Source: Mobula hypostoma
Taxonomy: Eukaryota
Direction: 5' to 3'
DNA: 64,000 nt
Assembly (NCBI RefSeq): GCF_963921235.1
Contig: NC_086097.1
Coordinates: forward strand, 124,870,001-124,934,000
Shown here: in pieces, positions 1 through 64,000 of the stretch
How the letters are laid out: each line of letters starts with the position of its first letter
Numbering within the stretch: the first letter of the stretch is position 1
Notes under the pieces: model-generated
Databases searched by the model: none
Told to the model about the DNA's origin: nothing
What the model saw: the letters and a program-made list of their open reading frames with translations, nothing else
Program-made: the position numbers and the translations under genes

Positions 1-2536
1 TAACTTCCGGGCATTCGATTGACCTTTGGGCTTTGATCTTCATATTAACTAGCCAAACTCCAAGTCTTGAACTCCGAACTTGCTGACATGTGTACCCCGG
101 GGGTCCTTGGCCTTCATGACTCCTGCTTGCACGGATGTCCATCTGTTGCTTGGACCTGCTAACCTGAAGGGACTCGCTGACCTGGGAGACCCAGGTCTCA
201 ATGGTCGCTCTCAATGGACCCCACCCTCAGCACTTGTCAGCCCAAAACCCACAGATGTCCTTAGTCCACCCGTTAATGTGGCTGGTCTTTGAGCTGTCCT
301 CTTTTAGTTACAATTTGTTGTGATTATACCAAGGTACCTAGTAATGAGGGATATTAACAGAGATTAGTGGTTACTGGCACCATTGTGTTTTGAAGTTTAT
401 TCTTCTTACCGGAATGAGAACTTTACTTTGAACTAACAAATTTATGATTTATTTAAAATTCATGAATAAACATATCTAGAGTAACACAGTAGAACGTACA
501 ATCCCTAAAACACCTGCATCCTTTCACTTTTTCTCAAGATATAACCATTTTAAGATTTTAAATAGCCAAATAAAGATGTTCTGAATCCTGATGAAGGGTC
601 TGAACCACGATGGAATGGCAGGGCAGACTCAATTGGCCAGTGGCCTAATTCTGCTCCTATGTCTTATGGTCTTGGCCTGAAATGTCAACTGTCTATCCTT
701 CTCGAAAGATGCTGCCTGGCCTGCCAACTTCCTCCAGCAGGTCAGGATCTGCGTTGTGCTGCTAAAGATTTTACTTCTCATATTTGCACTTTGGCCCAAA
801 TCAGTTTCAGGTTGGGTGGAAACTTTCATAAGTGGGTTTCAGCCACAAGCCCCAGCGCTTAAACATTCATTGTGGAAGGGCCGGGAACAGACGCTACCTG
901 ATCTGAAGAGTATTTCCACTCCAGAGACAGACATCACTTTCACACTGTTAAAATGCAACCAATTTCATCACTATTACCATTTATAGCGGAGATGAGGACT
1001 AATTTCTTTTGCCAGAAGGTGGTGAATCTGTGGAATTCATTGCTGCAGAAGGCTGTGGAGACAAGTAATTGGTATTTTTAAAGCGGAGGTTGATAGGTTC
1101 TTGATTAGTAAGGGCGCCAAAGGCTACAGGGAGAAGGCAGGAGGATAGGATACTGAGGGGTAATAAATCAGCCGCAATGGAATGGCGGAGAGATATGACG
1201 GGTCGAGTAGCCTGATCTTGCTCCTATGTCTTGTGGTCTAAAACCTTGATATTGGGTTTTGCTGCTGCGTTTGGATGGATCAAGGAAACTGTTCAGTGGA
1301 ATAACAGCAGGTCAGGAACTAAAGAAACAAATATAAAGAAGCACAAGTAAGCTATCCATCTCTTTGAGCCTGCAGTGCCATTCGTAGATCAGGTAGATAT
1401 ATTAGCTTTATTGGTTGCATATACTGTACATTAACACACAGTGAAATGCGCTGTTTTGCATCAAGTCAAATCAGCGAGTATTGTGCTGGGGGCAGCGTGC
1501 AAGTGTCAGCACCCTTCCACCATAGCATGTCCACAACTCACTAACTCCACTCACACGTCTTCAGATTGTGGGGGGAACCCAGAGCATCTGGGGGAAACCC
1601 ACACAGTCTCTGGGAGAACATACAGATTCCTAACAGACAGCGGTGGGAATCAAACCCTGATCTTACAGCCGGCGCGGTAAAGCATTGCTCTAACCATATA
1701 TACTACCCATTCAAAGTCAAATTAAGTTTATTAGCAAAGCGCATGGCACCATATCCCACCCTGAGATTCAACTTCTTGCAGGCATTTACAGGAAAAATAA
1801 AGAAATACGGTAGAATTTAAGAAAAACTATACATAAACAAAGACTGACGAACAACCAAGTATGTAATAAGAAAAATTGTTCAAATAAACGAGTCCATAGG
1901 TTGTGGAGTCAGTTCAGAGTTGAGGTGAGTGAAGTTATCCACGCTGGGTCAGAATCCTGATGGTTGTAGATTCAACAGGATCATGGGTTATCTTCTTCCT
2001 CAAACACTATTTTCCTGCTCTTTCCTCATATCCTTGATTCCAATTGATCTCTATTTTGATTGCAATTAATGACTGAATTTAATCAGCCCTCAGAGACAGA
2101 GAATTTGATAAGTTCACCACCTTTTGGGTGCAGATGCTTCTCCTCATTTTAGCCATCAATAACTTGGCCATCAGTTTGAAATTGAGACTTTTGATTCTAG
2201 ACTTCTCCTTTGTGGAAGGCATTAAAAGGGCTATTAAAACAAAAAACTTCATTGCTTCTTAAAAGTTTCTTCCCTAGTGGTTAATCATATCAACCATTCA
2301 GTTACCCACCCCACCTCCATCTCTTATCTATTACCCCGTCACTACACTGCTCTGTAAACACTTCAAACCAGTTTTTATAATGCTGTTTACATTGTAAATA
2401 CATGCTGATATTTATGGACATTTTATTCCATATCCGTACTTCAGCCCCTAACTTTCAGTCTCTACCTACAATGCTGTTTTGATTGAAATGTTACAGTACA
2501 CTGTATTTGTATTTTACCTTTTGTTTAGGTTTTATG

Positions 2537-3096
2537 GGTATATGGGGTGTCAGGGAGGGGTAGCACCTCTGGTGGGGGAACATGTCACGTCCTTTTCAGG
2601 GCGGTTAGTCCACCTTTGGTCCCCACCTGGCACTCAGCTCTCATCTGTGGCTCCCCGTAGCTGTTTGCATGCGACAGCGGCCACACCCCAGGCAACGGCT
2701 TCGACAAGCCGGCTAAACCAGGTGAGGGTAGCCGACGGGTCTCAAACCCTCGGTGAGATAGGGAGTTGTCTATCCCAGCATGTGAAGACAGACTCCGGCG
2801 GATTGAGTGGACGAGACCAACGGAAGGTCCAATGGTCAAGAAGGCGGTCTCTGCAAGTGTCGTGGAACGTGTAGAGCAGGACAAGACACAGGGGATGTCC
2901 TGGTCATCCACTGCGCCTAGTCCCATCTCCAGCCGTCTCGACTCTGTCTTGCCACTGGATCCAGATGGGAATTGGGAAGAGAGAGTGAGGCTGACGCTGC
3001 GCAACTCTCCCTCACTTAAATCCAAATCACGCGCTAGTCTCGACACCATCATTATGGTGTTGAGGTCCTCATCGACGTCAACGATGGACGAACAAC
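2537..3096 (+). mobile_element. Short non-coding RTE-like retroposon
   Basis: GC/CpG-rich 560-bp insert with 10-bp TSD AGGTTTTATG (2527-2536 and 3097-3106) and a short (AAC)n tail; interrupts a Tigger-like element. The RTE affiliation is from recalled similarity. Confidence 0.75.
2544..2726 (+). ncRNA. Predicted HDV-like self-cleaving ribozyme
   Basis: P1 2544-2550/2683-2689; P2 2640-2648/2717-2726; P3 2649-2651/2680-2682; L3 starts UCCCCG; J1/4 AGGCAA; P4 2696-2701/2706-2711; J4/2 GCUAA with putative catalytic C2713. Confidence 0.7.
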
Positions 3097-4837
3097 AGGT
3101 TTTATGTAAGGTATAAAAACAATCAACATTGTAGACTTGTTCTGGTGTTAGATTTTCATCAGCAATGATCTTGCAAACTCATTAATGAATTTCTCTGCTA
3201 CTTGGTGAACAGAAGACACTTTAAAAATTTTATGTCATGCCGTATTTTAGTTTCTGCAACTAGTCTGCTGAATATTCACAGTTACCTTCAATTTTCAAAT
3301 TTTCAGTTCGCCTTCAGAGATCTTTGTTTTACGATCCGCATACCTTTATGTGGCGTATGTTCACTCCAAAACTGACGAATCCTCTCTTTCAATACCTATT
3401 TGAGATCTCCATTTTTCACTTTATGCAGTGTTTTTCATTAACTTCTGGTCGTTACATATGTGAGGTCACTTCTTAGAACAATTTCTGTTGTGTATCTCCT
3501 GGGAACTTTCCCAGCGCCTTGTGGAATTTCCATGTGTGATGTCATGCCAATGCTCAAAGAATTCTCGAATTTCAGACATTTTCAGACGTTGGATTTTCAG
3601 ATAAGGGGTACTCAACCTGTATGGCTGCTGTCATGCCTTCTTTGTAATTGCATCAATATGTTGGACCTTGGACAGATCTTCAGAGATGTTGACACCCAGG
3701 AACTTGAAACTGCTCATCCTATCCACCTCTGATCCCTCAATGAGGACAGGTGTGTGTTCCTTAACTTCCCCTTCCTACAATCAATTCTTTGGTCTTATTT
3801 AGATTAAGTGAAAGGTTATTGTTGTGACACCACTTAAGCAGGTTTATCTCGTTCCAGTACACCTGCACATCTCTTTCTTATTCCTGTACTTAAATACTCT
3901 TCCAAAAGAGACAAACTTACTATTTGCTATCTAGATACCTGGGATCCTTGCTGGGGCCAGACTAGGAGGCCTGGAAATGGATCTGGGTGCTATGTGGATA
4001 CTATTTGCATTCTTTATCATCTGCTTCACCTGCACATTAGTTTTTTGTGATTTGAGCACAAGGAAAGCCAGGCCTCTCTAAATATCATTTCCTAATTTCT
4101 CACCGTTGAAAGCTTACCCAGGCATTTATGTTTGTGCTATCAAGGATCATATTTTTCCACATTATACTCCATCTCCTATGCCGTTGATCACCTGCTCAGC
4201 TTCTCTAAATCCGCTTGAAGCCACTTTCCATCCTTGTCACTACTCATATTCCCATTTGATACAGTGTCATCAAACTTGTGTGTACTATTTTTGTTCCCCT
4301 CAGCCAAATTATTGAAACATGTTGTGAATAGCTGGCTCCAAACACCATGAGACCATAAGATAGAGGAGCAGAATTAGGCCACTCAGCCCATCAAGTTTGC
4401 TCCACCATTCAATCATGGCTGATTACACAATAGATTTTCCTGGATTCTATTGTATTTCTTTGTTCTATTGTGGACACCTGCCAGAAAAAGAATCTCAGGC
4501 AGTACATGGTGACACATACAAATTTGAGAAAAATTTACTTCGAACTTTGAACTCTGAACTGCATTCTCCTGCCTTTTCCCCATAACCTTTGACATCCTAC
4601 CTAATCAAAAACTATCAACCTCTGCTTTAATCCCTGTAGTACCTCACCAAGCAACTTGAGAAGTTACATATTTCTGTTTTATTAACAACTCCTAAATCCA
4701 CGTAAGTATATGACCCAAGTTCCGTGTGATTTAACATCGTTTACCAACTCCTTCATGGATCATTATTGAAAGCTTTCTGAAAGTCCAAATACAGTACCTC
4801 ATATTCACTGGGTCCATCTTATCCACTCTACTAGATA

Positions 4838-5275
4838 CGAGGGGTGATTGATAAGTTCGTGGCTAAGGTAGAAGGAGATGAGTTATACAGCTCTCGTTAC
4901 ATGCACACGCAGTTCAACTCTTTGAGTGATTATGCAGAAAGTTTGAAATTAATAACTCATCTCCTTCTACCTTAGGCCACGAACTTATCACCCCGATGAG
5001 TTATTAACTTCAAACTTTCTGCATAATCACTCAAAGAGTTGAACTGTATATGCATGTAATGAGAGCTGTATAACTCATCTCCTTCTACCTTAGGCCATGA
5101 ACTTATCAATTACCCCTGCTGTGGACACTTTCTGGAGGTCCAAGATCCATATACTCCACGACCGCTGGACTAAGTGTGTAAATGTAGGAGGGGACTATGT
5201 TGAAACATATATGTGCTAGGTTTTCTAAAATTGACTCCTTCTATCTTAGGCCACGAACTTATCAATCACCCCTCG
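4838..5275 (+). mobile_element. Mariner-derived MITE with internal palindrome
   Basis: TA TSD; TIR CGAGGGGTGATTGATAAGTTCGTGGC; transposase C-terminal remnant LHDRWTKCVNVGGDYVE starting at 5154. Confidence 0.9.
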
Positions 5276-6816
5276 TACATCCTCAAAGAAGTTCAATTGA
5301 TTAGTCAAATATATTCTATTCCTAAATTCATATTTTCTCTGCTCAGTCAGATCATTCTTTACTAAGTATTTTGATAACAAATCTTTCATTACCAATTCCA
5401 AAATTTTCCTAACTTCTGATGTTGGGCTAAGAGGCTGGTAATTCCCTGTTTACCTTCTCTCTCCTTTCTCAAATACTGTGGTCAGATTTGCTACTGTTAA
5501 ATCAACAGGGACCACTGTTAAGCGAAACGTTGACTATTTCCATAGCCACCACTTTCAAACTCTAGGACAGGCACCATCACCTCTTTGGGATTTGTCAGTT
5601 ATTAGGCTTGTTAATTTCTCTGTAAGTATTTCCTTACTAATATTTATTCTGTTTACTTTCTCATCTGCAGTTCAACCATGAAACCTCCATAAAGGCAAAC
5701 ACAAAGTCTCTTTCTCAGGTTTCTGAACATCATTATTTTACAGGACCACATGTGGGAGAGCCACATCTCCTTCGCTAACAAAAAGGCTCAGCAGAGGGTG
5801 TACTTTCTGCAGCAGATGGTAAAATTCCATCTTCCCCAGAACGTACTGGTGCAATTCCACACTGTCTTCCTAGGGAGAATCCTCACATCAGCCATCACTG
5901 TCTGGTTCAGCACAGCATCCTCTCACGATGTACAAAAACGACAGCAAAATGTCAGATTAGCAGAAAACGTCATTAGCTGTAGTCTACCATCCTGCAGGAC
6001 TTTTATGCATTCAGGACAAAGAGTTGGCTAGGAAAAATCCTTGTGGACAGTACACAGACAATAAACTGCCTTTTCATAAAGCTTCCTTCTGGAAAGTGCC
6101 ATAAGGTTAATGAAACAAAAACTTCACACCATCTTAAAAGTTCTTAAACCAGGCAGTTAATCTGATCAAGCATTCTAGTTAGTCCCTGCACCCCCTCTCT
6201 ATCCATTAGCTTGCTATCTATTACACTGCACTGTAAACACAATAAACCACTTTTGATAAAGTTGTTTACACTGTAAATACATGCTGGTATTTATGTATTT
6301 ACGCACATTTTATTGCATACCTGTACTTTAACCTCTAACTTTACTTTTATATCCTTTATTGTTGAATGTTGTTTTTTGTTGTTGCATATTGTGCCAACAC
6401 ACCACAGCAAGTTCCCCAGACATGTCAATGTATATGACAAATAAAGTTGAGGTCTTCAGCCTCAACCAGTAAATCAGATTCTCTTTCTGTCAATGTTGCC
6501 TAACCTGCTCAGAGTTTACATTTTCTGTTTTTACTTTGGATTTTCATTATTTGCAGTGTTTAATTTTCAGGAAGCATTTGTTTAATTCCTTTACCATTTC
6601 CTTATTTCCACATTACAGATTAATTTATCTCTTACCTGTAAGGAAACTTGTGATTCATAATGTAGTGCTTACACACCACCATGGTTATTATACCCACAGT
6701 TACATATTTTTGAAGAGGTTCTGAGGCTCCAAAATAATCATAGGTTTATTAAGCTGTATAATAAAACAAGATGTGGCTGTCACTTGAACTTCTTGCCAGT
6801 GATTTATAACTATACA

Positions 6817-7534
6817 CACTCAATGGCCTCTTTATTAAGTACACCTGTACACCTGCTCATTAATGCTAAAGTCTAATCAGCCAATCATATGGCAGCAACT
6901 CAATGCAGAAAAGCATGCAGACATGGTCAAGAGGTTCACACAAATACTGGAGAAATTCAGCAAGTGAGGCAGCATCTACGGAAAAGAGTAAATAGTCAAG
7001 GTTTCGGGCCGAGACCCGAGCTAATGTAAAGAGGTTCAGTGTTGTTCAGGCCACATATCAGAATGGGAAGAAATGTGGTCTAAGTGATTTTAAATATGGA
7101 ATGATCATTGGTACCAGACGGGGTAGTTAGAGTATCTTAGAAACCGCTGATCTTCTGGGATTTTCATTCACAACAACCTCTAGAGTTTACAGAGAATGGT
7201 GTGAAAAATCAAACAAAAACATCCAGTGAGCGGCAGTTTCCAGCATCTGCAGAATTCCTGTTGTTTGCAGTGAGCGGCAGTTCTGTGGGTGAAAACACCT
7301 TGTTAACGAGAGAGGTCGGAGGAGAATGGCCAGACTGGTTCAAGCTGACAGGAAGCTGACAGTAACTCAAATAACCACACGTTACAACAGCGGTGTGCAG
7401 AACAGCATCTCTGAAGCACAACATGTTGAACACTGAAGTGGATGGGCTACAGCAGCAGAAGACCATGAACATGCATACATTCAGTGGCCAGATTTTTAGG
7501 TACATAAGGTACCTAGTAAAGTGGGTGCTGAGTG
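6817..7534 (+). mobile_element. Tc1-like non-autonomous element (family A)
   Basis: TIR consensus CACTCAGTGGCCACTTTATTAGGTAC; degenerate transposase N-terminus; two Penelope-derived inserts. Confidence 0.85.
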
Positions 7535-7712
7535 TAAATAGCTTTACGTGTTCATTCAAAGTATATGTGAATAAGTGTGATCCAACACGTGCAAAACAAG
7601 TGTAAGAAATCTCACAAATTAGTGGAAGAACTCCTTAACTGAAATGGATTGCAATAAAATTGTTCTAACTCTGCTGTGTCAATTATCCTTTGAGAAAGGT
7701 TTCTTGTATTTT

Positions 7713-8205
7713 AGACCATAGGTCCAAGACATTGGAGCAGAATTAGGCCATTCAGCCCATCAAATCTGCTCCGCTAATTGATCATGGCTGATTCATTTCC
7801 CTCTCAATCCCATTCTCCTGCCAACTCCCCGTAACCTTTCACACCTTGACTTATCAAGAATCTATCAACCTCCATTTTAGATACATTCAATGACCAGGAA
7901 CAACGAACTCCAGAGATTCACCACTCTCTGGCTAAAGAAATTCCTCCTCATTTCTGTTCTAAATAAATATCCCTCTATTCTGAGGCTGCGCCCTCTGGTC
8001 CTAGACTCATTCACTATAGGAAACATCCTCTCCTCAACCACTCTATCCAGGTCTTTCAACATTTGGCAGATTTCAATGAGATCCCCTCGTCATTCTTCTA
8101 AATTCCAGCGAGTACAGGCCCAGAGCCATCAAACTCTCCTCATACGATAAGAATATCAATCCCGGAATAATTTTCATGAAGCTCCTTTGAACCCTCTCCA
8201 ATGTC
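7713..8205 (-). mobile_element. CR1 3' fragment
   Basis: FRTEMRRNFFSQRVVNLW on the minus strand; 3' tail. Confidence 0.85.
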
Positions 8206-9067
8206 AGAAGAGAGCTGAACTATGCACATTGATACCCACGTCCTTCTACAGATGCGTCTTAACATGCTGCACCTCTGCATTGTCCGGAAACTTCACTGTG
8301 GTGGGCAGGAAGGCTCTACAATGGGCAGTCAGAACTGCCCGACACATCACTGGAAGCAGCCTGCTCACCACCGAGGGCATATATGTGAAAGGTGCTGAAG
8401 AGGGGCCAGTAACATCATGAAGGATCCCACACACCTTGTTCATGGACTGCTTGTCCCACTCCCATCAGGGAGGCGACTATGTAGCATCCACGCCAAAACA
8501 ACCAGACTCAAAATCTGTCACTTTCCCCAAGCAGTAATGCTCTTTTACACTTCCAGCCACTAAGCCACCCCTCCACCACTACTTTATCACTTTCTGTCAG
8601 TCACTTTATGTACAGACACTCTTGAATTTAGTGACACTTTATGCACAATCTATGTACATAAGCTATCCTATGTATTTATATTTATTGTATTTTTTAATTA
8701 TTGTGCCCTTTATCTTGTGTATTTTTTGAGCTGCATTAGATCTGAAATAACAATTCTTTTGTTCTCCATTACCCTTCTGTACTAGAAATGTTATTAAGCA
8801 ACCTTGAATCTGAACAGCACCAGCGACCCCCAGTTGGGGTTCACTGCCTGCTGCTGCCTACAAAGAGTGTGTGCATTCTGCACGTGACCAGTGTGTGTTG
8901 CCTCCGGGTGCTCCAGTTTCCTCCCACATTCCAAAGTGGTACGATTAGTGTTAGTGAGTTGTGGGCATGCTACATTGGCACTAAAAGTGTGGCAACATTT
9001 GCGGACCTCAGCGCAAACCTCGCTAATTTGATTTGACATAAATGATGCATTTTACTGTATGTTTTGA

Positions 9068-9475
9068 CATACAGACATGGTCAAGAGGTTCAGTCGCTGT
9101 TCAGACCAAACCTCAAAATGGGGAAGGAATCTGATCTACGTGACTTTGACCATGGAATAATTGTTGATGCCAGATGGGGTGGTTTGAGTATTCTAGAAAC
9201 TGCTGATCTCCTGGGACTTTCACGCACAACAGTCTCTAGAGATTACAGAGAATGGTTTGGAAAACAAAAATCATCCAGTGAGCAGCTGTTTGTGGGCAAA
9301 AATGCCTTGTTAATGAGAGAGGTTAAAAGAGAATGGCCAGACCTGTTCAAGCTGACAGAATGGGACAGTAACTCAAGTAACCATGCATGAGAAGGGTAGT
9401 GTTAGGAGGAAAGTCAATGAATGCAGAATATGTCGAACTTGAAGTTGATGGGCTACACCAACAGAATACCACAAA
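9068..9475 (+). mobile_element. Tc1-like fragment (family A)
   Basis: ORF 9064-9390 contains MGKESDLRDFDHGIIVDARWGGLSILETADLLGLSRTTVSRDYREW (Tc1 paired-like HTH). Confidence 0.85.
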
Positions 9476-10371
9476 CCTGTGGTCTTCGCAGCTGTGGACA
9501 GACTTCCACTTTCACGTTGATGCATCTACAAACAAGGCATGACAGCAGCTATGTTTCATTAGGAGTTTGCCGAGATTTGATATGTCACAAAAGACATATC
9601 AAATTTCTACAAATGTACTGTGGACAGCATTCTAACTGTCTAGAATGGGGGAAAGGGGCTACTGCACAGGATCAAAATAGGGTGCAGAGTGTTGTAAACT
9701 TAGTCAGCTCCATCATGGGCACTGGCCTCTGTAGTATCCAGGACATATTTTAGGATCGATACTTCAAAAAGGTGGCAACCATCATTAAGGACCCCCATCA
9801 CCAGGTCATGCCTTGTTCTCATTGCTACCATCAGGAAGGAGGTACAGAAGCCTGAAGGCACACACTCAACAATTCAAGAACAGCTTCTTCCCCTCTGCCA
9901 TCCGATTTCTGAAAAGATATTGAATCTATGAACACTACCTCACTGCTTTTTAAAATATATATATTTAACGTAATTCACAGTTTTTAAATTATTACGTATT
10001 GCAATGTACTGCTGCTGCAAAAACAACAAATTTCATGACATATCTGGTAATATTAAACCTGATTCTGAACATACACTTGGTGGCACTGGAGCTATCTAAT
10101 AAAGTGGCCAGAGAGTGTGTAGTCGTACTGTAAATTAAAATCAGCTTTTTGGACCTTGTAAGCAATGGCTGTCTGAATGGTCTACAAATCTGCTTTCTGA
10201 GAGTGACCAGAACATCTTTATCGATTACCTTCATGAAAAACCTAAAAGAGATTAATGTGACAAGTGGATGTCCCATTAATCAACTTTGGTGCCAGACTGC
10301 CTGGATGCGGATTGCTAAACTCATTAACATTGGTTGAGTAATTCGAAATGTAAGTAAAAACATCTCAGGTG

Positions 10372-10694
10372 TCAGGAGGGGTCACAGTTTGAGGATAGAG
10401 GAGAAGCCTTTTAGGACCGAGATTAGGAAAAACTTCTTCACACAGATAGTGGTGAATCTGTGGAATTCTCTGCCACAGCAAACTGTTGAGGCCAGTTCAT
10501 TGGCTATATTTAAGAGGGAGTTAGATATGGCCCTTGTGGCTAAAGGGGTCAGGGGGTATGGAGGGAAGGCTGGGGCGGGGTTCTGAGTTGGATGATCAGC
10601 CATGATCATAATAAATGGCGGTGCAGGCTCGAAGGGCCGAATGGCCTACTCCTGCACCTATTTTCTATGTTTCTATGTTTCTATGTTTCTATGA
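10372..10694 (+). mobile_element. CR1 3' fragment with (CTATGTTT)n tail
   Basis: FRTEIRKNFFTQIVVNLWNSLP; octamer tail repeats. Confidence 0.88.
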
Positions 10695-12159
10695 TAACTT
10701 TCAAGGCAATAGGGAGCTAGGTCTGCAAAAGTCACAAGCTATAATATGGACAAAACAGGAACACTGTTCAATGTGGAATTCTAAAGATTTCTAAGTTAAT
10801 GATTATAAAAGATTTCAGAGATAACTTAGTAAAGTTAAACTAAGAGATGTCTGAAGAAAAGGATTTTGTCATATTAACCTTGAAAGCCAAGGCAGAATTA
10901 TACGACTTGCAATCAGCATTATGTGCCCTATTAAACTAATTCTATACTATCACTATTTCCAGTCCTAACACTGAAAAAAATATCTGATGATCTTCCAGTA
11001 AGATGGCAGCCTTCATGATCACAGTGGCTTCTCTGTCCAAAAAAAAGTGCAAATGGTTGTCTTAAATATTTTTATTGTGATTGCAAGACCCTGATGGACT
11101 TTGACATTACAAAATACTGCAAGTCCAGTTCATTGGCAAGACGAATGGTGGGGGAGGTGTGCGGCCTCAGTTGTTGCGCAGACCAGTCCCTCATACCGCA
11201 ATGTTGCCCATTTCAGGCAGCCTGGGGTAGAGGTGCAGAGGCATTGCAGGAGAGAACAGAGGTTTGGTGGGCTTGCTGGGTAGGGGGCTGGCCCCTGCAA
11301 ACTGGCTCTCCAGCGTTTGCTCCCTGGAAAACAAGTTGGATTGCCTTAATCTGCCGCTGACCCACTGCAAGATGAGGAACTTCTGCAGAAACTTAGCTCT
11401 GGGGTAACATCCCATTCACCATCAACCTTCAGGCTATGCCACTCAGGGGCTTGTGCTAATATATGTGCAGTGCGTTGTGTTGGTCCTACAGGAACACTTC
11501 CATTTAGCTGCATACATGTGTATGGTTGAATGGCAATTAAAATTGAACTTCAACTTGAAAAGATGCTGAGCTTATCAAGGAAAGAGCCATAGGAACTGAA
11601 CTAGCTTCAGCCTCTGAGTTTGTATTGTCACTTGAGTATAACTCATCTGTACAAAATTCATCCATACAAAATCAAAATTTGACTACATTAAGTGCAATAA
11701 GTATTGACCAGGAGTTTCATCTTTACTGGGAATAATACCACAAAGCTGATAGGACAATTTTTTCTCCACCTACAATCTGTCTGCACTTACTCATTAAAAT
11801 ATCTTATCTGTAATATAAAATAAATAATAAAATATTAAGAATATACAACTTTTAAAAATGTCAAGCATTGTGAGTAGATGCCAGTAGATGGAAGATTTGA
11901 AAACATTGATGGTGATCCCTTTGCATTCAACAGGGTAAGCGTGACTGGTGAATGAAATTTCTGAGGTATGAGATGGGGAGCAGATTTTTGGATGAAGACA
12001 AGCTGGTGTTGAGTAGAATATGGGAGGCCATCTGGGAGAGCCAATAGAATGGCTGAGCTGACCAAAGTTTGAGAAGTGCAAATAGGCAGCCATACTCATG
12101 GAGTGATTGGTTGGAAAATGTATCCCTAAATCAAAATTTAACATAAATGTTGTGAAAAG

Positions 12160-13825
12160 CATTTTCTGTTCCCTATTCTGGCTCCCCTCTTACCCTTTCT
12201 CTTTTCCTAACCTGCCTATCACCTCCTTCCTCCTTCCCGTTCTCCCATGGTCCATTCTCCTCTCCTATCAGATTCCTTCTTCTTCACCCCTTTACCTTTT
12301 CCACATCACCTTTCAATTCTTTCTTCCCACTCACCAACCATAAGAACATCTGGTCCATTGAGCCTGCTCCACCATTCAATAAGATCATGGCTGATCTGGC
12401 CATGGACTCATCTCCACCTACCTGCCTTTCTCCCATAATCCTCAATTCCCCTACTATGCAAAAATCTATCCAACCTTGTCTTAAATATGTTTTCTGAGAT
12501 AGCCTCCACTGCTTCATTGAGGCAGAGAATTCCACAGATTCACCACTCTTTGGGAAAAGCAGTTCCTCCTCATCTCCATCCTAAATCTATTCCCCCAAAT
12601 CTTGAGGCTATACTCCCTAGTTCTAGTCTCACCTACCAGTGGAAACAACCTTCCTGCCCCTATCTTATCTATCCCTTTCAAAATTTTATATGCTTCTATA
12701 AGATCTCCTCTCATTCTTCTGAATTCCAGTGAGTACAGTCCCAGGCGACTCAATCTTTTCTCACAGTCTAACCCCCTCATCTCTGGAATCAACCTGGTGA
12801 ACCTCCTCTGCACCACCTCCAAAGCCAGTATATCCTTCCTCAAGTAAGGAGACCAGAACTGCATGCAGTACTCCAGGTGCGACCTCACTAGTACCCTATA
12901 CAGTTGCCACATAACCTCCCTGCTCTTAAATGCAATCCCTCTGGCAATGAAGCCCTACATGCCATTTGCCTTCTTGATAGCCTGCTGTACATGCAAACCA
13001 ACCTTTTGTGATTCATGCACAAGTACTCCCAAATCCCTCTGCACAGCAGCATGCTGTGATTTTTTATCATTTAAATAATAATCTGATCTTCCATTTTTCC
13101 CTCCAAAGTGGATGACCTTGCATTTATCACTACTGTATTCCATCTGCCAGACACTTACCCATTCACTTAAACTACCTATATCTCTCTGCCGACTCTCCTT
13201 ATCTTTGGCAAAATTTGCTTTTCCACTCAGTTTAGTGTCATCAGCAAACTTAGATACACTACACTCAGTCCCCTCTTCCAGATTGTTAATGTATATCGTG
13301 AACATTTGCGGACCCAGCATCAACCCCTGCGGCACACTGCTTACCACTGATTGCCAATCAGAGTAACACCCATGTATCCCAACTCTCTGCTTTCTATTAG
13401 TCAACCAATCCTCTATGCATGCTAATACATCACCGCCAATTCTATGCATCCTTATCTTATGGATAAGTCTTTTATGTGGCACCTTATCGAACGCGTTCTG
13501 GAAATCCAAGTAAATAACGTCCATCTGTTCCCCTCTATCCACTGTGCTCATTATATCCTCAAAGAACTCCAATAAGTTTGTCAAACAGGACCTGCCTTTG
13601 CTGAACCCATTTCTTTCCAGATGGCCCTTCACCAGGTCTTACCTATCACCTGCTAGTTTGTGCTACTTCCCCTTCCCCTCTCCTCCCCCACCTTCATATT
13701 CTGGCTTCTACTACCTTCCTTTCCAGCCCTAATGAAGGGTTTTAGCTTGAATCATTGACTGTTTCTTCCTTTCCATACATGCTGCATGGCCTGCTGAGTT
13801 CCTCCAGCATTTTGTCTGTGTGTTT
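12160..13825 (+). mobile_element. Penelope 3' end (pyrimidine-rich pLTR with decayed hammerhead), split by a CR1 insertion
   Basis: CT-rich flanks at 12160-12338 and 13625-13825 ending CCTAATGAAGGG...CCTGCTGAGTTCCTCCAGCATTTTG. Confidence 0.6.
12339..13622 (-). mobile_element. CR1 LINE, 5'-truncated
   Basis: RT with GRSCLTNLLEFF, FDKVPH, VPQG and KFADD (12955-13632); C-terminus (12514-12912); 3' tail. Confidence 0.93.
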
Positions 13826-14209
13826 TCAGCTTCAAACAACTCTGTGGTGTGGGACTTGAGACAGGGAATTGAATTTGTAGTGGAAACCAAAGTCAATGGC
13901 TTAATTGCCCAATGTGTGGTTGTAAGGAAGTTCTATACATTCAACCTGGGTGGAACAATACCCAGGAAGAAACAACACAACACTGGCACCAGCCCACCTA
14001 GCATCAAGAGCATGTATACAGAACAGTGCCAGCAGTATTCCAAAGGATCACACCAACCCTGCTTATGGACTGTTTGTCCCACTCCCAACAGGGAGGAGGC
14101 TACGTAGCATCAATGCCAGGACCACCAGTCTCAAAAACAGCTACTTCCCCCAAGCTATCAACACCTCCACCCATTAACCCACTTCACCACCCCCACCAGC
14201 ACTACATAC

Positions 14210-14753
14210 TCATGTTTGAAATCAGCCTGCTCTAGGTAGATTTACAGCTGTGCCATATTCTTTCCGTTTCTTGATGATTGACTTAACCATAATCCAAGAC
14301 TTGGAAATTTTCTTGAATCCATCTCCTGACCTTTTCGCAGAGTTGCTTGGAGTGGTCTTTTTGTAGTTTTTGCCAGGATACTGACTCACTAGCAGTCGGA
14401 CCTTCCAGATACAGGTGTCTTGTTACTACAATCAATTGAAGCACCTTGACTGTACACAGTGATCTCCATTTAACTAATTATGTGACTTCTACAACCAATT
14501 GGCTGCACCAGTGATGATTTGGTGTGTCATATTAAAAGGGGGTGAATAATTATGTAATCAATTATTTGGTGTTTTATATTTGTAAATTAACTTAGATCAC
14601 TTTGTACAGATGTTTTCACTTTGACACAAAAGAGTCTTTTCCTGTTGATCACTGCCAAAAAAAGCCAAATTAAATGTACTGTGATTCAATATTGTAAAAT
14701 GATAAAACATAAAAATTTCCGGGGAGGGGGTATGAATGTTTTTATAGGCACTG
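14210..14753 (-). mobile_element. Tc1 (IR/DR-type) 5' fragment (family B)
   Basis: Terminus TA|CAGTGCCTATAAAAACATTCATACCCC on the minus strand; remnant KSIIKKRKEYGTAVNLPRAG. Confidence 0.8.
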
Positions 14754-14854
14754 TATGTAACAGTTACTTGTACATTGTGTTTGATGGGAATTTCTTTATA
14801 TCTACATTTATTATGTGTTCTTTTTAAAAATTGTGTCCTTACGTTTATTAGTGT

Positions 14855-15593
14855 TGTTACGTACCAGCAGCGATAGATCACAAATTGAGTCAGGTTTTAA
14901 TGTTAAAACCACTATCTTTATTATCTGCTCAAAATATAGAGACTTAAACGAAATAAACAGAAATTAACAGTGTTATGCGTATAAATGTGTGTGTGGCTCC
15001 CAAACAGTCAAGTATAGGAACAGTTCTTAAAGTCTTAAGATTCGGACGGCAAAGTAGAAAGGTTCAGTAATCCACGGAATAAATGAGTGGGGGGAGAGAT
15101 CTGTAAATCCACTTTAAAATGTAGAGAGAAGGCGATTACGAAGAAATTCCACAAGTTCCACTCTGGGTAAACAAAATAACCATCGCCGAAGATCTTATCC
15201 GTCGAGTCGTTCCAATATCCACGTAAAACATCAGAGGGGAACAGTCACAGGACATCCCTTCTTCCAAGTGGTTACCACATAACACACCCGAATCTAGGTA
15301 AGGGTTAACAACAGGATACTCCAATAAAAATCCACTTGTGGATTATACCAAGTGACAGTCCCACATCCAATTCTGTTGAGCAACCCAATCTTTTGGGCAT
15401 GGGAGAGTTCCAAACCATAGCAGTGACAAGCTGAAATTCCAACAGCCTGTCTGTCTCTGTCTCTCTCTCTCCTTACAACACTTAAAATCTCAGCGGTCTG
15501 TCCAGTTTGTTGTGCTGATATCATAGTCCCGCCTCATCCAGGCGTCTCTTAAAGTGACAGTACACAGTGAACGAAACCTGTCGTCACGTAACA
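14855..15593 (-). mobile_element. Solo LTR of a related Gypsy/Gmr1-like family
   Basis: Termini TGTTACGT...ACGTAACA; 4-bp TSD GTGT (14851-14854 and 15594-15597); first 11 bp identical to the LTR at 38737 and TTTATT at a similar position. Confidence 0.85.
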
Positions 15594-16334
15594 GTGTGTT
15601 TTTCATGCTGCATCATAACAATCATTTTGTTCTCCTTTACAAATTTGTGCTGAAGAATGACAATAAACAATCCTGGATCTTAGCTGTAGAAATGGTATCT
15701 GGGAGATTGAATTTGGTCAGTACAGTTACAAGTCAGCTTTGGCCATGTCTCATCAAATAAGACCAGAGAGAAAGGCAAGAAATGAGACAGAATCAAAAGA
15801 AAGATGCAATTTCAAGAGGCACCAGCAAGTATAACCAAATGTTTGACTAAAGTGAAAGCGAGGGTAAGGTAGCAACAAAGGCAACAGAATGAATATCCTC
15901 ACTCTTGATCAGATCAAAAAAAAATCCAAGAGTTTGCCATGTTATTGAAGGTGTGGATAAAAGGAGGAAACGTTTTGAAAGGGTCCCTGGTGGAAAGATC
16001 AGTGTTATTGCATACCTGGAAAAACTTTGAATAACAAACAGTTTTAGTAACGGAAAGGGGGACCCAACAATGCTCAACACAGCTCAGCCAAATATGACAA
16101 TGGATAGCTAAACTAGTTTTTCAAGATTGTTCAACGTTCAGGACCCTGCACATGAGATAACTGAGATGAAAGCTATAGGGAACATGTGGGACAGCATAGT
16201 GATTTAGAATCACATTCTAGTTAATCCCTCCTCATAAAATATCTTTCACCTTTAGAAATACTTGCTGAACCTCTATGCACCCCTTCTAAAGCATCTGTAT
16301 CGCTTGTCCTCCAACATCAGAATTCCCATTAGAG

Positions 16335-16614
16335 AACATTGGACAATCCAACACAATACATGCCCTTCGCCCCATCATGTTGTGCCAATGAACATTGAAC
16401 AATACGACACAAAACATGCCATTCGCCCCATCATGTTGTGCTAATGAACATTGAACAATACGTCACAAAACATGCCCTTCGCCCCATCATGTTGTGCCAA
16501 TGAACATTGAACAATACATCACAGTACAGGCCCCTCATTCCATCATGTTGTGCCAATGAACATTGAACAATACATCACAGTACAGGCCCCTCACCCCATC
16601 ATGTTATGCCAACC
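16335..16614 (-). repeat. 56-bp tandem repeat, 5 copies, derived from a CR1/SINE 3' tail
   Basis: Units start at 16335, 16391, 16447, 16503 and 16559; the reverse complement resembles the GGCACAACATxxTGGGCCGAAGGGCCTGTACTGTG tail. Confidence 0.85.
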
Positions 16615-17379
16615 AGTTAATCTACTCTAAGATTAATTTAACCCTTCCCTCCTCCATAACCCTCCATTTTAAGTCATCCTTTGACCCACTCTTGTGTCAC
16701 CATATTAAATTGGCTACATCAGTGATGACCCCACTAGGATGTCAAGGGTCAAGTCCCTGCAAAGGTAACTGCTATTGAATGCCAAGATGTTGTCTTGTTC
16801 AAGATTGCCATCGCCTGGGATTTGTGTGGCACAACTGTTCTATGCCTAATTGCATTCACCATGTCAGTTTCCAAGTAGCAGTAAATGTAATTGGACAACC
16901 ATTGGTGAATATCCACACTCTTGATGGAAGAAGCTGAAGATGGCTGGGCCTTGAATACTGCACTGAACTCCTGCCGGCGTATCCCAGGATTACAGCTAAT
17001 TGATCATCAATAACCATGCAACAGCCCAGCCAATCTTGTGCTTACTCCTTGGTGGCATCTTACAGGACATACTGATACCACGCTTTTATCAAAGCCTGCC
17101 TTGATGTCAAGTGTAATGACATTGTATTCAACTCTTGGTCCATACTTGGACCTAAACTGTAATGTGGTTTGGAGTCCAGTGGTGCTGATAAAATTCAAAT
17201 TGGGTATCAGCGAGCAGGCTGTTGCTAGCTGCCACTTGACCCTTTACTGGTGATTGGGAATTGAATGATTGGATGTATCGATTAGTAAGATGTGGGCATG
17301 CTATATTGGCGCTAGAAGCACAGCGACACTTGCAGGCTGCCCCCAGCAGAACATACAAACTCTGTATGGAACTCAGTGA

Positions 17380-18405
17380 CCAGTAGTGTTCTGCACGGAG
17401 GTCAGCGACCAGTGGTGTTCTGCACGGATCTGTTCTGGAACCCCTGCTCTTTGTGATTTTTGTAAATGACCCACATGAAGAAGTAGAAACATGGGTTAGT
17501 AAGTTTGCTGATGATACAAAGGTTGGGGGTGTTGTGGATAGTCTGGAGGGTTGTCAGTGGTTACAGTGGGACATCGATAGGATGCAGAACTGGGCTGAGA
17601 AGTGCCCGATGGATTTCAACCCAGGTAAGTGTGAAGTGGTTCATTTTGGTAGGTCCAATTTGAAGACAGAATATAATATAAATGGTATGACTCTTGGCAG
17701 TGTGGAGGATCTGAGAGATCTTGGGGTCTGTGTCAATAGGACACTCAAAGTTGCTGCACAGGTTGACAGTGTTGATAAGAAGGCATATGGTGTGTTGGCA
17801 TTCATCAACCATGGAATTGAGTTCAAGAGCCGTGAGGTAATGTTACAGATATACAAGACCTTGATCAGACCTCACTTGGAGTATAGTGTTCAGCTCTGAT
17901 CACCTCACTATAGGAAGGATGTGGATACAATAGAGAGAGTGCAGAGGAGATTTACAAGGATGTTGCCTGGATTGGGGAGCATGTCTTATGAGAAAAGGTT
18001 GAGTGTACTGGGCCTTTCCTCCTTGGAGTGACGGAGGACGAGAGGTGAACTGATAGAGGTGTATAAGATGATGAGGGGCATTGATCATGTGGATAGCCGG
18101 AGGCTTTATCCCAGGGCTGAAATGGCTAACATGAGAGGGCATAGTTTTAAGGTGCTTTAAAATAGGTACCAAGGGGATGTCAAGGATAAGTTTTTCCCAC
18201 ACAGAGAGTGGTGGGTGCATGAAAGTACTGCGGTGGTGGAAGCGGATACAATCGGGTCTTTTAGGAGCCTCTTAGATAGGTACATGGAACTTCGAAAAAT
18301 AGGGGGCTATGCGCTAGGAAAATTCTAGGCAGTTTCTAGAGTAGGTTACATGATCAGCACAACATTGTGAAAGTAAGGCCTGTAATGTGCTGTAAATTTC
18401 TATGT
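17380..18405 (+). mobile_element. CR1 LINE, 5'-truncated
   Basis: SKFADDTKVGG...RPHLEYSVQ; CR1-type 3' tail. Confidence 0.9.
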
Positions 18406-19829
18406 TTTATACAGACAGCAGCAAGAATTGAACCCTGGGTCACTGGTGCTGTAAAGCATTACGTTAACCACTGCTCTACTATAATGTAGCATCAATTTAC
18501 CATGGACCATTAACTCACTGACCCGCAAATCTTTGCATGTGTGAGGAAATCTAGGAACCTGGCAGAAACCCACACAGTCACAGGGATGATCATAAGACAC
18601 AGAACATAATTAGGCCACTCAGCCCATTGAGTCTGCTCTCCCACTCGATCATGGTCGATTTATTATCTGTCTCAACTCATTCTCCTGCTTGCTCCCTGTA
18701 ACCTTTGGTGCCCTGACTAATAACGAAAACTCCACGGATAGCATCATTTTCTAACTTTAAGATTTCCAGCATCTGCATTTAAAACATCCTTAGCCATAGG
18801 TGAAATGTCTGAGAACTGGAGGATTGCAAATGTTGTTCTGTTGTTTAAAAGCTCTTAAGAATAATGCAGGAAATTACAGGCTGATGAGCCTGACACCACT
18901 TGAGGGCATATTATTGTAATGTACTCCAAGGGACAGATTTGTATTTCAGTAGACAAGACCTGACTAGGGATATTCAACATAGCTAAAGAATCTTAGAATT
19001 TGAAATTACAAGGAAGGTTGTATAGGATCAATGCAAGCACCCAGTTCTAATTTCACTCAACCTCATCGAAAAAAAGCCTGCGTGAATGTTCCTTATCTGT
19101 ACCTCTTATAATTTTGTATAGGGCTAATGCAAGGATATGCAGAAAAACTGGTCAGCATGGACTAGATGGGCCAAAGAGCCTGTACTGTGCTGCAGTGCTT
19201 CATGACAATATGCCAGAACTTTTCCATCCAAGAAATCAGATTAGCTTCAGTTTATTTTGGTTGACCCAAAGGGTGCATTTCTTCCTTTTGCTATACTCAG
19301 TCTGGTTTGAGCACTTTGATACAAGTTTGCTGACACAAAGCATATCCAAATACATTGCCAGCTGCTTGTACTCACCATCTCATTTTGACTCCATTAAAAT
19401 CAAAAGGTTTGAACATGTAGAGGCAAGTGTAACAGGTAAACATGCACATGTCTGTTCCAGGAACTGAAGTTAAATACCTCCCTCTACTTTCTAGTCTGTG
19501 GTATTCACTCAAAACTTTTGATTAAGCAGATCATTAGATACAAACCTAACATTAGACTGATATTCAGTAAACTCTCATGCTTAAAAAAAATGAACATCTT
19601 CAGATTTCAACAAGGCAGGAAGATAATCTGAGGAAAAAGTTAAAGGGCATGAAGACGGGGAGCGAGAAAGGAGGTGCAGGCGAAACATGTTTAGTTATGT
19701 ACAGAAAAAAAAACAAATCCAGTTTTCAAAAGTGAGAATCCTCACTTCTATTTTAATCAAAGCTACTGTCTTGTTTAGCTGCTTCCTTAGCCTCTTCTGC
19801 AAGAGTGCCAGGTTTAGACATGCATTTTC

Positions 19830-20897
19830 AGACTGATGTTAAAAACATTTTATTAAATATTATACACAATGATTGATTACAAGAGCAAAAATCTCTTACA
19901 ATAATCAAAAATTCTGAATTTCAACAATGCATTTGAGTGGATTTTCCCATGGCCCAGATGGAATAAGGAGACAAGGCAGGAAAGGAATATGTACTGTATG
20001 CAACTTCTTTGCTTTGTTGGTCACCATGAAGTTGTGCCTGCAGCGTCGTCTTCCAGGGCAAGCATTAATAAGTGACTTGTGGTCTTCGTATAAAGAAAAA
20101 AAAATCATATGTAAAAAGTCAGAAAAGATTGTTGGCTACATAATTAATGTAAAACATTTACAAAAATGTTCTCAATACTATGCATAAATGGGCAATACTT
20201 CTTTATACATGGGCAAACTCCAGCAGACACCACACAAATGAAAATTTAAGGTAAAAATTTAAATATAAATAAAAATAATAATTTTAAATAAGATAAAACT
20301 ACAACTAAAATTTCAATTTTAAAGTTTTTACCTTACAACTGAAATCTGACTCAGAAGTCACATATTGCATTACGGACAAGTGGAAAGACAAACATATACA
20401 AATTTATAAATTCTATTTAGCACCAAACTCAAAGTTATTTTTGCATTTCAGAGCCAATGAATAAATATAATAAATAAATAAATACAAGACCAATTATATA
20501 AATATATCACTTTCCATACAAAAGTCATTAACAGACAAAATGCGACATATCACCACAATGCTTTGGTTAGTAAGCAATGTCTGAATACATGAATCCCACA
20601 GAGAATTGAGTCCACTTAAACTAGTAGATAATCAGATGAAGACAGTTCAAAACAATGCAGTTTTGAAGCAAATCCAGCTTATGTGCTCAAGTTCTGAAAG
20701 TGGCACTTGAACTACAGCCTCCAGATATAATGGCAAGGCTTCTACCACTGGGTATGTTACATGTAGTGTGCAATCTGAATAAATAAGCCACCAAAATATT
20801 GTTCTGAATATTAACTTATCTGCTCTCACTAAATCAACATTTTCACCGTTTCCCATTTGTTACCGAATTGACAGATCACCAGTTTAAATTTATGCAC
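19830..20897 (-). other. ZNF706: Probable terminal 3'-UTR exon of the ZNF706-like gene
   Basis: Acceptor (ttattttt agttgCAG) at 20900-20898, then ~1 kb of repeat-free AU-rich sequence ending after AATAAA at 19854-19849. The 3' end is approximate. Confidence 0.65.
19849..19854 (-). terminator. Polyadenylation signal AATAAA
   Basis: Plus-strand TTTATT at the end of the putative 3'-UTR exon. Confidence 0.6.
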
Positions 20898-21024
20898 CTG
20901 CAACTAAAAATAATCTACTTTAAAGACTTACATTCTTCTAAACAATTTGATTAGAGTCAGTTTAAATAAACACTTTAAAAGTACTCATGGAGAAATGTTT
21001 AGAACAATTTCTAAGTACTTGAAT

Positions 21025-21982
21025 GGTTAAACCGGTGACTAGTGGTGTTCCACAAGGGTCTGTGGAGGGACTAATTCTTTTTGTGTTATATGTTAATGAA
21101 TTGGATGAAGAATTGATGGCTTTCTTGCAAAGTTTGCAAACAATACGAAGATAGGTGGAGGGGCAGGTAGTTTTGAGAAAGTAGAGAGGCTAAAGGAGGA
21201 CTTAAACAGGATAGGAGAATGGGCAAAGTGGCAGACTCAATACAGTGTCAGGAAGTGTACACCATGCACTCTGAAACTCAGGCACAAAGGAACTTGGGAG
21301 TCCTTGTGCAGGATTCCCTAAAGGTTAATTTACAGCTTGAGTCTGTGGTGATGTTAGCATTCATTTCAAGAGGACTAGAATATAAAAGCAAGGATGTAAT
21401 GTTGAGACTTTATAAAGCACTGGTGAGGCCTCACTTGGAGCGTTGTGAGCAGTTTTGGGCCCCTTATCTTAGAAAAGATGTGCTGAAACTGGAGAGGTTC
21501 AAAGGAGGTGCACGAAAATTATTCCAAGTTTGAACAGCTTGTCATATAAAGAGCATTTGATGGCTCTGGGCCTGTATTTACTAGAATTCAGAAGAATGAG
21601 GGGTGATCTCATTGAAACCTATCGAATGGTGAAACCTTGATAGAGTGGATGTGGAGAGGATGTTTCCTATGGTGTGAGAGTTTAAGACTAGAGGACACAG
21701 CCTCAGAATAGAGGGGAGTCCTTTTAGAATGGAGATGAGGAGGAATTTTTTTTTTAGAATGGTGAATCTGTTGAATTCATTGGCACAGGTAGCTGTGGAG
21801 GTCAAGTTTGTATGTATATTTAAGGCAGAGGGTGATAGATTCTTGATTGGTCAAGGCATGAAGGGACACAGGGAGAAGGCACGAAATTGGGGCTGAGAGG
21901 AAAAATGGATTAGCCATGATGAAATGGCAGAGCAGACACAATGGGCCAAATGACCCAATTCTGCTCCTATATCTTTGGTCTT
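21025..21982 (+). mobile_element. CR1 LINE, degenerate, in the last ZNF706 intron
   Basis: VTSGVPQGS remnant, LYKALVRPHLE and a 3' tail. Confidence 0.88.
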
Positions 21983-22301
21983 AAACAGTAGCAACATTTG
22001 GTCATTTCGCCAGTACTAAAAAGAACCATTTCTCTACTGTAGAACTATTTCTGGTGTTAAATGATTGAGTACAATATTAAGATTTCCAAATGGAGATGAT
22101 CTGTCACATTATGTCATCTTCATGTATATAGATTAGTTAACACAGTCCCCAAAATGGATCATGATCAAGCTAACGATCTGGATAAACAAAAGATCTTCCT
22201 TATATTAAAAAAAACTTTAAATCACTGGATACAAAAGCAGAAGAAACATGGCACCTCATCTCACCAAACAAAGATAAAGAGTACCCCAAGTCAGATTAGT
22301 A

Positions 22302-23204
22302 CAGGTTGAGTACCCCCCATTCAAAATTCCAAAATCTGAAAATCTCTGAAATCCAAATTTATTTATTTATTTATTGAGTGCTGACATGACATTATAAATG
22401 GAAAATTCCACAAAGCACTGCGAAGGTTCCCAGTGATCTCTGTGTATCAGACTGTCCTGAGAAGTGATCTTACATATGTAATGAACAGAAGTTAAATAAA
22501 AATAGAAAAGCACTGCATAAAGCGTGAATGGATTCATCAGTGGAGTGAACATATGGCACTTAACGGTATGCTGACCATGAAACAAGCAAAGATCTATCAC
22601 AACAAACTGAAAAATGAAGGTAATTGTGAATATTTAGCAGGCTGGTTGCTGCAGTTTAAGTTTAAGAAAGGCACAGCATTTTAAAAAATATTTATTTTAA
22701 AAGATTAAGTATCTGCTGATGATGAGCAGTAAGGAAATTCATTGATGAGTTTGTAAAGATTGACGCTAATGAAAATCTAACACCAGAAAAAGTCTACAAC
22801 GCTAATATTTTTTTATAAAAATACCTTACATAAAACCAAGTACACAGAATTTGTATTTTACTGTAAATTTTTAATCAAAACATAGCATCATAGGTGGAGA
22901 CTGGAAGCTTGCCTTTGTTGCTGTTGTTCAACAGATTCAATTATTCTCCCAATGCTGGTGTGCTGCTTGTTACCCTGAACACATTTTCATTATATTAATA
23001 GTATGTAATAATTTTTAGTGTTAAGTACATATGTCTGATGAACAAGTGCAAGACAAAGACTGCATACTGGTAGCACATAAATTCACAGTCAGAAATGACG
23101 GCAATCCCCAGTTGTCTCATTACATATTCCAAAATCTGAAAAAAAAATCCAAAATCCGAAACACTTCTGGCCCCAAGCATTATGGATAAGGAGTACTTAA
23201 TCTG
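22302..23204 (+). mobile_element. Tigger4/Zombi-like non-autonomous DNA transposon in the last ZNF706 intron
   Basis: TA|CAGGTTGAGTACCCC...GGAGTACTTAATCTG|TA; subterminal CCAAAATC(C/T)GAAA repeats; degenerate CENP-B-type HTH (MKQAKIYH, GNCEYLAGWL, ENLTPEKVYNA). Confidence 0.85.
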
Positions 23205-23760
23205 TATTACGAGTCTTTGAATCCTGATTAAATTTGATTCTGTACATTTATTGTGATTATCTGGTTTGCAGTGCTCAATAAAGAAATCCATTGACATCAT
23301 TGCAAGCTCTCCAGTTCTAAAAGTTCAGTATTTTGGGAATAATAGATTTCTGACTCAATCCAAAATGTGTGCCTCCGAGTATTCCAATCTTGGTAAAACT
23401 TTTTTTAAAAAATATAATTTAGTCAAGTCTGATTTCCCATTAAGTATATAGCTATCTTGCCAAAAGTAGCTTCTGCTTACATTTAGCCTTTTCCAAAACT
23501 CCCTCCAGGCAGTACCTTTTATGCAAGCTTTGCACAATGCCCACCTATAGTGCCATTACAAGTAGATGTCCAAATTATATCACTGGATTTCAGTGCTGAG
23601 CTCTAGAAACTAGATAATTACAGAGAATATACAGTATAAAATTTAATCAAGATTGATTCTTGTTGAAAAGAGCAGATTTTTAGCACAAAGTGACAAATAG
23701 TCACATGAAATCTCAAAACTCAGAACAGTACATACCATAAAAAAAGTTGAGGCAATGTCT

Positions 23761-23856
23761 CTATACCTGTACATCAACAAGTTCTGCTGGCATTGGTGCT
23801 TTAGGATGCTTGTTCTCAAAGTGCTGCTTAAACGTTTTGGGATCTGGCATCTGGGT
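23761..23856 (-). CDS. ZNF706: ZNF706-like, coding exon 2 (codons 46-76 plus stop)
   Basis: Missing from the ORF track; translated by hand. Acceptor TTAG| then TQMPDPKTFKQHFENKHPKAPMPAELVDVQV-TAG. Completes C-x2-C-x12-H-x4-H and a 76-aa protein, the length of vertebrate ZNF706. The exon probably runs to donor ATG|GTATGT at 23736/23735. Confidence 0.95.
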   Translation of the reverse strand, partial: TQMPDPKTFKQHFENKHPKAPMPAELVDVQV

Positions 23857-24834
23857 CTAACAGAAAAAAAGTTGTAATTAAACAAATGTTAAACAAAACT
23901 GGATAGATTAAAATTTGAAGTTATGACCAGTCAGAATTTTAAACACTTCCCCCCTCCCACCCTCATTGGGATGCAGCTGATCTTTTCAGCAAGATTTATA
24001 AAAAGCTACAACTGATTTTCAAGAATTCTGATCAATATTCTTTTTGTTTAACACCAGTTAAGAGCAATATTTCAAACTAAAAGATGTAGTTCAGAAAACA
24101 TAAGTACTTAGGTGCTTCGAGACATTTACAGACAAATTTGTGTCATGGCAGTGTCAGGTAAAAATACAAATTTCTTCAGCCTCAAAAGTTCCCCATCATA
24201 AGCTACTGTTTAATTAATTAGCCAGTTGAAGCACTTGGTTAATTTGCACTTCAATAGAGGCTTGTACGATATGCTGTAAATTGGTTCGAAGGTCTCATTT
24301 ACTAGTTGATTAGAATGAACACTGACAATTAGCTCTTCCATCTTAAGTCTACTTTCTCCCATAACGTCTCTATTTGCACTGAACACAGTTTCACTCATTT
24401 TGAATTAGATGATCATTTTAAGAATTTTCTTAGAAAAACAGGATTTATATACAGCACATAATTTCCCAAAAGCAATACTATATTGCTTGAGAACAAAAGA
24501 GTAGCCAATATTGAAAGGAATTAAAAGTTCTATGACAAATTTATATTAAAAAAGAGTGGCCCAGGAAGGGAATTTTCAATAATAATTGGTGTACCATAAT
24601 ATTCAAATTAAAACTGGATTTTTAAAATACATTTTGTAACTGAACTAGTGAAAGAAACCTACCTTACAAAACAGTTTTGTGAATGATTTTAATTGTCTAG
24701 ATTCTAGTCCAAAAGGCATATTTGCTATTTCTTCTATTAATATTAATTTATAATCACTGGTATCACATTTCATTAAGTGCTAAATTCAGGGAAAGAGCTG
24801 CTTGGGAGAATGCTGGCTTCCCAGCTCCCCTTAC

Positions 24835-24969
24835 CCTACAGACAGAACAGGTGTAGACAAGAGCAGCTTTTGCAGCGGTCTTCTGATCATGTCCGGTTCG
24901 TTTTTTCTGTTCAGCTTGCTTCTTTGCATTCCGCTGCTGGGACTGAAACTTCTGATGCCCACGGGCCAT
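24835..24969 (-). CDS. ZNF706: ZNF706-like, coding exon 1 (codons 1-45; 4F5/SERF-like basic N-terminus plus first half of C2H2 finger)
   Basis: Translates MARGHQKFQSQQRNAKKQAEQKKRTGHDQKTAAKAALVYTCSVCR. Acceptor TAG at 24974-24972 followed by GT-ATG; phase-0 donor AGG|GTAAGG after 24835. Confidence 0.96.
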
Positions 24970-25029
24970 ACCTAAGTAGATAATAAAATAATCAATGCAG
25001 TCGTATGATTAGCTGTTTGTGGGCATATA

Positions 25030-25582
25030 AATTCAATGGCTACATTATTAGGTACACCTGCTCGTTAATACAAATATCTAATCAGCCAATCATGTGACAG
25101 AAATTCAATGCATAAAAGCATGCAGGCATGGTCAAGAGGTTCAGTTGTTCTGACCAAGCATCTGAATGGGGTAAGGAACTCAATCTAAGAGACTTTGACT
25201 GTGGAATAATTGTTTGTGACAAATGGGGTGGTTTGAGCATCTCAGAAACTGCTGATCACTGGGGACTTTCACACAAAAGTCTCCAAAGTTTATAGAGAAC
25301 GGTGCAATAAACAAAAAAAAAAATCAAGTGAGCTGAAGCTTTGTGGGTGGAAACACCTTCTAAATGAGAGAGGTCAGAGGAGAATGGTCAGACTAGTTCA
25401 AGTTGTCAGAAAGACGAAAGCAACTCAAATAATCACGCATTACAACAGTGGTGTGCAGTAGAGCATCTCCACACATGTTGAACTTTGAAGTGGATGGGCT
25501 ACAACAGTAGAAGACCACATACATACACTCAGTAGCCACTTTATTGAGTATAGAAGGAACCTAATAAAGTGGCCACTGAGTG
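25030..25582 (+). mobile_element. Tc1-like non-autonomous element (family A)
   Basis: Similar to 6817-7534; right end CTAATAAAGTGGCCACTGAGTG|TA; lies ~60 nt from the acceptor of ZNF706 coding exon 1. Confidence 0.85.
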
Positions 25583-26337
25583 TAGACAGTTTTAATGGCA
25601 CAGGTGATTAGACACAGTTTAGATAGTTCTAATGGCACAGATCATTAGATACATGTAGATAGTTCTAACGGCTCTCACAAGTCAAGTCCAGTCAATCAAA
25701 CAGAACAAACACTATTCCTCCCAAATCGTTGAATGAAGTTTATGATAGAAGGCGGCCATTTAATGCAATCATTTTCCCTGAAGCATGGTGACCATAAATA
25801 TATAACACTGTTGTGCTCATCAATATTTTATACAGCTTTAGCATCCGCTTCACTTGCCACAGCTGACCAGTGTAAATGTCCCATATGGGCAAACTACTCA
25901 AGATCTTTTTTTTTGTATTTATCATTTTGTACATTCATTGCTATGTCTGCCACCTTCAATTGCAGCCCCCTCAGTTCAGACAAAATTGCATTCACTATTT
26001 GCCTGTCCAACTAAGCAGCAGATCATTTCGACAAGTTCCTGCCATCTTTCAGTCAAATTATGGACTTAAACTGTTGCTTCCTACTTTTAAAATAAAGTTA
26101 TTCATTTCATTTGGACTTTAATAAGGAGTTCCAAACCCTGTAAAACCCCACTCCACACAGCCTGGGAGAAATAATACATCTGCCAAGCCCATCAAGCAAC
26201 CAGAACATTTATGATGACTCTCAAAGTAATTTCAGCAGCTTCTGTTCTGAAGGGCATTACATCTCAACAAAAGTGCTCATTACTAAATACACAAGCAAGC
26301 AGGTTCAAAGAAAAAGGTAGGCAATGAAAACATTATA

Positions 26338-27366
26338 TAGTGGTCTCCAGTTAATTTGGATACATCAGGCCCTGTACATTTTGGCCAAATTAAGTGGCTG
26401 CCCCAATTAGCCAAAGTTACATTGAAATAGTTAAAAAGGTATAAAAAAGACAAACTACTGTTTAAGTAAGTGAAATATAGAATAAATTAGAACACCAATA
26501 TTACTACAGTACTACAAAATTGTATTAGTTTCTAATAGTTATTGACAGAGGAATTCACCCAGTGTACACTACCACATTCTTTTGATTGACTGTAAATGAA
26601 CAAAATCAACACAGACACCTGGGGCAGATAATGAACTGCCTTCATATAATGCTTTCGACGATTGCATCTGCTAAATCTTCGTTTCCATTGAGACATTCAA
26701 CATAACTTGTTGATACCTTCAGATTCTTTGTACTTCCTAACATGTAGTGAAAATGTTTCTAGTATTTCCAAGATAAGAAAATCTGCAGATGCTGGAAATC
26801 CAAGCAACAGCCAAAATGCTGCAGGAACTCAGCAAGCCAGGCAGCATCTATGGAAAAGAGTAAACAGTCTATGTTTCGGGCTGAGACCCTTCATCAGGAC
26901 AGTTCTAATGAAGGAACTTGGCCCGAAACATCGACTGTTACTCTTTTCCTTAGATGTTATGTGGCCTATGAGTTCAACCAGTATTTTGTGTGCTTTCTAA
27001 CAAACATCTCCAAGCCTGAATACTTGAAACTACAGTGAGCAAAGCAGTTCTGAATTATCTTGTGCTTATTTCTCGCCAACTATCAGTGACAAAAATCACT
27101 GCTTTTTGAACAGAAACACATTTAACTGATGCTATTTAAAAACTGTTCACTCTAAGCACAGCGCAGTGTCTAGCGTCATTCACATGCACTTGATGGCCAT
27201 TGGTTAGAAACTGTTCGGCAACAGTCTGCTGTTCCAACTGAGTGGCATACAGTCCCAAATAAACAAAGGGAATTCCAGCTATTTTCTTGATTAGTTTTTG
27301 TTCTTTAAGAGTGGTCAAAAGGAGCTGCCCTGATTAACCAATGGTCCAGTTAACCAGAGTCCACTG
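26338..27366. mobile_element. Tigger/pogo-like non-autonomous DNA transposon
   Basis: Imperfect TIRs (TAGTGGTCTCCAGTTAATT / CAGTTAACCAGAGTCCACTG) flanked by TA; hosts a Penelope hairpin. Confidence 0.65.
26770..26993 (-). mobile_element. Older Penelope-derived palindromic element
   Basis: Diverged inverted repeat centred on CTTCATCAGGACAGTTCTAATGAAGG. Confidence 0.75.
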
Positions 27367-27995
27367 TATATAAAATCTCCAAAGTAGCCAGACTGATGAA
27401 AAAGTGTACTTGGGACAGCAAAGAAATTTACCAAATTTGAGTTTTGATCTTTATTCCATTACTCCACCTTATTTGTTTGTTTTCCCAAGAGGTCAGGGCA
27501 TTGTAACATAGGAGGAAAAAAAATCTGAGGTATGTTGAGAGGAAAAAATAGATTGAAACAGTTAACAATTGTTCCTCAAAACTACAAACTCTAGATTTTG
27601 TCTAAATGCAATTGTCAGTCATACTTAACTGCCCCAATCACTTCACGATAAGGTGTGACTTCACCCATTTACTAATACCAATTTCAACTGCTTTGACTGA
27701 GTACCAGTTTGGTTTAATCACTGCAGCACAAGATATTTTTCCCAAGTTAGAAAAAACAAATACATGCCCAAGAAGTGCCAGGTGAGCTGTCTCAATGACT
27801 ATCACACAGTCGCACTCACAATTACTGCAATGAAGTGTTCCGTGAGATTGGTTATGACTAGAATCAGCTCTTGCAAGGACCTGCAGTCACTAATTCACCC
27901 TCTACCACAACAGGTCTACAGAAGACTCAATCTCATTGGCTTGCCACTCTGCTTTGGAGTACCTAGAAATAGCAAAATGCATGTCGTTTATCAAT

Positions 27996-28220
27996 GCAAA
28001 CACGAGGAATTCTGCAGATGCTAGAAATTCAAGCAACACACCTCAAGGTTGCTGGTGAACGCAGCAGGCCAGGCAGCATCTCTAGGAAGAGGTACAGTCA
28101 ACGTTTCAGACCGAGACCCTCCGTCCTGACAAAGGGTCTCGGCCTGAAACGTCGACTGTACCTCTTCCTAGAGATGCTGCCTGGCCTGCTGCGTTCACCA
28201 GCAACTTTGATGTGTGTTGC
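27996..28220 (-). mobile_element. Penelope-derived palindromic element
   Basis: Near-perfect inverted repeat; 14-bp TSD TGTCGTTTATCAAT (27982-27995 and 28221-28234); inserted in a Rex1/Babar RT remnant. Confidence 0.85.
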
Positions 28221-31200
28221 TGTCGTTTATCAATTGCACTTTGGTGTACAATACCAACACTCCTTTTGTATTAATCACCACACTTCAAAACCTGGCTCTC
28301 TATACCTTGCTCTGAAACTGGATCCTCAACTTCATCAGGAGACTACAGTCCGTTGAGGATTGGTAATAATATCTTCATCTCGCTGACAATCAACACAGGC
28401 ACATATCAAGGACGTTGCTTATCCTGCTATTCCACTCTTATGACTATTTGGCTAAGCACTGCTCCAACAACATCTATAAATTTGCCAATGACACTACTGT
28501 TGGTAAAATCTCAGACAGCAACGAGGATACGTAGAGCATTGAGGTAGGTCGGCTGATTGAGTGACAACACAACAACAACCTTTCTCTCTCAGTATGTCAG
28601 CGAGACCAAGGAATTGATTATGGACTTCAGGAAGGGGAAGCTGGGAGAACACACACCGATCCTCATTGAGCAGTCAGTAGTGAGGAGGGTGGGCAGTTTA
28701 AATTCCTGAGTGTAAATATCTCTGAAGACCTATCTTAGTCACAACATATTTATGCAATCATATAGAAGGCACCCCAGCAACTCATACTTTGTTAGGAACT
28801 TTGAGGAGATTTGTACCCCTTATCTATGAAAAGATGTGCTGGCATTGGAGAGAGCCCAGAGGAGGTTCACAAGAATGACTCTGGGAATGAAAGGGTTAGT
28901 GCATGGGGAGCATCTGATAGCTCTGGGCTTATCCTCACTGGAGTTTAGAAGAATTAAGAGAAATTTTTCATTGGGCTGCAATCATCACAAGAAGGTGTTT
29001 GTTCATGAGGTAAAGTGAGGTTTAAAAAGGGCTTGGGGCCTTTTGGAACTTTTTGGCATACAACAATCACAAAATCTCTTAGGCACTCAGCAGTAACCAA
29101 TGAAAAGAAGTGAAGTGTAAGTGGTGTGCTCATTGTTGGAGTGGACAGTGTTGGAGTGCCAGGCTTTGGATCGGAAAGCTTAAGCGAGAACAGGCACAGG
29201 CTAGAATTTAAGCTTGAAAAAGTAACAGGTATAACAAGTGTAGGCAGGATGGCAGTTAGTTAAGGCAGTTGAACGTTCCTCCTGTGAGATGTGCGATTTC
29301 AGGGTACCTAACAGTTTCCCTGAGCACTATATCTGCAAGAAGTGCATCCAATTTCAGGTCCCAACAAGGTCAAGGAACTGGAGCTGGATGCATTCAAATT
29401 GTTCACGAAGCTGAAAAACTCAGATTAGACTTTTACTGAGGTGGTCACACCCAGAGTTGAGGCTTCAGTTAATAGATAGATGACCACTAGGAGAGGCAAG
29501 GGGTGTAAGCAGTCAGTGCAGGGTTTACTGCTGGGGGAGGCTCCAATGCACAGGATTATAGGAGGATCCTGAGGGTTGTAGACTGACCCAGTTCCACCAT
29601 GGTCACAACTCTACCTAGCAGAGGGCATCTTCAAGGGGCACTGCCTCAAGAAGGTGGCATCCATTATTATTAAGGAGCCTCATCATCAAAGCCATGCTCT
29701 CACTATTCTCACTATTACCATCAGGAAGGGGGTACAGGAGCCTAAAGATCCACACTCAACAATTGAGAAAGTTTGTTCCCCTCTATCAAATTTCTGAATA
29801 GTCCATGAACATTCCCTCATTATTCCTTTTTTTTTGCATGGATTTAAATTCTATAGTAGTTTTGTCTTTGCACAGTACTGTTGCTACAAAACAACAAATT
29901 TCACATAATACTGACAATAAACCCATCTCTGGAATTATTATTAATGTTACACATGCTGAGAGAAAAACTTTGCTTTGCACATCATTCATGCAGATCATTT
30001 TAAGATACAAGTACACTGCAGTAGATTGTGAGATCAAAAGGTTGTTGCTGTCGTACAAGCAGTCCATTCAAGAGTCTGGTAACAGTGGTGTAGAAGTTAT
30101 CTTTGAGCCAGTTGGGGTACATTTAAGTTTCTAATCTTCTGCCCAATGAATGGGGCAGGAGAGAGAATGACTGGGGTGGGGCTCATTTGATTACACTACC
30201 TTCCTGAGGCAGCATGAAGTGTAGACAGGGTAGACGGTGGGGAGGCTGCTTTTTGTGTTGCACTGAGCTGTATCCACAATTGTAATTTCTTGCAGTCTTG
30301 GGTAGAGCTGTACAGGCTGCAATGCATCTGGAGAGGATGCCTTCATGGTGAGGGTCAATGGGGACATGCCAAATTTTGAGGATTAATTGGAAGCCTTCTG
30401 AGGAAGTAGAGGAACTGATGCGCATTCTTGCTCAGAGTCTGTGGTTGGACCAGGACAAACTAAAAGTGATATTAGAATCTCAACCCTCACTTCAGCAAAG
30501 ATTAAAGAGATTAAAAGATCAACTTTGTCACATCTATATCAAAACCTACTATGAAATGTACTGTTTGTGTCAAATCAGATCAGTGTGGATTGTGCTTGGC
30601 TGTCCACAATTGTTGCCATGCTTCCAGCGCCAACAGGGCATGCTCACAACTTACTAACCCTAACCTGTATGTCTTTGGAATGTGGGAGAACCTGGAAACT
30701 CAGAGTCACGGGGAGAATGTACAAGCACCTTACAGATAGCAATGAGAACTGAACCTCATTCATTGATCGCTAGCTGGCACTAACCACTATGCTACATGCC
30801 ATCATTTTGTCAATGATCTCTGCCTTCCGAGAGGTGACAGTGATCCATATATTCCAGTATTTTATTGTGGGGGGGCGGGGGGAAGAATCTGGATTGTCGG
30901 GTCGGTGACAAGAGCAGATTTTACAATACCTTTGTCTTTCAGATGTTTAGTACAAGGCCCACCCTTTAGGAAAATTCAACCGATGAGCCAGTGACAAATA
31001 GATGAATATGGCTCACTCCACTTCCTGAAATCACTGACAAGCTCTTCTGTTTTGCTGATATTGAGGGAAACATTTAGTTTCTTGGAAACCAAAAATAATC
31101 AAAAGTATGCCGGAAAAGCTCATTATTTGAAATAGTTGAACTTAAGTGTTGGATCCAGGAGGCACTAATATATCTAGCTGGAAGTTGAAGAGTTGTTTCT

Positions 31201-31367
31201 CAGTTAGACTGAAATGACAAAAGCTAAAGCCACAGATAAAGTCACAGTGGAGATTTAAAGCAACAAGTAACTAAGCACAAAGTAATCCTTGCAACTGGTC
31301 AGAGATGCTCTGCAACATTGTCACCCAATCTGTTGTTGACCAGTAAAAAAAACAGTACTTCATTTGT

Positions 31368-31601
31368 AAACAACAGGAATTCTGCAGATGCTGGAAATTC
31401 AAGCAACACACATCAAAGTTGCTGGTGAACGCAGCAGGCCAGGCAGCATCTATAGGAAGAGGCGCAGTCGACGTTTCAGGCCGAGACCCTTCGTCAGGAC
31501 TAACCTGACGAAGGGTCTCGGCCTGAAACGTCGACTGCGCCTCTTCCTATAGATGCTGCCTGGCCTGCTGCGTTCACCAGCAACTTTGATGTGTGTTGCT
31601 T
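31368..31601 (-). mobile_element. Penelope-derived palindromic element with hammerhead motif
   Basis: Perfect 98-bp inverted repeat (31401-31498 / 31504-31601); 13-bp direct repeat CTTCATTTGTAAA (31358-31370 and 31599-31611); CTGACGA...GAAACGTC core. Confidence 0.85.
31465..31502 (-). ncRNA. Minimal type-I hammerhead ribozyme motif (Penelope-type, predicted dimeric)
   Basis: UAGUC-CUGACGA-AGG-GUCUCGG-CCU-GAA-ACGU-C/GACUG: stem I, intact core, stem II and a palindromic ACGU in place of stem III. Confidence 0.7.
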
Positions 31602-32723
31602 CATTTGTAAAGTTGATTTGCAAGTCCATGCAATGGGAAGGCAGGAGGTAAAATAAGAGCAACACATCTTGTACCTTGCAATACACACTGTGGAAAAGAA
31701 GAATAGCTTTTGTGGAGATAGAGAAGTGAACTAGAGTATACTGCAAGAACAGATCTTCAGAACACTGAGGGAAGAGGGTTAAGTATGCTTACTAGTAGCA
31801 TTAGTAGGAAAAGCGATTTGTCAGTTTTAGAGGGCATTGGGATAGAAGGCCACCTTCTCTTCTTAGGCAGTCAATTATGATCAAGGGTTATTTACTTTCC
31901 CAGTTTTAAGAGTTTGAAGGTGGCAGAGGAAGAAAATTGGAAAATCACCATCTTTTCCTCAGTTGGAGAGATTGCACCCAATAGGGTAGTCCAGGAGCTT
32001 GATGGTGTCCTTCAGTCACCCATTTTACATCAACACATAGATTCTAGTTTATCTGCACCAAAGAAAATATTTTATTTTGAGCAGTCAAGGGCTAGTGATT
32101 CTTAGGAATCAAGTGAGGATATTCCATTTCAAGAAGGCTTTGAGTACATTGCTGAATATTTAAATCTGTAGTGGTCATTCTAAGCACCACGATAGGAAGT
32201 GGGGAAAAATGAGTCAAGGGGTCCATTGTGCTGAGTGAAGCTTCTAAGCAAGAGAAGCTTCAAAAACATAGACAGCAGAACAAATTATTTGAGTTAATAC
32301 CTCAAATAATACTTCAAGGAGCCAATGACATGGAGAACAGGGAATGAGGATTTTGCTTAGAGTCTGCTCACTTAGGAGTCAAAATAAAGGATCTCAAAAT
32401 GCAAATCTTTCACCAAAATGTCTACCTGGGGGTCTTGCATCAAAGTTATTCCAGCCCAGCAAATTAAGTTGTTTTGTAAGCTCCAAGCAATTAGTGCAAA
32501 TTCTGGCTACACCAGGTGTTCCTTTACTACACACATGTATTTGCACATCTACATACAGTCTCTCCCTTCGTAATAATGTAGATCTAGGCCAGTTTTATAG
32601 TTGTGCACTGTGAAATGCAGTGGTACACAAAATATTGATTATGTACAACCTGATGAAGGGTCTTGGGCCAAAATGCCAACTGTTTATTTCCCCTCCATAG
32701 GTGCCTCCTGACTTGCAGAGTTA

Positions 32724-33223
32724 AGGCTGATTTATACTTCTGCATTAACTCGACGCAGTAGCCTACGCAAGTGACTTACGTACGTTGTGAGCATTTATAC
32801 TTGTGCGTTGGTGTGACTGCGTCGCTCTACAATTCGCGCACGTCACGCATGCGCACACACCTGCCCATGCAAGGCTTCATGGTCAAGGTAGTCTTTCTCG
32901 GGGTAAACAAGAAGCGAGCGTCTTTTTTCGTAAAAGTGAAATGTGTTCTCCATAATTTCGGAGGTCTGTAAAGCTTTATGGAAAGCATTGCAGCCAGAGT
33001 TCCTTCCCTGCTCTTCAGTCACCGAATGGGAAGCTATTGCAGCGTAGGGGGAAATGCAATGCTACCAAGTGGACCAATCACAGCTGCTGCGGTCTGCTTT
33101 GCCACGACGCGTAGCTACATTTTGGGAGAGATGTGCGTCAGGCTACGGCGTAGGGATCTGCATCGGCTCTGCGGTGATGCAGTACTTACGGCGTTGAGTT
33201 GACACAGAAGAATGAATCAGGCT
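32724..33223. mobile_element. PIF/Harbinger-type MITE
   Basis: ~33-bp imperfect TIRs starting AGGCTGATTTATACTTCTG; 3-bp TTA TSD (32721-32723 and 33224-33226); CpG-rich; splits a Penelope end fragment. Confidence 0.75.
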
Positions 33224-33449
33224 TTAGTCCAGCATTTTATGTGTTGCTCAAGGTTTGCAGCATCTGTAGAATCTTTTGTCTATAGTTATGTATAACTAAA
33301 ATAGGAGCAAAATTAGGTCATTCCGCCCATCAAGTCTGCTTCGTTATTTGATCATAGCTCATTTTGTCAGCAGCTAGGGACTGGGGCGTGAACACACGTG
33401 ACACATTGTCCACTCAGGTAGGCAGAATCATGCGTTATATCTCGCATAT

Positions 33450-33955
33450 ACAATCAGGGGCCAATTTTATTAGGTACATCTGCTCATAAATGCAAATATT
33501 TCAGCTATTATAGCAGCAACATAATGCATAAAAGTAGGCAGACATGCTCAAGAGGTTCAGTTGTTTTATAGATCAAACATCAAAATGGGGAAGAATGGGA
33601 TCTAAGTGACGTCATACAAGGTGTTTGAGTGTCTTGGAAACTACTGATTTCCTGCTATTTTCACGTACTAACATTCGCTAGAGCTTACAGAGAATGGTGC
33701 AATAAACAAAATAACATCCAGCGAGCAGCAGTTCTGTGGGTGAAAATGCCTTGTTAATGAGAGAGGTCAGAGAAGAATGGGCAGACTGTTTCAAGCTTAC
33801 AGGAAATCGACTGTATCGCAAATAACCATGCATCACACCAATGGTGTGCAGAAGAGCATGCTTGTACGCACATATCGAACCTTGAAGTGGGTGGGCTACA
33901 GCAGCAGGAAAGCACAAACGTACACTCAGTTGCCACTTTATTAGATACCTCCTGT
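33450..33955 (+). mobile_element. Tc1-like non-autonomous element (family A)
   Basis: Same TIR and internal sequence as the other copies. Confidence 0.8.
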
Positions 33956-36454
33956 AGATTCTGACCATTCTCAAAAGGCCACTTGAAAAGATCCCAAACA
34001 AGGGTCATTATACAAGTCAAGGCCACATGGAACCAGGAGTAAATTAGAGATTGAAATCAGATTGACTGCAAGCACGCCATATGGGATAATGATTCCTTTT
34101 TTAAAATGGATAAATGACAGCTACTTCAGATGTGCTACAAGGATCAACATTGGGGCCTCCAATATTGAAAATATTATTGACTGAGAATTAGCCATATCTT
34201 ATTAAATGGCAAAGCAGGTTTGCGACATTTAGAGTCAGAGTCATAGAGTACTCTAGCACAGAAGCAGGGTCTTCTACCCTTCTAGTCCATGACAAACTGT
34301 TATTCTGCCTCGTCCCAACAACCTTCACCTCGGCCATATCTCTCCCACCCATGTACTTAACCAATATGTTACAATCAAACCTGCATCCACTCGTTCTGCT
34401 GGCAGCTCGTTCCACACTTGCAGCACACTCTGAATGAAGATGCTCCCCCTCAGGATCCCCTTAAATATTTCACCTTTCAATAGTTCCATTTAATAGAGAA
34501 GGTATACAATATACGACCTGAAATTCTTGCTCTTCGCAGACATCCATGAAAGCAGAGTACCCCGAAGAATGAATGACAGTAAAAACGTTAGAACCCCAAA
34601 GCCCTCCCCACACACAAGCAGCAGCATCAACCCTCCCCCTCCCCCACTTACTACAGCAAAAAGCATCACCCACCAAGCAAGCAACATCAAAGCCCTCCAA
34701 GAGATCATGATCTGCAGTACAACAAAAACTCATTGTTCCCCCGACAATTCAGCATGCCACAGGCTCTCTCCCTTCCCAAGGGGAAGAGAGGTGTCGACAG
34801 CAAGAAGGAAGACAAACAAAACACCGATGAGTGGATGATTGCAATGATAAAGTTTCACCCTTAACCATGACCTCTAGTTCTAGATTCGTCCGCCTTAATG
34901 GAAAAAGCCTGTTTACATTAACCCTATCTATACATCTCATAATTTTGAACAATTCTGTCAAATCTTTCTTCATTCTCTTACATTCCAGGGAACAAGGTCT
35001 TAACCTGTTCAACATTTCCATACAACTCAGGTCCTCCACGACCCAGCAAAATCCTCGTAAATTTTCGCAGGCCTTCTTCAATCTTATTGATATCCTTCTT
35101 GTAGGTAGGCGACAAAAACTGCATACAATACTCTAAATTTGGCCTCACCAATGTCTTATGCATCTTCAACATAATGTCCTAACTCCCGTACTCAATACTT
35201 TGAATTAAGGAAAAAGTGCCAAAAACCTTTCTTAACAACCCCATCTACTTGTAACGGATCCACTTACACAGGGATGTATTGAGGCTAAGGTCTTGAAGCT
35301 TATTGATTAGCTTTGAGGGGATGATGGTATTGAATGCCGAGCTGTAGTTGATAAAGAGCATCCTGATGCAAGTTTCTTTGCTGTCCAGGTGTTCCAGGGT
35401 TGAGTGACGTGTCAATGAGATGTCATCTGCTGTGGACCTGTTGCTCCGTTACGCAAACTGGAGCGGATCCAAGTCACTTCTTAGGGAGGAGTTGATATGT
35501 TTCATCACCAACCTCTCAAAACACTTAATCACTGGATGCAAGTCCTACTGGATGATAGTTATTGAAGCAGGTTACCATGTGCTTCTTGGACAGCAGCAGG
35601 TGAAGCCTGCTTGAAGCAGGTATGTGGAGGTAAACCTACAGTAACAGGGCAAAATCTTGGTGAACACTCCAGCCAGTTGATCAGCACGTGTCTTTATTAC
35701 TTAGCCAGGTACCCCATCTCCAGGTTCAGGAAGTTATTTCCCTACAACCATCAGGCTCCTGAGCTGGTGTGGATAAGTTCACTCACCTTAACTCTGAACT
35801 GATTCTACAACCTATGGACTCATTTTCAAAGACTCTACAACTCATGTTCTCAGCACTATTTTTTATTTGCACAGTTCCACTTTTTTCACATTGGTTGTAG
35901 TTGCCTATTTTTATGTATAGTTTTTCATAAATTCTATTGAATTTCTTTATCTTTCTGTAAATGCTTGCAAGAAAATGAATCTCAAGGTAGCATATGGTCT
36001 ATGTACTTTGATAATAAATTTACTTTGACTCATTATCCAAAAATCTATTGATCTGTCTTGAATACAGTATCTGAAATCATGACATTGGAATGAGGAAATT
36101 AAAGATTCATAACTTTGAGCAAGATATTTCTACACTTTAGTCTGCATTACTGAAATGTTCATTTTAATAGGTTGACCTGGCTACAAAACTCCAAATCAAT
36201 TGTGGAAGAATAGCAAGCACGTGAACCTTGATTATTAATTGTAATCTGAACACTTTGGTGTAGAGGACAGTACTCTTTGAGTTCTTTCTCAAGCGAGATA
36301 GAGCAGCTAGTTGAGTGGTGTTGGAACAATTTTATAGTTTTTTTTTATTATGTATTGCAATGTACTGCTGCAAAATAATGAATTTCACAAAATAGAACAG
36401 TGATATTAAAACTGAATCTGATTTATTAAATGCCCATCAAAAATACAGTGAAGT

Positions 36455-36570
36455 GCACAAACACGAGGAAATCTGCAGATGCTGGAATTTCACGAAGGGT
36501 CTCGGCCGGAAACGTCAACTGTACCTCTTCCTATAGATGCTGCCTGGCCCGCAGCAACTTTTGTGTGTGT
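36455..36570. mobile_element. Collapsed Penelope-derived palindrome
   Basis: 9-bp TSD CAGTGAAGT (36446-36454 and 36571-36579); short left-arm stub joined to a right arm. Confidence 0.75.
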
Positions 36571-37829
36571 CAGTGAAGTCCATTTGTATTAATAACCGAC
36601 ACAACCAGGGATGTGCTGAGGACAGTCCACAAGTGTCGCCACACATTCTGTTACCAACAAAGTATGCCCATCATACTTGGCAGAACACAGAAAACAAGCC
36701 CCGTTCCTCCTTGCCACCCACGCACATACTCAGTCCCAGTCCTCTAACCCCAGGACAGGCCATCTTCAGCCTCCAGCAGACTTGCGGATTCACAGACATT
36801 GGGCTTTCGACATCCCCAGTGGATTCAGAGGATATTATGGTATAGTAACAGTCAAAAATCAGATGAGAGTTTTTCCTCCCAAACATGCTCAGAAATAATT
36901 TACTGCGCCTGGTGGGGGAAGGGAAGAGAAAACAGTGCAGACCACCATTTTCCTTAAGCAATAGGAAATTACTACAATTGGAAGGTCAAAATAGCCTCAG
37001 CAAAACAGTGACTCAGCCAAATAGGGTAGTAATTTATTGATGACTAGCTCAGAATGCATGAGAATGCGAAGTTGGAATAGCAAATTCAACAGCAAACCAA
37101 AGTAAGAAAGCCAAATAAGGCAAAAAAGGGATAGAACTGAGACAGGGAAAGAATAAAAATCAATAATTATTGATGCATTCCTCTGGCCTTTGTTAACTGC
37201 AGTCCCAAAGATATCACTCAGTAGAAACCATGACCTATTGCCGCATTATGAAGACAGAAGCCCCTTCTCCAAAAACAAACAAATAAAATTAATGAAACCA
37301 TGAGTCAGACCGGAAACATGCCATTTTTGGGAAGATAGCAGCATCTCATATCAAGATGCAATGTGTTAAAACTTTAATTAGACATCTGGCTTTGCTTGAA
37401 GTTACTATTATTTGCATTTAAAATGACAGCAAATGGGGTGGAACTTGCTGCATGAAGCCAGTTAGTTCTGCACAAGCTGTCTTGTCAGGAAACTTGGAAC
37501 TGATTTAAAGGTTTATAAATTGTTGAAGTGTTTTCAGTAATTAAATTGAATAATTTCTAAAATTATAAATCAATTAAACTTTTAGCAAAGCCTGGGCTTA
37601 AACGCTTGTCGATATGAGCTGTTGTGTGGGTGGGTAGGAGTCATCGTACACCGTTCACACACCTTTGTGCACAACCATGCTAATACAGATGACAACACTA
37701 TTTTGGATCGGGATGGCATCAGGCACTAAAATGGCATTTGTGGACCCAGCAACATTAAAGCTGATGGTTGATTTGTACATCCGTGATGAGTGTAGAGGAC
37801 TCATTGCCAGCAAAAAGCTCTGACTGGAG

Positions 37830-38380
37830 TGCGGATGAGATGGCAGCTCACCTCTTTGCAGACTGTGGGCTCGCAAGAATGGTGTGGAGAAAGATACAAG
37901 ACCCTATGTCACGGTTCACCCTGAGCAGCTGCGTGAGAGGACTCCATTCCCAGGTACGCACATGGAAACTAACATCAAGTGCTGCTGGCAGATCATCAAC
38001 TCGGTGAAAGACTCCCTCTGACTGCCCAAATCTTGGTCTGCCAGCACAGACGTGTCTATAGAGGAATGCTGCTGAGTGGCAGGAATATGTGCTGAGGGAT
38101 GTAGACATCGCAAGGACACGGTGGGGAAGGACCACTGTACAGGGTTCTTCTGCTACTGGAGAGGGAGGGACCGGGTTGGGTGATGAAGCCCCTCAATTAT
38201 CGTAGCTGCACACCACTCCAGGAGGCTGCACAAATGGCAACAATGCTATTAGTGTGTAGGGATGTTAAAAGAACAGTACTGAAAGTATTGACTATGAATG
38301 GAAAGGTATGGCATGATTTATTCTTGGAAGTAAACTGCACTCATAATAGAAAAAGTTATTTTGATAGAAATAAATACAAG
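37830..38380 (+). mobile_element. Tx1/L1-clade LINE 3' fragment
   Basis: HLFADCGLARMVW and FPGTHMETNIKCCWQIINSVKD remnants (zf-RVT-type C-terminus). Confidence 0.65.
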
Positions 38381-38736
38381 GTTAGATCTAGAAGATAGAA
38401 AGCTTGCCACCATTAACAGAAATGAAATTCAGCTGAAATGGGCAAAAAGGGATGCAGACCAATTTCCAAGGGTGGTATTTTCTAGTAACCAGGGAAACTA
38501 CAGGAACTGAGTTATGTTATAAACTACATAAAAATGGAGTCATTAATAATCCTGTGAACAAGGTAACTTGAGGCTGAGTTAATCAAGCAGCAAGGCACTA
38601 ATGACTGTGAAGCAAATCCTGGACAATGAAGTAGCAGATGCACCAACTCTAGTAAGCGTTAAGTGTCAAAATGCAAATTAACTAAACTTCCATGTTTTTG
38701 AATAGGAATTAAAAATGACTCAAGTTTAATTTCCAT

Positions 38737-39574
38737 TGTTACGTACCCCGTAACTGGGTTGCCAAACCAGCAGAAATGGATCACTCAGTTGGAGTCTGGA
38801 GTACTAGAACTAAGAAAGTTTTATTAAAGAAATAAGCAACACAGTAATCGAAAGGATAATAAATGCAACAGTTCAGCAATGATAACCACTCATGTGCACA
38901 GAATTAAGATAACAGCATCAATCAAGCTCTATCGTTGTCTAGGGGTAAATGACCAAATTTCAAAGTGACTCAAAGTTCAGTTCGCAGTAATCGTTGCCAT
39001 GGCGATGGACAACGTGGGGGAAGAGAGAGATAGAACAGGAACAACTGATCATTCAGAACGGCTTCACTCACAGACCAGCAAGATGGCTCACAAGCAGCTT
39101 TTGGGCGGGTCCTTGGTGATGTCACCTGAGGTCACCGACTGTGGCCCCTCCAGATGCGGTCGATCCTCTGCAGTGAACCCGGCACCCAAGCGAGGGCGGA
39201 CATACACCGGGTTCCCGCTGATCGTACCTTTCCACCCTGGCCGTTGTCTGGTACTTCTCACCCACTCGTGAGAGGCGCACCGCTTCCAGGGTCTCATTAC
39301 CTCGGGTGGCGTGTGTGTTGCCTTAGCGAACCTGTCCCTTTTTATCTCCCTGCTGGGGTATCGCCTGTCCATACTTCAAACAGTTCAAGGTTCAAAGGGG
39401 GGAGCCGCTTCAGACAGCTCTCTCTCCCCCGTCCCTTCATTACACATCTCCAGACGCTGCTCCATTGTTCCTTATCTCTCCTTCCCCTGAGGGCAGGTGG
39501 CAGACCACTTGCTGATGTCACTGATGCTAACCCAGGCCAGCAAACATCTTAATTTTATGTGTATTCTCGTCACA
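38737..39574 (-). repeat. 3' LTR (838 bp)
   Basis: Direct repeat of 42720-43560; adjacent to the PPT; minus-strand AATAAA near 38820-38825. Confidence 0.97.
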
Positions 39575-39586
39575 CTTCCCCCCTTT
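39575..39586 (-). promoter_or_regulatory. Polypurine tract
   Basis: Minus strand AAAGGGGGGAAG directly abutting the 3' LTR. Confidence 0.9.
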
Positions 39587-39747
39587 AAGGATTTTTACCA
39601 GGAGGTAAAAATTACAAACATGAATACATTATTTGATACACACACAAATATACATCTTTAACAGCTATTTGGCTAACACAGCGAGTTTGAAGCTGTCAAC
39701 AACTTGACAGACAGTCATCACATTTTCTGTTCCTTTTACACGTGTTA

Positions 39748-40407
39748 TTAATAATCCCTTAGACCAGGCTCCAACTCAGCAAACTTCATAGTGGCCAAAA
39801 ACACTGATGAATTGCGATCAATGTAACCTCTCATTTGGCTTTTTCCCGGACCACAATAACAAGGGTCGTCCCATTCCGACTCAGTTTTCTCTCGCAAGGG
39901 CTTAGTAGGAGGGGGATGGGTATGGACCGCAGAGTTATTGCAAAACTTCCTGCAGTACCCCACCATCTCCAAGAGCCTTCTGAGGGCCCTCTTGTCTGTC
40001 GGGGTTGGGAGGTCAGCGATAGCCTGCACTGTAGCTTGCATCGCTGCCAGCTGCCCCTGTGTCACCACAATTCCCAGGTAAGTGACCTTCGTGTGGCCGA
40101 ATTCATTTTTTTCAAGGTTCACTATCAAACTGGCTTCAGACAGCCGTATTAAATTGCCAATACACACCTCTGTGTTCATCAGCCCTTTAGTCACTGAATT
40201 ACTCATTAAATATAGATGTTGTTTACTAGGTTTACCTATTGTAACAGACATCACCCGACGTCCCAGTTCTTTGCATTTCCTCGGGACAATCAAACACACG
40301 GGCGCGAGTTGTTTAATTAAAGATTCGCTTTGTTCGGGGATTAAGGGAGAGACCTTATCAGTAGACCTGGCCAAAACAATAGCCTTCTCCCATTTGACCG
40401 ATCCCAT
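39748..40407 (-). pseudogene. Decayed reverse transcriptase remnant (palm end and thumb)
   Basis: RLSEASLIVNLEKNEFGHTKVTYLG...LPTPTDKRALRRLLEMVGYCRKF resembles the Gypsy RT thumb. The catalytic YxDD position reads CIGN. No RNase H. Confidence 0.8.
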
Positions 40408-40417
40408 CCTAATCTTT

Positions 40418-42238
40418 TCAAAATGGTTTTTTTCCTCTTATCAGGGGACCCCTAGCTTCATTGATTTCCACGCTAACACCGACTAGGTTTGTTAGCATAT
40501 CAAAAGCCGGTGACCGTCTCAGTTTGCGTCGGTCATGATCAATAACATTTTTCCCCCTGGGCAGCCGGTAAATCTCTTTCATGATTCCACCAACTGTTTC
40601 CTCCAGCACCGCAAAATGTCCACCGGGGGGTACCTCGTGGGCCATGTTAAAAACCTCATCCCCATAACTCTTTTGCACCACCCCCCATTCCTCATCTGCG
40701 GGTACTGTACTTGATTTCCCTTTCTTCTTTAGCACTTCCTCCTCCGCACAATAGCTTGTCAAGGCTGTGTCAGAGAGAGCGGTCTCTGCAAAAACCATCA
40801 GCCCCTCGTCTCGCTCCTGCGTCTGCACAAATTCTTTCCTGGCTACTGCTACGTCCGTCCCAGCTCCCTCACTACCTCTTATCTCACTACACCCTGTCTC
40901 ATACAATGTTGGCAGAAATGTTTTAGCTAAATTCACTATCGCGGGCCCGTGATGAACCTGTGAGTCCATGGGTGGGGCCTCAATGCTGGCAGGCTGACCT
41001 GTCAATCTCACGACTGGGAACACGATTCCTCCGGCTATGTCATTACCGAGCAAGACTTCCATGTCTTTCATCGGTAATTCGGACCTCACCCCGATCGTGA
41101 CTAGTCCAGAGACCAGGTTGCTCTGTAAGTGTATCTGGTGCAAAGGGACTGACTCTGTCCCTTCCCCAACACCTTTGACCTCTACCTCCCCAGTCTGGGT
41201 CTCTGAGCTAAACTCTAATACACTCTTCAGTATTAGTGACTGACACACTCCCGTGTCTCTCCAGATCCGCACTGGAACTGGTTTTAACCTCTCCTTCACT
41301 GACACCAGTCCGGCCGAGATAAACCTCTCGCGTCCTTCCTGGACTTTTTCAGACCTGTCCTTCCCTAGCGGTTCGCTTAACAGCTCGATACAGCCATTCA
41401 AAATTTCCGCTTTTCCTTTCCCCGTCTCCTTCCTTGGGGAAGAGCACCTGGACGCAAAGTGTCCGGCTTTCCCACAATTATAACAGACGACCCCAGGAGA
41501 CTTCCTACCAGACTGCTCCCGGTCTACCTTATCCTTTTCACTAGTCCCCGGCTTACTTTCTGACTTTTCCGGCGGACTCTCCCCGCCGTCCTGACGACCC
41601 TTTTGGTAGCCTTTACTCGGGGCAAACTTCATTTTATGCGTCAACGCATACTCATCCGCTAACTTAGCAGTTGCGGCTAATGTGGCTGCCTCTTTCTCAT
41701 CGAGGTAGGGTCTCATACCCTCAGGGACACAACCTTTAAACTGCTCAATCAGGATCAGTTGTAGCAGTCTGTCATAATCCCCCTCTACCCCCTTCGAGGC
41801 GCACCAACGCTCACAATATGTCTGCATCTCACGGGCAAACTCCAAATACATGCGGTCCCACTGCTTCCTCGCATTCCGGAACCTCTGCCGGTATGCCTCC
41901 GGGACCAACTCATAAATCCTGAGGATGGCCTCTTTCACCACCTCATACTTCTGGGCATCTTCCGCGGATAAAGCGGAGTAAGCTTCTTGGGCCTTCCCTT
42001 TCAGTACACTCTGAAGTAAAACAACCCACTTATCCCTCGGCCAGTCCTGACTTATAGCCACTTTTTCGAAATGGAGAAAGTACCGATCCACGTCGGTATC
42101 GTCAAATGGCGGAACCAGCCTAACCTCCTGGGTCGCCCGGAACCCTCCACCTTGGTTCGGCACGAGCCCCTGCTCGGCCCTTATCCTTAACTTTTTCAAC
42201 TCGAATTCCCTTTCCCTCTGTTTCTCCTCTCTCTCCAA
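40418..42238 (-). CDS. Gag capsid (SCAN-like) - CCHC knuckle - aspartic protease - decayed integrase N-terminus
   Basis: VPPFDDTDVDRYFLHFEKVA; LILIEQF...LADEY (SCAN-like capsid C-terminal domain); CYNCGKAGHFASRC; protease RDTG and LLGND; AHEVPPGGH resembling the integrase HH motif. Confidence 0.85.
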   Translation of the reverse strand: MEREEKQREREFELKKLRIRAEQGLVPNQGGGFRATQEVRLVPPFDDTDVDRYFLHFEKVAISQDWPRDKWVVLLQSVLKGKAQEAYSALSAEDAQKYEVVKEAILRIYELVPEAYRQRFRNARKQWDRMYLEFAREMQTYCERWCASKGVEGDYDRLLQLILIEQFKGCVPEGMRPYLDEKEAATLAATAKLADEYALTHKMKFAPSKGYQKGRQDGGESPPEKSESKPGTSEKDKVDREQSGRKSPGVVCYNCGKAGHFASRCSSPRKETGKGKAEILNGCIELLSEPLGKDRSEKVQEGRERFISAGLVSVKERLKPVPVRIWRDTGVCQSLILKSVLEFSSETQTGEVEVKGVGEGTESVPLHQIHLQSNLVSGLVTIGVRSELPMKDMEVLLGNDIAGGIVFPVVRLTGQPASIEAPPMDSQVHHGPAIVNLAKTFLPTLYETGCSEIRGSEGAGTDVAVARKEFVQTQERDEGLMVFAETALSDTALTSYCAEEEVLKKKGKSSTVPADEEWGVVQKSYGDEVFNMAHEVPPGGHFAVLEETVGGIMKEIYRLPRGKNVIDHDRRKLRRSPAFDMLTNLVGVSVEINEARGPLIRGKKPF

Positions 42239-42621
42239 CTGTCTCTCTCTCTCTCTCTCTCTTTCCTTTCCATCTCTTTCTCTTTCTCCCGCCTTTCTAA
42301 CTCTCTCTCCTGCCTTTCTAACTGCTTCTCTTCGTGTTCTAACTGCCGTACCCGGAACTCGTGCTCGAGTCTCAGTTTTTCAAGCTGTACCTGTACCGCG
42401 TCTCCAGCAGGTTTTTCAATAGACACCACCCCCAGCTCACCTTGGGGAAACACACCTTTAGATACATAGTGCTCTACAATAGCTCTGTGTATCTCCTCTC
42501 TCCTCATTGTCGACTTCACCTTAGCAAGATTCAACCGTTTGGCCACAGCTACCAATTCCGATTTCCTGGCATCCTCTAATGCCTCCAAGGTCGGCGCCTT
42601 TATAAATTCCTCAGCCTCCAT
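42196..42621 (-). CDS. Gag N-terminal part (frameshifted in an AG microsatellite)
   Basis: ATG ~77 nt after the PBS; E/R/K-rich coiled coil; overlaps the next ORF in another frame at the (AG)n run near 42242-42262. Confidence 0.75.
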   Translation of the reverse strand: MEAEEFIKAPTLEALEDARKSELVAVAKRLNLAKVKSTMRREEIHRAIVEHYVSKGVFPQGELGVVSIEKPAGDAVQVQLEKLRLEHEFRVRQLEHEEKQLERQERELERREKEKEMERKERERERDSWRERRNRGKGNSS

Positions 42622-42697
42622 TTCTGCTGTTTGTCTTTTCTTTCTTTCGGGAATTTTAACCCAATCAATTTACTCCGTCCCAAATTTAGCGTTCAAA

Positions 42698-42715
42698 ATC
42701 CCAGACGAGCCCCCA
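42698..42715 (-). promoter_or_regulatory. Primer-binding site, tRNA-Pro
   Basis: Minus strand TGGGGGCTCGTCTGGGAT, 4 nt inside the 5' LTR; 17/18 match to the canonical tRNA-Pro PBS TGGGGGCTCGTCCGGGAT. Confidence 0.92.
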
Positions 42716-42719
42716 CTTA

Positions 42720-43560
42720 TGTTACGTACCCCGTAACTGGGTTGCCAAACCAGCAGAAATGGATCACTCAGTTGGAGTCTGGAGTACTAGAACTAAGAAA
42801 GTTTTATTAAAGAAATAAGCAACACAGTAATCGAAAGGATAATAAATGCAACAGTTCAGCAATGATAACCACTCATGTGCACAGAATTAAGATAACAGCA
42901 TCAATCAAGCTCTATCGTTGACTAGGGGTAAATGACCAAATTTCAAAGTGACTCAAAGTTCAGTTCGCAGTAATCGTTGCCATGGCGATGGACAACGTGG
43001 GGGAAGAGAGAGATAGAACAGGAACAACTGATCATTCAGAACGGCTTCACTCACAGACCAGCGAGATAGCTCACAAGCAGCTTTTGGGCGGGTCCTTGGT
43101 GATGTCACCTGAGGTCACCGACTGTGACCCCTCCTCCAGATGCGGTCGATCCTCTGCAGTGAACCCGGCACCCAAGCGAGGGCGGACACACACCGGGTTC
43201 CCGCTGATCGTACCTTTCCACCCTGGCCGTTGTCTGGTACTTCTCACCCACTCGTGAGAGGCGCACCGCTTCCAGGGTCTCGTTACCTCGGGTGGCGTGT
43301 GTGTTGCCTTAGCGAACCTGTCCCTTTTTATCCCCCTGCTGGGGTATCGCCTGTCCATACTTCAAACAGTTCAAGGTTCAAAGGGGGGAGCCGCTCCAGA
43401 CAGCTCTCTCTCCCCCGTCCCTTCATTACACATCTCCAGACGCTGCTCCATTGTTCCTTATCTCTCCTTCCCCTGAGGGCAGGTGGCAGACCATTTGCTG
43501 ATGTCACTGATGCTAACCCAGGCCAGCAAACATCTTAATTTTATGTGTATTCTCGTCACA
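42720..43560 (-). repeat. 5' LTR (841 bp)
   Basis: Direct repeat of 38737-39574 with about 9 substitutions and one 3-bp indel by manual comparison; adjacent to the PBS. Confidence 0.97.
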
Positions 43561-43601
43561 CCATTAACTTAAAATAGGTGATTATATTTTAGATGCATTA
43601 G

Positions 43602-43873
43602 GTGGGCACCACAGTACTGTAACAGTTAGTGCGAGGGTGCTTTGCTGTTCAATTCCAACACTGCTTGTACATTGGGAGTTTGTACATTCTCTCTGTGAAT
43701 TGTGTAGGTTACCTCCAGGTGCTTTGGGTTTCTCCCACAGTCCGAAGACATACTAGGTTAATTGGTCATTGTAAACTGTCCTGTGATTAGGCTAGTGTTA
43801 CATAGGCAGGTTGCTGGGTGGTGTAGCTCATTGGACCCAAAGGGCTGGTTTTTTTGCTGCATTTCTAAATAAA
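43602..43873 (+). mobile_element. V-SINE/HE1-like SINE
   Basis: tRNA-like head, V-core CCTCCAGGTGCTTTGGGTTTCTCCCACAGTCCGAAGAC and a CR1-like tail. Related copies at about 1400-1710 (-), 8820-9065 (+), 30505-30800 (-) and 48815-49100 (-). Confidence 0.7.
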
Positions 43874-45593
43874 GTATCCTAAAGTGAGATCATGCAATTA
43901 GAACAAGTCCTAAATACTAGCCTCTACAAGACTTTAACTGCGGCATCAAACCTATACATCTGCTGTGTGACAAAATATCTGATCACCAATACGGATTACT
44001 CTGGAGTGTTAGGAAACTGCGCCTTGTCTTTCAGTTCAATTATGCAGTGACCCACATGAAAAGTGCAAATGTGGGACAGAAGTGGGTTGCCTACAACTTC
44101 TTCTGGAGAAAAGTGCTTTTTGTTTGTATCTGCATTCCATTCCTTGGGGTTTTCCACCCAATCATTACATGTGGGCAGAAAACTGCCTGTCGAATAGAAG
44201 CAGAAAATTTTAACCTCATTAACCAACTCACACTTGAACAAAAGGCATCTAGATGAAGTTCTGAAAAGTGAGATACAACTCAGAAGCAATACCCTTAAGA
44301 GTAAGAAGAGGTTCACATCCAAAGACATGCTGGAGTAATTGTTATAGAAATTAAGCTAAATTTAATGGAACTATTACCATTGCAAGTCTGTGTTCTTGAT
44401 AAAATCTTCTACAGAAAACTGTACGGTAGCAGACTAAACACTGGTCCCTCAATGTTGTTTAGGTCATATCTACAAAGTGCACTGCCACAAGAAAACAGTA
44501 TTGATCAAGGACCCCACCATCCAAGCCATGCTCTCCTTTCGTAGCTTCCGTAGGGAAGAAGTTTCCTGTACCCTCGGTATCACACCGCCAGGTTCAATAA
44601 CAGTTATTACTCTTCCACTATCAGGCTCCTGAACCAAGATTTTTTTAATGTCATTTCCAGTACACAAGTGTGAAGGTGAACAAAATAATTGTTACTCAGA
44701 ATCCAATGCAGCACAAAAAACAAAATAAAATAAAGAACTCTAATAAAAACACAATGTAAACACATAAGATGCTTATAAACATAGATTGATTGTATGTCCG
44801 TAAAGTGATGCTAAGCACAGGGAAGTCTGTACATAAGGTGACTTGACAGGAATTTATAAAGTATTGGTGGTGCTGGTAGGGGTTGTGGATGGGTGGGTTA
44901 GTGGTTGGAGGTGTTGATCAGTCTTGCTGCTTGGGGAAAGTAACTGATTTTGAGTCTGGTGGACCCGACGTGGATTCTACATGCCTCCTCCCTAATGGGA
45001 GTGGGACAAACATTCCACAAGTGGGATGAGTGTTCGTAGGATCCTTTGTGACGTTACTGACCTTTTTTTTGTATATGTGCCATAGATAACAGGAAGGCTG
45101 GTGCCAGTGCTGCACTGGGCAGTTTTGACTATCCCATTGTGGAGCCCTCCTGTCCACTGCAATGCAGTTTCCATATCATGCAGCAAAGCAGCATGTTAGG
45201 ATGCTCTCTACTGCGCATCTGTAGAATGATATGAGTGTATAGGTACATAGTCCAGCTCGCAGCCTGCTGAGAAGGTAGAGGTGTTGATGAGCTTTCTTGA
45301 TTGTGTCAGATGTTTTCTAGAACCTTGAGAGGTTGTATCACAGGTGCACTTCCAGGAGTTTAAAACTGCTTGCAGTTTCCACTGCCCTGTCACAAATGTA
45401 AAGAGGGCTGCAAGTTCTCCTGACATTGTCTGGCACCAAGACACAAGCTCTTTCACCTCCTCTCTGTAGCCAGCATGGATAACTTCACTCATCTCCACTG
45501 AAATGATTCTACAACCCATGGACTCACTTTCAAGGACTCTAGAACTCATTCTCAGTATTATTTGTTTACATTTACACAGTTTGTCTTCATTTG

Positions 45594-47335
45594 GACAGCT
45601 ATGTGTGGAGCCAAAAGAGACGGGGAAGATTCTGAACAATTTCTTTTCTTCTGTATTCACTAAGGAGAAGGATATTGAATTGTGCAAGATAAGGGAAACA
45701 GGTAGGGAAGTTATGAAAACTATGATGATTAAAGATGAGGAAGTACTGGAGCTTTTAAGGAATATAAAAGTGGATAAGTCTCCGGGTCCTGACAGGATAT
45801 TCCCTAGGACCTTGAGAGAAGATAGTATAGAAATAGCGGGGCTCTGACAGAAAAATTTCCAATGTCATTAGAAACAGGGATGGTGCCGGAAGATTGGCGT
45901 ATTGCTCATGTTATTCCATTGTTTAAAAAAGGTTCTAACAGTAAATCTAGAGATTATCAGTCTGTGAGTTTGACGTCAGTGGTGGGTAAATTGATGGAAA
46001 GTATTCTTAGAGATGGTATATAGAATTATCTAGATAGACAGGGTTTGATTAGGAACAGTCAACATGCACCTGTGCGTGGAAGGTCATGTTTGACAAATCT
46101 TATTGAATTTTTTTTGAAGAGGTTACTAGGAAAGTTGACAAGGGTAAAGTGGTGGATGTTGTCTATATGGACTTCAATAAGGCCTCTGACAAGGTCCCAC
46201 ACGGAAGGTTGGTTAGGAAAGTTCAATTGTTAGGTAATAATATTGAACTAATAAAATAGATTCAGCAGTGGCTGGATGGGAGACGCTGGAGAGTGGTGGT
46301 GGATAACTGTTTGTCAGATTGGAGGCTGGTGACTAGTGGTGTGCCTCAGGGATCTGTACTGGGTCCAATGTTATTTGTCATATACATTAATAATCTGGAT
46401 GAAGGGGTGGTAAATTGGATAAGTATGCAGATGATACTAAGATAGGTAGAGTTGTGGATAATGAAGTAGGTTTTCAAAGCTTGCAGAGAGATTTAGGCCA
46501 GTTAGAAGAGTGGGCTGAAAGATGGCAGATGGAGTTTAACGCTAATAAGTGTGAGGTGCTACATTTTGGTAGGACTAATCAAAATAGGACATACATGATA
46601 AATGGTAGGGCATTGAAGAATGTCGTAGAACAGAAGGATCTAGGAATAATGGTGCATAGTTCCCTGAAGGTGGAATCTCATGTGGATAGGGTGGTGAAGA
46701 AAGATTTTGGTATGCTGGCCTATATAAATCAGAGCATTGAGTATAGGAGTTGGGATGCAATGTTGAAATTGTACAAGGCATTGGTGAGGCCAAATTTGGA
46801 GTATTGTGTAGTTTTGGTCACCGAATTATAGGAAAGATATCAACAAAATAGAGAGAGTACAGAGAAGATTTACTAGAATGTTACCTGGGTTTCATCACCT
46901 AAGTTACAGAGAAAGGTTGAACAAGTTGGGTCTTTATTCTTTGGAATATAGAAGGTTGAGGGGGGACTTGATAGAGGTATTTAAAATTATGAGGGGGATA
47001 GATAGAGTTGATGTGGATAGGCTTTTTCCATGGGGGGGGGGAAATTCAAACAAGAGGACATGAGTTGAGAGTTAAAGGGCAAAAGTTTAGGGGTAACATG
47101 AGGGGGAACTTCTTTTCTCAGAGTGGTAGCTGCGTGGAACGAGCTTCCAGCAGAAGTGGTTGAGGCAGGTTTGATGTTGTCGTTTAAAGTTAAATTGGAC
47201 AGCTATATGGACAGGAAAGGAATGGAGGGTTATGGGCTGAGCGCAGGTTGGTGGGACTAGGTAAGAGTAAGAATTCAACACGGACTAGAAGGGCCGAGAT
47301 GGCCTGTTTCCGTGCTGTAATTGTTATATGGTTAT
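45594..47335 (+). mobile_element. CR1 LINE, 5'-truncated and frameshifted
   Basis: DKSPGPD, GRSCLTNLIEF and KYADD; 5-bp TSD ATTTG (45589-45593 and 47336-47340); close relative of 58000-59392. Confidence 0.95.
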
Positions 47336-49251
47336 ATTTGCACATTGGTTGTTTGTCAATTTTTGTGTAGGTTTTCATAAATTCTATTGCATTTCTGTTC
47401 TGTGTATGCCTGCAAAAAAAGTGAATCTCAGGGTAATAAATAGTGACGTATATACTTTGATAATAAATTTACTTTGAACGTTTAGGTTATGGACTGTTTC
47501 ATTTACACAGCTGTTGCAAATATTGCTGATTGCACGAACACTCACTCTGACCTTGAAGGAAACAGGTCCCTGAGAGGATTAACCTCTGATCAGTATTTTC
47601 TTTGGCAAGGTACAACTCCAACCAATGGAAAGTTTTCCTATTGATGCTCATTGGCTCCAGATTTATGAAGTAAATGGCTGTAAAGTAACTTCTAGACATT
47701 GAACAGCAGATGCACCAACAACAGTAAAGACTGAGTGTCAAAATGCAGATGATCCAATCTTCAATGCTTTTCCAGTTCAAGTTCTGGTTTCATTGTCATT
47801 CCACCACGCACATGTACAGAGCTAAATGAAACATGATTTCTCTGGGGCCAGGGTGCAAAACACAGTACAGTCACACACAGCACATGTAGTTACCATAACA
47901 CATACAGTCACAAAATCATATCAGGACATGTCCTTGTGTGGCATGACCTTAAGTTTGGTGGTGGATGGGATGTTGTCCTGGAGCTATATTTCTGCAAGAA
48001 TAAGCACACCGCAGTCATTCATCTTGCACTGGATCAGTCCCATATGAAGGCAATCCAGCTCGTCTTCCATGGAGCAAACACTAGAGAGCAACCCAGAAGG
48101 GAGAGCTGGCCTGCAAGGACAGCCCTCAAACCAGCATGGATTGCAGCTGGCCTGTCACACCTTTGGTTAGGAATTTTCATTAATATTTTAAACTCTTTTG
48201 ATTAGGGATTTAGAATGGCTCTTCAGGTTTAATTTCCTATTAAGTTTAAAATATGTTATACGTTATCCCGTTGTAGGGTCTCGGCCTGAACCATCAACTA
48301 TTTCTCTGCATGGATGCTGCCTGACATGCTGAGTTCCCCCAGCATTTTGTGTGTGTTGCTCTGGATTTCTAGCAGAATCTCGTGTTGAATAATTATTCTA
48401 ATGTGAGGTCATGCAATTAGACCAAGTCCTAAACACTGACCTTGGCAAGACTACAACTGTGCAATCAAACCAATTACACTTCTGTGTATCAGAATGCTGA
48501 TAACCAACTGGTATTGCAGTACATGTATTAGTGGTAACATATGTTACCATTAATCAACATTTTCTTTGGCAAAGTACAACTTCAACCAATGAAACGTTTT
48601 CCTATTGACGCTCATTAGCTCCAGATTTACCAAGTTCTTTGTAACTGGGCTCTATCAAGTGTCTCTGATTTATTTTGTTTTCCAAGCTATTTCTTGATAC
48701 TATAATGGTACAAATCAAACTGGCCGAACACTGCCTTCAGCAATGATGGGAATCTCAAGAAAAAACCAAGATGGATCATCTACTTTGCATTAATAACTTA
48801 ACATTGTAAAGATTAAAGATAAAGATTAGCTTTACTTGTCACACGTACATCAAAACATAGTGAAATGTTTCAATTGTGTCAAATCAAATCTGTGAGGAAT
48901 TTGCTGGGCAGCCCGCAAGTGTTGCCACGCTTCCGATGCTGACACGCGTCCACAACTTACCCGTACAACTTTAGAATGTGGGAGGAAACCTACGCAGCCA
49001 CAGGGAGAATGTACAAACTCCTTAGAGACAACAGCTAGAATTGAACCTTAGTGCTGGGAGCTGTAAAGCATTGTATTAACTGGGTCACCACTGTGCCACC
49101 TGTAGAAACTCAGGCCCATCTTGCACTCAAATGTTGTGCCCAGTTGTCGAAGACAGGAAGCTCCAATGACATCCTATTAGCGATTCAGTCCTTCACCATC
49201 TTTAATGATAGAGGCATGTAGAGGGCCATCAAGGTAGGGACTGGTGAAATA

Positions 49252-49840
49252 CACTCAGTGGTCACTTTAGTAAGTACCTCCTGTAACAAAGTGGCTACTG
49301 AGTGCATGTTCATGGCCTTCTGCTACTGTAGCCCATTCACTTCAGAAGCTCTTCTGCACACCACTATTGTTATGTGTGGTTATAAAGCTACTATCAGCTT
49401 GAACCAGTCTGGCCCCATTCACTTCAGAAGCTCTTCTGCACACCACTATTGTAATGTGTGGTTATAAAGCTACTGTCAGCTTGAACCAGTCTGGCCATTT
49501 GATTCTAACCTCTCTGATTAACAAGGTGTTTTTCGCCTACTGAACTGCTGTTCACTGGATATTTTTTCCCCACATAATTCTCTGTAAACTCTAGAGACTT
49601 GTGTGAAAATCCCAGGAGACCAGCAGTTCCTGAGAAACTCAAATCACCCTGTCTGGCACTAACAAGCATTCCACAGTCAGTCACTTAGATCACATATCAT
49701 CTCATTTTGATGTTTGGTCTGAACAGCTGAACTTCTTGATCATATCTGCCTGCACAAATGCATTGAGTTGCTGTCACATGTTTGGATGATTAGATATTTA
49801 CATTAATCAATTGTACAGGTTTTTCTAATAAAACTGCCAC
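49252..49840 (-). mobile_element. Tc1-like non-autonomous element (family A) with ~82-bp internal tandem duplication
   Basis: Reverse complement of family A; duplicated block at about 49332-49496. Confidence 0.8.
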
Positions 49841-52336
49841 AGCATCTCAAGTTCCTCTGAAATGAGAGGGTAGTCAGTAACACCAAGCAGTGGGAACATA
49901 CTAACTGTGTCATTCCCTTATCACTGCTGCTGTTACAGGCTTTCAAGCAGAGTTATAGTCCCAATCTGCATACCAAAACTGATGAAAAACTATTCAGCCT
50001 TGCTCATCAGGTTCTCACTGCACCCTTAAGCAATACCTTCAGCAGGTATATACTTATGCCTCTAACAAATACAGAATGATCCCAGATACTGCCATAACAT
50101 CAAACAGATGTGCTTCTGGAGGATAGTAGGCTCCACAATTACCAGTAACTTGCATTTGCTGCTGAAATCATCATGCATCTTGCAAAAATGCAACAATTAC
50201 ACTCAAGCAGATTAAACCAACAGCAACACGTAGACCATGAAGAGCCAGAATCCTCTGCAGTGGCAAGAGCTCAACAGGAGAAGAGGCTTAAATCTAGTCT
50301 GGCATCTCCTTGTAGAAGGTCACTGACAGAGACCTCGCAGCAGCCTAGGTCAATCAACATACCTTCATGTTTGCAGCCATGTTCATCTGTGATGAAAGTG
50401 TGTTCCCACATTCATTCTGTACAATAAATTGGCCACCAGATTACAAGGTACTCAATGCCCAACCTTTTACTACTAGGCCGAAGGCAAGACAGAAAACAGA
50501 TACTCATGGATAGCAAGATGACCACTGTTAAAGACATCAGAAGACACTCGGAGAAGGTGAAAAATCAGCTGGCTGATAAGCCACCCAGATAAAGAGGTCG
50601 TAAATTTACACGGTCTTCATGTGTTCAGTATGGGGTAGAGACTGCCAATCCAGAATATGGCTCCTCAGTAAGGCAGATAAAAAAAATACACAATTCTGGT
50701 GATACTTAACCACTGATTGTGGAAATATCTTCTTCACATTTATTCAAAACAATTTATATAAATTTCAAACATAAAATTTTGCATCACATACAGAATCCCG
50801 GAGGAAAACAGCAAATCAGGCATCTGCTATGGAGAGGAAGACCATTCATCCAGATTGGAAAGGAAGGGGATACAAGGCATGATAAGACAGAGAGGTGGAA
50901 AGAACGACTACAAGCCAACAAGTATTAGGTGAGACCAGGCGAGAGAGAAGGTGCGTGGGTGGGCGAGGAAAGGGGACTGATGCAAGAAGCTGGGGGGTGA
51001 TAGGTAGAAGAGGTAAAGAGCTCGTGTGGCCTCCTGGGATGATACAAACTTCAAGAGTTTGAGGGGATTCTACCCTGGAATTAGTCCCTCAAAGTCTAGG
51101 AACAGAAGGACCAAGACTGCAGTCCTGCCCTTCAGAACATTTCCTAAGCACATACCCCTGCATTTGGAATGTGCCAGGCAGCAGTATTCCTTCACTGCAT
51201 TGATGAATTTCAGTAGTAATTAACGTCTGTGTCGTTGCGTCCCTGGGTGAAGATCAGAGCGTCTTCTGCTATGTAACTTCTTGAGATAAATCACAAGGCA
51301 CCTTGCACGCTTCTCCAGCTCCCTTTTCCCAAATAGTCTGCAAAGAGGTGGGTGAACATTTTATCCTTCTAGAAGGCAGCATGCAATGGGAGTGAGATTT
51401 TGACTGTGCAGGAAGGATCTAGCAGTAAGGGCCCCTCTCCCCACCATTACTCAAGGTCTTGTGCTTGATGGCAAGTTCAGGCAATGAGACGTTCTCCCAG
51501 ATCATTTGGATGATCTTTTCAGGGAATCACCCCACACTATCTATTGTGTCTTTGTACTACAGTGACTGCAGGGCATTCTCCACTCACCACTGCATGATAG
51601 AACCAGTGGCCCAAGATGTTTTACTGAAAGAACTTTCTCCATGAGGATATGTAGTGCAGCAACATCCAACTGACTGGGATATGGTGCAGCAAAGGGGGCA
51701 GAGACAGTGGCAGTTGGTGGCTGTGTACTTGGTTCCAGGCCTGATATACCTACAACACAAAGGTAACCACCAGGGCAACGGCTACGCTGGAATGTCTTTG
51801 CTCCTGTTATCCAACAGTTTCATGGAAATACTTCAGCAGATGTACAATGCAAGGCCGAGGCATTTCAAAGTCAAAGCAAATTTATTATCAAAGCACATAC
51901 ATGTCACCATATACTACCCTGACATTCGTTGTCTTACAGGCATTTACAGGAAAATAAAGAAATACAACAGAATTTATGAAAACTATACGTAAGAGTAACA
52001 ACCAGGGTGCATACATTAAGCCAAGTTCGCAACTGTAAGGACAGAATCCTAGACAATTTCAAAGAAAATCGAACATTTTACTTCTAGTATACTAGCCAAT
52101 ATATCCCTCACTCAATGTACTAAAGCAGATCATAATTACATTACTGAACATGGGCATTGTATGCAAAAGTGGTTGACATTTTTTACATTACAATGGTGGT
52201 GAATGAAAGAGCAGACTCGATGGGTCAAATGGCCTAGTTCTGCTCCTATATCTTATGGTCTGATGATGTAATTCAAAAGACAATTTGTTGGCTGCAAAAT
52301 AATTTGGGGATTTCTTGAAATGGAAATTAATGCAAA

Positions 52337-52625
52337 TTTATTTTATTTATTTATTGAGATACAATGCGGAATAGGCCCTTCTGGCCTTTCAAGCCACACC
52401 ACCCAGCAATCCCTGGATTTAACCTTAGCCTAATTCCAGGACAATTTACAACGTATAATTAACGTACCAAACGGTACGCCTTTGGACAGTGGGAGGAAAC
52501 CAGAGCACCCGGAGGAAACCCATGCCATCACAGGATGAACGTACAAACTCATTACAAGCAGCGGCAGGAATTGAACCCGGGTTGCCTGTACTGTAAAGCA
52601 TTGTGCCAACCACTACGTTACCATG
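52337..52625 (-). mobile_element. V-SINE/HE1-like SINE
   Basis: Minus strand has A/B-box-like head (GGTTCAATTCC), GGTTTCCTCCGGGTGCTCTGGTTTCCTCCCAC core and an A-rich (TAAA)n tail. Confidence 0.8.
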
Positions 52626-55015
52626 TCTAAAAATGTAAGTGTCTCATCATGATTGAATTTGGAAAAATAGTTGTGCAAATATATGAACAAAGCTGATTAA
52701 GGGTAATGAATTAGGTTGATACATTTCTTATGCTTCTGGTAAACAAAAACTATTCCATTACCTGTTGGAAGCAGAGTGTAAAATTACTGGTGTCAAGTTA
52801 TTTGCATGCCCAAGAAAGTGTGTGACTGATAGAAGCTACACAAGACTGATGGGAACTCTTCTTCACCAGTTTCACTTCTCAGGTTAGGTGTTGAAGTGCA
52901 CCGATATGCAGTGCAGAAGTCTGAACTAGAGAATGTTACAGAGCTCTGGGTAGCAGCAGTAACATTACTAAAACAGACCCATTTGTGCCTTACTTTTATA
53001 GGCAAAGCAAACTACTTTCTGACTATTCAAAAAGAAAAATGCATGTGGAAGTTTATTCCAATACTGTCACAGAGGTACAAGCATTCACTTCCATCAGACA
53101 AAAGGCATCTGTAAATTTAAGCTAGTTAGTTGAGAAAACAAAGATCCTCAGCGATGGTCTCTCTGATGCAGAAATGGATGGGTAGAGCCACTTTATGCAT
53201 TTTGCCATACATTCGATCACTTTAATGAAATATCTCCAGAGAATTGAACCACTGAAGGAGACAATTCTATTTTGTAAAATTGAGAACTGTAATCAGCCAT
53301 CTTAAGTTCACACTTTTCCCAACTTCTAAGAAAATATTAATTACAAATTAGATTCTATATAAGGATCAACCTTGAAATTTGTAGATCCTCAGGGCAGATT
53401 ATATAATGCTGCATTTCTGCAACACATTCCAAAACAACACTCTGCAAATCTATAAGGAGTGCTGTCACAAGAAGTCCATCACATCATGCTCTCTTCTCAC
53501 TGTTACCATCAGGAAGGAGGCCCAGGAGCCTTACATCCCACACCACCCAGAACAGGAACAGTTATTAACCTTTGAACATCTGGCTATTGAACCAGTATGG
53601 ATAACTTCACTCAACTCAACTACGATTCCATGACCTATGGACTCTACAACTCAGCCTCTCAGTAGTATTTATTTTCATATTTGCACAGTTTGTCTTCTTT
53701 GTACGTTGGTAATTTCAGTCTCGGCGTGTAGTTTGTCATTGGTTCTATTGTATTTTTCTGTTCTACTGTGAATGCCTGCAAGAAAATTTATCTCAAGGTA
53801 GCATATGGTGATATATGGGTTCTTTGAACTTCAAAAAAATACAGATACATCTCAAAGACCTTTAAAGGTTGTCTTTTAAATGCATTTAGATCGATGGAAT
53901 ATTAAAGCCTCATTTTTCAGCCAATACCCGTACTTGCCCCCAACGTTGTAACAGGGCAATTTTTAGTGTAATCGTTTATACAAACCATTCTTTGGGAATT
54001 TCAGTGTGAGGCAAGAGCTTTGTAACCACGTGCTGGCTAGAACCGATGAGATTACTTCACTACCTGAAGGATGTCGGCGAAGCAGATGGGGTATTTATTG
54101 CTACCATCATACCAGGGCATCGGTTTACACACACCGAATCAGATACATTTTAAGTCCAAGACGTTTATCACTGCACCCGATGCGCATAAGATCTGAAACA
54201 CGCTGATATTTCCTTTTATGCTATACAGAACCGCAAATCAAGTTGCTCTGACGGTTACATTCTTACAAACTGAAATGAAAACCAAGTCCGAGGGACAATT
54301 GCCGGGAAAGTTTCTATCATTTACAAAATAACAGTCACAGTGGAAGCTCGTCACAGAAAGGGCAGCACAGTCCGAAATTCCCCCTATTTGTGCGGCAAAA
54401 GTATAAATAGTCAAGTTAAATCCGCCCCATCACAGGCGGGAACAACACGGAAAAACACTGGTGTAACTCAGCAGGTCATGGAGGGAAGTGACCAGCCGAG
54501 GCATTGGGCTGAGTGCCATTGAGCCAAACCTGGTGAAAATCCCACAGTATGGAGTCACACTTTGCACCTTCCTCGCACCCCCTTTCAAAGTCAGCGTAAA
54601 TTTATCAAACTTTACCATATACTACCTTGAGAGTCGTTTTCTTGCAGACACTTACATGAAAATAAACGATAGAACTTATTAAAAACTCTACAAAGATTGA
54701 CAACCAACCAATGTGCAAATAATAGTAACACTGAGAACATGAGCTGTCGAGTTCTTGAAAGTGAGTCCATACGTCGTGGAATCAATTCAGAGTGGAGGTG
54801 AATGACGTTATCAAAATTAGATCAGATACAAAGGCCATTTTCTTCACTTTATCACTAAAGTTTAGAGTCATAGTGCACCACAGACACTTCGGCCCATCTA
54901 GTCCGTGCTTAATCCCATCGAACAGCATGCACCATTAGCCCTCCACACCCCTTCCATTCATGCTTCTTAATGAAATTAAACACACATAAAGGACTCGCTC
55001 TTCAGTTTTACTCAC

Positions 55016-55120
55016 CAAACAAGGCAGCTCCAGCGAGCTCACGAACACGACCGTGCGGCGAGCGCAGAACAACTCCCCCGCCCGGCGGGAGGAAAACAGA
55101 TGTCCCCGGCTGCCGGCCGG
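55016..55120 (-). other. ZNF706: Probable non-coding exon 1 of the ZNF706-like gene (TSS approximate)
   Basis: Consensus donor TTG|GTGAGT at 55016/55015 at the edge of the main non-repeat CpG island. Coding exon 1 starts only 2 nt before the ATG, so an upstream exon is required. Confidence 0.65.
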
Positions 55121-55330
55121 AGACAATGACAGGCCACGCCCCCTTCCCCTGCACGTGACCACCCGCGACGCCTTCCCGTAAAAGGCGAGCTCGCGGATCC
55201 CGCTTCGTTCACACGCACCAATCGCCTCCTTCTCCGGTTACGTCATGGTAGTTCGGCCCGGAGGACCGGGAGGACCTCCCCCCGCCACTGTCGGACGTCG
55301 CTTTGGGCGGTGGGATGAGTCGGGAAAAAA
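55020..55330 (-). promoter_or_regulatory. CpG-island housekeeping-type promoter
   Basis: CpG-dense unique sequence with SP/KLF site GGCCACGCCCCC (55132-55143), E-box CACGTGAC (55152-55159), CCAAT (55218-55222) and CRE/ATF-like TTACGTCA (55238-55245). Confidence 0.75.
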
Positions 55331-57244
55331 AGGAGGAAAATATGTAATGTAGGTGTGGTAATAGGAGCTGATACAATTAAATTTGATTCCTGAGGAGTTT
55401 GGATTTGTAACTTTTCGAGGAGTCGTTATTTTATTATGCAATCGAAGTGGCAAAACATGATACGGTCTTATCACTTCTATCGGCTCCCATATAAGTACAA
55501 AACCTGACTTTTACAACACGCAAAGTCCAAATCCGCCTCTCTGTTAGCTCTTGTGAAACGCGCTTTTAACATCGACATGGAGGGATGAGTCAGTGTTCCC
55601 GACCTGTGCCTTTTATGCGGGCGGGGTGTGTGGGTGGCGAGTACAACATGTTTTGAATTCCTATCAATTTATTTTAATCATTGCTGTAGTAGCAAGTATA
55701 ACGTGCAGTAAACGTTGAATAGGCTCAGGTGCATATATTGCATACATTAATGTCTGCTTAAAATTCTCATTTAAAAAAATTCAATGTTTTTCTAGATTTT
55801 TGGAGGTTATACTATCACAGCATACTTAGATTTATCCCAAATAAATATATTGGGTTATTAAAAGTTATTCTATCTCAAAAGCCTTTGCTTCCACTTCTAA
55901 AAACATTTACACAGTATTTTCTTTAACTCTTATCCCTCACTTGCTTCTAATGAAAGAGTTTAAAGGGAATGTGAAACTGACCTCCCGTAAGTTTAAAACG
56001 AGCACGAGGAATAGAAGGTTGTGTGTTTTTCCGTTTGCATTTCCATTTCCGTCCATGTTTGTCAAATGAGCCACATATGGGTTGACATCGTTGCAGTGTG
56101 GATGTGATGGTCATGGATTATGTCTTTCCCAAGGTGGTCTGATCGAGGACATGCCTAAAAGCATAGACATAATGGACAAGAGGTTCAGTTGTTGTTCAGA
56201 CCAAATGCCAGAATGGAGAAGAAATTTGATCTCAATGACTTTGATTGTTGAGTGATTGTTGGTGCCAGATGGGGTGGTCTGAGTATCTCAGAAACTGCTG
56301 ATCTCCTGGGATTTTCATGCACAACGGTCTCTAGAGCCTTGAATATAGTGCAGTCCATCACAGGCAAAGACCACCCCATCATTGAACATCTCTACAAGGA
56401 GCACTGCTACAAGAAAGTAGCATCCATTATCAAGAGAAGGAGGTTCAGAAGACTTAGGTGACACACCACCTGGTTCCGGAACAGTTATTACCCTTCAGCC
56501 ATCAGGCTCCTGAAACAGCATGAATAACTTCACTCAACTCAACACTGAACTGATTTCACAACCTATGGACTCACTTTCAATGATTCTACAATTCATTTTA
56601 GACCATAAGACACAGGAGCAGAATTAGGCCATTTGGCCCATCAAGTCTGCTCTGCCATTCAATCATGGCTGATCCTTTTTTTTTCCTCCTCCTCAGCCCC
56701 ATTTTCCAGCCTTCTCCCTGTCCAATCAAGAACCTATCAATCTCTGTCTTAAATACACCCAATAACCTGGCCTCCACAGCTGCACGTGGCAACAAATTCA
56801 CCACCCTCTGGCTTTTTAAGAGTTATGTATGTATGTATTTATTTATTTAAGTATATATTTTTGTGTTTCCACAGTTTGTTTCCTTTTGCACATAGGTTGT
56901 TTGTCAGTCTTTGTGTATAATTTTTCATTAGTTCTATTCTATTTCTTTCTTCTACTGTGAACACCTGCAAGAAAATCAGTCTCAGGGTACCATATGGTGA
57001 CAATAAATTTGCTTTGAACTTTTGAACTTTGAACTAGAGTCCTGCCATTATTGGACATTAAATTCCTGGGTCAAACACGTTATGGGTGTATTACTTAAGA
57101 GGAAACAGAAATGGCTTTGATACATTGAAGTTCTTACTGAAGGGTCTCCAGTGGAAAGAGTAAGCAGCTTCAAGTTGCTGGTTGTCAACATTTTGGAGCA
57201 TCTATCCTGGGCCCGGCACATAAGTGCAACCATGAAGGAGGTGT

Positions 57245-60200
57245 ATAAGCACGCGAGTTCTCTGGAGTCATTTTGGTAGCAGTTTATATTCCACCTCAGG
57301 CCAATGTCATGCAGGCTTTAGATGATCTGAGTAATGGGATCAACATGCACGAAACAGGGCACCCTAACACCTTCACCATCGTTTTGGGAGATTTTGACCA
57401 GGCCAGTCTGAAAAAATCACTATCAACAGATCATTTGCAATACCAGAGGAAACATCACACTGGATCATTGCTACACCACCATCAAAATGCCTACCGTGCT
57501 ATTCCACGCCCTCACTTCGGTAAGTCTGATCACCTAGTTGTACTTCTACTCCCTGAGTATAGGCAGAGACTAAAGACTGCAGCACCAGCTGTGAGGACCA
57601 AGAAGGTATGGACAAGGGAAGCACAGGAACACCTACAGGACTGCTTTGAATCAGTGGACTGGACTGTATTCAGAGATTTATCTTTGAACCTGGATGAGTA
57701 TGCGGCAGTTGTTACTGACTTTATTAAAACCTGTGTGGCTGAGTGTGTGCCCACAAAAACTTACTGTACATTCCCAAACCAAAAGCCATAGATGAACCAG
57801 GAGGTACGTAGTCTGGTGAAAGCTAGATCTGTAGCATTCAAGTCTGGCATCCAGGGCTGTAGCAGAAAACGAAGTATGATTTGCAGAGGGCTAATTCAAG
57901 GGCGAAGAGACAATTTCAAATGAGGTTGGACGTGACATCAGATGCACGGCAACTCTGATGGTCATTACTTCCTACAAAGCAAAACCCAATAGTATGAATC
58001 AAACCTAGCAATTATCGGCCTATGAGTTTGACGTCAGTGGTGGATAAATTGATGGAAAGTATTCTTAGAGATGGCACATATAATTATCTGGATAGACGGG
58101 GTCTGTTAAGGAACAGTCAACATGGATTTGTGCGTGGAAGGTCATGTTTGACAAATCTTATTGAATTTTTTGATGAGGTTACTAAGAAAGTTGATGAGGG
58201 TAAAGCGGTGGATGTTGTCTATATGGACATCGGTAAGGCCTTTGACAAGATTCCACACGGAAGATTAGTTAGGAAGGTTCAATCGTTAGGTATTAATATC
58301 AAAGTAGTGAAATGGATTCAGCAGTGGCTGGATGGGAGATGCCAGAGAGTAGTGGTGGATAACTGTTTGTCAGATTGGAGGACAGTGTCTAGTGGTGTGC
58401 CTCAGGGATCTGTACTGGGTCCAATGTTGTTTGTCATATATATTAATGATCTGAATGATGGGGTGGTAAATTGGATTAGTAAGTATGCAGATGATACTAA
58501 GATAGGTAGAGTTGTGGATAATGAAGTAGGTTTTCAAAGCTTGCAGAGAGATTTAGACCGCTTAGAAGAGTGGGCTGAAAGATGGCAGATGGAGTTTAAT
58601 GCTGATAAATGTGAGGTGCTACATTTTGGTAGGACTAATCAAAATAGGACATACATGGTAAATGGTAGGGCATTGAAGAATGTAGTAGAACAGAGGGATC
58701 TAGGAATAATGGTGCATAGTTCCCTGAAGGTGGAATCTCATGTGGATAAGGTGGTGAAGAAAGCTTTTGGTATGCTGGCCTTTATTAATCAGGGCAATGA
58801 GTATAGGAGTTGGGATGTAATGTTGAAATTGTATAAGGCATTGGTAAGGCCAAATTTGGAGTATTGTGTACAGTTCTGGTCACTGAATTATAGGAAAGAT
58901 GTCAATAAAATTGAGAGAGTACAGAGGAGATTTACTAGAACGTTGCCTGGGTTTCATCTCCTAAGTTACAGAGAAAGGTTGAACAAGTTGGGTCTTTATT
59001 CTTTGGAATATAGAAGGTTGAGGGGGGACTTGATAGAGGTATTTAAAATTATGATGGGGATAGATAGAGTTGACGTGGATAGGCTTTTTCCATTGAAAGA
59101 GGGGGAGATTCAAACAAGAGGATATGAGTTGAGAGTTAAAGGGCAAAAGTTTAGGGGTAACATGAGGGGGGACTTCTTTACTCAGAGAGTGGTAGCTGTG
59201 TGGAACGAGCTTCCAGCAGAAGTGGTTGAGGCAGGTTCGATGTTGTCATTTAAAGTTAAATTGGACAGCTATATAGATAGGAAAGGAATGGAGGGTTATG
59301 GGCTGAGTGCAGGTAGATGGGACTAGGTGAGAGCAAGAGTTCGGCACGGACTAGAAGGGCCGAGATGGCCTGTTTCCATGCTGTAATTGTTATATGAAAT
59401 GGCAGCGATGCTTCACTACCAGATGAACTCAACATCTTCTATGCACGCTTTGAAAGGGAGGACACAACTACAGCTGTGAAGATCCCTGCTGCATCTGATG
59501 ACCCTGTGATCTCCATCTCAGAGGCCGATGTTAGGCTGTCTTTAAAGAGAGTGAACCCTCGCAAGGCGGAAGGTCCCAATGGAGTACCTGGTAAAGCTCT
59601 GAAAACCTGTGCCAGCCAACTAGCAGGAGTATTCAATGACATTTTCAATCTCTCACTGCCGTGGATGGAAGTTCTGACTTGCTTCAAAAAGGCAACAATT
59701 ATACCAATGCCTAAGAAGAATAATGTGGACTGCCTTAATGACTATTGCCCGGTAGCACTCACATCGACAGTGATGAAATGCTTTGAGAGGTTGGTCATGA
59801 CTAGACTGAGCTCCTGCCTCAGCAAGGACCTGGACCCATTGCAATTTGCTTATCGCCACAATAGGTCAATGGCAGATGCAATCTCAATGGCTCTCCACAT
59901 GGCTTTAGACCACCTGGGCAACACAAACACCTATGTCAGGATGCTGTTCATCGACTGTAGCTCAGCATTTAATACCATCATTCCCACAATCCTGATTGAG
60001 AAGTTGCAGAACCTGGGCCTCTGTACCTCCTTCTGCAACTGGATCCTCGACTTCCTAACCGGAAGACCACAATCTGTGTGGATTGGTGATAACATCTCCT
60101 CCTCACTGACGATCAATACTGGTGCACCTCAGGGGTGTGTACTTAGCCCACTGCTCTACTCTATGTACACATGACTGTGTGGCTAGGCATAGCTCAAATA

Positions 60201-61072
60201 CCATCAATAAATTTGCTGACAATACAGCCATTGCTGGTATAATCTCAGGTGGTACAGGAGTGAGATATGCCAACTAGTGGAATGGTGCCACAGCAACAAC
60301 CTGACACTCAACGTCACTAAGACGAAAGAGCTGATTGTGGATTTCAGGAAGGTTAAGACGAAGGAACACAAACCAATCCTCATAGAGGGATCAGAAGTGG
60401 AGAGAGTGAGCATCTTCAAGTTCCTGGGCATCATGATCTCTGAGGATCTAACCTGGTCCCAACATATCGATATAGTTATAAACAAGGCAAGACAGCGGCT
60501 ATACTTTATTAGGAGTTTGAAGAGATTTGGCATGTCAAAAAATACACTCAGAAACTTCTATAGTTGTACCATGGAGAGCATTCTGACTGGTATGGAGGGG
60601 CTATTGCACAGGACCGAGAGAAGCTGCAGAAGGTTGTAAATCTAGTCAGCTCCATCTTGGGCATTAGCCTACAAAGTACCCAGAACATCTTTAGGGAGCA
60701 GTGTCTCAGAAAGGCAGCATCCATTAGCACCTAGGGCATGCCCTTTTCTTACTGTTACCATCAGGTAGGAGATACAGAAGCCTGAAGGCACACACTCAGT
60801 GATTCAGGAACAGCTTCTTCCCCTTTGCCGTCTGATTCCTGAATGAACTTTGAAGCTTTGGACAGTACCTCACTTTTTTAATATACAGTATTTCTTTTTT
60901 TGCACATTTTTTAATCATCTATTCAATATACATAATTGATTTACTTGTTTATTTATTATTATGTTTTATTTTTTCTCTCTCTCTGCTAGATTATGTATTG
61001 CATTGAACTGCTGTTGCTAAGTTAACAAATTTCACGTCACATGCCAGTGATAATAAACCTGATTCTGATTCT
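57245..61072 (+). mobile_element. Rex1/Babar LINE (endonuclease-RT, degenerate), interrupted by CR1
   Basis: [34 protein letters not shown] and [14 protein letters not shown]; tail AATAAACCTGATTCTGATTCT. Confidence 0.9.
58000..59392 (+). mobile_element. CR1 LINE, 5'-truncated, with uninterrupted 434-aa RT-to-C-terminus ORF (58022-59326)
   Basis: [23 protein letters not shown] and YADD; imperfect TSD TATGAA(A)T; nested in Rex1/Babar. Confidence 0.96.
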
Positions 61073-62542
61073 TCTTAGAAATTTAAGGAGATTTGGCACG
61101 TTATCTAAGACTCTGACTGATTTCTATAGATGTACTGTGGGAAGCATTCCAACTTTTTGCATTATGGCCTGGTATGGAAACTCCAATACACAGGAACACA
61201 AGAGGGCACAGAGAGTAGTGGACTCAACTCGTTCCATTATGGATGCGGCTCTCTCCACCATTATGACAAAGAGGTGACAACCATCACTAAGGACCCCTGT
61301 CATCTGGGCCATACCCTCCTCTCATCAGGCAGGAAGCTCAGGAGCCTGAAGACCTCAAGATCCAACAACAGCTTCTTCTCCACTGCCATCATGTTCGTGA
61401 AACGACCTGCAGAAAAAACATAGCACTGACGTGGAGTACCTTTTCTTTTTACTCTCTTCACTGCACCTCTGTCATTCTGTTTATTTTGTTGTGTAACTTC
61501 AGGGTCTCATCAGTGGCAAGACTTGGAGTCCAGAGTCTAGTTTTCGGCATCGAGGCCTGGAGTTAGAGCCCTCATCCTGCGTCCTCAATAATCATATTTG
61601 TAAAACCTGGGCGGATCCAACCATTGAAGCCCAAAAGCCGACTGGAGGTCCAGATTGAAGCCTGAAAGTTGATGAGAAGTCCCGATGTCGAGACCCGACA
61701 GTTAGAGCCCTGAGTCTGCGAATTTCTGTGAGTCCGCTGGGGATGTCTGGGTCCAGTGTCTGCGAATCCTCAAGTCTGCTGGAGACTGAGGACTGCCTGT
61801 CATGGTGCTAGAGGACTGTGTGTGTGGGAGGGAGGGAGGAGTTGGAGGTTTTCCTGGTGCCGTTGCCTTGTTACTTGCTATGTTCTATTTTGTTGAGCTC
61901 TGTGTTGTTCGGCCGGACATTCTGGGCATGCTATGTTGGCACCGGAATATGTGGCGACACTTGCAGGCTGCCCCCAGCACATCCTTGGGTGTGTTGGTTG
62001 TTAACATAAACAATGTATTTCACTGTATGTTTTCATGTACAGTACATGTGATAAATAAATCTGAATCTGAATCTACATTATGTATAATGACTTTAATTTA
62101 AGTTTGTGTTAAATTATGCTTCTCATATTTGTAATATACTGTGCTACCCTGCAAAAAGCTAAATATCATAGTGTTCCTATCCTGGGTATGAATAAATTTG
62201 AATAGATTATGGAAGAACGCATTGATTCGATGATATACTGAATGGAACTCTGTGTATTGCTTGCATTTCCTCTGTGTTATAGATAGAAAGTATATTTTTG
62301 AAATTTAAAAAAAAAACATGTATTGCAGAGCCTGGCCTGGCCTGGCCTGCACTTCAGTCTTCATCTTCAGCCACACACATTTCCTGTGTTCCGGTTACTG
62401 GCTTGGGGTGCACATCTGGCCTTAGTCCTGGATCCACATTCTGGACCCAGCCTTTGGACCACACAGCTAACCTTGGCTGTAGCCACACAGCCAGCCCGAA
62501 CTCCTTCTGATGTATATACTTAGCAGAGGATGTACTTGTGGT

Positions 62543-63030
62543 CTGTCTGTCTGTCTAGGTACCATTTCCGATGCGGACGTTGGTGTCCATGGTTTTCCAT
62601 ATAGATCTATGCTTCGTTTTTTGGATGGCTTCCATTTCCTCAATGTGTAGCCACCTGGCTATGCTTCTGATGTACATAAGCCAAGGTCTTCCTCTAGGTT
62701 TGCTCCCCTCGATCTTTCCAGAGAGCATGAGTTTTTCTAGCTCATCTTTCCGCATGATGTGTCCTAGGAATCTGAGTTGTCTTTCTCTTATTGTTGGTAT
62801 GAGTGATCGAACTGCTTGGGCTCTTCTGAGAACTTCTTCATTTGATGTGTGTGTGGTCCATGATATTTTTAACATTCTCCTGTAGAACCATAATTCAGCT
62901 GCTTCTAGTCTCTTTTCCATTGCAGTCCAGCATTCACTTCCATAAGTCAGGATAGAATAAATGTAGCACTGCAGTATTCTGTTTTTAGTGTATGTGCTCA
63001 TCTTTCTGTTTGTTAATATGGTCTTCATTA
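62543..63030 (-). mobile_element. RTE-clade LINE 3' fragment
   Basis: 157-aa C-terminus (YGSECW, RRMLKISW, RFLGHIMR, RGRP); (ACAG)n tail; 11-bp TSD GTACTTGTGGT (62532-62542 and 63031-63041). Confidence 0.9.
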
Positions 63031-63614
63031 GTACTTGTGGTAGTTAGTAAAATTCCATTTTCCCCAGAACATACTGGTGCCATTCCACACTGCCATCATA
63101 GAAAGTATCCTCACATCAGACATTACTGTCTGGTTTGGTGCAACGTCCTCTCACGTTATACTAAAATGACAGTGAACTGTCAGGTCAGTGGAAAATGTCA
63201 TCACTGCAGGATTTGTATGTGTGCAGGACAAAAAACCAGACAGGAAAATCATTGTGGACACTTATCCATCCAGCAAACTGCCTTTTCCTAAAGGTCCCTT
63301 CTGGAAAGCACTATAGGGCTATTAAAACACAAAATTAATGCCATCTTAAAATATTCTTCTCCTATGCAGTTAATCTGATCGATGATCCTAGTTACACCCC
63401 CCACCCTCACCCTATCTATTATTACCCCTGTCACTGCACTGCACTGTAAACACTTTAAACCACTTTATATAATGCTGTTTATATTGTAAGTACATACTGG
63501 TATTTATGGGTTTATGCACATTTTATTCCATGTCTATTATTTAACAAAACTTCTTGTTGTTTTTTTACTTAGTTCTTTATTTCCATATAATTCTTTATTC
63601 TTATATTTGTTGAA

Positions 63615-63897
63615 TGATGTCTGTAACTCGTCATGCCCTTGCTTTCTATGGAGCATTGCAGAGCGCCTTCCTGGCAGTTGGCTGTCAATGTCTGCTTGGT
63701 CTTCTGCTTGGTCTGCCGGAGCTAAGTCTACTGCAACCAAGGAAGACCCCAGTTGTGATGCTTGTTCTTGGCACTGGACCCAGGCTTCTGAGGTTGAGAG
63801 AGAGGAACTGCCCCAGTGCAACAGCTTTTCCACTTTAAAAACTCTCTCGAATGTATTGCAGTAGTTGTATCATAGTCTGATATGACGGACAACCACC
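63615..63897 (+). mobile_element. Short TSD-flanked retroposon (RTE-like 3' end)
   Basis: 12-bp TSD ATATTTGTTGAA (63603-63614 and 63898-63909); ends GACGGACAACCACC. Confidence 0.65.
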
Positions 63898-64000
63898 ATA
63901 TTTGTTGAACTTTTATTTAATTGCATGTTGCGCCCTGACCAACACACCACAGCAGGATCCTATTACTCGTAAATGTATATGGCGAATAAAGTGGTTCTTT

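Follow-up and report, generated by a model that had tools for sequence, protein, structure and literature searches.

A recent 241-bp hairpin insertion near a ZNF706-like gene, most likely a truncated terminus of a Penelope-like retrotransposon

The perfect hairpin at 31358-31611 of the window (the whole 64-kb stretch of DNA analysed here) is very probably a recent 241-bp insertion, most likely a neutral, 5′-truncated stub of a hugely amplified Penelope-like retrotransposon, the hairpin itself likely having been made during insertion. The focal element is likely ordinary, showing the usual insertion footprint of Penelope-like elements and being no device for protecting the host gene. While the insertion pattern has been published, what is new here is an empty site in a related organism, which dates the focal copy and removes the need for conversion between its arms.

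Sequence data compared

Contigs of four of 24 listed sequencing runs (X1, X5, X9, and X13) were compared over 30800-32200. X1 is from organism A, X5 from the related organism B, and X13 from organism E, and X9 was taken to be RNA by guess only.

Structure of the element and its genomic setting

The two arms are complementary at 98 of 98 positions around a 5-nt loop (31499-31503), and an exact 13-bp direct repeat, of which 10 letters are A or T, flanks the element (Table 1). The one-sided extension is 30 nt long (31371-31400), or 33 nt when the AAA common to the extension and the duplication is counted. At the opposite end, the right arm and the right duplication copy overlap by 3 nt, giving an insert of 241 bp. 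Sequence comparison thus agrees with the anatomy given in an earlier note on this DNA (exact 98-bp arms, 5-nt loop, one-sided extension, and 13-bp duplication). The minus strand of 31340-31630 has a predicted folding energy of -223.9 kcal/mol (z = -29), a value reached by none of 200 shuffled sequences. In total, 156 inverted pairs of at least 25 nt are present in the window, most of them far apart and imperfect. A second, unrelated near-perfect hairpin at 4838-5120, with 99-nt arms that are 95% complementary and 33 nt apart and with repeated terminal motifs, resembles a miniature element of the DNA-transposon type.

Table 1. Features of the focal element, its relatives, and the host gene in the window
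Feature	Position	Strand	Evidence
Insertion of the tail alone (about 29-32 nt) within another repeat; 15-bp duplication	7224..7282	+	Repeat copies 9255-9310, 25290-25360, and 33705-33750 without insertion
First coding exon of ZNF706-like host gene	24886..24971	-	Profile matches
Sibling hairpin of much greater age, with tail; arm identity about 74%, no clear duplication	26776..26995		Window comparison
Older sibling: tail plus two arms (94% complementarity), 14-bp duplication, neither core intact	27982..28234		Window comparison
Target-site duplication, left copy, 13 bp; last 3 nt (AAA) are also the element's tail end	31358..31370	+	Single copy at organism B empty site
One-sided tail, 30-33 nt, 3′ end of the longer arm	31368..31400	-	251 X1 contigs diverge at 31368; same tail at 7239-7268, 26776, 27998, and 36459
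Left arm, 98 bp: element sense sequence on host-gene sense strand	31401..31498	-	Exact arm complementarity
Type I minimal hammerhead with 5-bp stem I; cut predicted at 31470/31469, full sequestration predicted	31465..31502	-	Match to published minimal hammerhead consensus except G.U at 10.1-11.1
5-nt loop and C31504: parent element sequence runs on; 1-nt junction microhomology	31499..31504		224 X1 contigs
Right arm: inverted copy without tail; hammerhead core 31505-31533 with 1 bp of stem I	31504..31601	+	Arm complementarity, motif search
Target-site duplication, right copy; first 3 nt (CTT) are also the arm end	31599..31611	+	Exact repeat; empty site in organism B
Sibling: inverted tail joined straight to tail-less arm; 9-bp exact duplication	36446..36579		Same form as X9 joint 31390-31505, depth 696

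Coding exons resembling ZNF706 are located at 24969 and about 23850 of the minus strand, with profile matches to SERF-like_N (E = 6.7e-08) and zf-met2 (E = 0.003, below its cut-off). A candidate first exon is indicated by a donor-like site (55016) within CpG-rich sequence, one of four donor-like sites matching the pattern. The element would accordingly lie in intron 1, an intron of ~30 kb with the first exon at ~55.0 kb. As for the earlier placement in ZNF706 intron 1, the profile matches uphold a ZNF706-like gene on the minus strand, and the intron number depends on the candidate exon at 55016. The presumed intron also holds an LTR retroelement (38737-43500), likely recent, whose direct repeats are 99-100% alike and about 3983 bp apart and which encloses a broken SCAN and zinc-knuckle ORF on the minus strand. 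The window further contains a tandem array of a 56-bp unit (16278-16613), two LINE reverse transcriptase (RT) copies (45943-47330 and 57998-59396) that are 88-96% alike and about 12 kb apart, and additional RT fragments at 12.5-13.6, 17.4-17.9, and 59.4-60.6 kb.

Empty site and age of the insertion

In organism B, a contig of 1763 nt (X5 record 17; depth 4.7, one contig from one sample) runs through 30800-31357 and directly on through 31599-32200 without a gap (record positions 687/688); the 13-mer is present once and 241 bp are missing. The focal element is therefore a recent 241-bp insertion, as the earlier note had supposed, although precise loss in organism B instead of insertion in organism A is formally possible. 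X1 contigs of organism A span both junctions at equal depth, with no empty allele among those listed. X9 contigs cover parts of the flanks with no differences, the arms in this run being swamped by contigs of other family copies, and both X9 and X13 leave the insertion site unbridged.

Over about 1160 nt of flanking sequence, organism B departs from organism A by 15 substitutions and 10 gap letters (~1.3% diverged). Placing half of this divergence on the focal lineage, and taking the insertion to be no older than the split, one would expect the arms to have accumulated no more than 1.27 differences, with a probability of at least 0.28 of observing none. Given this age, identical arms need no conversion. 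That an old single insertion acquired or homogenised its second arm later, by gene conversion or by replication template switching, is extremely improbable: template switching can reportedly homogenise inverted repeats, but the whole structure sits between two copies of the duplication and is absent in organism B, an empty site that largely refutes the idea, and older sibling hairpins in the same intron have not been homogenised, having decayed to 94% and about 74%. The arm-to-arm conversion entertained in the earlier note is thus superfluous.

At 31463 and its mirror position, both arms have C; at this site, T accounts for 66, 98, and 97% of the summed depth in X1, X5, and X13, respectively; the C variant makes up about a third of the summed depth in organism A versus 2-3% in organisms B and E. 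Since both arms carry this variant enriched in organism A, both were copied from one young subfamily.

Family size and variation among copies

The element is not unique: it belongs to a very large family with 10 loci in the window alone. A search with nhmmer gave 20 matches in the window, 14 of them at E < 0.01 and at these 10 loci (four inverted copies, five single arms, and one tail alone), against none at this level in five shuffles. The contigs aligning to the element number 86,666 in X1, 49,443 in X5, 7,390 in X9, and 13,828 in X13. Summed depth in X1, which is not equivalent to copy number, is 3.7-10.4 million over the element versus 14.8 on the flanks.

Among the X1 contigs, 251 from other copies leave the reference at 31368, the tail end, and enter unrelated flanks. 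A further 224 continue behind 31504 into one common upstream sequence, 30 letters of which were seen, and for this reason the loop is assigned to the parent sequence, with one C shared at the junction. All 15 joints shown (the best 15 of 561) lead from the left arm into the right arm at varying places, with 0-5 shared letters, marking head-to-head junctions of other family copies. Contig ends and window copies together place two fixed 3′ ends in the family, about 30 nt apart; unpaired copies at 13.8 and 6.9 kb end at the tail-less site. The hairpins in the window have three different apices. Duplications of 9, 13, 14, and 15 bp were found at four family loci and one of 10 bp at a fifth (6.9 kb, within another repeat), while a search for a clear duplication at the 26.8-, 33.2-, and 48.3-kb copies found none. 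The arms form a decay series, from 98/98 in the focal copy through 88 identities and 8 mismatches at 28.0 kb to 74 identities, 18 mismatches, and 8 gaps at 26.8 kb. The tail-only insertion at 7224-7282 likely derives from the same young source as the focal element, given their shared tail variant.

Several other copies have been altered or extend differently. In an older copy at 588-756, stem II of the hammerhead is broken by the insertion of a different, very common ~70-nt repeat. The copy at 13640-13826, which adjoins a LINE RT fragment on the opposite strand, is the only one that on visual inspection extends past the hammerhead in the upstream direction, by about 85 nt of pyrimidine-rich sequence. 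A CpG-rich element of ~500 bp with imperfect inverted ends (32727-33225) follows the 32.6-kb family copy and precedes a tail-bearing remnant (33225-33283), and may have split one family copy in two.

The long perfect inverted repeat, small size, and very high copy number would also suit a non-autonomous palindromic element, either MITE-like or a hairpin SINE, moving as a fixed 228-bp unit. This is nonetheless very unlikely: the junction varies between copies (561 joints; three apices in the window), the tail makes the ends asymmetric, the duplications (9, 13, 14, and 15 bp) have no constant length, and many contigs (224 in X1) extend into a longer parent. A MITE identity was rejected on the same grounds, i.e. 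a one-sided tail and a variable duplication and apex in place of symmetric ends, a fixed duplication, or a fixed unit.

The hammerhead motif

In standard hammerhead position numbering, the minus-strand motif consists of a 5-bp stem I, CUGACGA, one extra A following A9, a 4-bp stem II with a tetraloop, GAAA, and the palindromic ACGU (15.2-16.2), with a predicted cut after C. All core boxes, the extra nucleotide, the palindromic positions, and stems I and II of the published consensus are thereby present. Pair 10.1-11.1 is G.U, as against G-C in the consensus (>80%), and by eye an alternative A-U register is possible; some listed natural minimal hammerheads likewise have U at that place of the pair (PMC4209133).

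A minimal-hammerhead descriptor matched three times in 64 kb, whereas 20 block shuffles gave 0.05 matches on average; of the three, the palindromic core is confined to the two focal matches. The plus-strand copy retains 1 bp of stem I, leaving the minus-strand motif, on the host sense strand, as the only one in 64 kb with an intact core, palindromic ACGU, and full stem I. The descriptor search hence confirms the earlier assignment of a complete core with stem I to the minus strand only, and it found no second intact sense-strand motif within the presumed intron. Rfam covariance models gave no hammerhead match, whether at the gathering threshold or with E relaxed to 10, which is unsurprising given that the motif has no helix III. 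Matches to Rfam miRNA-precursor models were rejected as generic hairpins far under thresholds (mir-3926, 51/82 bits; mir-1253, 39/103 bits) and one Rfam sRNA match as chance. Among the top contig joints, one falls at 31469, the predicted cut position, but it was discounted as a sign of cleavage, four letters being common to both sides.

Relationship to Penelope-like elements

The focal element is most likely a Penelope-type terminal piece with a minimal hammerhead, an assignment based on the RNA motif and the insertion anatomy. Three features of EN+ Penelope-like elements are present: an inverted 5′-truncated terminal copy, the optional 30-40 bp tail at one end (here 30-33 nt), and a duplication of variable length at an AT-rich target (13 bp by the empty site; 9, 14, and 15 bp in siblings). 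Passages on rotifer Penelopes describe an inverted pLTR, an optional 31-bp tail, and 8-10 bp duplications, an arrangement called typical of flies and fish as well (PMC3846280), and Penelope-like elements are elsewhere described with a 30-40 bp tail and an inverted 5′-truncated copy (PMC8557442). The focal insertion shares with these published units the head-to-head terminal copy, one-sided tail, target-site duplication, junction microhomology, and strong 5′ truncation, but differs in having arms of only ~100 nt without an ORF and a 13-bp duplication, as opposed to the 8-10 bp of rotifers.

Minimal hammerheads in the pLTRs of Penelope-like elements are reported mostly as dispersed truncated pieces, sometimes as opposite-strand pairs, 100-700 bp apart (PMC4209133). 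The focal motif has in common with those of metazoans CUGANGA, one extra nucleotide, a G-started stem II, GAAA, the palindromic core, and a short stem I, and likewise occurs in genome-wide copies, some paired on opposite strands; it differs in its 4-bp stem II with G.U at 10.1-11.1. The part of the PMC4209133 alignment covered includes no cartilaginous fish, and the two files searched gave no matches for shark, Callorhinchus, or Leucoraja. Non-LTR retrozymes are similarly non-coding, hammerhead-bearing, and related to Penelope-like elements, and are reported from the single cartilaginous fish sampled (bioRxiv 10.64898/2026.07.22.740005). These, however, are head-to-tail tandems able to form a dimeric ribozyme, which the head-to-head focal element cannot do, and a retrozyme identity was rejected because only a head-to-head pair, and no head-to-tail tandem, is present.

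Searches for coding sequence linked no GIY-YIG or Penelope-type RT sequence to the family: there was no GIY-YIG match among 107 open segments of at least 88 aa in the window, nor any motif match, and four contig scans found no longer relatives of the terminus in viral_contigs or metagenome_contigs. The earlier Penelope reading stands for the published features (inverted pLTR, tail, target-site duplication, and minimal hammerhead), the link to an ORF lying outside this outcome.

Origin of the inverted copy

We lean towards two-ended priming as the source of the second arm. The endonuclease of the element would nick both target strands 13 bp apart, and the left target 3′ end (AAA) would prime reverse transcription of the element RNA from its tail end, while the right target 3′ end (AAG, bottom strand) would use a second start site lying 30 nt inward. 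Each cDNA would stop at the 5′ edge of the hammerhead, and the two would be joined head to head, either via the 1-nt microhomology or via a slipped 4-nt CTGA/TCAG pairing offered by the parent. Such priming and joining would yield identical arms, a one-sided tail, and the target-site duplication in one step. On each strand, the sequence adjoining the duplication is the cDNA-sense arm, and the target 3′ ends share 3 nt with the element (AAA with the tail and CTT with the tail-less end). Two independent primings would account for the 7.2-kb insertion of a tail alone, for the 36.5-kb copy, and for the X9 joint 31390-31505, at which a tail lies next to an arm for which it could not have been the template; these asymmetric copies could instead be later deletions.

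Priming of cDNA by both target 3′ ends, resulting in an inversion inside one target-site duplication, is known as twin priming in L1. There, the two cDNAs cover different parts of the RNA, whereas those of the focal element would cover the same 98 nt. A literature search for 'Penelope' with 'twin priming' returned nothing on topic by title or abstract start, older subscription reviews being outside its scope.

The closest biochemical parallel is the Poseidon element PAc of Anolis (PMC11167929). According to the passages drawn on here, the anole Penelope protein, predicted to dimerise, cuts and extends both target strands in vitro and starts reverse transcription at two sites bounding the tail. 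The focal element would have in common with PAc two RT start sites that bound the tail, tens of nt downstream of the hammerhead, and the cutting and extension of both strands of an AT-rich target; a staggered two-strand nick at the focal target is postulated by analogy. PAc primes without need for homology, whereas the focal insertion shares 3 nt with the target at both ends, and a search of the focal terminus for an ORF start found none. The same passages of PMC11167929 do not tie PAc to inverted insertions.

Fold-back is the main competitor of two-ended priming and is considered possible, though with less confidence. One tail-primed cDNA would loop back through a small inverted repeat located at the hammerhead's 5′ edge and use itself as template, with its end resolved 30 nt short of the tail; the difference from two-ended priming is one of mechanism only. 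The tail-less arm is wholly nested within the tail-bearing arm, so that the focal copy taken alone fits fold-back equally well, and the parent continuation in loose contig ends offers the 4-nt CTGA/TCAG pairing at the apex. For Penelope palindromes, passages of PMC3846280 favour self-priming on an antisense template, and endonuclease resolution has been proposed for the tail (PMC8557442). However, the observed junction has one C more than a 4-nt fold-back predicts, unpaired copies (13.8 and 6.9 kb) also terminate at the tail-less site, and tail-only and tail-plus-opposite-arm insertions need a later deletion. Any route other than two-ended priming or fold-back is unlikely.

Sequestration of the hammerhead

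The predicted pair probabilities of the hammerhead stems are 0.55-0.98 for the motif alone, 0.32-0.77 in the arm with its tail, and 0.00 in the element, the last value applying also at the moment when transcription completes the motif. These predictions support the earlier proposal that the hairpin sequesters the ribozyme. Its extension, that sequestration protects the transcript, was not supported. Whichever strand is read, a head-to-head insertion places the antisense arm ahead of the motif, and sequestration is thus a matter of geometry and not of adaptation. Protection is also not needed, since the minimal hammerheads of published work failed to cleave as monomers or in the absence of the element's protein: a single minimal hammerhead showed no cleavage in vitro and dimers showed only low cleavage (PMC4209133), and the anole hammerhead was cleaved only with the element's protein, its activity being unnecessary for insertion, and no RNA-seq reads ended at its cut site (PMC11167929). 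The hammerhead in the intron would likely be inactive even if free, and it is predicted to be a passenger, locked in the hairpin whichever strand is transcribed.

It is accordingly quite improbable that the hairpin matters by caging an otherwise active ribozyme, so that the insertion is tolerated in pre-mRNA. The uniqueness of the intact sense-strand motif in the 64 kb and the loss of predicted stem pairing from the isolated motif to the element would be in keeping with it, as would the orientation of copies in the presumed intron, where all three sense-strand motif-bearing arms lie in hairpins and all three unpaired arms are antisense. The latter arrangement is a faint hint of caging; it would arise by chance in 1 of 8 cases and is not significant, and those unpaired copies have broken cores. 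Against caging also stand the cleavage results cited above, the single intact sense motif of the presumed intron, and the head-to-head geometry that produces sequestration on either strand; the intact state of the focal copy follows from its being the youngest. In all four inverted copies of the presumed intron (26776-36570), the tail-bearing arm is on the host sense strand, which is likewise not significant.

In its general form the idea is a ribozyme safety catch, whereby, in a genome rich in Penelope hammerheads and with active element protein, free sense motifs cut pre-mRNAs and are purged from introns while head-to-head copies are tolerated. This has little probability. If it were true, the survival of copies within genes would depend on insertion geometry, and young perfect hairpins would enter ADAR or small-RNA pathways; for ADAR, a perfect duplex of 98 bp within a pre-mRNA would be a plausible substrate.

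Significance

The focal copy alone matters little, as one dated example of a published insertion pattern. It is a clean natural record, comprising a filled and an empty site, an exact target-site duplication, and 3-nt priming matches at both ends, and this record bears on the way in which inverted copies with a one-sided tail are produced by Penelope-like elements. Young copies are so numerous in this genome that they could discriminate two-ended priming from fold-back, and the same genome could test selection against free minimal hammerheads in introns.
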